Source: Mustelus asterias
Lineage: Eukaryota
Direction of reading: 5' to 3'
NCBI RefSeq assembly: GCF_964213995.1
Contig: NC_135808.1
Coordinates: 57,226,001-57,290,000 of the forward strand
Length of the DNA: 64,000 nucleotides
Both the position numbers and the translations under genes were made by a program. Each line of letters begins with the position of its first letter. Positions within the stretch are counted from its first letter, which is position 1. Under the pieces are notes generated by a model. That model had not been told where the DNA came from. It searched no databases and was given only the letters and a program-made list of their open reading frames with translations. Positions 1 to 64,000 of this stretch are shown here, one piece after another.

Positions 1-23
1 CAGGTTTATTTGGTAGTAAAAGC

Positions 24-58
24 CATTAGCTTTCGGAGCGCTGCCCCTTCATCAGGTG
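24..58 (-). ncRNA. minimal hammerhead ribozyme motif (inverted arm copy)
   Basis: minus strand CAC-CUGAUGA-A-GGGGC agc GCUCC-GAAA-GC-UA-AUG; one stem I mismatch. Confidence 0.6.
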
Positions 59-1457
59 AGTGGGAGTTCTATTCACAATCCGGGCATAAACAAGACACAA
101 ACTCAATTTACAAAATAATGGTTGGAATACAAGTCTTTACAGGTAATCAAGTCTTAAAGGTACAGACAATGTGAGTGGAGAGAGCATTAAGCACAGGTTA
201 AAGAGATGTGTATTGTCTCCAGACAGGACAGTTAGTGAGATTTTGCAAGCCCAAGCAAGTCGTGGGGGTTACAGATAGTGTGACATGAACCCAAGATCCC
301 AGTTGAGGCCGTCCTCGTGTGTGCGGAACTTGGCTATCAGTCTCTACTCAGCGACTCTGCGTTGTCGTGTGTCGTGAAGGTCGCCTTGGAGAACACTTAC
401 CCGAAGATCAGAGGCTGAATGCTCGTGACCGCTGAAGTGTTCCCCAACAGGAAGAGAACACTCTTGCCTGGTGATTGTCGAGTGGTGTTCATTCATCCAT
501 TGTCGTAGCGTCTGTATGGTCTCCCCAATGTACCATGCCTCGGGACATCCTTTCCTGCAGCGTATCAGGTAGACAATGTTGGCCGAGTTGCAAGAGTATG
601 TACCGTGTACCTGGTGGATGGTGTTCTCACGTGAGATGGCATCCGTGTCGATGATCTGGCACGTCTTGCAGAGGTTGCTGTGTCAACATGTCATTGATGA
701 AGACAAACATCTCGCCAAGGCCATCCCCACACCCCCACTTCTTGCCTTCAAACAACCGCACAACCTCAAACAGACCATTGTCTGCAGCAAACTACCCAGC
801 CTTCAGGAGAACCGTGACCACAACACCACACAACCCTGCCACAGCAACCTCTGCAAGACGTGCCAGATCATCGACACGGATGCCATCATCTCACGTGAGA
901 ACACCATCCACCAGGTACACGGTACATACTCTTGCAACTCGGCCAACGTTGTCTTCCTGATACGCTGCAGGAAAGGATGTCCCGAGGCATGGTACATTGG
1001 GGAGACCTTGCAGATGCTACGACAACGGATGAATGAACACCGCTCGACAATCGCCAGGCAAGACTGTTCTCTTCCTGTTGGGGAACACTTCAGCGGTCAC
1101 ATGCATTCGGCCTCTGATCTTCGGGTAAGTGTTCTCCAAGGCGGCCTTCACGACACTCGACAACGCAGTGTCGCTGAGCAGAGACTGATGGCCAAGTTCC
1201 GCACATATGAGGACGGCCTCAACCGGGATCTTGGGTTCATGTCACACTATCTGTAACCCCCACGACTTGCCTGGGCTTGCAAAATCTCACTAACTGTCCT
1301 GTCTGGAGACAATACACATCTCTTTAACTCCACTCTCTCCACTCACATTGTCTGTACCTTTAAGACTTGATTAGCTGTAAAGACTCGCATTCCAACCATT
1401 ATTTTGTAAATTGAGTTTGTGTCTTTATATGCCCTGTTTGTGAATAGAACTCACACT

Positions 1458-1492
1458 CACCTGACGAAGGAGCAGCGCTCCGAAAGCTAGTG
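1458..1492 (+). ncRNA. minimal type I hammerhead ribozyme motif (PLE family 1)
   Basis: CAC-CUGACGA-A-GGAGC agc GCUCC-GAAA-GC-UA-GUG: conserved core, stem II, palindromic AGCU stem III, CAC/GUG stem I. Confidence 0.75.
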
Positions 1493-1709
1493 GCTTTTGC
1501 TACCAAATAAACCTGTTGGACTTTAACCTGGTGTTGTGAAACTTCTTACTAGGAGGGAGGCACAGCATCTGCTTCACCAGAATAGCACCAGGTCTTCAAT
1601 GTTTAGATTATGAAGAGAAATTACATAAAATGAGTTTTGTATTCTGGAACAAAGGCAGTTAATGGATAATTTTGATTGAATTTGTGGATTATGAAAGGAA
1701 TTAATAAGG

Positions 1710-2380
1710 TAGAACATAGAACATTACAGCGCAGTATAGGCCCTTTGGCCCTTGATGTTGCGCCGACTTGTGAAACCAATCTAAAGCCCATCTAACCTTC
1801 ATTATTCCAATATCATCCATATGTTTATCCAATGACCATTTAAATGCCCTTAATGTTGACGAGTCCACTACTGTTGTAGGCAGGGCATTCCACGCCCTTA
1901 CTACTCTGAGTGAAGAACCTACCTCTGACATCTGTCCTATATCTATCACCCCTCAATTTAGAGCTATGTCCCCTTGTGCTAGCCATCACCATCCGAGGAA
2001 AAAGGCTCTCACTGTCCACCCTATCTAATCCTCTGATCATCTTATATGCCTCTATTAAGTCACCTCTTAATCACCTTCTCTCTAATGAAAACAGCCTCAA
2101 GTCCCTCAGCCTTTCCTCATAAGACCTTCCCACCATACCAGGCAACATCCTGGTAAATCTCCTCTGCACCCTTTCCAATGCTTCCACATCCTTCCTATAA
2201 TGCGACGACCAGAACTGTACGCAATACTCCAAGTGCGGCCGCACCAGAGTTTTGTACAACTGCAACATGACCTCCTGGCTCCGAAACTCAATCCCTCTAC
2301 CAATAAAAGCTAACACATTGTACGCCTTCTTCACAACCCTATCAACCTGGGTGCCAACTTTCCGGGATCTATGCACATGG
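1710..2380 (-). mobile_element. CR1 (HER1-type) LINE 3' fragment
   Basis: LQLYKTLVRPHLEYCVQFWS...LERVQRRFTRMLPG; (ttctatg)n tail; flanked by ggtaga on both sides inside an older CR1. Confidence 0.92.
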
Positions 2381-3264
2381 TAGATAGGGAGAGAACCATT
2401 TTCTGCAGGTGGAGGCATCTATGGCACGGAGCATAACTTTAAAATCAGTGTTCGACCATTGAGGAGAGAAGTTAGAAAACACTTCTTGCAAAATGGTGGG
2501 TGAGTAGATCTCTCTCCCACAAAAAGCATTAGATACTGGCTTGATTGATAACTTTAACTCTGATCTTTGTGAGCCCAGGGTATAAACAGATATAAAGCCA
2601 AGGCAGGTAGATGGAGTTAAGACAGATCAACCATGATCTCATTGAAAGATGGGACAGGGGGTTTGAGGGGCTGACTGGCCTGCACCTCCTTCCATGTTTG
2701 CACCCCTGCCTGGTAAAATTTTTATCCATCTCGGTCTTGGAAGCTTCAATTGACCAAAAGTCCACAGCCTTTTGGGGCAGATTTCCACTGCCATTTCTTT
2801 GATGCGTACTTCCTGATTTCACACTGAAACAGGCTGGCTTTAATTTTAGTGTGTGCCCTTGTTCTGCACTCTCCAGTCAGAACAATACTTCTCTCTGCCC
2901 TATTAAATCCCTTTTTTTATTTTAAACACCACAATTGGATCACCCAACAACTACCTAAACTGAAGAGAATACAAACCAAGTTTACGCAGCCAGTCCTCCT
3001 CATTTGTGAATCTGTGCTCAACTGAGGCCAATCTCTCCTCCTTGAGGTGGCGTGCCCAAAATTGAATGGAGTAGTCCAGATGGGGTATGAGCAAATGTCA
3101 CTTCCTCCTTTTTGAGATAAAGACCAACAATCTATTTGCTCTTTTAATGCAGTCTCCTGCGGCTTCACCAACCATCCAGTAGTTTTTAGATGGGGACAAT
3201 GTCACAAATATATCATTTCTTGGCCTACTGTCATAGATTCATAATGGCAGAGTAGGAGTGGATA

Positions 3265-4545
3265 AAAACAAATGATGCGGATGCTGGAATCTGAAACCAA
3301 AAGAGAAAGCCGGGGGGGGGGTGTGGATTCTCCCATTCTGACCCGCTAATTTTTTCGTGGGTCAGGAGATGCGCGTGTGCGCCGATTCACGCATGTGTTC
3401 CCGCGCACGTGTGTCTCACACCGCTGGAAATCCAGCGTGGCCGGGCCCGGTGGGAACACTAGGTAAGTCATTTTAATCTATTTTCAATGTGATTATTGGG
3501 CCCAGGACTGCATTCTCTGGGCCCGATAGCATCTCCCACTCCACCAGTACAATTTCACTCCGGTGAGGTTTGGAGTAGCTCCCCACTTTCGGGGAACTAG
3601 CGGGAGACCCCACTGGAGTGAAGGGGGGGGGGGGCAATTGCCCCCCCCCCCCCCTGTTGGACTGGGGATGGTGCCCCCTTGGCATGGGCACTTGGGCAGT
3701 GCCAGCCTGTGCCCCTCAGCACTGCCCACTGGGGTGGTGGTTAGGGGCAGTGTCAAAGGGTTGGGATTTAGGTGGTGGGGCCTAGGGGTGATCGGTGGGG
3801 TGGGGGGGATTTGTCACTGCTGGGGCAGGGGGAGGGGTGGAGGGCTGGAGAATGGCGTGCTCTGGGACAAGGGGAGGTTGGGGCTGGCCTGGGAATAGTC
3901 GTGGGGGCTGCAGTCGGGCCATGTGAGGGGCTGGAGGGGCAGCAGTGCAGGGGTCCTGAGCTGGCCAGCAAACCGCAGTTTGGGGCCACTGTGTGCATCT
4001 GCAGAGTTCTGGAACTGTCAGACTCCCATGTGAATAGGCCCCGCCCCCCCGAACTTGTAATGATATTCACGATTGTGACCTCTGCATTGCACAGAATGTG
4101 GGAGATTCGAGTTTGAACTCCCACTGAAAAAACAATCATGACTAACATTTCATTTTTCCCGCCAATTGAGCACTTAGAACTTTTTTGGGAGAATTGCCCC
4201 CAAAATGCTGGAAAATCTCAGCAGGTCTGGCAGCATCTGTAAGGAGAGAAAAGAGCTGACGTTTTGAGTCCAGGTGGCCCTTTGTCAAAGCTAAAAGGCA
4301 TAGAAAGTGGGAGATATTTATACTGCAGGGTGAGGGAATGATAGATAGTCAGAGCCACAAAAACAAGGGAAAAGGCTGCTAATGGCAGTCCATAGAGAGA
4401 ATAAAAGGTGTGATTGGAAAATGGCAGAGAAGCTGAAATCGAAGGGTAAGGCAGATGAAAATGTGGGGGGAGGGGGAATAGGTGGGATAGAGGTAAAATT
4501 GAGAAAAGAGGGGATAAAATAGGGGAAAGAGGGAGTGGATGTAGT
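3265..4545 (-). mobile_element. longer family 2 copy (3265-3309 + 4202-~4545) split by a Harbinger-type insertion
   Basis: family 2 terminus stops at 3309 and resumes at 4202 (aaaatgctggaaaatctcagcagg); decayed hammerhead on minus strand ~4254-4292 (AGCU-UUGACAA-AGGGCC accug GACUC-AAAA-CG-UC-AGCU). Confidence 0.7.
3312..4201. mobile_element. GC-rich non-autonomous DNA transposon, probably PIF/Harbinger type
   Basis: terminal inverted repeats ggattctccca / tgggagaattgcccc; cleanly interrupts a family 2 element. Confidence 0.65.
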
Positions 4546-4579
4546 TTTGCCTTTCACTTGGCCAAAGGTGATCCTCTAG

Positions 4580-4665
4580 AAACAGGCTGAATGGCCTGTT
4601 TCTGCACTGTAGGGTTTCTATGATTTCTATGATCTATGATTTCTATGATCTATGATTTCTATGAG
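4580..4665 (+). repeat. HE1/CR1 3' tail with expanded (tttctatgatctatga)n
   Basis: ggctgaatggcctgtttctgcactgtagggtttctatgatttctatgatctatg... Confidence 0.8.
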
Positions 4666-4794
4666 AATCATAATCATAAGAACTAGGAGCAGGAGTAGGC
4701 AATTTAGCCCCTCTAGCGTGGTCTGCCATTTAAGATAATCATGACTGATCTCACCAGGAGAGCCCCAATAAATGCAGTGTGTCTTTCTTTGCAG

Positions 4795-4918
4795 CCTGTC
4801 GGTTGTGATGGTCTCCTGTACTCTTCCAAAAGGCTGGATAAATGTGGGCTCTGCGGTGGTGACGGCAGCACCTGCTTCCGAATCTCGGGCACTTACCGAC
4901 GAGGAATCACACGCTTGG
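4795..4918 (+). CDS. ADAMTSL2: ADAMTS-like protein 2 subfamily gene (possibly adamtsl7 paralogue), internal exon A: end of Cys-rich module
   Basis: ctttgcag|CCT...TTGG|gtaggt; PVGCDGLLYSSKRLDKCGLCGGDGSTCFRISGTYRRGITRL(G), the GCDG...DKCGxCGGDGSTC motif of ADAMTS/ADAMTSL proteins. Confidence 0.93.
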
Positions 4919-5699
4919 GTAGGTGTGAGTCTAACTATGTTTTGCTCAAACTAATAGAATCTCACACTGAGATGTTTTCCACAACCGTCTTGGTAAGAGG
5001 TGATGCCTTTGACCCAGCGGCATCGCATGCAGCAACATCTTTAATATAGATTGTTGTTTTAGAGGTGGAAAGTTGGGGGTTGTGTCTTAACTGAGTCAGA
5101 GTGATCGTAACAACAGTCGGCTTTTATATGGTGCATTTAAATGTAAAAATGACCCAAGCTGTTTCACAGGGCGTTAAGTTATCAAGCAAAAATTGACACC
5201 CAGCCACGGAAGGAGATATTAGGACAGGTGACCAAAACCTTTGAAGGGAGTAGGTTTTGAGGAGGGTTTTAATGGAGGCGGGTTAGTCAGAAAGGCAGTA
5301 AGATTTAGAGAGAGAATTCCAGAGCGAAGAGCTGAGGTGGCAGGAGGCAGGGTTGCCATTGGTAACATGAAACAAATGGAGATGCACAAGAGTCCGATGT
5401 AACATGGGTAAATTACAAACCCCGATTGAACTATTTAACATTAAGTTACGCAAAGGGGTGACAGACAAAGCTGGTCTGTGATGCTTGAAGGAGCTTTTCA
5501 GATGAGCTTCTTTCCAAAACTTGAAAGCTTTGAATTGAGATCAAGGATTCCAATGTACACCATCATTAAATAGAGATTTCTGGATAGGGAGTCATGTTTT
5601 ATTTAGGAGCAATACTTGCGGGCAGCCCCAACATCCCTGCATTCAAATGTAACTGAGGTGATTTCTGCTTTGATGACCATCTTTCCCCTTGGTCTGCAG

Positions 5700-5780
5700 G
5701 TTATCTCTTCATTACGAATATTCCCGTTGGTGCTTCTGATATCCAAATTATTGAAAGGAGGAAAACAGAAAATATTTTAG
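5700..5780 (+). CDS. ADAMTSL2: ADAMTSL2-like exon B: start of spacer domain
   Basis: ggtctgcag|G...TTAG|gtaatt; (G)[26 protein letters not shown], phase 1/1 consistent with neighbours; not in the ORF track. Confidence 0.92.
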
Positions 5781-5894
5781 GTAATTTCATTGAATTAGTT
5801 CAAACATTTCTTCACCCCTTTTTAACCCCACACCTACTCCTCCCTTATTTTTGTTGTGTTATTAATTACTACTCCATTGTTTTACCTCTTAAAG

Positions 5895-6070
5895 CTCTTG
5901 CAGACGAAGGTGGATACTTTTTCTTCAATGGGAACACAGCAATTGACAATCCTCGGAACTTCCGGGTGGCCGGGACAATATTTAAGTATAGACGACCTGC
6001 AAATCCGCTGTCTGATGGCTTTGAATACATCATTGCTCAAGGGCCCACCAACCAAGGACTGAATGTTATG
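5895..6070 (+). CDS. ADAMTSL2: ADAMTSL2-like exon C: spacer domain
   Basis: cttaaag|CT...ATG|gtatgt; (A)[58 protein letters not shown]. Confidence 0.93.
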
Positions 6071-7633
6071 GTATGTAACTCTGATAACAGCAACAATAGG
6101 CTTTATACTGTCATTTCATCTGTAACCTTGTGATCACTGAGAGGCACAGGCCCTGTTAATACATACTTTTAATTAGTTACCCATCAATTTAAAAAAGTGT
6201 AGGAATTACAATAGGTGATGTTTACATATTGAAAGGACATATGATTACATGTAGAGGGAGGGTACTTTCTGTAATCCCTCTGGAAGGAAAGAATACCATC
6301 TTGAAAGGACATAGTCTTTGTCAATCATGTTTTCTTTCAATAATTATCTCCCCTGCTCTCCTCCAGAAGGCAAATACCCTTACAGTTCCAAGTAATTGTT
6401 ATGCACTTGTGGACCTTGGCAGTCAATTTGATAAAGCTGTTTGGCTACAGAGTGCGTCACAGCAAAGCAGTCCCCTATCTACATGTGTGTTTTCCACCAG
6501 TCATTGATGTACAGAAGCTACCCTGGTCTTCCCACCCTCGCCTCCACCCTCCCTAATCTTGGGACATTGTGATCATCTGTAGCTCATGTATTGATGTCCT
6601 TAGTGATGCCTCTCTGTGGACTAGGAATTGAATCATACAATCAGAGAGAGGCCATTCTGCACACCCTGTTTGTGCCAACTCTCTGCAAGAGCTAGTCAAT
6701 TAGTTATACTCTTCTGCTGTTTCCCAATAGCCCTGCAATTTTTCCTCCTTCAGTTGCTTATCACTGGCATTATTTTAATAAATCTTCTCGCCCTCTCTTT
6801 GAGGCTTTGACAACTTTGTGCTGACAAGATAATCCAGCTGGTTTGCGGGGGGCGGGTGTATGAGTATTTGCTTTTGTTCTCTGTTCCCCTATTAATAAAG
6901 GCAAGAATCCCATCTGCTTTTCTAACAGCCACCTCGACTTATCTTGCTAACTTTTTGGAAAAATTTGTGTATGCTTACCTCCACATCTTGACCGTGTTCC
7001 TTTCAATGTTACCGTTTTGTTTATACTGCCCCTTATTTTTCTGATTGAAAGCCTTCACTTTGCACACATTGCACCCGCTATATGTCTGCCCACTTCATCG
7101 TTCAGTATTCGTCCTCCTGAAGTCTGTTGCTACCTCCCTCATTGCTCACTAGATTTTCTTGTATTATGCCATCTGTGAATTTTGAATTTGTACGCTGCTT
7201 ATCCAAGTCCAACTCAATATATATCTCAAAATGCAGTGGTCCTAATACAGACTCCTGGGGAACACCGTTTTTCTTTGCTTTCTATCTCTTAGCCAATTTC
7301 ATTCATAAACTTTCCCGTCCCTTTAAACCCATTTACTTCAATTTTGCTAACAAGACTACTTTGTGGTTCTTTATCGAACACCTTTTGAAAGTACATATAC
7401 AAATCACACACTACCTTCATCAACTTTCCATGATACTTCATCAAAGAACCCAATCCTGTCTGGCAGGAATTAGCTTCTCAATTAATGACCTTTCAGAGGC
7501 ATCGGATAACTGTTCTTACTGATGGTCACCAAATTTCAAACTAAACATGGCAAAACATTACTGAGTAGACTTGACACGGGTAGACAGGTCTATATGATAT
7601 TGAGATAATGTTATCTGTTTTATTCTGACAATA

Positions 7634-8131
7634 TTAGAGTCATAGAGGTTTACAGCATGGAAAAAGGCCCTTTGGCCCAACTTGTCCATGCCGCCCTATT
7701 TTTTTAAAACTCCTAAGCTAATCCCAATTGCCGCATTTGGCCCATATCCCTCTATACCCATCGTACCCATGTAACTATCTAAATGCTTTTTAAAAGACAA
7801 CATTGTACCGCTTCTACTACTACCTCTGGCAGCTTGTTCCAGACACTCACCGCCCTCTGTGTGAAAAAATTGCCCCTCTGGACACTTTTGTATCTCTCCC
7901 CCCTCACCTCAAACCTATGCCCTCTAGTTTTAGACTCCCCTACTTTTGGGAAAAGCTATTGACTATCTAGCTGATCTGTGCCCCTCATTATTTTATAGGC
8001 CTCTATAAGATCACCCCTCAGCCTCCTACGCTTCAGAGAGAAAAGTCCCAGTCTATCCAGCCTCTCCTTATAACTCAATCCATCAAGTCCCGGTAGCATC
8101 TTAGTAAATCTTTTCTGCACTCTTTCTAGTT
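7634..8131 (-). mobile_element. CR1 LINE 3' fragment
   Basis: KLERVQKRFTKMLPGLDGLSYKERLDRLGLFSLKRRRLRGDLIE plus 3' UTR. Confidence 0.9.
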
Positions 8132-9170
8132 TGTTCTGTGCTATCTTCCTAAATTTTGTTGAAAATAAGGATGGTATCTTCTCATGATGTTTTTTCACCT
8201 GACAACATTTCACACTGCTTTGGAGGCTGCACCATATTAACAGCTTGGCTATTGGGAGAATACTGGCTGCATTATGGATGAATGAAATGGAGCTTCCAAC
8301 TCTGTGACAGAGCAATGTATCAATTCCAATTCATCTATAGGAAATTCTTTTTTAAAATTTTAATCAGAATCGATACTTTTCATAAGACAGTCAAGCAACT
8401 AATCAGGACTAGGTTTCCATTGACCCTGTAGGGAGCATTTGACCACCCTTTGTTAGCTAAAGAGTGGAAAGTTGGTGCCTGGAAATTTCTCTCTTTGCTG
8501 TTTGAAAATATTGCTGGAGGTCTTCTCACATGATCTTCTGCAACCAAACGCCCCAAACCTACTGTTGGTTAGCCAAGATGTCCATCCTTTCGGTGTACTG
8601 TCTTCCCACACAGATTGGAAAATGAATAGGTTTCTCATTATCCAATGGTTCATGATGTCAGCTTTTACCCATATCCAGTACTTTTCTAACCAGTAAACAA
8701 AAGTGTTCAAAAAAAATTAACAAGAACAATTTTTCATTGCCATTTCGATTTTTCTCCGGGGCCGCTGGCTACAGTGTTTTGGAGATTAACCTTAATTGAG
8801 GAGACTCCAGGGCAGTCTTGGAGGATTGGCTACCCTACCATGAGCCATTCATTATTTCTCTGTGCAAAGTGTCAGCTTGGTTGAATGACAGCATGCTCAC
8901 TTCTGAATCAGGAGATAAGAATAAAAAAGTAGGGTTCAAGCTCTGTTCCTCAGCGTGAGCTCACAATTGAAACTGACCCTCCAGGAATCCTGCATCATTG
9001 GAAGTGTTGTGTCTTTTGGATGAGACATTCAACATGGGCCCTATTCATCTGCCATGTTCAAATGTCAAGGATTCTGCAAGTGCTATTCAAAGAGTAGGGG
9101 TGCTTTCCAGGCACCTGGCCAATATTCAGTAACCAGCTTCACCCAACTAGATAAACTGACCATTGACCTT

Positions 9171-9402
9171 TAGATAAAGGCAAAATACTGCGGATGCTGG
9201 AACCTGAAACAAAAACAAAGTGCTGGACAAACTTGGTGGGTCTGACAGCATCTGTGGAGAGAGAGAATAGAGCCAACGTTTCGAGTCTGGATGACCCCTC
9301 GTCCGAACTCCGAAGGGTCATTCAGACTTGAAACGTTGGCTCTTTTCTCTCTCCACAGATGCTGTCAGATGTGCTGAGTTTCTCCAGCGTTTTCTGTTTT
9401 TG
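9171..9402. mobile_element. palindromic short element, family 2 (probably Penelope-derived), with degenerate hammerhead motif
   Basis: inverted arms around ~9308; perfect 14 bp TSD tgaccattgacctt (9157-9170, 9403-9416); minus strand C(G)GACGA-GGGGUC aucca GACUC-GAAA-CG-UU. Confidence 0.85.
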
Positions 9403-12400
9403 TGACCATTGACCTTGTTGCCTTTTGTGGGACTTGTTCAAATTGGCTGCTTTGTTTGCAAGCATTATAACTGTACTCCCCTGGGCTGTGAAGTGCTGTT
9501 GGATGTCCTGAGTTCACCACAGGTGCTGCTTGAAGTTCTTCCTTCCTTTCTTTCTGTAACAGGAATTCTTATTTTCTATTCAGCTGCACAAGGAAATCTG
9601 TACAATTCATTGCATTCTGAAATGCAATTGAAATAAGGCACAAATGTGTGCGACACCTGTCTGTTATTAACAATGGAATCCATGGCAAAATGGAACATTC
9701 AAAACTTTGCATTTATTGTTGCAAACTCAGTGAAGAAATGTGAGTGCCCATCCTCGAATGGTGCAAGAGGTTTCCCCAAGCTAACACCATTCTTCAGATT
9801 TTTTTTTCCTTAATGCACGAGTTCCTTCATAAAACCAAAACACTCGACAAGTTCAAACTTCTGAATTTACGCATTATACATGTTACTGCCACCTTCGTGT
9901 TGTCCTCCCCCTCCCACCACTGTCAAATGAACTGCTCCACTGGGCTGCTGATCCGTAACATCAAAAACTGAAGAGACTGCTTGTGAGGAACATGGCTGAG
10001 ATGGAGCGTGCTAGCTAAGGGAGATAACCACCTGGTAAATAGCTTAAAGAGGATCGATACTGGACAGGGAAATGCTCTCGATGCAAAAATCCTTTCCTTC
10101 GTTACCGTGCCAAGCTATAGCTGCTTCTTTTTCTCCCACTTGTGTTGAGAAACGCAGATTTGAATAAATTGTTCCCAATCTCTCCTCATCCTGAGATGCA
10201 CTCCGTTGTTACCAGCATGCAGATTTTAAAAAAATAGAATATCCGTGCATTCATTCTTTTCACTCCGCCTGCCAAAACCCTGAAGCGCCCAGTTCTAGTG
10301 GCACTGTGGGAGTGCCTACACTGCACAGATGGCAGCTGCTCAAAAAGAAGGCCCTACACTACCTTCTGACAGTTAGGCATAGGGAAAAAATGGTAGTCTT
10401 CTCTAACTTGAGAATGAATATTAAAAACAAACAGGAAGCTGCCATTCATTTGCCATTTTAGCGAAGGCTGAGCCCCATAAACAGTTCTGGTTAGAATTCT
10501 AACTAATCATGGCACCTGGGAATGAAATGGGAGGAATTCCTTGTTTAAGTTAGTGCAGGATCTCACTTCCACCCAGCCACTTTTGATGGAGACTTGAGGC
10601 AGTTGTCCAATTTGGCATTAAACCAGAACAGATAGAAAGTTTATTTTTAACACTGTGTACTTGGCATATTTACCAGAAACAAAGTACGGATACACTTTGA
10701 AAGTACTTCCTTGTGTAGTATCCAGCCCCCTAAAATAGGCTCCAATATTTTTCAAAAGCTTTTGGAAAGTTTTGAATGTTGCCTTTGCTAGTGAAGAGCT
10801 AATGTGCAATGTGACTCCAGCATTAACTCTTGGATTGTGCTTCTGACAACAATCTCTTCATCTTATGATGTTATAGGTCAGCAGCCCTGAGGAGCAGTTC
10901 ATTTGACAGGAGGGGAGCAGCATCAGTTTTGGCAATAAAATTTAAGGTAGATATTGAGGATTTTGAACATAAGTTTATGATTATCACATGACTGTCATTG
11001 CTGGGCATAATATCTTGGGTACTAATCTTGTTTTTTTGTGAATTAATTTTTTACAGCGAATTTTCATGATGTATTAACCAGACTCCTGTTCCATCAGGCA
11101 AAATGTCTTGATTGTCTATATCCAGTACATCCCTTAAGCCGGATGCACAAATAGATTTTCTGTGATGATGGAAGGGTTTATTATGCCTTTTGTGACACCT
11201 TATTGAATATTTCCTGCCTAATGGCTGGTAGAATAAATTCAAACCAAAATTACAGGATCCTGGACTTTCTAAGCAAAGGCATAGAGTACAAAAGCAATAA
11301 GGTTTAGCTGAACCTTTAGAAATCACTGGTCAGGTCTTAGCTGGAGCTTTGAGGCCCATTTTGGGCACCATCCTTCAGGGAGGGTGACAAAGCCTTGGAG
11401 AGGTGGCAGAGGAGATTTATCAGAATAGTACCAGGGAAGAGGGATTGGAAAAGCAGGTATTGTACTATTCAGAGTACAGCAGGTTAAGGGGAGGTCTGCT
11501 AGAAGTGTGAAAACGTTAGGAAAGGGGTTGACAACTGTCCTCACTGGAGGAGTTCACGCGTTTAAACAAAAGAACCAGAGGTGAGATGAGGAAAAATGAT
11601 TTTTACACAGTTATGATCTGGAATGCAAATGCCCAAAAGAGTGGTGGAAGTAGATTTGGTACAAACTGAAGAGGAAATGGAATACATTAATAAAAAGGAG
11701 TAATTTGCAATGAGTGAGACCTTAGTTGTTTCAAAGAACTGGCATAGGCATGATGGACCAAATAGCTTTTTTCTAGGCTTCTTCATTCCACAATATTTGT
11801 ACCTGACCCAATGGAGATATCTGTTGACATTGAAGAGATGTACTTTGTGGTCCTTTTAGGAGCTGAGGGCTGAATTTTCTTCGAGCGCTTTCTAAGAGGG
11901 CTGCTGATTTCAGGATTCTTGACCCTATTCCTGAGGTTTCTGATTTTTGGGAGTGCTTTTTAAGGGCGCAGGCTGGTTTGGGTAACGTGCCGGCACCCTG
12001 CACTCCTGGCCTGGCTGGCTCCATTATGGGAATAGGCATGTCCTGGTTCTCCACAATTCTCATGGAGTTGGGGCAACCTTTCAAAGAGTTTTGGTTCACA
12101 GCACCTCAGAGGTGTCGTGAACCACTGTCTGTATGAGAGAATCTTTTGAAAGGTAAGCTCAGAAGGTCCTCCTGATGTCTCCCATGCCAAGATATGACCT
12201 GCAACCACCCTCTATGGTTCCTCATGTCCCCATGTCAAATTGCAGCCCTTTTATGCCCATTCACCCACTATGTTCTGTATAGAAGCAGTGATCCCTTTAG
12301 TGATCGTTGGATGTGTTTGGGGAAAAATAAACTAAAAACATAAGTAGTCCCAAAGGTCCAGCTGTCATTTTTTCTATCAATGCCTCCGAGTCCTCGGTTC

Positions 12401-12641
12401 CCCAGGCTTCTCTTGGCTGAAGAAAGATAGAAAGAACTTTCTTGAACTATGGGCATTGCACAGTGCCTCCACAGCCAGTGAAATATATTTTGAAGTACAG
12501 TCACTGTTGTATTGAAGGTAACTTAGTAGCCAATGACCAGATCATCTCTTTTCGTGAGATAGGTTGAGGAATAAATATTGGTCAATACACCTTTTTGTAT
12601 ATAAATATACAGAGGTGAGCTCCTCTGCTGCTCTTCAAAAT

Positions 12642-13128
12642 CATGATGTGGAGATGCTGGCGTCGGACTGGGGTGAACACAGTAAGAGTTTTAACAGCAC
12701 CAGGTTAAAGTCCAACAGGTTTATTTGGTAGCAAATACCATAAGCTTTCGGAGCGCTGCTCCTTCGTCAGATGGAGTGGAAATGTGCTCTCAAACAGTGC
12801 ACAGAGACACAAAATCAAGTTACAGGATACTGATTAGAATGCGAATCCCTACAGCCAGCCAGGTCTTAAAGATACAGACAATGTGGGTGGAGGGAGCATT
12901 AAGCACAGTTCAAAGAGATGTGTATTGTCTCCAGACAGGACAGCCTGCAAGTCCAGGAGGCAAGCTGTGGGGGTTACTGATAATGTGACATAAATCCAAC
13001 ATCCCGGTTTAGGCCGTCCTCATGTGTGCGGAACTTGGCTATCTGATAGCCAAACTGATAGCCAAGTTCCGCACACATGAGGACGGCCTAAACCGAGATG
13101 TTGGATTTATGTCACATTATCAGTAACC
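12642..13128 (-). mobile_element. Penelope-like element 3' fragment with short inverted arm
   Basis: same terminus as other family 1 copies (catgatgtggagatg...); endonuclease C-terminus; ~12975-13043 is inverted at ~13053-13128. Confidence 0.85.
12738..12774 (-). ncRNA. minimal hammerhead ribozyme motif (PLE family 1)
   Basis: minus strand CCAU-CUGACGA-A-GGAGC agc GCUCC-GAAA-GC-UU-AUGG. Confidence 0.75.
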
Positions 13129-14146
13129 CTCTGGGTGCTGCACTGGACCGTCAGCCTGTCCTCAAGATCCTAGAGTGGTATTCGGCCCTATATTCTTTTG
13201 ACCCAGAAGCAAGACTGTTGTCACCGAGCCACAGTTGACAGTTATAGATTATTTGATGTGCTATAGAACAGCAACATTTTTCCACGCAGCCGTCCAGTTG
13301 TTATGGGTCAATTGACAAGATGGTGGCAAAGTGACTAACAGATTTCTGAAAGGGAAATTGTGTTTGACCAATCTATTAGGAATTTTTTGACAATGTAGCT
13401 ACTGGGATGCAGGAGGCAGAACCAATACATATGATGTATATAGGTTTTCAAAAAGCATATTTTTGTCACAAAGTGATTAGAGTACAAGAGTAAAGGAATC
13501 TTCCTATAATTATACAGGGTATTGGTGAGTCCTGCCTGGAGTACTGAATGCAATTTTGGTTTCCCTATCTAAGAATGAAATTGTCAACTCCTGCTTCTAT
13601 TCCTTATGTTCTTAACAATATAGGAGGGGAAATAAACAGCGTTTCTATTTATTAACACCTCTTTCACAGCTCAGGACAGGTAATGAGGAATAGCTTGGAA
13701 AGCTCTTAACACCTCTCTGCTCAATCTTTTCATGATTCTCTGCTTTATCAATGTCACTATAGTCACTTTTACTTGGACTTTTCCTCTTTAGTTCCTTCCA
13801 AGCTCCATAAGCTTTGCTGCACTTCAATGAAGGCTCATTGTGCAATCTCCTAGTCCTGTTCATTGTTGCAGAATTTGTTGAATATTGAGGAACATTTTAA
13901 CTTCACCTGCCTATCCTTGCTCTCTATGGACAATTAAAACTGAAGCTTGCTATCAACTAACCACCACTTGATTTACCTCTTCTGCTCTATAACTCTTGTT
14001 AGACTTGGTAATATCCAGCATCATTGAATCACCACTCTGCTTAGATTCAGATCAAGAACAACGTTCTCTAATAGAGAATAGAAAGTTTATTCTGAAATGT
14101 TTTTGTTGCTCTCTGGTTATGATTACTCCCCTTTCTGCTAAAACAG

Positions 14147-14324
14147 TATTACAACCTCAATGGGAAGATGCCACACGTAACATACGAGTACACGATCCCA
14201 CGGCCACCCGTGCTCAAGCCTGCGCCTCCCGTTGAGAGTCCGTTCTACTTCAGTGTCCCTGAAACGAAGTATGAAGACCGTATCAACAACTGGCATCGAG
14301 TCAAACTCCACCCAGGCCCTAATG
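14147..14324 (+). CDS. ADAMTSL2: ADAMTSL2-like exon D: end of spacer plus Pro-rich linker (3' end uncertain, alternative donor at 14372)
   Basis: aaacag|TATTAC; YYNLNGKMPHVTYEYTIPRPPVLKPAPPVESPFYF...HPGPN; donor AATG|gtgaga is phase 1, matching exon E. Confidence 0.82.
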
Positions 14325-15258
14325 GTGAGACATTGCTTCCTAATGATGCAGCTATCCAAATGAGATCACAGGGTCAGAATGTCACAGTGATGTCAGTTTC
14401 ACCTTTGACCTGGAGTTGGGGGATGGGAATGTCTCTCTTGGCAAATTAGATAGTCCGGATTGGGAGCTCTATCCTTCAAATAATCTCTCTGACATTTCTG
14501 AGTTTTATACGTCTCATGAAGCCACATGAATGGAGCAGTTCAAGAGGAAGGTTCAAAATCAGGCTGCAACCTTCCTCAATTCAATATTTGTTTATTTTTT
14601 GTGTGTGAAAGATGTGCCCCCCTCAGCTTTTCCTGTGTTTCCCTGAATTCCAGTATTAACCCCTCATGTAACTCAGAAATGAGTAGCAGCATTCTGAACA
14701 TTAAGACTAGGCCTAAGACATTCAGTTTCTCGATCCTATTCAACCAAATCATGGTTGATCTGGACCCCACCTCCATTTACCCACCTTTTCTCCATACTTC
14801 TTGATACAGTTACCCAGAAATTTCATTGTTAAATTTTTTACCATTTCACCCATTCCCACATTCTACCACTTACCCGCTTCCTCCTAAGGGAGACCATCAC
14901 CTTTCATCATTTGCATTGTTTTATGTTCACTACCCTAATCCACTTGTGGTTATCCCTCAAGCTTTTCACATCCTCAGGACATCTCAAAGCACCTTTGTTT
15001 CCAGTAATGTACTTGAGATGTAGTCAACATTGGAATATAGGGAACCATTGCAGCCAATTTGCTCATAGCAAGGTCCCAGAAACAGCACCGAGATAAATGA
15101 CCAGACAATAAGTAGTGCCACAGGATGCCTTATACCTTCCTGAGAGGGTAGGCAGGGCCTTGGTTTGAACCAAAAGATGTCACCTCTGACAGTGCAAATC
15201 TGTTTCAATACCACGCTGATGTGCAGTCAGGATTACGTGAGGTTTGAACTCTAAGCCA

Positions 15259-15470
15259 AAATAAAAGCAAAATACGGCAGATGCTGCCAATCTGAAATAA
15301 AAGCAGAACATTTTGGAAAAGCTTAACAGACCTGGCAGCATCTGTGGAGAGAAAAACCGAGCTCGAGTTTCGAGTCCGTACAACTCTTCTCTTCAGAGCA
15401 AAACATTAACTCTGTTTCTCTCGCCGCAGATGCTGCCAGACCGGTTGAGTTTTTCCAGTGTTTTCTGTTT
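15259..15470. mobile_element. palindromic short element, family 2
   Basis: aaagcaaaatacggcagatgct...cagcatctgtggagaga / tctctcgccgcagatgctg inverted arms; minus strand CUGAAGA...GAGUU guacg GACUC GAAA. Confidence 0.75.
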
Positions 15471-16462
15471 TCTGATTCAGAGGCGTGAGACTTGAGGTCA
15501 CCGAAAACTTGCAGCAAGGCCTGTTCCCCTGTACTTGCTGACCTACACTATCTCCCAGTCAAGCAACGTCTTGATTTTAAAATTCTCATCCTTTGTTTCT
15601 GAATCCATCCATGACGGCACCCATTCCTATTTTTATAATCTCCTCTTGTCTCTCAACCCTCTGAGATATCTTGCCCTCCGTAAATTTTGGCCTTGTGCTC
15701 ATCCCTGATTTTAAATACTCCAGCAGTGTGACTGTCTTCAGTTGCCTAAATCCCAAGCGCTGCTCCACCTCTTCACCTGGTTTTCCTCCTCAAAACCTAC
15801 ATCTTTGCCCAGGCTTTTGGGCATCTGCCCTAGTATCTCCTCAGGTGGCTCAGTGTGATACTTTGTTTTATAACGCTCCTGTGAAGCACCTCGAGACATT
15901 TATTACATTAAAGGTGCTATTTATGTCGTTGAAAGAAAATTGTCATCTGGTGGAAAAGGGCTGGTTGGGGTGAGAGGGGGGTGCAAGTTTCCAGCTGAAG
16001 TGGGTTGTATCTATTGAGGTGGTTATTCAGTTGAGCGATGCAATTTGAATTGGCAGGCTGTGCATGCTGTATGGCTGTCATTTTTTTTTTTGCTTGAGCA
16101 ATATGGCCAGGTTATAGAGTCTGAGAAGGTCTGAGTGATGGCTCTCCTTAGAAGGGGGATTAAAGCGTGTTAATTTTGCCAATCAATGTATAGTGCAATT
16201 GTCGGGGCCTACATGCATAACTCCATTTTCTCCCTCTGAATGAACTGTCGGTGGATGGATCATTCCAAAAATTATTTTACGGGGATGTGGCAAGGCTAGC
16301 ATTTGTTGCCCATTCCTAATTATCCTAGTTAGGCCATTGCAGAGAGTCAACCACATCACTGTGGATCTGGAGTCACATATAGACCAGGTAAAGGCAGCAG
16401 ATTTCCTGCCCTTAAGGATATTAGTGAACCAGCTGGGTATTTCTGACAAACGATGATGATTT

Positions 16463-16805
16463 ATCATAGAAACCCTACAGTACAGAAAGAGGCCATTCGG
16501 CCCATCGAGTCTGCACTGACCACAATCCCACCCAGGCTCTACCCCCATATCCCTACATATTTTACCCACTAATCCCTCTAACCTACGCATCCTCAGGACA
16601 CTAAGGGGCAATTTTAGCATGGCCAATCAACCTAACCTGCACATCTTTGGACTGTGGGAGGAAACCGGAGCACCCGGAGGAAACCCACGCAGACACGAGG
16701 AGAATGTGCAAACGCCACACAGACAGTGACCCAAGCCGGGAATCGAACCCAGGTCCCTGGAGCTGTGAAGCAGCAGTGCTAACCACTGTGCTACCGTGCC
16801 GCCCC
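16463..16805 (-). mobile_element. HE1/V-SINE, full length
   Basis: minus strand: tRNA-like head with A box (tagcacagtgg) and B box (ggttcgattcc), V-domain gggtttcctccgggtgctccggtttcctcccacagtccaaaga, CR1-like tail ...tttctatgat. Confidence 0.92.
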
Positions 16806-17307
16806 TATCAAAGTCACTATCACTGAGACTGACCTTAGTTTTCAGATTTATTAATTAAATTCAAATTTTGCCAGCTGCAATGGGAGGATTTGAACCCCTG
16901 GCCCCAGTGTATTATCCTGGGTCTCTGGATTATTGGCACAATGACATCCCCACTATGGCATCGTCTCACCAACACATGGTGTTGTGGAGTGGTGGATTGT
17001 AAGTTCAATATCTTGGAAATGGAAGAAAGCAGCCTTCTACTGGGGAAGGGGAAATCAGAGCAAGAATCCTGTGATCAGACCCTCCCCACCCAGCCCCGAA
17101 GACCTGTTTTGCAGAATGGCAGAGTTATGGAACTGATGCTGGCAGATGAAGTTAAGATATAGATCAGCCACAGAGTAACAGGATGGTGGAGTTAGGTTGA
17201 GGAGCTAAACGGCTCTTATTCTCCTGCTCCTATCTTTTTTCCATATGTCAGATTTTGATAACCTACTATACGGAGAGCACAGTTCTAATCCAATGTTTCT
17301 GTCACAG

Positions 17308-17758
17308 CCCTTCAGTCCAATGTGATCAGTCTGAGTCCAACGCCGTGGAACACAACAAGCACTTTGCACCACCCCCGTTTGCACAACAGCTTCCGAAGCA
17401 GTTCGCAGCAGAGCAGCCTGAGACTGATATGTAGGAACAGCTCTCTGAATGCGGCTCTGCCCATCCTGTGTACAGAGCTGCAGGCCAACATGTCAGCCAA
17501 GTTCAGGACTGAGAACTTCACCACTTACTCAAACATGGATCTCAACAGCCAGCAACTTGAAGAACCAAATCAGGGCAGTGTACTTGAACAGCTTCATACG
17601 GACTCAGAGCCTGGAATAAACACTGGAGGCGAGGAGAGGTTTAGTTATAGCCTGCTAACGGATTCGATTTACCCGCTTTCCAATTCCACTGCATTCCACC
17701 TCTTAAACTTCTTGAATAACCACAGGACAGAGCCTGTTCAGTCACCAGACACTGAAAG
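17308..17758 (+). CDS. ADAMTSL2: ADAMTSL2-like exon E: low-complexity N-glycan-rich linker
   Basis: gtttctgtcacag|CC...GAAAG|gtaaga; 451 nt open; phase 1 in and phase 2 out bridge exons D and F exactly; sequons NTT, NSS, NMS, NFT, NST. Confidence 0.8.
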
Positions 17759-17771
17759 GTAAGATTTAACT

Positions 17772-18345
17772 ATTATTTGATTTGATTTATTATTGTCACA
17801 TGTATTAGCATACAGTGAAAAGTATTGTTTCTTGCGTGCTATACAGACAAAGCATGCTGTACATAGAGAAGGAAATGAGAGAGTGCAGAATATAGTGCTA
17901 CAGTTACAGCTAAGGTGTAGAGAAAGATCAACTTAGTGCGAGGTAAGTCCTTTCAAGGGTCTGATGGTAGCAGGGAAGAAGATGTTCTTGAGTCGGTTGG
18001 TACGTGACCTCAGACTTTTGTATCTTTTTCCCAACGGAAGAAGGTGGAAGAGAGTATGTCCGGGGTGTGTGGGGCCCTGAGTTATGTTGGCCGCTTTGCC
18101 AAGGCAGCAGGAAGTGTATACAGAGTCAATGGATGGGAGGGTGGTTTGCGTGATGGATTGGGCTACATTCACAACCTTTTGCAGTTTCTTGTGGTCTTGG
18201 GCAGAGCAGGAGCCATACCAAGCTGTGATACAACCAGAAAGAATGCTTTCTATTTTTCTGTAAAAATTGGTGAGAGTCGTAGCTGACATGCCAAATTTCC
18301 TTAGTCTTCTGAGAAAGTAGAGGTGGTTGGTGGGCTTTCTTAACA
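17772..18345 (-). mobile_element. Rex1/Babar-type LINE 3' fragment
   Basis: LYFLRRLRKFGMS...FYR.IESILSGCITAWYGSC...HPGHTLFHLLP.GKRYKSL...RLKN.FFP; tail aataaatcaaatcaaat. Confidence 0.85.
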
Positions 18346-20718
18346 ATTACTTTATTTTTTGAACTTGAACTCAATTCACTCTTGTTTATCAGTCCCAGAA
18401 GTAATGAAATACAGAGACTGCATCCTGTTTCCTTCTCACAGCAAGGAAAGCAACTGACCAACTTAGACCAGTACATGTGAGGGGGCAGATTAGTATTCTT
18501 GACCTTTTATCGCCTTTGAGAAATTATGAGTAACTTCCCATCAGATCAAGTAAGGAGTAGATCGTCCTATGTGACGGGTGGTTGAATTGCCTTTTCTTGC
18601 TTTGTGCTTCCTGCTTCCTGATATTCTGGTGAAAACAAAATCCAAATATGACGACTGTGCTCTGGAGAAAAGTTGGGAGGTTTCACATAGGTTCTGTTAA
18701 CGTCATGCATCAATCAATCAGCAGCTGTCTCACTCACTGGTCCCTTTTTCTCAGTGTGGATCTAGCTCCCCAGATATAACCCATTGGCATTAACTAGAAG
18801 TTGGTGGTCGAACTGTGCATGGGCAGCTTCCATACCATTCAACAGAACTTGTTAGAAATGCTCTGTATTTTGAGAAAAAATATTGTATAGGAGAACATAA
18901 AATGCAGGGAGCAAATCATTCACGATGAAGATGACAGGTTAGCAGATTTGTTGTTTCATCCTTTGGAGCTATGCTTGACTCTCCTCTCCCCACGTGTCTG
19001 CTGGTTCAAGGAATCCCCTTTGAAATGGGTCTGAGGTAGTAGCAACCCAGTTTCTCCCGGATGTGAGCCCTTAATTTGGCATTAAGTGGCCACAATAAAT
19101 AGAGGTAGAATGATGAACTATTTGTGAATTTTAGGCTCTTCTTGACTCTGCTCTACTTATGGTTTGGAGTATTCAGTACTGACAGTGGGTGCCTGAAATA
19201 GGGAATGTATCCCACTTCCAAGCACTAATATCCTTCAGCTTGATGATCACAAAAACCATTAGTAATTTCCAGCTGAAATTAGCATGAAAACACCGAGCAA
19301 TGAGTCACTATTTGAAAGATAGCAAAATACACCCGGGTGTGTCCTTTAAAGCAACAACTTGACACTTGACAATTTTGACACTCGGTAATAGTGGAAAATG
19401 GACAATGCAGGTTTAGCCACCAGTTGTATGGGATTAGGAGGGATGTGTAACAAGCATCTATATTAATATTACTTGATTTACACAATTGTCCAAAGTCATA
19501 ATTACCCCCATTGCTCTCAAACTTCTTGGGAAATGGGGCCTTCCAAACTTGATCTATTAAACAAAATTTAGTAAATTGAATTAAACTGGTGATGGTCAGC
19601 GTATATAAAAAAAAATATTCTGTGCTCACTAAGGCATTGAAAGCAGATTTTGAATGGAAATATAGAAGTTTACAATATTGGAAGAGGCCATTCATCCCAT
19701 TCTAGCACGAGCTCTCATTCTGTGCCCTGCTCTTTGTCTAGAACCTTTCGTCATTCTCTACTTCAAACACACATTCAATTTTGTTGCAAAGTATTTCCAA
19801 GCTCCAACAAAACCATTCTCCTCACCGTCCTCCTAACTCTCTTGGTCTTCATTTTAAACTTGCTAATTTGGCAACACTGGTTCCTCAAATATGGAAAGCA
19901 GCTTTTACCATTAACTCTGTCAGAGTTCTTTATCGGCCTTCTCTGCTGCAGTAGAAATTTTCCCATTCTCTTGTGGAAGCTCTGGCATTGATCGAATGGT
20001 TGCAAAGTCAGCCTCCCTAAAGGTATAGCCTGTATTTTTCACCCCCAACAAGCCTGAGACAAGGAAAGCAATTTTACTGTCTCTGCATAGGTTCTAAACC
20101 TGGCATCATTCTCTCTGTACATTATCTGTGGCTGTTCTGCCTTTCCACAATAAGAGGCCTAAAACGGCTCATGGTACTCTGAGCACAAAAGCTAGGAATG
20201 CTTCACTCTCAGGAATGCTATGTTTCAGGTGAGATGTTAAACTGAAGCCATGTCTGCCTGATTGACATTAAAGATCCCAAGGCACTGTTTCAAAGGAGAA
20301 CAGGAGAGTTTTCCATGTCCATGCCAGTTTTTCCTGGCCAGTATTTATCCCTCATCCAATATCACTAAAACAGTTATCAGCACCTTACTGTTGGTTGGAG
20401 CTTGCTGTTCGCTAATTTGAGTTTTACATTACATCAATGAGCGCACTTCCAAGTACCTCATTGACTGTAAAGCCTTTTGGGACATCCTGAAGTTGTGAAC
20501 GGCACAATACAAATATCTGGTTGGCTTGTTGGTCCGTCAGTCCATACTTACACTTCCTGAAAATACTGTACATGAAACCCTCTTTTTGTTCCTGCATACA
20601 CTTTTGTGCCTTGCAATTGAGTATATATTCCAAACCCCTGTTTGATCCTAACCTCTTGCTTTGGTCCATTAAATTGACTCTGTCCATACAAAATTCTATA
20701 ATGAGCCTCTTACAATAT

Positions 20719-21035
20719 GGAGCGGCGTACTGGCACAGTGGTTAGCAGTGCTGCCTCATAGGACCTGGATTCGATTCTGGCATTGGGTGACTATGCAGAA
20801 CATTCTCCGTGTCTGAGTGGGTTTCCTCCAAGTGCTGTGGTTTTCTCCCACAGTCTAAAAATGCATAGGATAGGTTGATTGGCCATGCAAATTGCCCCAC
20901 GATGTGTAGGTTAGGGGGATTAGCAGGGTAAATACACAATATTACGGGGATAGGGTCTGAGTGGGATTGTTGTCAGTCAGTGCAGTCTCAATGGGCTGAA
21001 TGGCACGGGCTCCTGCACTGTAGGGATTCTATGAT
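20719..21035 (+). mobile_element. HE1/V-SINE, diverged
   Basis: same head, V-domain and tail order as 16463-16805. Confidence 0.85.
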
Positions 21036-21430
21036 TAAAAGTTTTAATCAATGCCCCCTGTAAATCCATGGCATTACATTGGCCCAATTCTCTAACTGTC
21101 CATTTCGACGCTGCTCTGAAAAAGTATTCAATTTGTGAAACACATCTTGCTCTGGCCAGCTTCATAGCCTGGCCATTTATGTTCATGGGGCACCGGGACA
21201 CAGATGGTGGCTTGGCATGTGGTCAAGCAGTCAGTGTGTGTCCTGAATAGGATGACCTTAATTATAAGCAGACTTTGCCAAGCCCTGGAGCAAACTCTCC
21301 TCAAAGACTTCTGGTCTGTTCACCTTGTACATCTGCAGTTAAACAAGATTGGGGAAATGTAACCAAAACTTCTAAGAGCATCTTCCTTGGGAAAGTGAGA
21401 AGGGGACTGTAACCTATGGACTGTACTAGT

Positions 21431-21602
21431 TAAAAGCAAATTACTGCGGATGTTGAAATCTGAAACAAAAACAGAAAATGCTGGAAAATCTCAGCAGGTC
21501 TGACAGCATCTGTGGAGAGAGAACAGAGTTCAGACTCCGTGCTAGTTCTGTGCTCTCCCCATAGATGCTTTCAGTCATGCTGAGATTTTCCAGCATTTTC
21601 TG
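21431..21602. mobile_element. palindromic short element, family 2, centre deleted
   Basis: same arms as the 9171 copy; imperfect flanking duplication actgta(ct/ta)agtt. Confidence 0.75.
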
Positions 21603-21756
21603 ACACTGTATAAGTTTCCCACTGGTGTGTCAGCTCACTTCCCATTCTTCTTCTCATTCTCTGCTTCATACCCAACTTTACTGAAACTACCTCTTGAATT
21701 CCTTCAATTTGTTTAGCAGGACAGTATCGCAACTCTTCTGGTTGAGGGTGGGGTGT

Positions 21757-23700
21757 TGGCATTGTGGTAATATCACTGGACTAGTAATCCCAAGGCACAG
21801 GCTGATGCTTTGGGGGATATTGGTTCAAAAATCACCACAGCTGGTGGAATTTAAATTCAATTAATGAATCTGCAATTAAAAGCTAGTCTCAATGATGATG
21901 ACTATAGAATTGTAAAAAGCCATCTGGTACACTAATGTCCTTGAGGGAACGAAATCTGCCATCTTTACCTGGTCTGGCCTACTCCAGACTGACACCAAAC
22001 CCCTCATCACCAATGTGATTAACTTTTAAATGTCTACTGAAATGACCGACTGATAATCACTTGGTTGTCTTGAACCGCTTGATGTCCGAAAACGATACGG
22101 ACCACTTGGCATCGACCTAGGCACTCGAAACGACAAACTCGGCTCTGTTGACTCTGCGAAGTTTAACACCTGGAGACTTGTGCCAACGCAACTGTCCATG
22201 ACGGTATCGGTAGGAGTGACTACCGCCCAGTCCTTGTGGAGACAAAGTCCCGTCTTCATATTGAGGATGCCCTCCATCACCACCGTGCTAAATGGGGTAG
22301 ATTTCAAACCAATCTAGCAACTCAAGACTGAGCAACCATGAAGCACTGTGGGGCAGCAGCAGAATTTTACTCGGATCACAATCTGTAACTTCATGGCTGT
22401 TACATCACCCACTGTTCCAATGCCATCAAGATGAGGGATCAATGAAGTGTGCAGGAGGGCATGCTACCTAAAAGCACATGCATACCTAAAAATGAGGTGT
22501 CAACCTGGTGAAACTACATCAGAGGACAACTTGCATGCTAAACAGCAAGTGATAGAGCTAAGTGATCCCTTATGGATCAATTAAGTTTAAGCTCTGCAGT
22601 CCTGCCACATCTAGTTATGAATGATGATGGACAATTAAACAACTCACTGGAGGAGGAGGCTCCACATATATCCCTATCCTCAACGAAAGACAAGCCTGAG
22701 GCATTTGTAATTATGACCCAGAAGTTCCAAGTGGATAGTCCATCTCCGGTTTCGCTTGAGGTCCTCACCATCACAGATGCCAGTCTTCAGCCAATTCAAT
22801 TCAATCCATGTGTTGTCAAGAAGATGCTGGATACTGCAAAGGCCCTGACAATATTCTGGCTATAACACTGAAGGAAGATGGTTGTGGTTGATGGTCAGGC
22901 ATCTCTGTCTTGGGACTCACTGCAAGAGTTCCTCAGGGTAGTGTCCTAGGTCCCCCCATCCTCAGCAGTTTCATCAATGACCTTCCCTCCATCATAAGGT
23001 TGGTAATGGGGATGTTTACTGATAATTGTTCAGCATCTTTTATGGCATCTCAGGTACTGAAGCAGACTGTGTCCATAAGCAGCAAAACAGCTTAGGCTGA
23101 TAAGTGCATGCAACATTTATGCCACACAAGTGCCAAGCAATTACCATCTCCAACAAGAGATTTTCTAACCACCTCCCCTTGGCATTCAATGGCATTTCAC
23201 CCATCAACATTGTGGGGTTATTATTGACTAGAAATTGAACTAGACTGGCCATAAACACTGTGGCCACAAGAGCAGGTGAGAGGTTGGGAATTCTTTGGCA
23301 AGTAAGTTACTATCTCACCACCTAAACATGTCCACTTACCACAAGGCTCAAGTCAGGAGTGTGATGGGGTTCTCCCCGCCTGAATTAGTGAAGCTTCAAC
23401 ACTCAAGAAGCTTGACACCATCTAAGACATAACAGGCTGCTTGATTGGCACCCCATCTGCCACGTTAAACACACACACCCTCCATCTCCAATGCACACTG
23501 GTAGCAGTGCGTACCATCTGTAAGATGCACTGCAGCAACTCTCCAAGCAACCTTTGACAGCACCTTCTAAACCCGTGATCTCTACCACCTAAAATGGTGA
23601 GAGCAGCAGATGCATGGGAATTCCACCACCTTCCAGTTTTCCTCCAAGCCGCCCTCCTGACTTGGAAATATATCACCATTCCTTCACTGCGTCTGGATTA
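21757..23700 (+). mobile_element. heavily deleted non-LTR retrotransposon (CR1/L2-group RT remnants) preceded by a tRNA-like head
   Basis: VPQGSVLGP...FINDLP...MF.D RT motifs at 22925-23025; LDTAKA motif at ~22830. Confidence 0.7.
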
Positions 23701-24528
23701 ACAGCCATCTCAGTACCCATCAAACCAGACAGGAAGCAAATTATCCTCAATTCTGAAGGACTGTCTAAAAAGGAGTATTGACCATTTAAAGTGAAATTGA
23801 CCTCTTTGAAAGATGTTTCATATGTTGTTTAATATTTGAATTATGCTGGTTGTAATGCGTTACGGAAAACAGTTTTAAAAAATGAAATTGTGTCCATCAT
23901 TTGGCTTCATGGAGATTACTTTATTGTTTAAAAGTAATCGGCCTCTCTGGGATTGTAGAAAGATTTGAAATGGTTAATTGAGCTAGCATTTAGTGCCTCT
24001 GTGGAGAGAGTTCCATACTTCTTCCACTCTTTTTGATTGAAGAAGCACTTCTGATTTCTCTCCTGAATGGCTGAATATCCCCTTGCCCCAGACTTTCCCC
24101 ACTAGTGGGATATGTTTCTTTCTATCTAACAAAGAAGGACAGTACAGAACAGGCCCTTCGGCCCACCAAGTCTGCATCGTCCATGATTGGGATGTACTGC
24201 AGCAAGTCCTTTCGTAAAACCCTCAGCCAAATTACCCCCATAACCTTCTATAGACCCAGAGAATGCAAGCCTAGTTTATGTAGTCTTTTCGCATAAATTA
24301 ATGAGCCCTGTAACATTCTGGTGACTCTCCATTGCATTCTCTCCATGAGAAATTTATCTTTTCTTAAGGAGTGGTACCTGGAATTGTTCATACTATCCTC
24401 AGATATGGTCTAACCAGAGATTTGCATATATGCAGCAAAGCTTCCCTTTATACCCTAGCCTACTAAGTTATAAAAAAACAACATTCCATTTGTCTTTAGG
24501 ATTATTTTTTGTGACCTAATTTCTACAC

Positions 24529-24832
24529 CAGTGGTTCCCAAAGGGTGCGGCGTGCCACACTGCTGCGGCGAGAGAGGATGGCAAGTGTGGCGGGACGATT
24601 CAAGGACAATCAAAGAAACATTAAAACATGGTTTAAACAAGCATTGTTTTATACTTTTTGGATGTCCCATGATCATATTATAAAGTAGTTGTGTTCTATG
24701 TTATGAATCAAGCACTGCTCGGAGTTGTTGTTTTGTTTTGAATGTATTTCTTATCAATAAAATATTTGGTGTGGCGCGAGCAAATTTTTATTCTGAAAGT
24801 GCGGCCCAGTGGAAAAAGTTTGGGAACCACTG
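24529..24832. mobile_element. hAT (Charlie-type) MITE, 304 bp
   Basis: TIR CAGTGGTTCCCAAA / TTTGGGAACCACTG; perfect 8 bp TSD ttctacac (24521-24528, 24833-24840). Confidence 0.92.
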
Positions 24833-25649
24833 TTCTACACCTCAGTGATCGGAGTACCTGGAATCCTAAATTTCTTTGGACCCCCACTCTTTAGCTTATT
24901 AGCGTTTAAATCTATCCTGTTTTGGTCCAAAGTGGATAACTTCACACTTGCCCTGCAACAAAATCTGCCTCAGTTTTACCCAATCTCAGTGTCACTTTGT
25001 GATCTTATATACACTACTGAATATGTGACCAATCTTTGTTTTTGGCAAACTTGGTTACATGGCTCCCTATTGCACTAAGTTATTAATAAATATAATGAAT
25101 AACTGAGACCCTGCACATGTTCTTGTGGAAAAGCACAAATCACTTTCTTCTGGTTTGGGTACCTGCCCATTATCTCCACCTATCATCAATCAGATCAATA
25201 ACTTGCCTTCAGTTCTCTGAGCTTTAATTTTAGCCGGGTGATGAGGCAGATCCCAGGTTTACCTTAGCTGGAATGGGAATCAAATCCACATTGTCATGCT
25301 AACCATCTAGCCAACTGAGCTAACCAGCCCTCTTAGAGGTGCATACTGACCCTGTACTGAGCCAAACTTTTTTTTTGAACATCTCCCATTGTTCCAGTTT
25401 AGTTTACCCAACAACAGTTTTGATCAGTTTGCTGTCACCAATGTCTCTCATTCCATTAAAGTTGGTTTTAACTAAAGTCTATGTTTAAATGTCTCCCCTT
25501 TAAGCCGAACATTTAACTTTAATCATATTATGATCACTCATAGATAAATTGTCCCTTACATATTGTTTTACTTATCAGAAGAATAACCTTCAGCTCATTC
25601 CTCCCTGTTTATGTCTCAAGTAAATGGAGATAATAAGGCACAGCTATTG

Positions 25650-25705
25650 GGGTCGGCTTGTCCATGCAGTCTTTAAAGGGTCGGCTTGTCCATGCAGTCT
25701 TTAAA
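25650..25705. repeat. perfect 28 bp tandem duplication
   Basis: gggtcggcttgtccatgcagtctttaaa occurs twice in tandem. Confidence 0.9.
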
Positions 25706-26105
25706 ATGACCTATCCTTCATTGTAGTTTCTTTGATCTCAGAATACACTGACATGTACAGATCAACAAGTGATATTTGGAGTGATCGTAGATCATGTGCA
25801 GCTTGGTTACATGAGTAACAACTCATTCTGGTTTGCCATTGGAATCTGTTTAGAGCACTGCATAGGATTGCCTCACTGTCTCACTCTCCTAGTGGCCTAT
25901 CCTCCCCTCTGTCTCGCTTAATGATTGGTTAATCCTACTCACTGTCTGAATCACAACACGCCCACCACTCCTCGGTCACTGCTTGCTGTCTCGCTCTCCC
26001 AGTAGTTACTCCTCACCGCCTCAATTAGCTGTACCAGTGGTCAGTCGCAGCTGGTGATGTTTTTGATCAATGAGGTACAGCTATACATGACTAACCAAGC
26101 CATGA

Positions 26106-26253
26106 GGGTGGCATCGTGACATAATGGTTAGCACTGCTGCCTCACAGTGCTAGGGACCTGGGTTTGATTCCCAGCTTAGGTCTCTGTCTGTGTGGAATCT
26201 GCACATTCTCCCTGTGTCTGCGTGGGTTTCCTCCAGTGCTCCAGTTTTGTCCC
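26106..26253 (+). mobile_element. HE1/V-SINE 5' half
   Basis: tRNA head and start of V-domain, cut by the adjacent insertion. Confidence 0.8.
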
Positions 26254-26254
26254 A

Positions 26255-27353
26255 AATTGCAATTCTCCTAATAGCGGGTTGGTCTTCCCGCTGGCAGGTG
26301 GCGCAAATGCCATTTGCATTTTATGAATGCTTATTAAAACAGCTGTCTGTTGGTAGCCCATCAGGTCAGCGTGTGTCACGCCAGTGAGAAATCGCGTCGC
26401 TGGTAAAACCCGATTGCTAAAGAGTGGCGTGTACTAGGCAGTCCTCGGTTGCTAAGAGACTTTGTTGTGAGTGCAACAAAGTTTTTTTGCCATAGTGCTG
26501 TGCTGCTCCTGGTGTGCTCCCCAACACTCTGCTGGGGCAGACTGGTTCCTGCCCTCAGCTCCGTGCTGAGTTGGTCTTTGCAGACAGCACCATGCTGTTG
26601 GATAAATGGACCATGGTGTGTCACCGTCACCAGTACTGTGCCTAGGGTTCGGGAGTATAGGAGCTCCTTCCCCCGCTGGTGCCCTGGTGCCACACACCAG
26701 TGTCTCTCTGACACTACTGTGCTCACAACACATATCACTGCGACAAATGTTCAAGGTTTGGGGTGGGGGGCACGTGATGAAGACAAGGGGGGCAACGCAG
26801 AAGGAGCATGGGATATGGCAAGGGCTCACGATGGCAGGCAGAGGAGTAAGGAGATGGATAAAGAAGATAAACAATGGAAGGCAGAGGGAAGACTGAGGGA
26901 TCCCAACAAGGCTGCAAAAGTAGCTCACAAACAAGTAGGGGGAGGGATGGGGGGGGGGTCAAAGGGATACCACATGGTTTACTGGAAGGGAATGGATGAA
27001 AACTCAACAAAGTGGTGGGTCCGAGGTCCAAGTGGGGCAGGGGTAGCTCGCGGATGATGAACGTGAGGAAGAAGGTGGTTGAATTGAGGAACCGACGTTC
27101 TCTTGAGGCTGCTAGCCTTTTCCCTCTGGGTTGCTGACATCCTGCACGGTCTGGTGAAGGCAGGTGGGTTGGAGAGAGTGAGAGGAGTGTGTGGACTGGT
27201 ATTTAAATAGGATGACGGGACCTTTGAAACTGTCAGCTGAGGCATAGCGGACAAATCAGCTGCCAACTGAATCTAGTGCAGGCTCCCACTATTCTGGTAG
27301 GCTGGACAGGCGGAGCTGGAACCGCTTGCCATCCGAATGGGAGAGTTCTGCCC
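26255..27353. mobile_element. internally deleted PIF/Harbinger-like transposon remnant
   Basis: ends gcaattctcc / gggagagttctgccc resemble TIRs of 3312-4201 and 35592-35876; GC-rich; truncates an HE1 SINE. Confidence 0.5.
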
Positions 27354-29090
27354 AATATGTTTGTATGTAGATGTGTGTGTTGTTGCCATTGGAATTTTTA
27401 ACTCAATTTTTAACCCAGCAGCAAGCTCTTGTGTGTTTAAATATGAGGAAGGTTGTTTTACTTCTTACATGCTTGCCACGGACGTTACAAAAAACCCAGT
27501 CACTCTTGCATATCACCACATGAACACACAATTAGATACAGATGAAGATAAAACCGGTATTTATAAAAGTGAAATTTATCTCTGCCTCTCTTTTGTCACA
27601 GGCCTGATTGACGTTTCTTAGTTGAGTTGATGCTTTAGCTGGTGTGAAGGTCTTGGTAAGCAGAGATTTCTCAGTAGCTGCGAAGGTTCCGATAGTTGGT
27701 CTCGGGTGAACTTGAAGTTGGAACAGAATTTCCGAGAATCCTACTTTCCTTTCCCAACATTGCTGTTGGGTACCTTGGCTGCTTAGTTGACTGCACAGGT
27801 CTGATGGCTTTTGTTGGTGTTTCATGCCATTGATAGAGTTTTGTTGGAAGTCTGCTGTTATGTTTTAAAAGGAAGGAACAAGGTCTTAATTGTGACCTTG
27901 TATCAAGCGCCATGTTATTGTCCGAATAAGGTGGTGTGTCAATTTGATAAGCATTCTAGCTGTTGCTTTTCACAGCTGTGGTTTCAGGCAGCCAATGGCC
28001 TTAGTGCTTGAAGGGCAGACCATCATATTACAATGAGGTGTTTTGTTTGCCTTTTTGGAGATGGGAACTTTTGTTTTGCTGTGAGTTGTCATATTCCAGA
28101 ATGCACTGTCATTTTTAAAATGCTCCCTGGTCTTGATCCTTCATCTCTCTGTAACCTCTTTCTGAGCCTTTTATAAGTCAGGCCCAGGACTGGGCCTACT
28201 GAACTGTAGTCACAGGCAGGGACTAGTGTGTATATAGTAGTGTGTATACAGAGTTGTGGTTTTACTTTATATTCTGTAATCACTATTTTTCTTTCCAGTC
28301 GGGCTACCTGAGTCATTACAGGCTCCTTAAAACCTATGTTTTTGACTAAATGTTTTTGTTTAGCTGTCTCAATATCTCGCTATGTGGTTTATTGTCAAAT
28401 ATTGTTTGTTAATACTCTGTGAAGCATCTTGGAATGTTTTGCAGTGTCAAGGGTACCAAATAAATGCTGGTTGTTGAAAGGCTGATAGAAACAAATTAAA
28501 TAGTGGCTTTCTACAGGGAATTGGATATACCCTTGAAGGGGGAAATTTGAGGGCTATGGGAGAAGATCCAGAGCGAGATTAACATGGAGGTCCAAGGTTG
28601 CCAACAATGTCTTGGAGTATGGTCCCTGAAGATAGAGAGAGATGGGGAAGAGTGGATCAGAGGAGCTAATTGGACAGCTCTAACAGAGTATAATGGGCTA
28701 AGTGGTCACCTCTTGTGCAGTCAGAGTCTATGATTTCTATAAACTCCAAGTGATCACTGTTCCTCATTATTTCATTCTGAATGTGGTCACTCCTTGTCAT
28801 CTCACTCTATCAGTGGTCACTCCTCCTCACTGGCTCAGTTGGTAGCTGCTGTGACCCTTGTTGATTTGCATAGTGGGGACAGGAATGAACTTGCCTTGTC
28901 CTTTTGGCCTGATAGTCTTCTAGACTGTCATTGGACAGATGACCACTTGAGTGAGCTTGAGATGCTGGATTATTGCCAACATCCAGAAAAACGAAGCCCA
29001 GAAAAAGCTGCATCTTTGAGAGAGGAAAACCTTGGATGGAGTGTGGGCGGGTCAGAGAAAAGCTAGTTGATCTCTGGGTATATGCACAGC

Positions 29091-29152
29091 CATGATATGG
29101 AGATACCGGCGTTGGATTGGGGTAAGCACAGTAAGAAGTCTCAAAACACCAA
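29091..29152 (-). mobile_element. Penelope family 1 extreme 3' end fragment
   Basis: catgatatggagataccggcgttggattggggtaagcacagtaagaagtctc matches the 52953 terminus. Confidence 0.75.
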
Positions 29153-29774
29153 GCAGCCCACACAACCAAACTGGTGTGCAAAATTCTCCTTGGAGGAGCA
29201 AGAGTGTTAAGCAGGCACCTGTTTCACTATCGTTTCTTTTACTCGGATTCCCAAGGCGAATTTCACCTTGTTCATTTTCAATGATTCATGGTCTTGTCAG
29301 AATTGGAAATAATTAGGACAGCTTTATACCCACGCTGCTGGGTTGCCCTGTTTACCTTCCCACCAAAATTCTTCACTTTGCCTCTTGAAAAGAAAGGCAA
29401 GGTCAGTTGACCTTTGCTATGAAGCTGTAACTAAAGTAACGAGCTCCTTGCAATACTCCGAACCACAAAAGGGGGGTACCAGAAGGTAGGGTGGTGCCAG
29501 GGGTGGGGCAGTAATATGGGTGGGGCCTTGTGCAGGTGGTGCCTGGGGAGGAGTGGGGGCTCTCTTGAGCGGTGCCTGGGGCGCTCTGGTGTTGAACTCC
29601 CAATACCATTAAGCGATAGATCAATCACAGAATTGCAGAGCAAGCTTGAAGATGCTCCATATTTTCTAAGACTAGCTATTCTCATCTGACAAAGCTCTCA
29701 GTCTAGGTTTCTTGGGAATTTTTTTCTCCATTGCTATCTTTAAACATCATCTCTTGTTTCCTTTCTCATTACAG

Positions 29775-29878
29775 CAATGAGTTTGAAGATGGGGAAATTG
29801 ATCATGACATCAGTCTGGCTGACATGTACAGATGGAAGGTATCAGCGTACGCGCCCTGCAGTTCCACATGTACCACAG
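29775..29878 (+). CDS. ADAMTSL2: ADAMTSL2-like exon F: start of TSR array
   Basis: cattacag|C...ACAG|gtgcct; NEFEDGEIDHDISLADMYRWKVSAYAPCSSTCTT(G); ADMYRWK..PCS.TCTTG is characteristic of ADAMTSL2. Confidence 0.92.
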
Positions 29879-30448
29879 GTGCCTTTGGAAACCCTACAGC
29901 CCTTCACTTCTACAAGTACAGGGCCATGATTCTTTTACTCAGTTGGAGTATGGGGTGTGGGTGGGAGGGGTGATGTTAAAGCAGAGGGGATTAACACATG
30001 CATTGGAAACATTCACCCCTTCTTGAAGAGTGTCACCAAACATATGAGACATTAGCCATTATCCACGAGTTGGTCACGAGATTTGATCCGTCGGTGTGAC
30101 ACCAGATTGAAATGTTCTGTTTTCTTCTTCCGTTGGGGGAGACAGTCCATTTATTTTCGGAATTGCAATTCTCCAAGTTGCCAAAATCCCAGAATATTGC
30201 AGGCTCTGCATGTTTCAAATCGCTGACTCTGGATCCACCTGGGAGCATCCTCCTGAGCTGTGCTGACTGGCACCCTGAGGCTGGCAGTGCCATGTTCAGC
30301 TTGCCATGAGGATGCTTTCAGTGTGACCCCTTCTCCTTCCATAAATATCTATTGCTGTCACAGAAAAACTGGCGCAAGAGTGCAATGCAGTGGGTGCAGA
30401 AGGAAATCTCATGAAGCTCAGACCAAGATCACGGGCTTTTAGATTCAT

Positions 30449-30657
30449 CACAGTAAGAAGTCTCACACCAGGTTAAAGTCCAACAGGTTTAATTTGCAGC
30501 ACAAGCTTTCAGAATGTCACTCCTTCTTCAGATGACTCACCTGAAGAAGGAGTGACACTCCGAAAGCTTGTGCTGCCAGATAAATCTGTTGGACTTTAAC
30601 CGGGTGTTGCGAGACTTCTTACTGTGCTTACCCGAGTCCAACGCCGGCATCTCCACA
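30449..30657 (+). mobile_element. palindromic Penelope-derived short element (family 1)
   Basis: inverted arms around ~30533; TSD ttttagatt(c/a)at at 30437-30448 and 30658-30669. Confidence 0.85.
30538..30572 (+). ncRNA. minimal hammerhead ribozyme motif (PLE family 1 variant)
   Basis: CAC-CUGAAGA-A-GGAGU gac ACUCC-GAAA-GC-UU-GUG. Confidence 0.75.
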
Positions 30658-31070
30658 TTTTAGATTAATGCCACAGCTCTGGACTGCAGCAGCTTGTATT
30701 TATATCACACGCTCCATGTTCTGTGGGTATTTAAAGTGCCTCACAGCTAATCAATTGCGTCTGAAGTGTAATCGGTGTTGAAATGTGGCAGCCAGATTTT
30801 ACTACTTGTGGGAGCTTGCTGTGCATCAAGCTAATCACTAGATGATCTGTTTCAGTGATGCTGATTTGAGGGATACATTTTTGCCTGAAAACCTTTCAGA
30901 AGTCAGAGACCCTCACCTTAATAGTGCCATGGGGTTTTCCCTGCCCACCTCAGAGGCGAGATGGAAAATCAGTCTGAAAGGCAGCAGCCCTGTGACCCCT
31001 GCGCACAGCAAGTCATTCCTCCCCCCCCTCCCCCCCCCCACCCGCCCACACCCACCTGCCCCCCCCCCCC

Positions 31071-31857
31071 CCCCGTGCGGCGGGTCGTTGCCCCCCCCCC
31101 CCCCGTGCGGCGGGTCGTTGCCCCCCCCCCCCCCGTGCGGCGGGTCGTTGCCCCTCGCCCCCGTGCGGCGGGTCGTTGCCCCTCGCCCCCGTGCGGCGGG
31201 TCGTTGCCCCTCGCCCCCGTGCGGCGGGTCGTTGCCCCTCGCCCCCGTGCGGCGGGTCGTTGCCCCTCGCCCCCGTGCGGCGGGTCGTTGCCCCTCGCCC
31301 CCGTGCGGCGGGTCGTTGCCCCTCGCCCCCGTGCGGCGGGTCGTTGCCCCTCGCCCCCGTGCGGCGGGTCGTTGCCCCTCGCCCCCGTGCGGCGGGTCGT
31401 TGCCCCTCGCCCCCGTGCGGCGGGTCGTTGCCCCTCGCCCCCGTGCGGCGGGTCGTTGCCCCTCGCCCCCGTGCGGCGGGTCGTTGCCCCTCGCCCCCGT
31501 GCGGCGGGTCGTTGCCCCTCGCCCCCGTGCGGCGGGTCGTTGCCCCTCGCCCCCGTGCGGCGGGTCGTTGCCCCTCGCCCCCGTGCGGCGGGTCGTTGCC
31601 CCTCGCCCCCGTGCGGCGGGCCGTTGCCCCTCGCCCCCCGTGCGGCGGGCCGTTGCCCCTCGCCCCCCCGTGCGGCGGGCCGTTGCCCCTCGCCCCCCCG
31701 TGCGGCGGGTCATTGCCCCTCGCCCCCCCGTGCGGCGGGTCATTGCCCCTCGCCCCCCCGTGCGGCGGGTCATTGCCCCTCGGCCCCCGTGCGGCGGGTC
31801 ATTGCCCCTCGGCCCCCGTGCGGCGGGTCATTGCCCCTCGCCCCCGTGCGGCGGGTC
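31071..31857. repeat. GC/CpG-rich minisatellite, 28 bp unit, roughly 27-28 copies
   Basis: unit ccccgtgcggcgggtcgttgcccctcgc; ORF periodicity of 28 aa equals 3 units. Confidence 0.97.
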
Positions 31858-32560
31858 AGCACACACCCCCTCCCCTAGCAGCAAAGCATTCCCCCAGTAC
31901 TCTATTGACCTGTCAACTTTAGCTTCCTTCTGAATTTTGGATGAGACAGGTGGGGAGGGGATATTGGGAACGAAATTCCACTGAATCCCTGCTTTTGTGC
32001 AAGTTGGTAAGAATGTGGAACCCGCTCCCACGCGGAGTAGTCGAGACACCTTTTAAAGCGAAGCTGGATGAACACGAGGGAGGAAGGAATAAAAGGTTAT
32101 GTTGATCAGGCAAGAGGAAATGAGGTGGGAGGAAGCTCGTGTGAAACATAAACATCATCACAGAGCAATTTGTCTGATTGGTCTGTTTCTGTGCTGTTAA
32201 TTCTCAGTAATGTAGTTGCGTGGATACTGTGATCTGGGGTGAGCCAAGTTCTGAACAGCTTTTTTGATTTTAGCCCATGTTCGGTCTGAATCGGAGGGAG
32301 ACAGACGGTGGGTGGGGAGTTACAGCAGCTGCTCAAATGGTCAGAGCCAGCAGGTGGCAGCACTGCAGACTGAACTGTGTCGCCCTCCTGTTTATGTTAC
32401 ACAGCCAGATCGCAACTGCACAGAATCCACAACAGATGTGACCTGGCATGAAACAGAAAAAGATTACTTGTGATTTACCTCCGCTAACTGTGTCCATGAT
32501 GGCCAGTGAGCCTCGGATCAGCTGGTCCCTTTCCCTGCTTTGATTAATTTCCTATTTATT

Positions 32561-32911
32561 TATAGGATCTTTACAGTGCAGAAGGAGGCCTTTCAGCCCA
32601 TCGAGTCTGCACCGACTCCGCAGAGCATCTTACCCAGGCCCATCCCACCTGTCCTATCTTTGTATCCCCATGCATTTACCATAGGCAATCTACACACCTT
32701 TGGACACTTAAGGAGCAATTTACCATAGACAATCCACCTAACCTGCATGTCTTTGGACTGTGTGGGGGGAAACTGGAGCGCTCCGAGGAAACTCACGCAG
32801 ACATGGGGAGAGCGTGCAAACCCCACACAGTCAGTCCCCAAGGCTGTAATTAATCCTGGATCCCTGGTACTGTGAGGCAACTGTGCTAATCACTGTGTCA
32901 CCGTGCCGCCC
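32561..32911 (-). mobile_element. HE1/V-SINE, diverged full length
   Basis: homologous to 16463-16805. Confidence 0.85.
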
Positions 32912-34039
32912 TATATTTGGAGATAAGGGGCTGGATTTTTCTCTTTGGCTTGGGAAGCACAAGTCCGCTCCCCCCAAAGGCCCCTCATATCTTCAGGTCT
33001 CCTCCAGATGTATCCTTCATGTCCACTCACCCAGAATCTACTATGTACAAAACTCACAAGCCTTCGAATAACACTGGGAATCTTTTTTAATTTCCTGAGT
33101 ATTTCGATCACCTAATCAAACACACAGCCATTGAAACTTCTTTGAAAAAACACATCTCAAGTGCTCATTAATCTGTCAAAATAAACAAACATTCAAAAAA
33201 CCCTTCAAAATATTTAATCCTATTATTTGCTCATAAATCTGTCAGTCACACAAAGCACATAGTCCTTTCATGTGTAAATAGCTACTGCAGAGCTCGATAC
33301 ATTAGTTGGACTTGGAGCTCAGCCAAGCAGCTATGACGGGATTACATTATGCAGCTGATTAAACAGACGCTGCACAGCTCAATACAGTCAACTCTTTGGG
33401 GGGGGGGAAAAAAGGAAGCCGATGGCTAGACATCTGATATCATGGACCTTCAAAGGTGCAATGGTGTTTTAGTCAGGGAAGTCGAGCAACTGTTTTTTTT
33501 CGAAGTCTGAAAAGATCTTTGAATTTTAAATCATTAGAATAAACCACAGTGTCTATATGTCCCATTTTAATTAGATTCCTAATGACGTTGAATGCATAAG
33601 AGCATTTTATCCAACAGGTAATGTACTTTAATGCATGTGAACATCTCTCAATTCTGGTCAGTTTAATGTTCACTTTTAAGGACTCAGCCCTCCAATCAAT
33701 CACTGCATTTAAAATATACTTAAATTATCATGGGCCATTATGTTAGGATATTTGAAGTTGGCAACAACTTTTAAACTTACCTGTCAAAAGCTCCTGACTC
33801 CGAATCTCGCTTCGCCCAAGGTATGCAAATTGGCTTACCCGGCTCCCACAGGCTTCGGGAATCCACCCGACTTGACGCAAATACCGATGTCAGGGCAATT
33901 AGAATTTACAGCAAGATTTTAAATATCAATCTCAACATCACGTTCCATGAGCATTGGACTGTGATGCTCCATGCTTCCCACTCTGTCAAAAAAATTGGGC
34001 TCATTGGGAGTTGGAGATAAGTTTAAAATTGTGACCACA

Positions 34040-34310
34040 CATAGAAATCATAGAAAGAAATCATAGAAACCCTACAGTACAGAAAGAGGCCATTCGGCCC
34101 ATCGAGTCTGCACCGACCACAATCCCACCCAGGCCCTACCCCCACATATTTACCCACTAATCTCTCTAACCTACACATCTCAGGACACTAAGGGGCAATT
34201 TTTAGCATGGCCAATCAATCTAACCCGCACATCTTTGGACTGTGGGAGGAAACCGGAGCACCCGGAGGAAACCCACGCAGACACGAGGAGAATGTGCAAA
34301 CTCCACACAG
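34040..34310 (-). mobile_element. HE1/V-SINE, 5'-truncated
   Basis: nearly identical to 16463-16720; repeated atagaaatc tail. Confidence 0.88.
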
Positions 34311-34689
34311 CATTCTCCACACAGTACTCCACACATCTCAAGCTTGAGCCTGCTGATGCAGGTTTGATCAGTATCCGGCCCAAGTTGAGGTTTTTGGTGA
34401 AGGATCATGAAGAAGCTGGCACAATTGAATGCTCTATCACCTTTGATAAAGTAAAAATAAGGTTTATTTATTAGTCAAAAGTAGACTTGCATTCACATTG
34501 CAATGAAGTTAATGTAAAAATGTGTCTATGAATGTGAATTGAGATTCCATGTGATTTTTGCGCATATGTGGGAAAGGATGTCACCATTGGACAGCAATCC
34601 TGAAAAAGTATTTACCACCTTCATTACTTTGGGCAGGTTACTTGTACCAAAGGGCATCAATAATTCAGCAACTGACATAGAAAGAAAGA

Positions 34690-35205
34690 CTCTGCATTTA
34701 TATAACCCTTTTTAAGGTCTCTGATGCCTCAAAGCACTTCCAGCCAATGAAGTACTTGGAATGTGGGAAATGCGGCAGCCGCTTTGTGCACAGCAAGCTC
34801 CCACAAACAGCATTGTGCTAATTGCTCATCTGTGTTTCCCACAATATTAAAGCCCATCACCTCCTGCAAACCAGAGCTCAGCCTAACCATACCTCCCAAG
34901 ACCATTTAATTATTCCACTAATCACAGCCAGAGTAACTGCACTTTCCACTGACTATCTGTTTTCGTGGTGTTGGTTAAGAGATAAATATTAGCGAGGACA
35001 CCAGGGAGAACGTCTCTTCCTTGAGATGGTGCCATAGGATTTAACATCCTCCTGAGGGACTTCCGGGATTCTCTGACTGTACAGAACCCCCTCAGTACGG
35101 CACTGGTTGTCAGCCTGGATTAGGTGCTCAAATTTCTGGAGTGGGGCTTGAATCCATAACCTTTGACTCTGAGGCTAGAGGGCTCCCCACTGAGCCACGG
35201 CTCTC
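34690..35205 (-). mobile_element. Deu-domain SINE (SacSINE1/AmnSINE-like), diverged
   Basis: minus strand gctgtttgtgggagcttgctgtgcacaaagcggctgccgcatttcccaca...aagtacttcattggctg. Confidence 0.7.
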
Positions 35206-35288
35206 ATCAGAAATAAGGTTCTTAATATAATTGGTACAAGGCTGATGAAACAATATCTAGTGAACTGTAATCCTCTCCCTCCCTACAG

Positions 35289-35415
35289 GCATTACCACTT
35301 CTTATGCTATGTGTGTCAGGTACGATGGAGTGGAGGTGGATGAGTCTCACTGTGATGCAGTTACCAGGCCCGAGCCAACGCATGAATTTTGTACAGGAAG
35401 GGAATGTCCTCCCAG
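35289..35415 (+). CDS. ADAMTSL2: ADAMTSL2-like exon G: TSR
   Basis: ccctacag|GC...CCCAG|gtaagt; [41 protein letters not shown](R). Confidence 0.95.
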
Positions 35416-35591
35416 GTAAGTGAGCTGGGTGACTTTTCAAGTGTGGTGCAGACGTGTTTAAAGGCACAGACCCTGTGCTTGGGCTATTGGTTTGAAACCT
35501 GCTTCTGCGAATACATAAGAAATAAGAGCAGGATTAGTCCGCACAGCTCATCAAACTGCTCCACCATTCAATAAGGTACATAGAAACATAT

Positions 35592-35876
35592 GGGGGATGA
35601 TTTTCCCAAAAAAGAAATCCTGAAGCCCAATGGGTGGGAAAATGGAAGATTTTCCCGCTTGTTTTTTGGACACACTTGGGTGACTTTCCGGCACTCTGTG
35701 CTTCAGAGTTCACTGGGGGATTCATGCCCAAGAGGTCAGCATCAGTGCGTGCTGGGAGATTGGCGCATACGCACTGGGCCCCCGATCGCCGGCCTCCTGA
35801 TGTCTTCTCCAAATTCCGCTACGGTACTCCCGCTGCGCTACTCAAGCAGCGCAGCGGGCCGGGAAAATCACGCCCA
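35592..35876. mobile_element. Harbinger-type MITE
   Basis: TIR gggggatgattttccc / gggaaaatcacgccc; CpG-rich interior. Confidence 0.7.
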
Positions 35877-35999
35877 TGAAATAGGACCAGAAGTAGGCCA
35901 ATCGGCCTCTCGGGTTTGCTCTGCCATTCAGTAAGTTCATGGGTGATCTGTTTGTATTTCAAATTCCACGTTCCTTCCCTTGCCTAACAAGAATCATAT

Positions 36000-37500
36000 C
36001 TACATTAACGTCACCATCCCAATTTGTTCCTATTTCCTTGATTTCTTCAGCGACCAAAAATCTTAGTTGTGAATATACTCATCAACTGAGCATTCACAGT
36101 CTCTAAGATAGAGAATTCCAAAATTTTCAACCCTCTGAGTTAAAACCTCAGTCCTAAATGGCTGACCTCTTACCCTGAAACTGTTCTTTAGGTCCAGATT
36201 CTCCAGCTGGGGGAAACAGCCTCTCAGCATCTATCCTGTTGGGTCATTAAGAATTTTGCAAGTTTCAATGATAACGCCTCTCGTTCTTCTAAACTCCAGG
36301 GAAGGTATTAAAGTGCTGCGGATGCTAGAATTGTGAAGTTAAAACAGAAAATCTTGGAAATACTCAGCAGTCGTATAGCATCAACGGAGAGAGAAGCAAG
36401 GTCGATGACCTTGTGTCAGAACCCAGAAAATATCGACCCATTCCATTCAGTCTCTCTTCATGGGGATATCCCTTTCATTCCAGAAATCAATCTTGACAAT
36501 CTTGTTGCATCCCCTTTAAGGCAAATACATCCCTACATGGGTAAGAAGATCAAACTGTACATCATTTCCCTATGTAATTATGGCAAGATTTCCTTGTTGC
36601 ACTCCAAACCCCTTGGAATAATGATGAACATAATATTTGCCTTCCGAATTGGTTGATGTATCTACATGTTAACTTTGTGATTCATGTGCAAGGAATCGCT
36701 GAATACCAACATTCACCAGTGCCTCACTTTAAATTTTTTTTTTCCCATTCTTCCTATTAAAATACGGTTGCCCACATTTTTGCAAGCTTTTTGCCCAGTC
36801 ACTTAACCTACCTGTGCCCTGTTCAGCCTCTTTGTGTCCTCCTCACAGCTTACTTTCTCACTTAGCCACTATCATCAGCAAACTTGCATATATTACACTC
36901 CTCCCCTTATCATTGATGTAAATTGTAAATGGTTTAGGCTCAAACACTGATCCTTGTAGAATCCCACTAGTTACATCCGGTGATCTCAAAAATGATCCTT
37001 GTATTGCTACTTTGTTTATTGTCCATTAACCAATCTTTAATCCACGCTAATACACTACACCTCCCAATCCCACGAGCCCCAAATTTGTTAACAAATTCTT
37101 GTATGGCACCTTCCCAATCCCGAGTCCCAAATTTGCTAACGTTCTTGCATTGTACCTTATCGAACACCTGCGAATCCAAACCTACCACACCTGTTCCCCC
37201 TCATCTAGCCTGCTAGTTACACTCTCAAAAATATATAATTGATTTGTAAAATACAATTTCCCTATCATAAAGCTATGATGACTTTGCCTAATCATATTGT
37301 AATTTCTAAGTGCCCTGTTACCACATCCTTAATAATAGATAGGTTCTAGTATTTTTCCTATTACCTGTGCCAGGTTAACTGGTTTACAGTTTCCTGTTAT
37401 CTCTTGCCCGATTGCATTTGTTACATTTCAATCCATGATTCTGGAATCTCGGTACTTTCGGAGATTAAAACCACTATCTCTGCAACCACGTCTTTTAAAA
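36000..37500 (-). mobile_element. old degenerate CR1 LINE
   Basis: remnants such as FDKV, LAWIKDWL and the minus-strand equivalent of KFADD (atcatcagcaaactt at ~36870). Confidence 0.65.
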
Positions 37501-38210
37501 TCTTGGGGTCCCAGTGAATGTGTTGGCTCTTAGCCTCACTAATTTCTGTAGTAATTTTTCCTGACTAATATTAATTACTTGAAATTCCTCATTCTCATTA
37601 TGCCCTTGATTTCACCACAAGGGCTGATATGTTCCTTGTGTCTTTAACTGTGATGACAGGCACAAAATCCTGTTTAACCTCCGATCTGTTTCCTTATTCC
37701 TAATTGCAGTTTCTCCTGGCTCTGCCCCTAAGGGACGCACACTTATTTTTGCTAATCTCTTCCCCATTACATACACGTTGAAGATCTTACCATCTGATCT
37801 TTTTGTGCTAGTCTACTCCAATTTTCAATTTTCTCCCTCTTTATCAATTTCTTGGTCATCGTTTGCTGATTTTTAAAAAACCCTCCCAATCCTTGGGCTG
37901 CTTCTTTTTGGCAACATTTTTTGTTGTCTTCTTTTCATCTGACCCTGTTCTCAACTTTGTGAGTCATGGCTGGACCATTTAACCACTAGAGCTTTTATTC
38001 ATCAAAGGAATACACATTCCATGAGAGTTATGGATTATTTTTAATTATTTACCATTGCTTATCTACAGTCACATTGCTAATAGCTACTAAATCAATACCT
38101 CCCAAACTATTTTCTAATCTGACCACATTTTAACATCTGAAAACTACTGTGACCCAGCAAACACACAACAGCAGTAATGCAGCATAATGCAGTAGACTGA
38201 ATGTTACTAT

Positions 38211-38565
38211 AAAATAATGAGGGGCATAGATCAGCCAGATAGTCAGTACCTTTTCCCAAAGATAGGGGAATCTAAAACTAGAGGGCATAGGTTTAAGGTG
38301 AGAGGGGAGAGATACAAAAGGGTCCAGAGGGGCAATTTTTTCCACAGAGGGTGGTGAGTGTCTGGAACAAGCTGCCAGAGGTGACAGCAGAGGCAGGTAC
38401 AATTTTGTCTTTTAAAAAGCATTTAGACAGTTACATGGGTAAGATGGTGTAGAGGGATATGGGCCAAATGCGGGCAATTGGGACTGGCTGAGTAGTTAAA
38501 AATTGGGTGGCATGGACAAGTTGGGCCATAGGGCCTGTTTCCATGCTGTAAACCTCTTTTTGACT
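38211..38565 (+). mobile_element. CR1 LINE 3' end
   Basis: near-identical to the reverse complement of 7640-7995. Confidence 0.88.
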
Positions 38566-39397
38566 ACTGTCGCCATCGGTTATGGGGTGTGTGTGTGTAG
38601 GTCACTCAGAGGCCTTATTTTCCCTTCATGTCGGGTCGCCCCTTGCTCCGAGGGGATGTACTGGCTGCCATAGCGGCATGGACAAGTTGGGCCAAAGGGC
38701 CTACTTCCATACTGTAAGCCACTATGACTCTAATATATAACTATTAAAATTTGTGTATTAATATATCATATGTGTTTTAAAGCACATTATTGGAGATGTC
38801 AGCCAAACTCTCCATATTTTCTGGTGACAGAAGACTGGCTGAAGCTCTTCTCCCCCCACCCAGGCAGGCCCATTGTAATTCCCCTCTTCCTAAATCCTTG
38901 CCCCCACATTCAGTCAACAGCCCCTCTCGTCTTCCCTGCTACTAGTACCTGTGAAGCAGAGTCCTCCTCCTGGAGTAAGGAAGAGACAGACAGACAGAGA
39001 GCAGCCAAAATACAGCAAAGTTTGAAGCCACCACTTGCCTTCCTGGCTGAAGATGCATGACCTCCCAGTGTTTCCCTCCTTCCCTCAGTCAGTAACTGAG
39101 CTATACTTGCAAGCTTCTAGTTGCACCAGGTTGGTACAAACATCCTGGGCCACTTGAACTCCCTGCAAGAAGTGTTTTCTGAAGTTAAAGAGCACTTTGG
39201 TCTCACTGTCTGCCCCATACTGTTTGGAATTGACCCAGTGGGTCCTGGGCTGTCCCATCAGCCTCCAGACTGGATCATATGCCCTCCGCAGCCATTATTG
39301 CTGCTTGGAAGAGGAATAGCTCGTGACCCTAGTTGTGACCCTTGGGACACCATTTTGGGACGTGACTCTCAGTTTGGGAATCCCTCCATGAGATAAA

Positions 39398-40880
39398 AAC
39401 ATAGAAAATAGGAACAGGAGTAGGCCATTTGGCCTGCTCCACCATTCAGTATGATCATGGCTGATCATCCAACTCAATAGCCAATCCCCCCAACACCCCC
39501 TCAATATCGTTTGATCCCTTTAGCCCCAAGAGCTATATCTAACTCCTTCTTGAAAACATACACTATAGCCTTAACTGCTTTTCGTGGAAATGAATTCCAC
39601 AGGCTTACCATTCTCTGGTGAAGAAATTTCTCCTCCTCTCCGTCCGAAGAGGTTTCCCCCTTCTCCTTAGACTATGACTGCTGGTTCTGGACTCCCCTAC
39701 CATCGGGAACATTCTTCCTCCTGTTATTTTATATGTTTCAATGACATTCCCCTTCATTCTTCTGAACTCCAACTCCCTGACTGACTCTTAACTGTCCTCG
39801 GGCAACTGGGGATGGAGGGATGGGCAATAAATGCTGTCCAGCCAATGATGCCCATGTCCCATGAATGAATTTTTAAAAAATGACTCAATCTTTCATAATT
39901 TAGTTCTGCCATCCCAGGAATCAGTAGGGTAAACCTTTTCTGCACTCCTTCTATTGCAAGAACATCCTTCCTCATATAAGGAGACCAAAACTGCACACAG
40001 TATTCCAGGTGTAACCTCATCAAGGTCCTGTATAATTGGAGGAAGCCATCCCTGCTCTTGAACACACATCCTCTCACTATGAAGGCCAACGTACCATTTG
40101 CTGCCTTTACCACCTGCTGCACCTGCATGCTTACTTTCAGTGACGGGTGTACGAGGACACCCAGACCTCCCTGCACATTCCCCCACCCCCAAATTATAGC
40201 CATTCAGATAATCTGCCTTCCTGTTTTTTGCTACCAAAGTGAATAACCTCATATTTATCCACATATACTGTGCCTAGCATGTCCAAATCACACTGAAGGA
40301 TCCCTGTCTCCTCCTCACAGCTCACCCTCCCCCCAGCTTTGTGTTATCTGCAAATTTGGAGATATTGCATTTAGTTCCCTCATCTAAATCATTAATATAT
40401 ATTGTGAATAGCTGAGGTCCTAGCACTGATCCCTGCAGTACCCCACTAGTCACTTCCTACCATTTGGAAAAAGACCGGTTTATTCTGACTCTGTTTCATG
40501 TCTGCCAACATCAATCCAACTCAAACTATCCCCAATCCCACGTGCTTTAATTTTGCATGCTAATCTCTTATGCGCGACTTCGTTGAAAGCCTTTTGAAAG
40601 TCCTAATAAACACCATTTTATTGGCTCTCCATCAACGCTACTAGTTACATCCTCGAAGAACTCCAGTAGATTTGTCAAGTATGATTTTCATTTTGTAAAT
40701 CCATGCTGACCCTGTCCGATTCTGCCACTGTTAGCCAAGTGTTCTGCTATAAAATCCTTGATAATGGACTCTAGAATTTTCCCCACTTCCGACTTCAGGC
40801 TGACTGGTCTATAATTCCCTGTTTTCTCTCCACCTCCTTTTTTAAATAGTGCGTTTACATTAGCTACCCTCTGATCTGCA
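39398..40880 (-). mobile_element. CR1 LINE fragment (RT + 3' UTR), frameshifted
   Basis: LGVLVHPSLKVSMQVQQVVKAAN...LQLYRTLMRLHLEYCVQFWSPY; NYRPVS-type motif at ~40800-40820. Confidence 0.9.
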
Positions 40881-43029
40881 GTGCATCAAACTTGTTTATC
40901 TTTATTTGTGCCAGTCATTCATCTATTATACATTCTTTGCGCATTTAGATATGGCACCTCTAATATAATGTTTTTCTAAAGTTCTTTTTATCATTTGTCC
41001 ATGAGTTGTGGACATTGGTGGTAAGACCAGCATTTATTGCCTTGAGAAGTATTGCCGTTGTTAAAATCTGTGCCTTCTTGATGTCATCTGGTTGATTTAA
41101 CCCAGATTACTGCTTTGCTCTACTGCTTTGATTTTTCTCTCGAGCTTTAAGAGTTTACCCTTACCTCACCCTTCCCCTCCCTTACTGTTTAAAGCCTTAC
41201 TACTATCCTAGTTATTTAGTTTGCCAGTGCACTGGTCTTGGAGTGGTGTATGTGCAGTTTGTCCCTCTTTCCCCAGTACTGGTGCCAATGCTTGCCACTT
41301 CATTTTTTTTCAGCAATGTATTTAAACCTCTAACCTGTTTGTGCCTCTGCCAATTTTTGCACAGCTCGGGTAGTTATCCACAAATTATCTTTTTGAAGTT
41401 CTGCTCTTTACTTTGTACCTAAGCTTCTAAAACCACCTCGGCAAAACCTCAATCCTTGTTCTAACTTTGCCATTGCTTCCCATGTGGAAGCAACTGGATC
41501 CTCCTCCTCGATTGTCACCAGCATGAGGTGACATCCTTAATCCTGACAAAAGGCAATCAGCATGGCCTTCAGGACTCTGGGTGACTGCGGAGAACAGCAC
41601 CCAGCTACCCAACTATACTGTTCCTAACATTGCCGGACCCCATTTCACTCCCCCACTGCAATGGCCTCATTAACACCATTCACAACTATCTTGTCAGTCA
41701 ACAGCAAAGGCTGAGTCTCCTCTGCCACCACATCTGTGGTTCCTTTCCCTGTCTGAGTCACAGCCACGTCCTCCTGCTCCTGACTGCTAATCATGACCTG
41801 ATCTAAGGAGTCTGACTGCCTCCTGGATCAAAATGCCCAGATAGCGCTTTCCCTCCCGGATGCACTTTAATGTATTTTTATGTTTGTGGGATGAGAGTGC
41901 TGCTGGCTTGGTCAACATTTATTGCGCATTCCTAATTTCCCTCGAAGATGGTGGTGAGCTTCCTTCCTGAACCACTGCAGTCAGTGTAGTGTAGGAACAC
42001 CCACAGTGTTATCCTCAATAACTCTGAGCTGAAGTTTCTTAAGTTGCAGACTCTTTACTGCTTGGGATCGCACTACTCTCAACCAACTCCAAAGTTTCAG
42101 ACGCAGCCCAACTCCTCCACTGCCATCTCTAGCTAACCTGTTTTATATATTTAATTAACTATATAGTTTTATGTATTTAATTCACTTGGTTTGTTTTAGT
42201 TCCTTTATACTAATTACTTTAACCAGTTTAAATTCCTAACTGTAGTTTCCTAGTTTTAAACACTGACTGCCTTGAGCTTACAAAAACCACAATGGCCTCA
42301 TTAACACAATGTTAAAGGTAAAAGGAGCACCTCCTGCCCCCTCTGCTCTGAACCCTGTGTGGCTGCATAATTAATTACACTGTGTGCATGTTTCAAATTG
42401 ATGAACTGTGGGTGAGATTAGAGATCAGGAGGAGCATTATAGTGCGAAATGGGAATGGTTGTATTTGGGCTGTGGAAGGAGCCCATGGGACCCTATTGCA
42501 ACCCAGACTTGCGTGTATTCTTGGGCGTATGTGTGAGGACAGCAATATGATCAGTAGACAGGAAGGGAGGTACAGGGAGGGGAATTCCAGAGCTGGGGCC
42601 TAGACAACAACATTGCTATTCCAATGGTTAAAATTATAATTTGGAATGCCCAAGAAACAGGAATTCGAGAGGGTTGTGGAGTTGGAGGAGATTACAGAGA
42701 TAGGGAGGGACAAGGTCATGGCGAGTTTAGAAAGGGGTGAGAATTTTAAAATCAAGGCTGATAAATGTTTGGAGTAGTGGAGATAAACGTATTGGATTAA
42801 CTCCAGATAATGCTGAATTCCTTGACGCAAGAGTTGAGGGCTTGGACTGGTGAACATTGATGGGCCGAATGGCAATTTCTTGCATTTGAATTTTAGGAAC
42901 AGCAGGAAGGCCATTCAGTCCCTCGAGCTCATTCTGCCATTCAATTAGTTCATGGCTGATTTGCACCACAGCTCTCACAATCTCCTTTCCCAGTGTTGCT
43001 CTTTTTTTTTCTCTCTGGATGTTATGCAG

Positions 43030-43243
43030 GTGGGAGACCAGCAGGTGGAGTGAGTGTTCCCGGACCTGTGGGGAAGGATATCAATTCAGGACGGTGCGGT
43101 GCTGGAAAATGATCGCCCCTGGTTTCGACAGCTCTGTTTATGATGAACTGTGTGAAGCGGCCGAGCTGACCAGACCTGTGGAGCGAAAACTCTGCAAAAA
43201 CAAAGGGTGCGGTCCACAGTGGGAAGTGTCAGAATGGTCGGAG
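43030..43243 (+). CDS. ADAMTSL2: ADAMTSL2-like exon H: TSR
   Basis: poly-pyrimidine tract, atgcag|G...GAG|gtaatc; [71 protein letters not shown]. Confidence 0.96.
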
Positions 43244-44458
43244 GTAATCCATTTTTGTTTCGGTGAGAAATATCCCCACCAGAGGACATTAAGGGATTTG
43301 TTGTCTTCTGCTCCCTAATTGTAATAAAAGTGAGGTATTTATCCAGTCCATAGAACATAGAACACTTAATATTTCAAACACACCATATAAGTACATGCTT
43401 TTCTCTACTGCTCTGTTAAAGTTAGTGAACAAAGGAACTAATAGCTCTTGGGAATATTAAAGAGTCTTTTGGTCATACAGAACTTCTGAGTGTCGCTGAA
43501 AAAAGACACATCAAAGCTTTTTGTCAGGACATTCACAAGAATGCCTGTTGTAAAGGGAAATTTATACTTCATGAGAAGAGAATGCTGGGGGGTGCTGGCA
43601 AATCGAGTCTGATTGGTTTGCCATGAAAAATGCACTGGTTAACTGATGACCGTTGACCGCCAAGCCGTGTTTAAATTCAAACCAGGCAGCTCTGGCCAAA
43701 GGGAATGAACCAGAGAATTGTTCTTCCCTTGACAGATGCCATTCTTGTGAATGTCCTGATGAGTGCAAAATGAAAATGTGTTTTTTCAGTGATACTCAAA
43801 AATATTAAATGTTAATTCTTGAACATGGGCATCACCACCAAAACTGACATTTTCCATCATTTATGACGATATATATTTAATGGCGTAGTTCTAAAGAGGG
43901 ACAGAGGGACCTGACCTCGGGGGGGTTTGCGTGCATAGGTCTTTAAAGTTTATTTATTAGTCACAAGTAGATTTACATTTACTGTGAAAATCCCCTAGTC
44001 GCCACACTCCGGCGCCTGTTTGGTTTACAACAGGTTGACCCAAACGTGACCCTGTCGTGGGGATCCCTCCGGGGAATAGCCCCCAGGGGAGAGGGCCATG
44101 GCCAGGCAGTGCCCTGGCACAGACCCAGACACAGGTTGGCACTGTGGCAGAGCCAACCATTGCCAGGGCGACCTGTAGGAAGACTCGTGTGCGGGGACTC
44201 ATTTATTTGTGGTGGTTTGGGCTCCAATGTCGGCGATGACAGTTTGGGTGGGGAGAAGAGGCCAGATGTTGGCGACGACTGTTTGTGGGGTAGGGGTACT
44301 TGAGATCTCTTGGGGGGGGGGGGGGAGGTTATTTTTTAGTCTGGTTCGGGTGCTGGTGTGTTGGGCCTTGCCGCTCAACATGACAGCGTGAAACACACCC
44401 CTTGTTTTTTTGACAAAGTGCCATACGATCTGGCGAGAAAACCTGCCTGTTCCGCTAA

Positions 44459-44613
44459 TCATCGAATCCCTACAGTGCAGAAGGAGGCCATTCGGCCCAT
44501 CGAGTCTGAACCACCCACAATCCCACCCAGGTCCTATTCCTGTAACCCCACAAATTTACCCTGCTAATCCCCTAACACTAGGGTCAATTTAGCATAGCCA
44601 ATCAACCTAACCT
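44459..44613 (-). mobile_element. HE1 SINE 3' fragment
   Basis: tail homology (cctacagtgcagaaggaggccattcggcccatcgagtctg). Confidence 0.8.
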
Positions 44614-45972
44614 AATCCTCTGGTGAGAAACACGCTGGTTTTCAGTCAGATCTTGACATTGCCATTTTTTTGCTAAGATTCTGCCCGTATTCTCAGTATA
44701 GCCATTGCTCACCAGCCAATGAGTCTCTTGGACAATTTCCGATTGCCTAAAGAGGTCATAGAGAAATGATGACAGATTTCCTCCTTCCTGGTTAATATTA
44801 GTCTGGGTATTCTTATGTTTTCCTGGGAGGTGACTTGGCTCTTGGTGGGTCAGGTGGTTCATGTCAGGATACCTAATGGATCACATGAATGGATGAAAAA
44901 TGACAGGTCCGTCAAGACTGTTCCACACAGTTGTAATATCTTGTACATCACAATATGTACATTCCCCATTCAACCAGAAGCCATGTCAAATCCAGGGATG
45001 AAAATGTAACCAGTCAGGAGGGAAGAGCGATCTGGGAAATTTACAACTATATGGGACAGGCTGATGGGCTGATTGTGGTCTTTTACCTGTATTGTAAGTT
45101 CACAATGAGTGTGGAGGTTGATGGTAGTTGTAAACATGCTGTTCAGCCTGATCCTCTGCCATCTGGTGTACTCACCCGGACACAGTCCCATAGGGTGAAT
45201 TCCCCCTCCTTTTCTCTGGGTTTGCTGAGTGCCCGTCCCCCACCATGAACCAGGACTATTCAGACCAGAGAAATTGACCTTTGACCTTCCTTCTCATTTG
45301 TAGAGCTGTGTACTCTTGGGAGGAAGTTATTTTGTTAAAAGGTAGTGAGCTGAAGATATACTTTTCTGTGGAACTTTTGAGGTAATCTCTTTCCTCTGTC
45401 TGTTTTCACTTGTCTATAACCCTTCTTGAGGTTCTCGAATGCTCACATACCAATCACCAGCCAGGAAAGCAGTGACAGCCCAGGAATGTGAATGCCCCTG
45501 AGTTGAAGTCTATTTCCCCCTTTAAATCAGGAATGCTGCCCACAGCCCCTTCCTCCAGTCTGTGACACCATTAGCCAGGGTGTTCTGTACAAAATGTCAA
45601 CCCTCAGACTGTCTGTGAGTGACTGCAAACAACAACAAAGCACTGGAGACACAGGAAGGAAGGAGAGATGCAAGGCAGTGTGTGGGTATCTCCTTTTAGA
45701 GCTAAAGGTTAGTGGACAGGTACAAACCGTAATCAGAAAGATAAGTAGAATTTGGCCTCAAGACAAGGGGACTGGAATACAAAAGATAGGAAAGTATGTT
45801 GCCATGTACAGAGCTCTGGAGGACTGCATCTCTTGTGTGCTTCAAGAGGTATTGACATCTGAGGAGATGCAGTGCAGATCCAACAGAAGCATACCAGGGC
45901 TCGGGATTAAATTGAGGGCAATGTGTCTTGTATTCTCTTGATTTATAGAAGACTTGAGAGATGATTGGATTG

Positions 45973-46142
45973 CAGTCCAAAGATGTGCGGGTTAGGTTGA
46001 TTGGCCATGGTAAATGCCCCATAGTGTCAGGGGGACCTGCAGGGTAAATACATGGGGTTAAGGGGATATGGCCTGGGTGGGATTGTGGTTGGGTGCAGAC
46101 TCGATGGGCCGAATGGCCTCCTTCTGCACTGTAGGGATTCTG
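45973..46142 (+). mobile_element. HE1 SINE 3' fragment
   Basis: cagtccaaagatgtgcgggttaggttgattggcc...cactgtagggattct. Confidence 0.8.
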
Positions 46143-46753
46143 AGGTGTTGAGACCAATAAAGGGATTTGAAAGGGTAAATGCAGAGAAACTATGAAGGAC
46201 CAGCGAGAATTTTGAAGTTATTGGTCGCTCATTCAGGAGTGATGCCAAGATGCGCTTTTTCACATGCAGAGCGGTAATCGGGAACCCTGTCCGGGGGGAA
46301 CTGGAATTATAATGAAATTGAATACATGATAAATTTAAATGAGGAAAGATGGGACGAAGTTCGAGTGGAGCCACCAGCATGGACTGGTTGGGAAAAGGCC
46401 TATTTCCGAGCCGTATATCCTGCATAATGTTTAGAAATTTCCAGATCGAGGGGTAGATTTTGTTAGGTGAGGATTCATGGGGATATGGAGCAAAAGCTGG
46501 CAAGGGGATTTGACATACAGATCAGTGATGATTTCAGTGAATGACAGAACAGCTTGAGCGGCTGAATTTACTGTTGCTGTTTCTATGTTCCCAGTGCAAT
46601 GCTCCTTAAATTCCACATTTTATGGGTTGAAGGGTCTTCATATTTATGCAGGTCTCAGTCCTGACCAGGTATATCGATCCTCCGCTCACGATAGATGGAA
46701 TGATCTCAACGTGGAACCCACCCAGCTAATAACATTCTTTCTTTTGCACTTAG

Positions 46754-46909
46754 TGTTCAGCCCGCTGTGGCACCAGGGGCATCATGAGACGTGAGGTCCG
46801 CTGCTCAGTGGAACCTCGCCTGTGTGATGAGTACACCAAGCCAAGCAACAAGAAGGAATGCATGGGTCCTCCATGTGACCGTCGCTGGACTGCATCAGAC
46901 TGGGGACCA
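46754..46909 (+). CDS. ADAMTSL2: ADAMTSL2-like exon I: TSR
   Basis: gcacttag|TGT...CCA|gtaagt; CSARCGTRGIMRREVRCSVEPRLCDEYTKPSNKKECMGPPCDRRWTASDWGP. Confidence 0.95.
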
Positions 46910-47149
46910 GTAAGTACTGCACTCATTTTGCCGGTCTAATGTATCCCGAGGAACTCCAGAATTAACCTTCTGTGCTGTTTGCCACCCACAGAATAGACCA
47001 TCAACACAGACTGTCTAATAAAGACCCAGCACTCCATATACATTAACACATGGGGACAAGCACACCCCACACAAATGAATTTCGATTGTTCAGCACTCTT
47101 GGTGTAGTCTTCCAAATGTGGAATAGGAGACAAATCTTAGTTACGGCAT

Positions 47150-49935
47150 TCACCTGTAACCCACACACGGTCTCCAAGTTCCATCTGACTTGGGCACCAG
47201 GACGATAGGACTCCAGTCACTAGAACTTAATTCAGTGAGATCATTTTGGAGCATGTACTCCATTTCCTTTTATACTTGCAATAACTTAGCTGGACCTAAC
47301 CTATATGGATGTTGTTTGATTGGAACGGTGTCCCCCACATCTGCGCCATGCGCCACTAGCTCCATTTTACCTAGTTTATCCCTGCATATACATTTATAGG
47401 TCTGCAGTAATTCTGTCAGTTTGCTCTGGCTTTTATCTGAGGGATGATGTATCCACTGGTTTAAATTTCCCAGTACTTCCTCATTGCCCAAATGAATTTT
47501 AGGGCAGTCACTATTACAATTTTCTCCCTGGTCTTCCCCCTACTTTGTGACTATCAAGGCCTCATGCTTGTTCTCATGTACACAGTCACATTTGGGAATG
47601 CTTTTGAGTTCTAGTGCTGGGTCCGCAGTCTAATAGGGTTGTTTTAATCTTGAGCCACCCTGCTGTAATTCAACTAAGGTCTTGAAATCGAAGCCATCAT
47701 TCTCACTCTCTACATCTGTCTCATTCTCAGTTAACCTGCTAAAGATGGTATCAGATAACCTGATCCCCTTTGCCTCGCCCTGGGCTCGCAACTCCTCCCT
47801 CTTTTGTCTTAGCTGCTGAACCTGTGATCACGTCACTACACCATCTTAAAAAAACCCAGGATGGTCTGTTTGTAATTATTCTGTGGCTGGATTTTCTACC
47901 AGCTGCTCGACCACAGTAGGCATCATGACGATCTGTCATCCTGCTATATCATTCCCTAGAATGAATTGAATGCCTGCAATGGGTAGGGTTTCAACCATGC
48001 CTATCACTACTTCTCCCGTCTCCAAGCTACTCTCTAAGCTTACTTTTATTAAAGGGATTTCTTTTGTTTCTCCTTGAATTCTGTGAATTAACTAACACCT
48101 TCTCCAGCAACATCCCTTCTGGGCAACAAATATCTCTATCCCACAACATTGGAGATCGACTCGCATCAATATCTCATTACATTTTAAGAAGTCTCACAAC
48201 ACCGGGTTAAAGTCCAACAGGTTTATTTGGAATCACAAGCTTTCGGAGCACTGCTCCTTCATTAGCAGCGTTCCGAAAGCTCGTGATTCAAAATAGACTT
48301 GTTGGACTTTAATCGGGTGTTGTGAGACTTCTTACTGTGCCCACTCCAGTCCAACGCCATCATCTCCACATCATTATATTTTACCATTCCAAACTGCCCA
48401 CATGGAAATATTTACCTTTACACACACAATCTTTGAGTATATCTGCCACCTGCTGGTCATTCTGCCCCTGTGCAAGTGGTGCGCACATTTTCATCCCCTT
48501 TGTCGCGTGTGTACCAATCCAACTGGCTTCTTTGGTTCCCCAGCTTTTAACTTTCCTTTGTCCTGTATATGATTGATAATCCCGACTGGATGACCATTTA
48601 GTGTCCAGCATAATGATTTGGTGTGGCTCAGTTTGTTTGAATGAAAACACCTGGCTTTTATCTCTCACTCCTCCAACAGACTCGGGTTTATTTTGAGGGG
48701 GATTCTCCTTGGAGCTTCCTATCACTCCCTCTCTTGCTAGCCTGCCCCGCCTCGCACCTTCCAAGTTTCTAGTTTCCTCTGATCGAAAGATGGGTCTAAA
48801 GAAAAGCTTTGGTCTGGGAACCAACTCCTAATTGTTCGCAAGCTCTGCAGCTTGTCTGGCCGTTCTAACATTTTGTTCTCGACGTGCGTTCTAATCATGG
48901 CAGGCAGCGAATCTTTAAACTCTGCCAGCAAAATGATCTCTCTAAGTGCTCCATAGCTTTCAGCTATCACATCCATTTATCAAACTGACTTTGTTTGACC
49001 CTTTCAAATTCAAGGTACGTTTACCCAATCTGTTTTCTTATAGCTCTAAACTGTAAGCCTTTGATACCAGCTCATAAGCACACATTAAAGTGTTCTTCAC
49101 TGCCTCAGTCTCCAGACCTTTCCTCAGTCAGAGACACATATACCTCACTAGCCCTACCTACAAATTTAGCTATCGAAAGAGCTACCTCACTAGCCCTACC
49201 TACAAATTTAGCCTGTGTGGTCAGGGTCCAAATGTCTTGTGGCAATCACATCGGCCTAGCTATTTTCTCAAAACACACAAAGTCTTGATTTCTTTTGCAT
49301 TGAATTTTGGGAGAGCTTGTACATATCTGAACATTTCCCCACAGGCTTCCTGCCTTGAACCACTTTCTTCCTCATTCAGCTCTGTACCTGCTGCCATTTG
49401 TCGCAGTTTAATTTCATGCTCCCTCTCTTTCTCCCTCCCTTCCATTACAAATCTCTCTTTGGCTCTTTCCTCTCTTTCCATCTCTTCTCTTTCCCTCTCT
49501 TTCCTTTTTTCTCTCTCTCTCTTTCCTGCATCACTGACTTAATTGATATGCCTCTTTCTACTTGAAGCTTAGCTAGTTCGATTTCTTCCCTTCTCGAAAT
49601 ATTGGGTCTGGCTAACCCCTCTTGTATATTTAAATGGGTTGCTAGACTTTCAAATATCTCCGCTTTCTAAGCTAGTGTAAATGAAGCCGTTTCCAATTTA
49701 TTTGCCAATTCCATCAATTTAATTTTTGGCACACTTTTTAAACTTGCTACGGTTACATTATCTACTTCCAGCTAAGATCGAACTACCTCCAAAGCCATTT
49801 TGCAACCCTGTTATTTTAAATAACACATTCTCACTTGTTTACACATGGTCATTACTCTCATTCGGTGCAAAGTCAAAAATCCCCTACATCTAAGGAATTT
49901 AAGCTTTTTAGTATCCCAGACTCGAGCCCCTAATT
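47150..49935 (-). mobile_element. decayed Gypsy/Ty3 LTR retrotransposon internal region (Gmr1-like, SCAN-type gag)
   Basis: coiled-coil gag EREKEREHEIKL...LPKFN; SCAN-like LREIILLAEFKDSLP..IRTHV; pol-like H..DVGD..PIKQHPYR; tRNA-Pro-like PBS at 49913-49932. Confidence 0.75.
48187..48370 (+). mobile_element. palindromic Penelope-derived short element (family 1) with deleted centre, nested in the Gypsy remnant
   Basis: inverted arms; TSD tcatta(c/t)atttta at 48174-48186 and 48371-48383. Confidence 0.85.
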
Positions 49936-50750
49936 TTCTGGGGCGATACCCCTCTGATGTTAACTGCAAAGGTATCCCAACTTGGAAATACTGGTTCATG
50001 GTGGTGTATAGTTTTGTCTACAGGAATGGTGGAAGGAGCCATGTGCAAGACCCAGTGAGAACAGTAACAAGCCCAGTCCTAGTATAACGCTGATTTAAAA
50101 ACTATTTATTACAATAAAGAAAAGACACATTTACACAAACAGGACTATAATGATCTAAGACAGTTGCGTAGAAGAAACTACTAAACTCACCCACAAAGTT
50201 GAGTAGAAATTGCCCTTTTTGTTTCAAAATATGTTTACAAGATCTGAACTCTTTCAGGACTTCTCTCTCCTCAAACAACATCCAATTCAATAGATCTAGA
50301 AGTAAAGGCCAGCTTATAATTACCTCACTGTATACAATTGAATAGTTATTCTGGGAAGAATCTTTTGGTTCAGCAAAGACATGGTTTTAACTGCCTTCAC
50401 AAAGATTTCTGCTTCTGGTCTGCTGGGTTATAGGCTCTCGGGGTGCTAGATGGATCCTGCCTCTCGGGGTGCTAGATCAAATCTGCCTCCTGCTTCCATG
50501 AAAAGGTCACCAATAATACCATTGTTTTGCTTTGAAGATTCTCCCTATTTGCTTCTTCAGCTTCTGTTAGTTCTAAAAGATTAACATGTAAGCCTTCCCT
50601 GGATGGTGCAATCGTATACCCCAAAGTTTTTCCTATTAGCAGAATGATAGATTCTTCTGTTCTGTTTCCAGCTGCTAATCTTGTTGCACACACCCACACT
50701 GATACAGTCAGGGCCGCACACCCCACACTGACAAAACATGAAAACCCAAG

Positions 50751-51288
50751 CCACACTGACATTAACACTCGGGGACACGTACCCCACACTGAGATTAACA
50801 CTCGGGGACATGTACCCCACACTGAGATTAACACTCGGGGACACGTACCCCACACTGAGATTAACACTCGGGGACACGTACCCCACACTGAGATTAACAC
50901 TCGGGGACACATACCCCACACTGAGATTAACACTCGGGGACACATACCCCACACTGAGATTAACACTCGGGGACACGTACCCCACACTGACATTAACACT
51001 CGGGGACACGTACCCCACACTGACATTAACACTCGGGGACACGTACCCCACACTGAGATTAACACTCGGGGACACGTACCCCACACTGACATTAACACTC
51101 GGGGACACGTACCCCACACTGACATTAACACTCGGGGACACGTACCCCACACTGACATTAACACTCGGGGACACGTACCCCACACCGAGATGAATGCTCA
51201 GGGACACGTACCCCACACCGAGATTAACACTCGGGGACACGTACCCCACACTGAGATGAATGCTCAGGGACACGTACCCCACACTGAC
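50751..51288. repeat. minisatellite, 33 bp unit, about 16 copies
   Basis: unit cacactga(g/c)attaacactcggggacacgtaccc (HTEINTRGHVP). Confidence 0.97.
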
Positions 51289-51521
51289 GTTTACATTGCT
51301 ATGCTCTCGCCTCACTCTGTAGTCTCCGGCACTACTGCCCCTCCTGACTCTAAAGAAAGAAGGCACCAGGAGTTCTTGTGTGAGTTTGATTCTAGCCGTG
51401 AACTGACTTGTCTCCATGGTGTGGTTTTTTGTATCGCGTTAGCCTAATGCGCTGTATGTTTTGGTGTTTTGTAGCAGATATTTCAGAATTCACTTTTTTT
51501 CAGATGGACTAGCAGTGTTTG

Positions 51522-51874
51522 CTCGAGTTGGCACACTAACCTTAGTATCTCGAGTTGGCACACTAGCCTTAGTATCTCGAGTTGGCACACTAACCTTAGT
51601 ATCTCGAGTTGGCACACTAACCTTAGTATCTCGAGTTGGCACACTAACCTTAGTATCTCGAGTTGGCACACTAACCTTAGTATCTCGAGTTGGCACACTA
51701 ATCTTAGTATCTCGAGTTGGCACACTAATCTTAGTATCTCGAGTTGGCACACTAATCTTAGTATCTCGAGTTGGCACACTAATCTTAGTATCTCGAGTTG
51801 GCACACTAATCTTAGTATCTCGAGTTGGCACACTAATCTTAGTATCTCGAGTTGGCACACTAACCGTAGTATCT
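51522..51874. repeat. minisatellite, 27 bp unit, 13 copies
   Basis: unit ctcgagttggcacactaa(c/t)cttagtat (SRVGTLTLV). Confidence 0.97.
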
Positions 51875-52955
51875 TGGGAAATATACCTTGTTATAGACAA
51901 TCTGCTTCCCTTACTGCCCCCCAGCACAGTGGAAGATCTGCTGCTTGGGTGGCTGTATTATGCCTTTAGGTAATCTGGTTTTTGAGTTGATTAAGTATTG
52001 CCTGGCAACCTACTCCTGGAGAATGTCTTTAAATGAAAAAAGCAATGTTCTGTAATTAATGGAAATTTAATATGGAGGAGTCATGCTTTCTGCCTAAATG
52101 AACTAGGACCAAATCCATTGTTTTTGGCTTGTGTTAAAAACCCCATCCCCTCCCAGATACTTTCCCGGGATAACCCAGGCAACTTGACTGCAACCTGTTC
52201 AAACTGGTTTCTGACCCCATTCCACCTCCACCACAAAGATCACTCACCATCACTAACTCCACTCACCTCTATCACCCCTAACTCAGCTTAACTGCTGTTG
52301 CCTTTGTCACTTCCAAACTCAATTACTCCAAGTCTCCCCTGGCTGACCTCCCATCCTCCACTGGCCAACAACTTCTGACCATCGGAAATTCTGCTGTCCA
52401 TCCCTTCCTATAACAAGTCCTGCACTCCATCCAGACTGCTTCATCCTCTTCTAATCTTGCACCTTCAGTGCCTCAAATTACCAATGCTCATCCCTCCATG
52501 TTGAAATGGTTTCCCTCTTCCCTCTCTGTCTCTGCGACTTTCTCCAGCTCCATAATTCCTTCTTTTCATTAACTGCAGCCTCTTGTACTTTCCCCCAACT
52601 CTTCCTTCACTCCATTTTTGGTCCACTTTGGTTTTTGTCCCATGCCTTGCCTCTTCACCTCCCTCTTCTCCTTATAACCCTATTTTTTGACCAAGCTTTT
52701 GCTCATCCCTCCCAATATCTCCGTCTTTAGCTCAGAGTCCAATATTTTTACAGGTGAAGTGCTTTGTGACATTTTCTCTGTAATATATGTTCACTCAATA
52801 TTCATTCTTGGCATATGGCTGTCACAGGTAAGGCAGGCATTTATTACCCATCATGAATTGCCCCCGAGAAGCTGGTAGGCCTTAAAGCCCTGCAGCCCAT
52901 GGATCAAGGCGTTCCCACTGTGCTGTTTGAATGGGAGGTCTGGATTTTGTCCCAT

Positions 52956-53181
52956 GATGTGGAGATGCCGGCGTTGGACTGGGGTGAACACAGTAAGAAG
53001 TCTCACAACACCAGGTTAAAGTCCCAACAGGTTTATTTGGTAGCAAATACCATAAGCTTTCGGAGCGCCGCTCCTTCGTCAGATTCCACTCCATCTGACG
53101 AAGGAGCAGCGCTCCGAAAGCTTATGGTATTTGCTACCAAATAAACCTGTTGGACTTTAACCTGGTGTTGTGAGACTTCTT
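52956..53181 (-). mobile_element. palindromic Penelope-derived short element (family 1)
   Basis: near-perfect ~90 bp inverted arms around ~53085; perfect 12 bp TSD attttgtcccat at 52944-52955 and 53182-53193. Confidence 0.9.
53091..53127 (+). ncRNA. minimal hammerhead ribozyme motif (PLE family 1)
   Basis: CCAU-CUGACGA-A-GGAGC agc GCUCC-GAAA-GC-UU-AUGG; a mirror core with truncated stem I lies on the minus strand at ~53050-53084. Confidence 0.78.
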
Positions 53182-53682
53182 ATTTTGTCCCATTAACCAT
53201 GGAAGAGTGGTGATATTTTTCCAAGTCAGGGGTTGGGTTGCCAACTTGTAACGAAATGTAATCTTGGGTTAGTCCCATGACTTGCCTCCATGCTTCAGCC
53301 ATTTGTCAGCCAGTCCTTCAATCCTTGTGACGTACTATCTTCCTCTGCCAACCCTAGCCCACTTTCCACAGTTTTATATCTATTAAAGAGCAATGTTTAA
53401 AGAAAATGACCAAGAAGCATTCATTTTTAGTGCCCTGATGATTTTTCTTCATGATTGCATGCGGCAGTGTCCTTTGATTCCTGGAGACACCAGGCTAATC
53501 CTGGATGGTTGGTGATCCTGGTCGCCCTGGGTGAGACCTGGAAGCCATGAGGCATCCAAAAGCCCGCTGTGCGGTCCTTCAAACTGCCGGAGGTTTTAAA
53601 TTTGGGTGATGTTGCGTGAGTTGTTGATGGTGAGCTACTATGATTGATTTATAAGCTGTGTTTTTCCCCTTTCTCATTAAAG

Positions 53683-53853
53683 TGCTCGGGGATGTGTGGA
53701 GAGGGCCGCATGACACGCTATGTGGTTTGCAGGAACAATGATGGGAAGGTGTTACCAGACTCTCAGTGCGACTTGACGACAAAGCCCCTGGCAGTGCACC
53801 CCTGCGGAGATAAAGACTGCCCTCCCCACTGGGTGTCTCAGGAGTGGGAGCAG
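53683..53853 (+). CDS. ADAMTSL2: ADAMTSL2-like exon J: TSR
   Basis: cattaaag|TGC...CAG|gtatga; [57 protein letters not shown]. Confidence 0.95.
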
Positions 53854-55011
53854 GTATGATAGTGAGTGAAACACATGCTGCAAGAATCAAAGGGCAACTG
53901 GAGCTAACAGCCAATTTCAGCTCAAAAACAGAAATAATACCGGAAGCATTCATGGCTTCACATCATAAAAGGTTTCCCACAGGGCACCTTGTAGTAAGAA
54001 AGTAACATCTGAAAATAGTGTCCATTGTTGTGGGGATACAGCTAACAGCTATGTACTGCTCTGCAGGATCCCACAGATACCCGATCAGCTGAAAAATAAT
54101 TATTCCTCAGCTAATGGTTTGCTACTATACCTGCTAATCACTGTTGTTTGTCCACACACACCTTCCAAACAGGTTTAAGTCATCAAAATAGAGATGTCGG
54201 CTTAAAAGTCCAACAAAGTGAGTGATAGCTCTGATGGGCGGCACGTTGGCACAGTGGTTAGCACTGCTGCTTCACAGCACCAAGGACCCGGATTCGATTC
54301 CCGGCTTGGAATTTAATTTACCAGGAAACTTAGCAGCTGGGCTCACTTAATCATGGGAGAGACCGCGTGTCAGTTTCCCAGTGATGGTGGGATGGGGCCA
54401 GTGTGCGAAACCTGCTCTCTCGTGGCAGTTTTTCAATCAGGTTCATTATTGAGTCAATTGACACCAATTATCCCTGAGTGCATCAGAATTTAGAGGTGGC
54501 TCAGGGATTAAATTGGAGTTGCGAAGTTGTCTGGTACTTTTCAAAGGCCGCCCAGCAAACCTTGTTGGGTTTGCCAGCGGCCTACCTAAGAGGTTCACTG
54601 GGAGTCGGTGTCTGATCGAGGGAACCAGCTTTGAGAAGTGTGGGTGTATGCTGAGAGCCACCCATCTGTCCTTGCCATTGACTCTTCACTTCTCCTGCGA
54701 CCCCCTTCCTGCCCTCAGTAACTTGTGTTCAAGGATCCAACGGCAACTCCTGGTGACAGCCTCGGAGTATTACTGGGAGGGAAGTGAGAGGATAAGAGAC
54801 AGTGGGAGACTGGCAGAGGGAAATGAAACCATTGCAATCTGACAGAGGAAAGCACTGGACTTGGAACCAGGAAAAGGCAGACTCGGAGCAGGAAGCAGAG
54901 TGACTGGTTGGTTGTTGGAAACTGGCTAAAGCAGCAGCCTAAAGTTTTCACAATATCTTCCAGCCTTAGTTTTAATCTTAATTGACTCTCCAGGGAAAGG
55001 TTCACTTAGCG

Positions 55012-55627
55012 TCAGAGAGATTTACAGCATGGAAACAGGCCCTTCGGCCCAGTTTGTCCATGCCATCCAGTTTTTACCATTAAGCTAGTCCCAATTGCCT
55101 GTATTTGGCTGATATCCCTCTTACCAATCTTATCCATGTAACTGACTCAATGCTTTTTAAAAGACAAAATCGTACCTGCCTCTGTTACTACCTCTGGCAA
55201 CTCATTCCAGACACTCGCCAACATCTGAGTGAAAAAATTGTCCCTCTGGAACCTTTTGTATTTCTCTCTTCTCACCTTAAATCTTTGCTCTCCAGTTTTA
55301 CTCTCCCCTACCTTTGGGAAAAGATGTTGACTATCTATTTCCCTTGTGCCCCTCATTATTTTATAGACCTCCTATAAGATCATCCCTAAGCCTCCAAGCT
55401 CCAGAGAAAGAAGTCCCAGTCTACCCAGCACCTCCTTTATAAATCAAATCATCAAGTTCCAGCAGCATCCTAGTAAATCTTTTCTACACTCTCTAGTTTA
55501 ATATCCTTTCTATAATAGGGTGACCAGAACTGTACACAGTATTCCAAGTGTGGCCGTACCAATGTCTTGTACAACTTCAACAAGACGTCCCAACTCCTGT
55601 ATTCAATGTTCTGACCAATGAAAGCAA
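55012..55627 (-). mobile_element. CR1 LINE 3' fragment
   Basis: LAFIGQNIEYRSWDVLLKLYKTLVRPHLEYCVQFWSPYYRKD; same subfamily as 7634-8131. Confidence 0.9.
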
Positions 55628-55762
55628 GAAGGTTGAGAGGGATGGGGATGTGTTTGTCTGCTAACTGGCATATCGCTAGCTTGTGGGAGCCTCTGATGCA
55701 GGATGTTGGTAGGGACTGACTAATGGACTGTGTAATGAATGATTGACCTTGTTCTACTTCAG

Positions 55763-55939
55763 TGCAATGCCACGTGTGGCCGGGGTAGGAAGACCAGGAG
55801 GATTCTGTGCGCTGGTTTGGAAAATGGAGCTTACAAGGAGTATGAGGAGAGCCGGTGTGGGCATTCAAAGAAGCCTAACGAGGAGGCAGCCTGTTTCGAG
55901 AGGCCCTGCTCAAAGTGGTTCAAAACATCTTGGTCACAG
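55763..55939 (+). CDS. ADAMTSL2: ADAMTSL2-like exon K: TSR (last TSR and PLAC exons expected beyond the window)
   Basis: ctacttcag|TGC...CAG|gtaagc; CNATCGRGRKTRRILCAGLENGAYKEYEESRCGHSKKPNEEAACFERPCSKWFKTSWSQ. Confidence 0.95.
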
Positions 55940-57041
55940 GTAAGCAAACTCACCTGATTATCTGGGAGCTGTTGTGTCTCACTGATTCACATGAAGTTAT
56001 CTTTGCCCTGTTTGTTTCTTTAATTTTCTCTTCTTTTCCTACACAATTTTCCTCCCTTTTGAAATGATCCTGTAGAAACTGTCAACATTTAGAGAAATAT
56101 GACGTCATGGTTGTTAACTATGGTTAACAAGATTTCATGTTTTAAAGCAAAATAATTTTATTATACAAAAGCCAAACTAAGCAAACAGTACTAATGGAAC
56201 ACTTCCTTATGTAATTACTTATACTTTACATCGAAAAGCCTAATAAAACACAACCACGTATACTTCAAACTAAAATCCACACTTTGCTTCTCAATTCAAC
56301 CAAAGATTGTTTGTTTCATCCTTTTGAAAATATAAAAGCTTGTGGGTGGCACAAAACCTGCAAATATTGCAAATTGCGAGCATTATGATGGACTTTGAGA
56401 GACAAGTTATAATACTGATTGGGAGAGCCGGTGCAGACATGATTGGCTGAGTGGCCTCCTTCTGCGCAGTAACAATTCTGTGATCCTGAACTCCCTTTTC
56501 CATAATGACTCCTCCAGAAAGTCTTGGGCTACTTATCAGGTCCTTAAAGATTACTCACTTGCTTAATAACAGCTACAATTTTTTCCACAGCTGCCTTGCA
56601 AGGTCTGGGACTTTCCAGCTCCAGCCTGAACTCCATCTGCAATTCCTGCACACTGAATTAAACAGAAAATTCAAAACTTCCTAGTTTCTAATAACTCTAT
56701 TATTCAGTTCCCCAGCTGTTCTGCAGCTCTTTGCAAGTTCTTTTCCTTTTCTGAACTTGGGGCTTACACCAACCAAGTGGGTGTTTTCAGCTCCAACCCC
56801 AAAGACCGTTGGACTTCTCCAAGCCAAACTGCTTGTTTTCATCATGAGGATTACTGTAGATTTCTTCCTCTAAATCCAAGCGAGTCAAATCTTCCAGCCT
56901 CTCCTCTCTCTCAAACTCTGCCTCCAAATTGAGTTTGGGCCCCCATCCTCATTCAGCACGGTGAACGATAAAGTTAGTATTTTCTCTGCTTAAGGTGCAG
57001 GCCTGGCTAACACTTATTGCTTTTCCTCCCTTCAACTCTGT

Positions 57042-57177
57042 GGGTACGATTTTACAGCTGTCCATGATGACGGGATCTTCTGATCCCGCTGCAGTGAACG
57101 GAGATTTGGCTGAGCAGCGCTAAATTCTCTGGCCGAGCTGCAGGAGCAGCAGGGCATGAACCAGTAAGATTACACCC
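57042..57177. mobile_element. short Harbinger-type MITE (~136 bp)
   Basis: imperfect TIR gggtacgattttac / gtaagattacaccc; internal hairpin cgggatc ttct gatcccg. Confidence 0.6.
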
Positions 57178-57763
57178 AGTGAGTTTCAACTGCCTCTGTA
57201 TTCCCAAACTGAACCGTCTGCTTAATCCCCCCACAGCCTATCTCTATGGCAATGTGATATACTTTGGTTGTTCCAAACAGAAATGTAAATTAACCTTTTT
57301 TAACCTTCAAAAGAATCTCAGATTTTGGAAGCCCCTTAACTAATTTAAATATCTAATAGAGTTTAAGGCCCTCTTCTCCAGACTGTCGGGACCCACCAAA
57401 AATCTACCTCGTTTACAACATGCTTTTAGCAGCTTTTCACCTCGGAACTACACTTAATCTAAATCTTTTTATTGAGGTAGTTGTAGACCTCCTGGCTCTC
57501 TCTCAAGCTTCGAGATCGCTCATCCATTATTTAGATTTTCCCACTACCGCCACTGAAAACACAAGTTGCCTTTTAACAGTAATTAACCCAGGCTTGTTTG
57601 ATTTCCATTTGCATTAGAAGTGTTCACCCGTTTCTCGATCAGGTTTTTCCATTTAACTTGTATTTAACAATTTTATATTTAACAATTCAATCCCCAACTT
57701 AAAAGTTATATTCCTAAAACTAATGTTGTGGCTCTAAATCATGGAATCAGATATCCGCACCAC

Positions 57764-57992
57764 TTTAGATAAAGGCAAATTACTGCGGATGCGGTGCTGG
57801 AATCGGAAACAAAAATTGAAAAATGCTGGAAAATCCCAGCAGGTCTGACAGCATCTGTGGAGAGAGAATAGATCCAATGTTTTGAGTCTGGATGAATCTT
57901 CGGAAGGTTCATCCTGACTCAAACGTTGGCACTATTCTCTCTCCACAGATGCTGTCAGACCAGCTGAGATTTTCCAGCATTTTCGGTTTTTG
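57764..57992. mobile_element. palindromic short element, family 2
   Basis: tttagataaaggcaaattactgcggatgc...; inverted arms around ~57901. Confidence 0.8.
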
Positions 57993-58424
57993 ATCCACAA
58001 CTCTTAGTTTTCTTGACACTGGTTTTCCTCCTCCCCATTCTACTGTCTATGGCCCAGTGGAACTAGGTGGTGCCAGAAAACATCAATGCATGAAGCTCCT
58101 CTCCCATTCTCAACTCCATTTATCGTATTAAGCCAATAGGCAGGTATAAAAAGCAAGTAGAATGTTTTCTTTATCTCCTACAGCTGGAGTATAAAGGTCA
58201 GGAAGTTAGTTTTCAATTGCATAAAGCCTTGCATTCGGTCCAGATACCATACCTCAGGTTTTAATGGTCTTGGAGGGGGTGCAGCACAGATTCATCAGAT
58301 TGAGCCCAGATTTTACAGGGTTCAGTCACGAGGACAGGTTGGAAAGAGGAGGCTTTTATTCCTTTGCGTATATAAAATTCAGGGGTGATCTGATTGAGTC
58401 ATTCCAGAATGATTGAAGATTTGT

Positions 58425-58966
58425 AGATAGACCTCAGCTGGAGTATTGTATACAGGTCTGGGCATCACACTATAGAAAGGATTTGAATGCATTGGAGAGA
58501 GTGCAGAAGAGGTTTACAAAAATAGTTCCAGTGATGAGAAACTTCAGTTATGAGGATAGATTGGAGAGGTTGGGACTGCTCTCCTTGGAGAGAAGGTGGC
58601 TAAGAAGAGATTTGATAGAGGTGCTCAAAATCATGAGGGGGTTGGATAGAGTTGATAGGGAGAAACTGTTCCCACTCGTAAAAGGATGAAGAACGTGAGG
58701 AGGACAAATTTAAAGTGACTTGCAAAAGAAGCAAATGTGAAGTGCAAAAAAAAACTTCTTCACGCAGCGATTGGTTTGGGTCGAAATGCATTGCCTGGAA
58801 GTGTGGTGGAGACAGGTTCAATGGAAGCACTCGATAGCATTGGGTGATTACTTGAGTAGAAACAGTGTGCAGGGGTGTGGGGAAAAGGCTGGGGAATGGC
58901 ACTAAGTCATGATGCTTGTTTGGAGAACAGGTTGGGCTGAATGGTCTTCTGAATTGTAACAATTCT
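58425..58966 (+). mobile_element. CR1 LINE 3' fragment
   Basis: ALERVQKRFTKIVPVMRNFSYEDRLERLGLLSLERRWLRRDLIEV. Confidence 0.85.
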
Positions 58967-59754
58967 GAGATACAGAGAAACTATTTCCTCTGGCAGGGGC
59001 ATCAAGGCCTAAACATAATATTAGAGCTGGACTATTCAGGAACAAGAGTGTAGCGGAAAGCTGAAAGTCTCTCCTCAAAAAAGCAGTAAATACTGGAGCA
59101 AATGAAATTCTAAGACTGAGCTCGATGGATTTGGATTTGGTAAGGGGTATTATGGGATGTGGAGCAAGGCTGAGAAACAGTTGAGTTGCAGATCAGCCTT
59201 GATCTAATTGAATGGCAGGATGTGCTTGAGAGGCCTTCACTCTCTCCAGCGCACCCCACCCCCCCCCCCCCCCCCCCCCCCCCCCAACAACCCCACCCAC
59301 TGTGTTCCCGTTTTGGGAACTATCACATTCTATTTTCCAATGAACAGGAATCCGTCCCCTTCATTAAATGTCTGTAAGGGGGAACATAAAATCAAAGAAT
59401 CACTACAGTGCAGAAGGGGGCCATTCGGCCCATCGAGTCTGCACCGACCACAATCCCACCCAGTGCTAACCACCATGTCGCCCTTATCCAATTCACTTTT
59501 TGACTTCCACTGCCCTTTCAGGCAGTGTATTTCAGATAAGCCGCTCTGTTTCTGTCACCCGGTGGTAATGCTCAGCCTTTCCTGCTGCTCATGACTAATG
59601 ACGGGTGGCTGGGACAGATAATGCTGTCATTCCCCATCTCTGGAAGCTCCTCCAGCCGTACAACCTTCTGAGATTTCTGCACTTTTTGGGCTCTGCCCTC
59701 TCCCTCAGCTCCGGTTTTCATTTCTGATTTTCATTGGCATCCTTGTTTCTTTTA

Positions 59755-60092
59755 ATTTATTCATTCATGGGATGCGGGCGTTGTTGGCTAGGCCGGCGTT
59801 TATTGCCCATCCCTAATTGTTCTTGAGCTCGGTGGTTTGCTGGGCCATTTCAGAGGGCAGTTAAGAGTCAATCACATTGCTGTGGGTCTGGAGTCTCATG
59901 TAGGCCAGACCAGGTAAGGACAGCAGATTTCCTTCATGATAGGACAATAATGAACTAGATGGGTTTTTATGACAATTGACAATGGTTTCATGGTCATCGT
60001 TAGACTTTTAATTCCAGGTTTTTGTTAAATTCTATTTTCCAACATCTGCTGTGGGTGACTAGTCCAGTGACAATGTCACTATGCCACTAGCT
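59755..60092 (-). mobile_element. tRNA-derived SINE (second family; another copy at ~16270-16965 is split by HE1)
   Basis: shares aaaaacccatctagttcattattgtcc...gaaggaaatctgctgtccttacctggtctggcctaca with 21910-21985; A-rich tail. Confidence 0.7.
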
Positions 60093-60470
60093 CCCCCTTT
60101 CAGCTGCGCACACTTAGTTTCAAAATTATAAAACAGTTAGAGAGGCATGGGAAGTGTAAAAAGATGCACAAAGAAGATACTAGAATTGATCAGTTATGAC
60201 GATCACGAAGGTCTGAATAGGCTCGCGCACTTTTATTCAGAAAAGAATGAAAGGTAACTTGTTCGAAGTCTTTAAAATTATGAAATGTTCTGATAGACGC
60301 AGAGTTTCCACTTGTGGGGAAAACAGGAACTCGTGAATATAAATATTAGGTAGTTCACCCAGAGGGTGGTGGGAGTGTGGAAATCAGTACCATAGGAGTG
60401 GTTGAAGTGAATCGCATGGGTAGAAGTTAGAGAAATGCATAATGAGAAAAGGATTTGAAGAAATATGTTG

Positions 60471-62952
60471 ATAGAACATAGAACAGTACAGCACAGAACA
60501 GGCCCTTTGGCCCACGATGTTGTGCCGAGCTTTATCTGAAACCAAGATCAAGTTATCCCACTCCCTATCATCCTGGTGTGCTCCATGTGCCTATCCAATA
60601 ACCGCTTAAATGTTCCTAAAGTGTCTGACTCCACTATCACTGCAGGCAGTCCATTCCACACCCCAACCACTCCCTGCGTAAAGAACCTACCTCTGATATC
60701 CTTCCTATATCTCCCACCACGAACCCTATAGTTATGCCCCCTTGTAATAGCTCCATCCACCCGAGGAAATAGTCTTTGAACGTTCACTCTATCTATCCCC
60801 TTCATCATTTTATAAACCTCAATTAAGTCTCCCCATAGCCTCCTCCGCTCCAGAGAGAACAGCCCTAGCTCCCTCAACCTTTCCTCATAAGACCTACCCT
60901 CCAAACCAGGCAGCATCCTGGTAAATCTCCTCTGCACTCTTTCCAGCGCTTCCACATCCTTCTTATAGTGAGGTGACCAGAACTGCACACAATATTCCAA
61001 ATGTGGTCTCACCAAGGTCCTGTACAGTTGCAGCATAACCCCATGGCTCTTAAACTCCAACCCCCTGTTAATAAAAGCTAACACACTATAGGCTTTCTTC
61101 ACAGCTCTATCCACTTGAGTGGCAACCTTTAGAGATCTGTGGATATAGACCCCAAGATCTCTCTGTTCCTCCACAGTCTTCAGAACCCTACCTTTGACCC
61201 TGGAATCCACATTTAAATTAGTCCTACCAAAATGAATCACCTCTCATTTATCAGGGTTAAACTCCATTTGCCATTTTTCAGCCCAGCTTTGCATCCTATC
61301 TATGTCTCTTTGCAGCCTACAACAGCCCTCCACCTCATTCACTACTCCACCAATCTTGGTGTCATCAGCAAATTTACTGATCCACCCTTCAGCCCCCCCC
61401 TCTAAGTCATTAATAAAAATCACAAAGAGCAGAAGACCAAGCACTGATCCCTGTGGCACTCCGCTAGCAACCTGCCTCCAGTCTGAAAATTTTCCATCCA
61501 CCACCACCCTCTGTCTTCGATCAGATAGCCAGTTACCTATCCAATCGGCCAACTTTCCCTCTATCCCACACCTCCTTACTTTCATCATAAGCCGACCATG
61601 GGGGACCTTATCAAACGCCTTACTAAAATCCATGTATATGACATCAACTGCCCTACCTTCATCAACACACTTAGTTACCTCCTCAAAAAATTCTATCAAA
61701 TTTGTGAGGCACGACTTGCCCTTCACGAGTCCGTGCTGACTATCCCAGATTAATCCGCATCTTTCTAAATGGTCGTAAATCCCATCCCTAAGTACCTTTT
61801 CCATCAATTTACCAACCACCGAAGTAAGACTAACCGGTCTATAATTACCAGGGTCATTTCTATTCCCTTTCTTAAACAGAGGAACAACATTCGCCACTCT
61901 CCAGTCCTCTGGCACCATCCCCGTGGACAGTGAGGACCCAAAGATCAAAGCCAAAGGCTCTGCAATCTCATCCCTTGCCTCCCAAAGAATCCTAGGATAT
62001 ATTTCATCAGGACCAGGGGACTTATCGACCTTCAGTTTATTCAAAACTGCCAGGACATCCTCCCTCCGAACATCTATTTCCTCCAGCCTATTAGCCTGTA
62101 ACACTTCTCTTCCTCAAAAACATGGCCCCTCTCCTTGGTGAACATTGAAGAAAAGTATTCATTCATCACCTCGCCGATCTCTACTGACTCCATACACAAG
62201 TTCCCACTACTGTCCTTGACCGGCCCTAACCTCACCCTGGTCATTCTTTTATTCCTCACATAAGAGTAAAAAGCCTTGGGGTTTTCCTTGATCCGACCCG
62301 CCAAGGACTTCTCATGTCCCCTCCTAGCTCTCCTAAGCCCCTTTTTCAGCTCATTCCTTGCTAACTTGTAACCCTCAATCGAGCCATCTGAACCTTGTTT
62401 CCTCATCCCTACATAAGCTTCCCTCTTCCTTTTCACAAGACATTCCACCTCTTTCGTGAACCATGGTTCCCTCACTCAGCCATTTCCTCCCTGCCTGACA
62501 GGGACATACCTATCAAGGACACCCAGTATTTGTTCCTTGAAAAAGTTCCACTTTTCATTAGTCCCTTTCCCTGACAGTTTCTGTTCCCATCTTATGCCCC
62601 CTAATTCTTGCCTAATCGCATCATAATTACCTCTCCCCCAATTGTAAACCTTGCCCTGCCGCCCGGCCCTATCCCTCTCCATTGCAATAACAAAAGACAC
62701 CGAATTGTGGTCACTATCTCCAAAGTGCTCTCCCACAACCAAATCTAACACTTGGCCCGGTTCATTTCCCAGTACCAAATCCAATGTGGCCTCACCTCTT
62801 GTCGGCCTATCCACATGTTGTGTCAGGAAACCCTCCTGCACACACTGCACAAAAACTGCCCCATCCGAACTATTTGACCTACAAAGGTTCCAATCAATAT
62901 TTGGAAAGTTAAAGTCCCCCATGACAACTACCCTGTGACCCCCACACATATC
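60471..62952 (-). mobile_element. CR1 LINE, 5'-truncated 2.5 kb copy: APE endonuclease C-terminus, RT and 3' UTR
   Basis: MGDFN...LDLVL...SDH (APE); NYRPVSLTS, DFSKAFD, GVPQGSVLG, KFADD (RT); two in-frame stops (62476, 61244) and one frameshift (~62100); (ttctatg)n tail. Confidence 0.96.
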
Positions 62953-62974
62953 AATAATAGAAAAAATGGATTAT

Positions 62975-63392
62975 ATTATTACAGCACCTTTCACTGTCTC
63001 ATGTCACCCCAAAGCAGTTTGAAGCTTTTTTAAGGGTAGTAAGTGTAATGTTAGGAATAAGGCAGCCAATTTGCACATCGTAAGATCCCACAAACAGCAT
63101 GGTGATAGTGACCAGGTAGTCTTTGTGATGTTGATTAGAGGAATATTGACCAAAACACTGGGGGAACTCCCTGCTCTTCTTTGAATAGCGGTGTGAGATC
63201 TTGTACAACCCCCTGAGAGGGCAGATGGGTCTTTGCTTTCAGAACTGATCTGAAAGACTCCATCCGTGACACTGCAGCACTTCCTCTGTACTGCGCTGGA
63301 GTGTGTCCTCGTTAAATCTTTTGTGCTCATGTCTTTGGAGTGGGACTTAAACCCAACAGCTTTTTAACTTGACCAACTGAGGCACAGCTGAG
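62975..63392 (-). mobile_element. Deu-domain SINE (SacSINE1-like), diverged
   Basis: homologous to 34690-35205; further decayed copies near 8870-9535, 12450-12640, 14955-15255, 20220-20515 and 30690-30900. Confidence 0.7.
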
Positions 63393-63543
63393 GTGAAGGG
63401 GTGGGGTTGGGGAAAAAGGGAGTATGGAGCAAGAATAGCTAGTAGGGCTAGTAGCCAGATTTTGTACTGAAAACCAGGTGGAGCTGTGGTCATGGCATTA
63501 CATCAATGTAGGAAGTTGGTGCAGGGGGCCAGGCCTCTCTGAG

Positions 63544-63798
63544 TAAAGTTTATTTATTAGTAAGGCTTGCATTGCAATGAAGCTACTGTGAAATTCCCCT
63601 AGTCGCCACATTTTGGTGCCTGTTCGGGTCAATACACCTAACCAGCATGTCTTTCAGACTGCAGGAGGAAACCGGAGCACCTAGAGGAAACCCACGCAGA
63701 CATGGGGAGAATGTGCAAACTCCACACAGACAGTGATCCAAGCCGGGAATCGAACCTGGGTCCCTGGCGCTGTGAAGCACTGTGCCACCATGCCGCCC
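63544..63798 (-). mobile_element. V-SINE with HE1 head and a different (non-CR1) 3' tail
   Basis: HE1-like head and V-domain, then ...gcgactaggggaatttcacagtagcttcattgcaatgcaagccttactaataaataaacttt. Confidence 0.8.
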
Positions 63799-64000
63799 AA
63801 GGCCCTTGCACCAGGCCCTGCACAATCCAGGTTGCTGTTGCCTCACTTCCTCATTCCAGCATCCTGGAAGAATAGTATTAGTATCCTAAACTACCAAGTG
63901 ACTTAAATCAAACATGAAATGAAAGCTACGGGATACAATCTATACCAACTTGTAGCATTGAACATTTAACTATTTGTGAGCTCTAAGGTCAGCCTGTCTA

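Follow-up and report, generated by a model that had tools for sequence, protein, structure and literature searches.

Minimal hammerhead motifs in an abundant Penelope-like retroelement of Mustelus asterias and the origin of their helix differences

In a 64,000-nucleotide stretch of the Mustelus asterias genome, here called the window, a dispersed repeat keeps the hammerhead core while its helices differ between copies, and from four such copies, the one at 30538..30572 foremost, the original prediction was that compensatory covariation supports a selected ribozyme fold. The locus therefore raises the question of whether these paired differences were fixed by selection, and on which elements selection would have acted. 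Also at stake is whether the hammerheads of Penelope-like elements (PLEs) cut in cells and whether cutting helps transposition.

A hammerhead motif and its carrier element

A core scan of the 64-kb window revealed seven arms with an intact core and a pairing stem II (1461+, 30541+, 53095+, 53082-, 30531-, 12770- and 55-). All seven have the type I order, with the core CUGANGA ... GAAA ... UH, AGCU in place of stem III, and an extra A between A9 and G10.1 that the original prediction had not recorded. Helix II is closed by G10.1-C11.1 with the unpaired nucleotide between 9 and 10.1, and the core is flanked by a short helix I in which 3-6 bp are possible and which is thermodynamically weak in monomers. 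The letters of the four cited copies had been read correctly: stem II is GGAGC/GCUCC at 1469-1481, 12762-12750 (minus strand) and 53103-53115 and GGAGU/ACUCC at 30549-30561, while the copies at 1458 and 30538 form stem I as CAC/GUG and those at 12738-12774 (minus strand) and 53091 as CCAU/AUGG. These are four of the seven, however, and the omitted arms include 55(-), with C.A at 2.1-1.1, and 30531(-), with three wobbles. It had also been claimed that N7 and H17 are variable, and both do vary between lineages, but CpG decay is the probable source of the N7=U seen in the window at 55(-), given the C at this position in the twin arm at 1461; this U7 and the C.A of the same arm probably arose after insertion. 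N7=U is a genuine lineage state all the same, found in 19/90 arms picked by their ORF end, as is H17=C (5/90). Genome-wide, the motif pattern has 78,741 exact matches in 3.68 Gb, short-loop lineages alone being counted, versus 0 for a reversed control, which is far beyond chance. An Rfam scan of the window returned 22 matches at E<=1, none of them to hammerhead families; these were hairpin-like miRNA models only, below threshold.

Table 1. Coordinates of the hammerhead motifs and associated features in the window.
Feature	Position	Strand	Basis
Twin hammerhead of the 1461 insertion; C.A mismatch at 2.1-1.1, U7	24..58	-	
C-terminal ORF fragment; C-x4-CxxC linker and GIY-YIG-type motif (VVFLIRC...YIGET)	573..1256	+	homologous to L227 ORF
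Hammerhead, C-G stem I lineage, N7=C, H17=A; in 3' UTR/pLTR past the endonuclease ORF	1457..1493	+	
Hammerhead, U-A stem I lineage, N7=C, H17=U	12738..12774	-	
Target-site duplication, 12 bp, left copy	30437..30448	+	by eye
Palindromic 5'-truncated Penelope-like insertion; left arm short tail, right arm long tail	30449..30657	.	
Decayed twin hammerhead, inverted arm; U.G at 2.1-1.1, two extra stem II wobbles; also carries T	30500..30534	-	
Minimal type I hammerhead motif (30538 copy)	30538..30572	+	sequence
Stem I 5' strand, 30538 copy	30538-30540	+	
CUGAAGA, 30538 copy	30541-30547	+	
Extra A, 30538 copy	30548	+	
Stem II, 30538 copy	30549-30553/30557-30561	+	
TG replacing the CG of the lineage's commonest form; makes the cited U-A pair	30553..30554	+	
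GAAA, 30538 copy	30562-30565	+	
Palindromic AGCU, 30538 copy	30565-30568	+	
H17=U, 30538 copy; predicted cut after 30569	30569	+	
Stem I 3' strand, 30538 copy	30570-30572	+	
Target-site duplication, right copy; 11/12 identical to 30437..30448	30658..30669	+	by eye
Palindromic stump of the Penelope-like family; both cores truncated or damaged; one arm H17=C	48185..48374	.	
Twin hammerhead, left arm; junction cuts stem I 5' strand	53050..53085	-	
Hammerhead, U-A stem I lineage, right arm of palindromic insertion 52956-53181	53091..53127	+	

The repeat, 'family 1' of the original prediction, is the pseudo-LTR (pLTR) of an abundant Neptune-like Penelope retroelement with a minimal type I hammerhead. 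A 26-nt word from the adjoining tail has 181,225 exact genome matches, and the more than 180,000 arms, with at least six ribozyme lineages among them, amount to a ready-made set of natural variants with a possible genomic cleavage footprint. At locus L227 a 915-aa frame (L227:1707-4451) with RVT_1 (E 4e-10), DKG, YIDD, a C-x4-CxxC linker and YLIRC..YIGET lies between an inverted and a direct pLTR. The GIY-YIG assignment was made by motif reading; Pfam gave no GIY-YIG match in the full L227 ORF and 0 families for the endonuclease fragment of the window, and a PDB sequence search with the full L227 ORF gave 0 hits. In the window the homologous fragment, whose first ~30 residues are inversion junction sequence, stops 200 nt upstream of the 1461 motif, and the motif sits between the end of the GIY-YIG ORF and the tail. 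Tails were short in 192 arms and long in 165, and the longest repeat shared by the outer ends of twin arms was 12-14 bp in 96/187 pairs; the insertion at 52956-53181 has an exact 12-bp target duplication, and the two arms of 30449..30657 differ at 9 positions and by one 3-nt gap over 90 columns. This layout of pLTR, inverted 5'-truncated copy, optional tail and target duplication, together with the RT/GIY-YIG ORF, identifies an endonuclease-bearing (EN+) Penelope-like element. Its linker between RT and EN, PCHSNLCKTC, has the CX2-5CxxC form used as a criterion in the accessible text of PMC8557442 and points to Neptune or Nematis, the clade placement resting on this sequence motif, which Nematis shares. 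At L227:4445-4510 about 60 nt are inserted by the ORF end, with the last codons duplicated and the usual terminal residue replaced; the 915-codon frame is otherwise open.

A hammerhead in a Penelope-type element is an arrangement already known, and the finding as originally stated repeats what is in print for Penelope-like elements. In the part of PMC4209133 available to us (Cervera and De la Pena 2014), minimal hammerheads (min-HHRs) are described in the pLTRs of metazoan PLEs, with covariation, dimers and low activity. The motif described here resembles these in its type I order, short helix I, the additional nucleotide at 9/10.1, G10.1-C11.1 pair, palindromic 15.1-16.1 segment, thousands of dispersed truncated copies and opposite-strand pairs. 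It differs in its helix II of 5-6 bp, in the 2-nt GC that separates A15.1 from U16.1, a feature of the D. virilis-type variant, and in its much higher copy number (78,741 versus about 4,000-9,000 in coelacanth and Xenopus), and the accessible portion of supplementary file 2 has no shark entries. As far as the available text of Craig et al. 2021 (PMC8557442) and Arkhipova et al. 2013 (PMC3846280) goes, the element is like Neptune-clade EN+ PLEs in its single ORF with RT and then a C-terminal GIY-YIG, its CX2-5CxxC linker, 5'-truncated inverted copy, one-sided tail and target duplication. PAc, a Poseidon-type PLE of Anolis carolinensis (Frangieh et al. 2024, PMC11167929, also available in part), likewise has a hammerhead by the pLTR-ORF junction, and its two RT start sites explain short and long tails, for which the 192 and 165 arms reported above are the counterpart. 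In PAc, however, the ribozyme contains the ORF start and depends on protein for cleavage, whereas here the motif lies ~90-100 nt upstream of a recurring CATCATG. A 2026 preprint (10.64898/2026.07.22.740005), in its accessible part, reports tandem retrozymes in one chondrichthyan. Our search found no literature on covariation in this family or on insertions that start at the cut site; subscription papers, Repbase/Dfam or supplementary file 1 of PMC4209133 may describe it.

Paired differences in stem II and stem I

The cited stem II difference is a U-A pair at 30553/30557, the fifth and loop-closing pair. The 30538 copy belongs to a minor lineage, with N7=A and loop GAC, whose commonest form has an unpaired C.A at this position: exact genome-wide matching of the first strand of this pair gave 419 copies with CG, 262 with TG and 115 with CA, and the three forms have the same flanks in 93 sampled arms. 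The U-A pair would thus have been reached from C-G through a C.A mismatch, the last step being C-to-T at a CpG. At 34 other CpGs of the lineage, the CpG site fixed by the search pattern being excluded, CG/TG/CA stand at 425/84/74. This background leads one to expect ~83 TG from 419 CG, or 115 with CA as the mirror, and a third to half of the U-A copies (83-115 of 262) are likely ordinary CpG decay. As the mismatched intermediate spread more than the repaired form, the U-A pair does not show selection for the pair, and as the fifth pair is dispensable it says little about selection; it is the least kept of stem II, with C-G in 65 of 76 distinct rows, no pair in 10, and U-A in the single row of the 30538 copy itself, which was added to the sample by hand. 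On a flank tree of the lineage built from a MAFFT alignment, T copies (8 of 37) are scattered, requiring 7 changes versus a shuffled mean of 7.4 (P=0.47), albeit on a poorly resolved tree. The proposal that the stem II U-A is compensatory covariation produced by selection is therefore not supported. A double-CpG ancestor with C-G for the 30538 stem was also rejected, T-G forms being rare (2/100 by eye among the matches listed), as was a private mutation, given the 262 copies.

One alternative is that selection fixed each cited difference, the stem II U-A included, as a compensatory change in the source lineage concerned. It can draw on the 262 exact copies of the 30538 word, on a TG count that exceeds CA 2.3-fold (p=1.5e-10) and lies above the background expectation of ~83, on the T carried by both arms of the 30538 insertion despite 9 other differences, on TG/TG in 7/23 twin pairings of the lineage, at gaps of up to 950 nt, and on a slightly lower divergence of TG copies (median 3.7% vs 4.6%, n=16 and 18). 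Against this, the unpaired C.A form is the most numerous and has the same flanks, CG/TG accounts for 8/23 twin pairings, the T copies are scattered and the pair itself is poorly kept, and we consider this explanation unlikely. The significant TG excess and the TG/TG twins nonetheless suggest that a minor T-bearing source probably exists, and it could have been favoured. The 30538 insertion probably derives from this source, because its arms share T yet differ at 9 other positions; arm-to-arm conversion may instead have given both arms their T, but discordant twins occur at gaps of 10-19 nt.

Other parts of stem II carry two-sided changes, with two rows each at pairs 3 and 4 in other lineages. 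A long-loop lineage (44,522 copies genome-wide, none in the window) keeps its 6-bp stem II in 18/18 arms while loop letters and the wobble position vary. Across the stems 91.8% of cells are paired versus 28-51% for slid controls, and 4/9 pairs have a two-sided change, a figure equalled in 32/500 shuffles, which ignore relatedness. Separately, a rare lineage (L380:266-307, L391:770-811 and L404:752-794) replaces the G-C of stem II pair 4 by A-U and has C-G as the fourth pair of stem I; its two-sided change is clearer than the cited one.

For stem I, the original prediction set CAC/GUG against CCAU/AUGG. Read outwards from the core, these differ by one two-sided change (C-G to U-A at pair 2.1-1.1) and one one-sided change of U.G to C-G, so that the two-sided change is genuine but is not a whole alternative helix. 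Among copies with H17=A, a restriction that avoids CpG, pair 2.1-1.1 is Watson-Crick (C-G or U-A) in 21,256/22,852 (93%), U.G in 1,236 and C.A in 360. The 3.4-fold excess of U.G over C.A contrasts with the equal numbers predicted by strand-symmetric mutation. By eye, 19 of 29 sampled U.G arms lie on one haplotype while 30 C.A arms are of several backgrounds, suggesting that a wobble lineage spread and that no large mismatch lineage did; the former may be an intermediate, a reversion or a recombinant. When 147 long arms were placed on a tree from which ribozyme and CpG columns had been masked, a single clade held the U-A copies (36 arms among the rows listed, support 0.99). The stem I covariation is thus real but is one event on one branch. 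These results carry a caution for repeat families, in which CpG decay and common ancestry make compensatory-looking pairs that therefore need to be counted per source lineage. The U.G lineage (L291, L294, L298, L301, L306 and L309) combines the upstream UTR of the U-A clade with the tail of a C-G lineage, and may be a recombinant between source elements.

Core conservation and copy starts

Conservation was assessed in arms picked blind to the ribozyme, by their ORF end (47,534 hits genome-wide). Of the 95 arms taken, most of them from the initial 5.6 Mb of a single contig, 3 that lacked a tail and 1 that was over-long were set aside, leaving 91 aligned and 90 parsed. A lineage variant was defined as one common to at least 3 loci, CpG transitions being set aside, and G8A (3 loci) and G12A (7 loci) were excluded from the core test as CpG decay. 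This revealed shared variants in 90/212 UTR columns, 9/46 tail columns and 0/11 core columns, or 0/16 when A9.1, G10.1, C11.1 and loop 3 are added. The core differs from the UTR (Fisher p=0.0035 for 11 columns, p=0.0003 for 16) but not significantly from the tail, itself conserved (p=0.18 and 0.10), which leaves room for a DNA- or protein-binding constraint that could contribute to core conservation. The parsed arms match the hammerhead rule that H17 is not G: H17 is U in 45, A in 40, C in 5 and G in 0, and N7 is C in 46, A in 23, U in 19 and G in 2, while AGCU is unchanged between lineages. Private mutation is similar in core and UTR (0.9% vs 1.1%; G12A 7 vs C11.1U 6), indicating neutral decay of the inserted copies. 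Selection likely maintained the hammerhead motif in the parent elements, and we infer that it acts on these source elements and not on inserted copies. Different source lineages did give rise to the cited copies (the 30538 word alone has 262 exact copies, and no cited variant is private to a single copy), and those lineages kept the catalytic core while its free positions changed. That the kept structure is functional we infer from sequence. The original conclusion thus holds better than the evidence first cited for it.

To look at where copies start, we counted genome matches to patterns that demand two non-template bases before a given position. For the long-loop lineage there were 1,594 starts at the predicted cut site, 422 two and 161 four nucleotides upstream, and 415 one and 379 four nucleotides downstream, where the one-downstream pattern allowed 6/16 dinucleotides and the downstream patterns pool other lineages; per allowed dinucleotide the site has 177 versus 18-69 at its neighbours. 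By eye, 60/100 of the cut-site junctions among the matches listed read AA or AG, which could be microhomology with the partner arm, and the remainder is ~2 to 5 times the -4, -2 and +4 neighbours. In the U-A lineage pattern counts at the site, -4 and +4 gave no peak at the cut site: 364 starts (61 per dinucleotide) fell there, as against 185 (21) at -4 and 1,284 (143) at +4; from this +4 peak, microhomology appears able to make peaks away from the cut site. Among 199 arms picked by their tail, 8 breakpoints, a small number that includes some artefacts, fell at offsets 0/+1. The start footprint is suggestive, lineage-limited and unproven, and microhomology at the junctions may contribute to it. 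It is possible, and we advance this tentatively, as somewhat short of an even chance, that in the long-loop lineage, with its 6-bp stem II and bulged 6-bp stem I, run-off of reverse transcription on cleaved RNA produced thousands of insertions starting exactly at the cut site, the weaker-folding U-A lineage leaving no such peak. If so, in vivo cleavage differs between lineages and can be read from DNA alone, and the family is at once a natural mutagenesis experiment and an activity record of a hammerhead in an animal germline.

Folding, mechanism and insertion sites

The conserved block might instead be kept for a non-catalytic reason, as a promoter element or as a binding or priming site of the ORF protein in DNA or RNA, with the hammerhead a relic that rarely or never cuts. 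This would fit the conservation of the tail, from which the core does not stand out significantly, and the U-A lineage, in which 364 starts at the predicted cut compare with 1,284 at +4; it would also fit the accessible results of PMC11167929, in which hammerhead mutants had no effect on insertion in vitro and no Anolis RNA-seq reads ended at the site, and the low activity in the available part of PMC4209133. On the other hand, the variable positions are precisely N7, H17 (which is never G) and loop II, amid invariant neighbours, the stem variants that expanded still pair, the loop-closing pair excepted, and the long-loop lineage has its peak of starts at the cut site, which together make this reading improbable in our judgement. 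Very unlikely is a third possibility, common ancestry and neutral drift in a few source elements with selection unneeded, which would accommodate the single-branch stem I change, its many copies being one event, and a covarying-pair count not clearly beyond shuffles (32/500), but not the contrast between 0/11 core and 90/212 UTR columns or the excess of U.G over C.A at a non-CpG pair. The explanation we favour, with considerable confidence, is a minimal type I hammerhead in a Penelope-like terminal repeat that is selected in a few RNA-making sources, the copies, including 30538, being neutral.

Folding predictions bear on how such a motif might work. Stem II forms in monomers, with pairing probabilities of 0.84-1.0 in 5/6, while the inner pair of stem I reaches P <=0.12 in 5/6. 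The full hammerhead lies 3-10 kcal/mol above the minimum-energy fold and is that fold in 0/6 monomers; in constrained folds the long-loop lineage is the most stable (median -11.7 vs -10.3 and -7.9 kcal/mol). An AGCU self-duplex is worth about -4.4 kcal/mol, and cofolding of two copies gave other duplexes, not a double hammerhead. A transcript of the 30449-30660 palindrome folds into one long hairpin with a stem II probability of ~1e-14, and with stem II buried in this predicted hairpin the 30538 copy is unlikely to be an active ribozyme. Under the favoured explanation, RNA of a source element would be cut after H17, probably as a dimer or with the aid of the element's protein: by analogy with PMC4209133 and PMC11167929, the self-complementary AGCU would replace stem III in a two-copy ribozyme, or the ORF protein would be needed. 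By the same analogy the motif would act in tandem source transcripts, the cut giving the 5' end of a unit that runs through the tail into the ORF. Inserted copies, 30538 among them, would mutate neutrally and are likely inactive.

Several further observations concern insertion sites and other repeats. One 1,866-nt stretch of a CR1-type ORF (reference L285:3370-5235, minus strand; loci include L130, L141, L152, L189, L195, L200, L209, L308 and L377) receives 60 of the 524 arm flanks and is an insertion hotspot within another repeat, in which 22/60 flanks fall at positions 889-905, from several lineages and in both orientations, with smaller clusters at ~502-512 and 958-969. Close opposed arms with different lineage markers (N7, loop II) occur at L019, L034 and L040, which suggests either that one insertion drew on two templates or that an existing copy later took an insertion. 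The window also holds a second short palindromic repeat family (4202, 9217-9400, 15290-15470, 21455-21610 and 57800-57990), with Rfam hairpins below threshold and no hammerhead core match in the window scan, and a dispersed SINE-like family (16460-16800, 32557-32835, 34058-34315, 44456, 59389 and 63612). Tandem arrays at 31040-31870, 50620-51410 and 51440-51950 have units of 28, 33 and 27 bp, and directly 3' of the window (L234-L237) a satellite-like tandem repeat containing long open frames extends over ~35 kb.

Follow-up and report, generated by a model that had tools for sequence, protein, structure and literature searches.

The window (the whole 64-kb stretch of DNA that was analysed) contains a short palindromic insert with several relatives, exons of a host gene and unrelated repeats, Table 1. 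The host gene is ADAMTS-like, with plus-strand exons encoding spacer 1 and TSP1 domains. A simple motif scan found no further exons of this type beyond 43.3 kb, and four of the Penelope-like element (PLE) pieces may sit within or near its introns. A second palindrome family has no BLAST relation to the focal one and probably represents short insertions of another PLE family. A broken LINE-type element, presumably CR1-like, lies on the minus strand, and three tandem arrays give rise to long spurious ORFs.

Table 1. Positions of the focal element, its relatives and other features, numbered from the first letter of the window
Feature	Position	Strand	Remarks
Left target-site duplication (TSD)	52944-52955		12 bp, ATTTTGTCCCAT, identical to 53182-53193
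Unpaired PLE tail	52956-52993	-	~38 nt; parental counterpart ends at the ORF start codon; tail as defined in the available parts of PMC8557442, PMC3846280 and PMC11167929
Tail-bearing arm	52994-53084	-	Hammerhead core at 53082 running leftwards, stem I of 2 bp
Loop, head-to-head junction	53085-53092		8 nt; AT microhomology; simple, recurrent junction type
Complete minimal type I hammerhead motif	53091-53127	+	Predicted cut after 53123; features as in the available part of PMC4209133
Tail-less arm	53093-53181	+	Ends at the inner start site, ~38 nt before the tail end
Right TSD	53182-53193		ATTTTGTCCCAT, identical to left TSD
Older sister copy	30449-30657	+	Both cores; 12-bp TSD with one mismatch
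Older sister copy	48186-48370	+	12-bp TSD with one mismatch; CUGANGA core on neither strand
Long continuum member, ~1.6 kb	1-1550	+	Begins ~67 bp before the first letter of the window; arms inverted, with endonuclease coding at 822-1253; ends as in the other members; TSD of 12 bp
Intermediate member	12642-13129	-	~400-bp tail arm and 76-bp inverted piece; reveals what precedes the focal core in the parent
Tail-only fragment of the same element	29090-29151	-	
ADAMTS-like exons	5657-6133, 42890-43318	+	Spacer 1 and TSP1 domains
Second palindrome family	9209-9403, 15261-15481, 21427-21602, 57763-57997		Four copies, ~190-230 bp
Broken LINE-type element	60548-62970	-	RT (RVT_1) and upstream endonuclease-like frame
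Tandem repeats	30900-31900, 50693-51295, 51522-51874		GC-rich array (first); 33/66-bp and 27/54-bp units

The focal insert (52956-53181, 226 bp) is a palindrome enclosed by an identical pair of TSDs, and contigs of run X19, possibly the assembly's own sample, cross both of its junctions without other letters. The initial annotation described it as two inverted copies of a Penelope 3' terminus bounded by a perfect 12-bp TSD. Length, palindrome and TSD are as described, but the last ~38 nt are present on one arm only, which rules out two complete copies of the terminus. In the fold prediction the arms form the single ~90-bp hairpin that had been anticipated, interrupted by one bulge and a single mismatched position and closed by a loop of 8 nt. 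The opposite-strand cores also lie as annotated, complete on the plus strand and truncated in stem I on the minus strand. Reading along the plus strand, the motif comprises stem I CCAU (53091-94), CUGACGA (53095-101), an extra A, a 5-bp stem II, GAAA-GC-U-U and AUGG (53124-27). Both proposed sister copies have TSDs of their own, but only the one at 30449 carries the two cores.

To trace the source of these arms, the 3.68-Gb genome was searched at the protein level with the endonuclease-like frame of the window; 150 of the 89,843 candidates were scored. Several of the scored candidates sit in intact open frames of 912 codons (892 aa from the Met). The 892-aa ORF matches RVT_1 (E = 7.6e-8), and a DKG motif was seen by direct reading. 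A GIY-YIG-like VVY..C...C..YIG with downstream H residues was recognized by eye, Pfam and PDB giving no domain match, and is preceded by a CX4CxxC linker (C-HSNL-CKTC) of the CX2-5CxxC type that defines Neptune/Nematis. Judged by the definitions in the available part of PMC8557442, rather than by an RT tree, the predicted parent is an autonomous Neptune/Nematis-type PLE. Its tail terminates at the ATG of the ORF, and the arms of the short elements match the ends of long copies at 83-96%. Each of the six long copies that were fetched (L061-L066) carries a partial tandem of the pLTR, an inverted 5' copy, or both. The long copy at the left edge of the window shares the two ends and has a 12-bp TSD of its own. 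In one full-length copy (L063, 5730-6507) the inverted arm and the pLTR start at one point, which lies a whole unit upstream of the 3' copy. With positions 2650-5800 of another long copy (L064) as probe, runs from nine organisms and fish metagenomes shared 17-83% of the sampled words; the parental family is therefore not confined to this genome.

Of 288 anchored arms, 218 retain the hammerhead core, and the others include arms that are cut short. Among the 218, the extra A is present in 217 and the GC in 214. The stems covary across subfamilies: stem I is CCAU/AUGG in some sequences and CAC/GUG in others, and stem II comprises 5-7 bp in several. The motif is conserved and has every element of a minimal type I hammerhead: CUGANGA and GAAA, the additional base, a palindromic 15.2-16.2 and stems that covary. 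The ribozyme assignment rests on motif and covariation because an Rfam search of the window (E ≤ 1) gave no hammerhead match. Retaining the hammerhead fold within the palindrome is predicted to cost 56 (plus strand) or 53 (minus strand) kcal/mol relative to the hairpin. The description as a 'double hammerhead' misleads: the two cores are on opposite strands, a transcript carries just one of them, and every palindrome transcript places its core after the core's own complement in the order of transcription. A PLE ribozyme is dispensable for insertion in vitro according to the available part of PMC11167929. Conservation and covariation across subfamilies reflect the parent, and the hammerhead is probably a passenger from the parental pLTR that would be silenced by the hairpin once it lies in a palindrome.

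Back-to-back cores are abundant genome-wide, with 6,844 places at a spacing of 0-30 nt and 2,787 at 31-61 nt, compared with 1 and 0 for the reversed-pattern controls. Of 82 fetched copies, 75 have a direct repeat of at least 10 nt at their two ends; when flanks were mismatched, 2 of 82 pairs did. The pairing of cores is therefore not a chance arrangement. Counting exact matches to one 13-nt anchor per arm at gaps of 0-154 nt gave a total of 29,654, distributed as 4,780 (0-30 nt), 5,229 (31-61 nt), 9,276 (62-92 nt), 7,797 (93-123 nt) and 2,572 (124-154 nt). The first two bins (10,009 matches) are too short to hold two cores, and the broad peak falls where arms stop just 5' of the ribozyme core. 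The ribozyme cut site was rejected as the template's 5' end, its bin holding 4,780 matches and not the peak of 9,276; one fixed stop at 13 nt upstream of the core was also rejected, as arms frequently extend further. Within 400 kb sampled at eight arbitrarily chosen places there were 20 hit groups. Eleven were head-to-head pairs; seven of these were short and the others reached up to 627 nt per arm. Scaling from this sample suggests, as a rough inference, on the order of 100,000 head-to-head pairs genome-wide. The mini-element is the short end of a continuum of insertions, each an inverted arm plus an arm with tail, that reaches full-length elements.

The fetched loci (123, some fetched twice) were top BLAST matches and the first places of the pattern lists and are hence a non-random sample. 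Within it the tail is one-sided in 119 of 123 loci, two-sided in one and not found in three. The copies end at two fixed points, which ~38 nt separate in the parent, and have TSDs that differ at every locus, with a length of 10-14 bp in 69 of 78 loci and a mode of 12-13 bp. All 52 two-core loci have different centres when orientation is taken into account; in two pairs the same junction occurs flipped. Net inserted bases are found at 32 of these junctions, and overlap or blunt joining at the other 20. The tail-less arm is the longer in 24 of the 52 loci, the tail arm in 23, and in five the arms are equal. Short junctions of the focal copy's class recur at 129 places on three subfamily backgrounds, and the commonest form of this class occurs in the two orientations at a ratio of 5:5 (30 loci examined). 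Both arms could be scored in 82 of 110 unique loci; 11 were ambiguous, and the 71 that fell into three well separated subfamily classes were concordant between their arms without exception.

These observations lead us to regard the focal element as probably an abortive two-ended insertion of the autonomous Neptune/Nematis-type PLE. According to the available part of PMC11167929, the protein of another PLE cuts and extends both target strands, and two internal RT start sites bound the tail; the two ends of the focal element map to two such sites. In the pathway that we propose, the endonuclease would nick the two strands ~12 bp apart, and one 3' end would prime at the tail end and the other at the inner site, on RNA of the same source. 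Both cDNAs would stop early, mostly 0-15 nt past the hammerhead core, and host end joining would fuse them by microhomology or small templated patches into a head-to-head palindrome with one tail. Joining the 3' ends of cDNAs that had grown from opposite nicks would yield just such a palindrome, and its junctions would be symmetric. Some centres may later pass among neighbouring copies, most simply by ectopic gene conversion. The varied centres, the even split of arm lengths (24:23:5) and the concordance of arms (71/71) fit two-ended priming with end joining and not a master MITE.

The point at which the cDNAs stop may be the 5' end of the RNA or the ribozyme fold. Of 65 long parental arms, 45 have a TATA-like box ~35 nt before the core, and in the commoner parental type an initiator-like motif also occurs, ~6 nt before the core; the focal subfamily has no clear box. 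Arm ends peak 6 nt upstream of the core (16 of 79 arms), a position that we take to be initiator-like from the initiator consensus, and 41 of 52 arms extend past it. Run-off at a 5' end is consequently only suggestive. A copied-cap signature was discarded: a C follows the stop in nine of 11 non-parental cases, but several can be derived from the other arm and three come from one clan.

Not every centre looks freshly assembled. A complex 23-nt junction motif has five matches genome-wide, four of them in a 1.2-Mb stretch of contig C1 and the fifth on C10. All five copies have their own flanks and terminal direct repeats (four by script, that of L228 by eye), and the centre lies before the tail in three and after it in two. 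The C1 lists had already shown three of the five; of the other two, one lies inside the cluster. A second complex junction has exactly two matches, 1.47 Mb apart, each with a perfect, separate TSD. Complex junctions common to copies at unrelated sites count against pure de novo assembly. Three further pairs look alike when compared pairwise: L069/L070 (1.8 kb apart, flipped), L130/L135 (0.6 Mb, flipped) and L215/L216 (20 kb). In L069 (C1:460766) and L070 (C1:462551) the inner 110 bp are identical and the outer part has three differences, with tails on opposite sides and different TSDs. The apparent twins L213/L214, and L013/L030, were set aside as segmental duplicates. The proximity of the sharing copies points to ectopic conversion or templated repair. 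Finished palindromes might themselves act as local donors, through neighbour-supplied centres or local re-copying of hairpins, spreading in flip-flop fashion within a megabase with a new TSD each time; we regard this as a minority possibility. The junction of the focal copy is simple and recurrent and shows no sign of such shared descent.

Shared junctions also speak for a self-propagating non-autonomous family, in which whole palindromes would be transcribed and re-inserted in trans, two-site priming passing on the centre in either orientation and evening the arms. The five copies with the 23-nt junction, in both orientations and with their own flanks and terminal repeats, and the two copies of the second junction are what such a family would produce. 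The sharing is, however, small and local (4/5 within 1.2 Mb; 2/2 within 1.5 Mb), unlike dispersed retrotransposition, the 52 oriented centres all differ apart from the two flipped pairs, and the subfamily marks of short copies follow those of long copies, so we consider this explanation unlikely. The initial annotation's view of a non-coding, MITE-looking element mobilized by PLE machinery is partly supported. Origin from a PLE end and insertion by the PLE route are supported, given the variable 10-14 bp TSD and the PLE tail. For most copies a self-standing family is not supported, in view of the varied junctions, the length continuum and the occurrence of one short junction in three subfamilies and both orientations; a minority share complex junctions and may reflect some re-copying. 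The fixed length and common internal structure expected by descent in a MITE- or SINE-like family copied from masters were not seen, given the same continuum and varied junctions, junction sharing being confined to small local clans.

Alternatively, a single strand could fold back, the cDNA or an antisense template snapping back and copying itself (self-priming, available part of PMC3846280) while the endonuclease trims the second end. The arms of one copy differ from each other by 2.9%, against 8.6% from the arms of other copies, and some centres are perfect palindromes, both of which fold-back would explain. It would also account for correlated arm lengths: 16 of 29 endonuclease-bearing loci have an adjacent inverted arm, and none of these arms is shorter than 387 nt. 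This correlation implies that the two cDNAs are not independent, with one counter-example (L066). The largest subfamily class (42 loci) contains 24 mirrored variants, where shuffling gave a mean of 6.8 and none of 1,000 shuffles reached 24; mirrored variants accord with the two-ended insertion, and fold-back or arm-to-arm conversion would fit them as well. Fold-back from a tail-primed cDNA predicts a longer tail arm, but among unequal pairs the tail-less arm exceeds the tail arm in 24 of 47 short ones and nine of 14 long ones. In addition, the arms differ at several linked sites in six of 11 hand-picked copies, an effect that conversion could likewise produce. On balance fold-back seems rather improbable. 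The six copies (L201, L202, L203, L204, L205 and L131) look as if their arms came from two sources, and four have TSDs. A clear one-sided A>G excess between arms, as expected of A-to-I editing, was not found.

Palindromes are fragile, and long inverted insertions might lose their centres by breakage and repair until ~200 bp remain, with neighbour-templated repair creating shared centres. Such erosion would explain the correlated arm lengths, the templated patches, the local sharing and the contrast between inner and outer parts of L069/L070. However, varied short junctions are already seen in copies whose arms are 100% identical and whose TSDs are perfect, and the remaining junction-sharing pairs have no inner-versus-outer contrast, which makes this route very unlikely. 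A DNA-transposon MITE with long terminal inverted repeats, although suggested by the short, non-coding, palindromic form and high copy number, is refuted for practical purposes by a TSD that is long and variable instead of short and fixed (the check proposed at the outset), by the asymmetric ends and by derivation from an RT-coding element.

Tens of thousands of minimal insertions form a natural data set that can discriminate two-ended priming from fold-back, and an RNA template of ~130 nt is amenable to the existing in vitro assay. Local junction sharing offers a way to measure ectopic exchange among palindromes, or their local re-copying; if finished palindromes do act as donors, a retroelement derivative would be spreading over short distances in flip-flop fashion. 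The mini-elements will be misannotated as MITEs or microRNA hairpins (the best Rfam matches on sister copies were microRNA models, below threshold), and they may be a large source of double-stranded RNA.

L1 twin-priming likewise uses two primers from one staggered cut and microhomology joining, but inverts a different, upstream part; here the same stretch is copied twice, giving an inverted duplication. A literature search, with most subscription papers outside it, found no description of the focal family or of shared junctions. Non-LTR retrozymes (available parts of PMC7229834 and bioRxiv 10.64898/2026.07.22.740005) are also non-coding, hammerhead-bearing and related to PLE pLTRs, but they are head-to-tail tandems with cores on one strand; identity with them was rejected, as the focal family is head-to-head with one core per strand. 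The minimal PLE hammerheads in the available part of PMC4209133 share the extra base between 9 and 10.1, G10.1-C11.1, the short helix I and palindromic 15.2-16.2. The same source (2014) mentions dual motifs on opposite strands in Schistosoma, 100-700 bp apart, whereas here ~10-30 nt separate the cores, U or A predominates at H17 and the ribozyme is a prediction from sequence. Poseidon of the green anole, studied in vitro (PMC11167929), shares the two RT start sites bounding the tail, the cutting and extension of both strands and a hammerhead near the ORF start, but belongs to another clade, and its tail ends inside the ORF rather than at the start codon; no treatment of short palindromes was found in the available part of that paper. 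The layout of inverted arm and one-sided tail is already published for PLEs, and its formation is called unresolved in the available part of PMC8557442. As described in the available parts of PMC3846280, PMC8557442 and PMC2377424, canonical EN+ PLE insertions have an inverted pLTR, a one-sided tail of 30-40 bp and a TSD of about 10 bp. The pLTR partial tandem and the inverted copy occur among L061-L066 and the one-sided tail in the short loci, and full-length copies have the same layout. The focal family therefore resembles these insertions in its head-to-head inverted arm, one-sided tail, TSD and 5' truncation, and differs in that the ORF-less extreme is the commonest form, with tens of thousands of copies, a peak just 5' of the core and a TSD mode of 12-13 bp.
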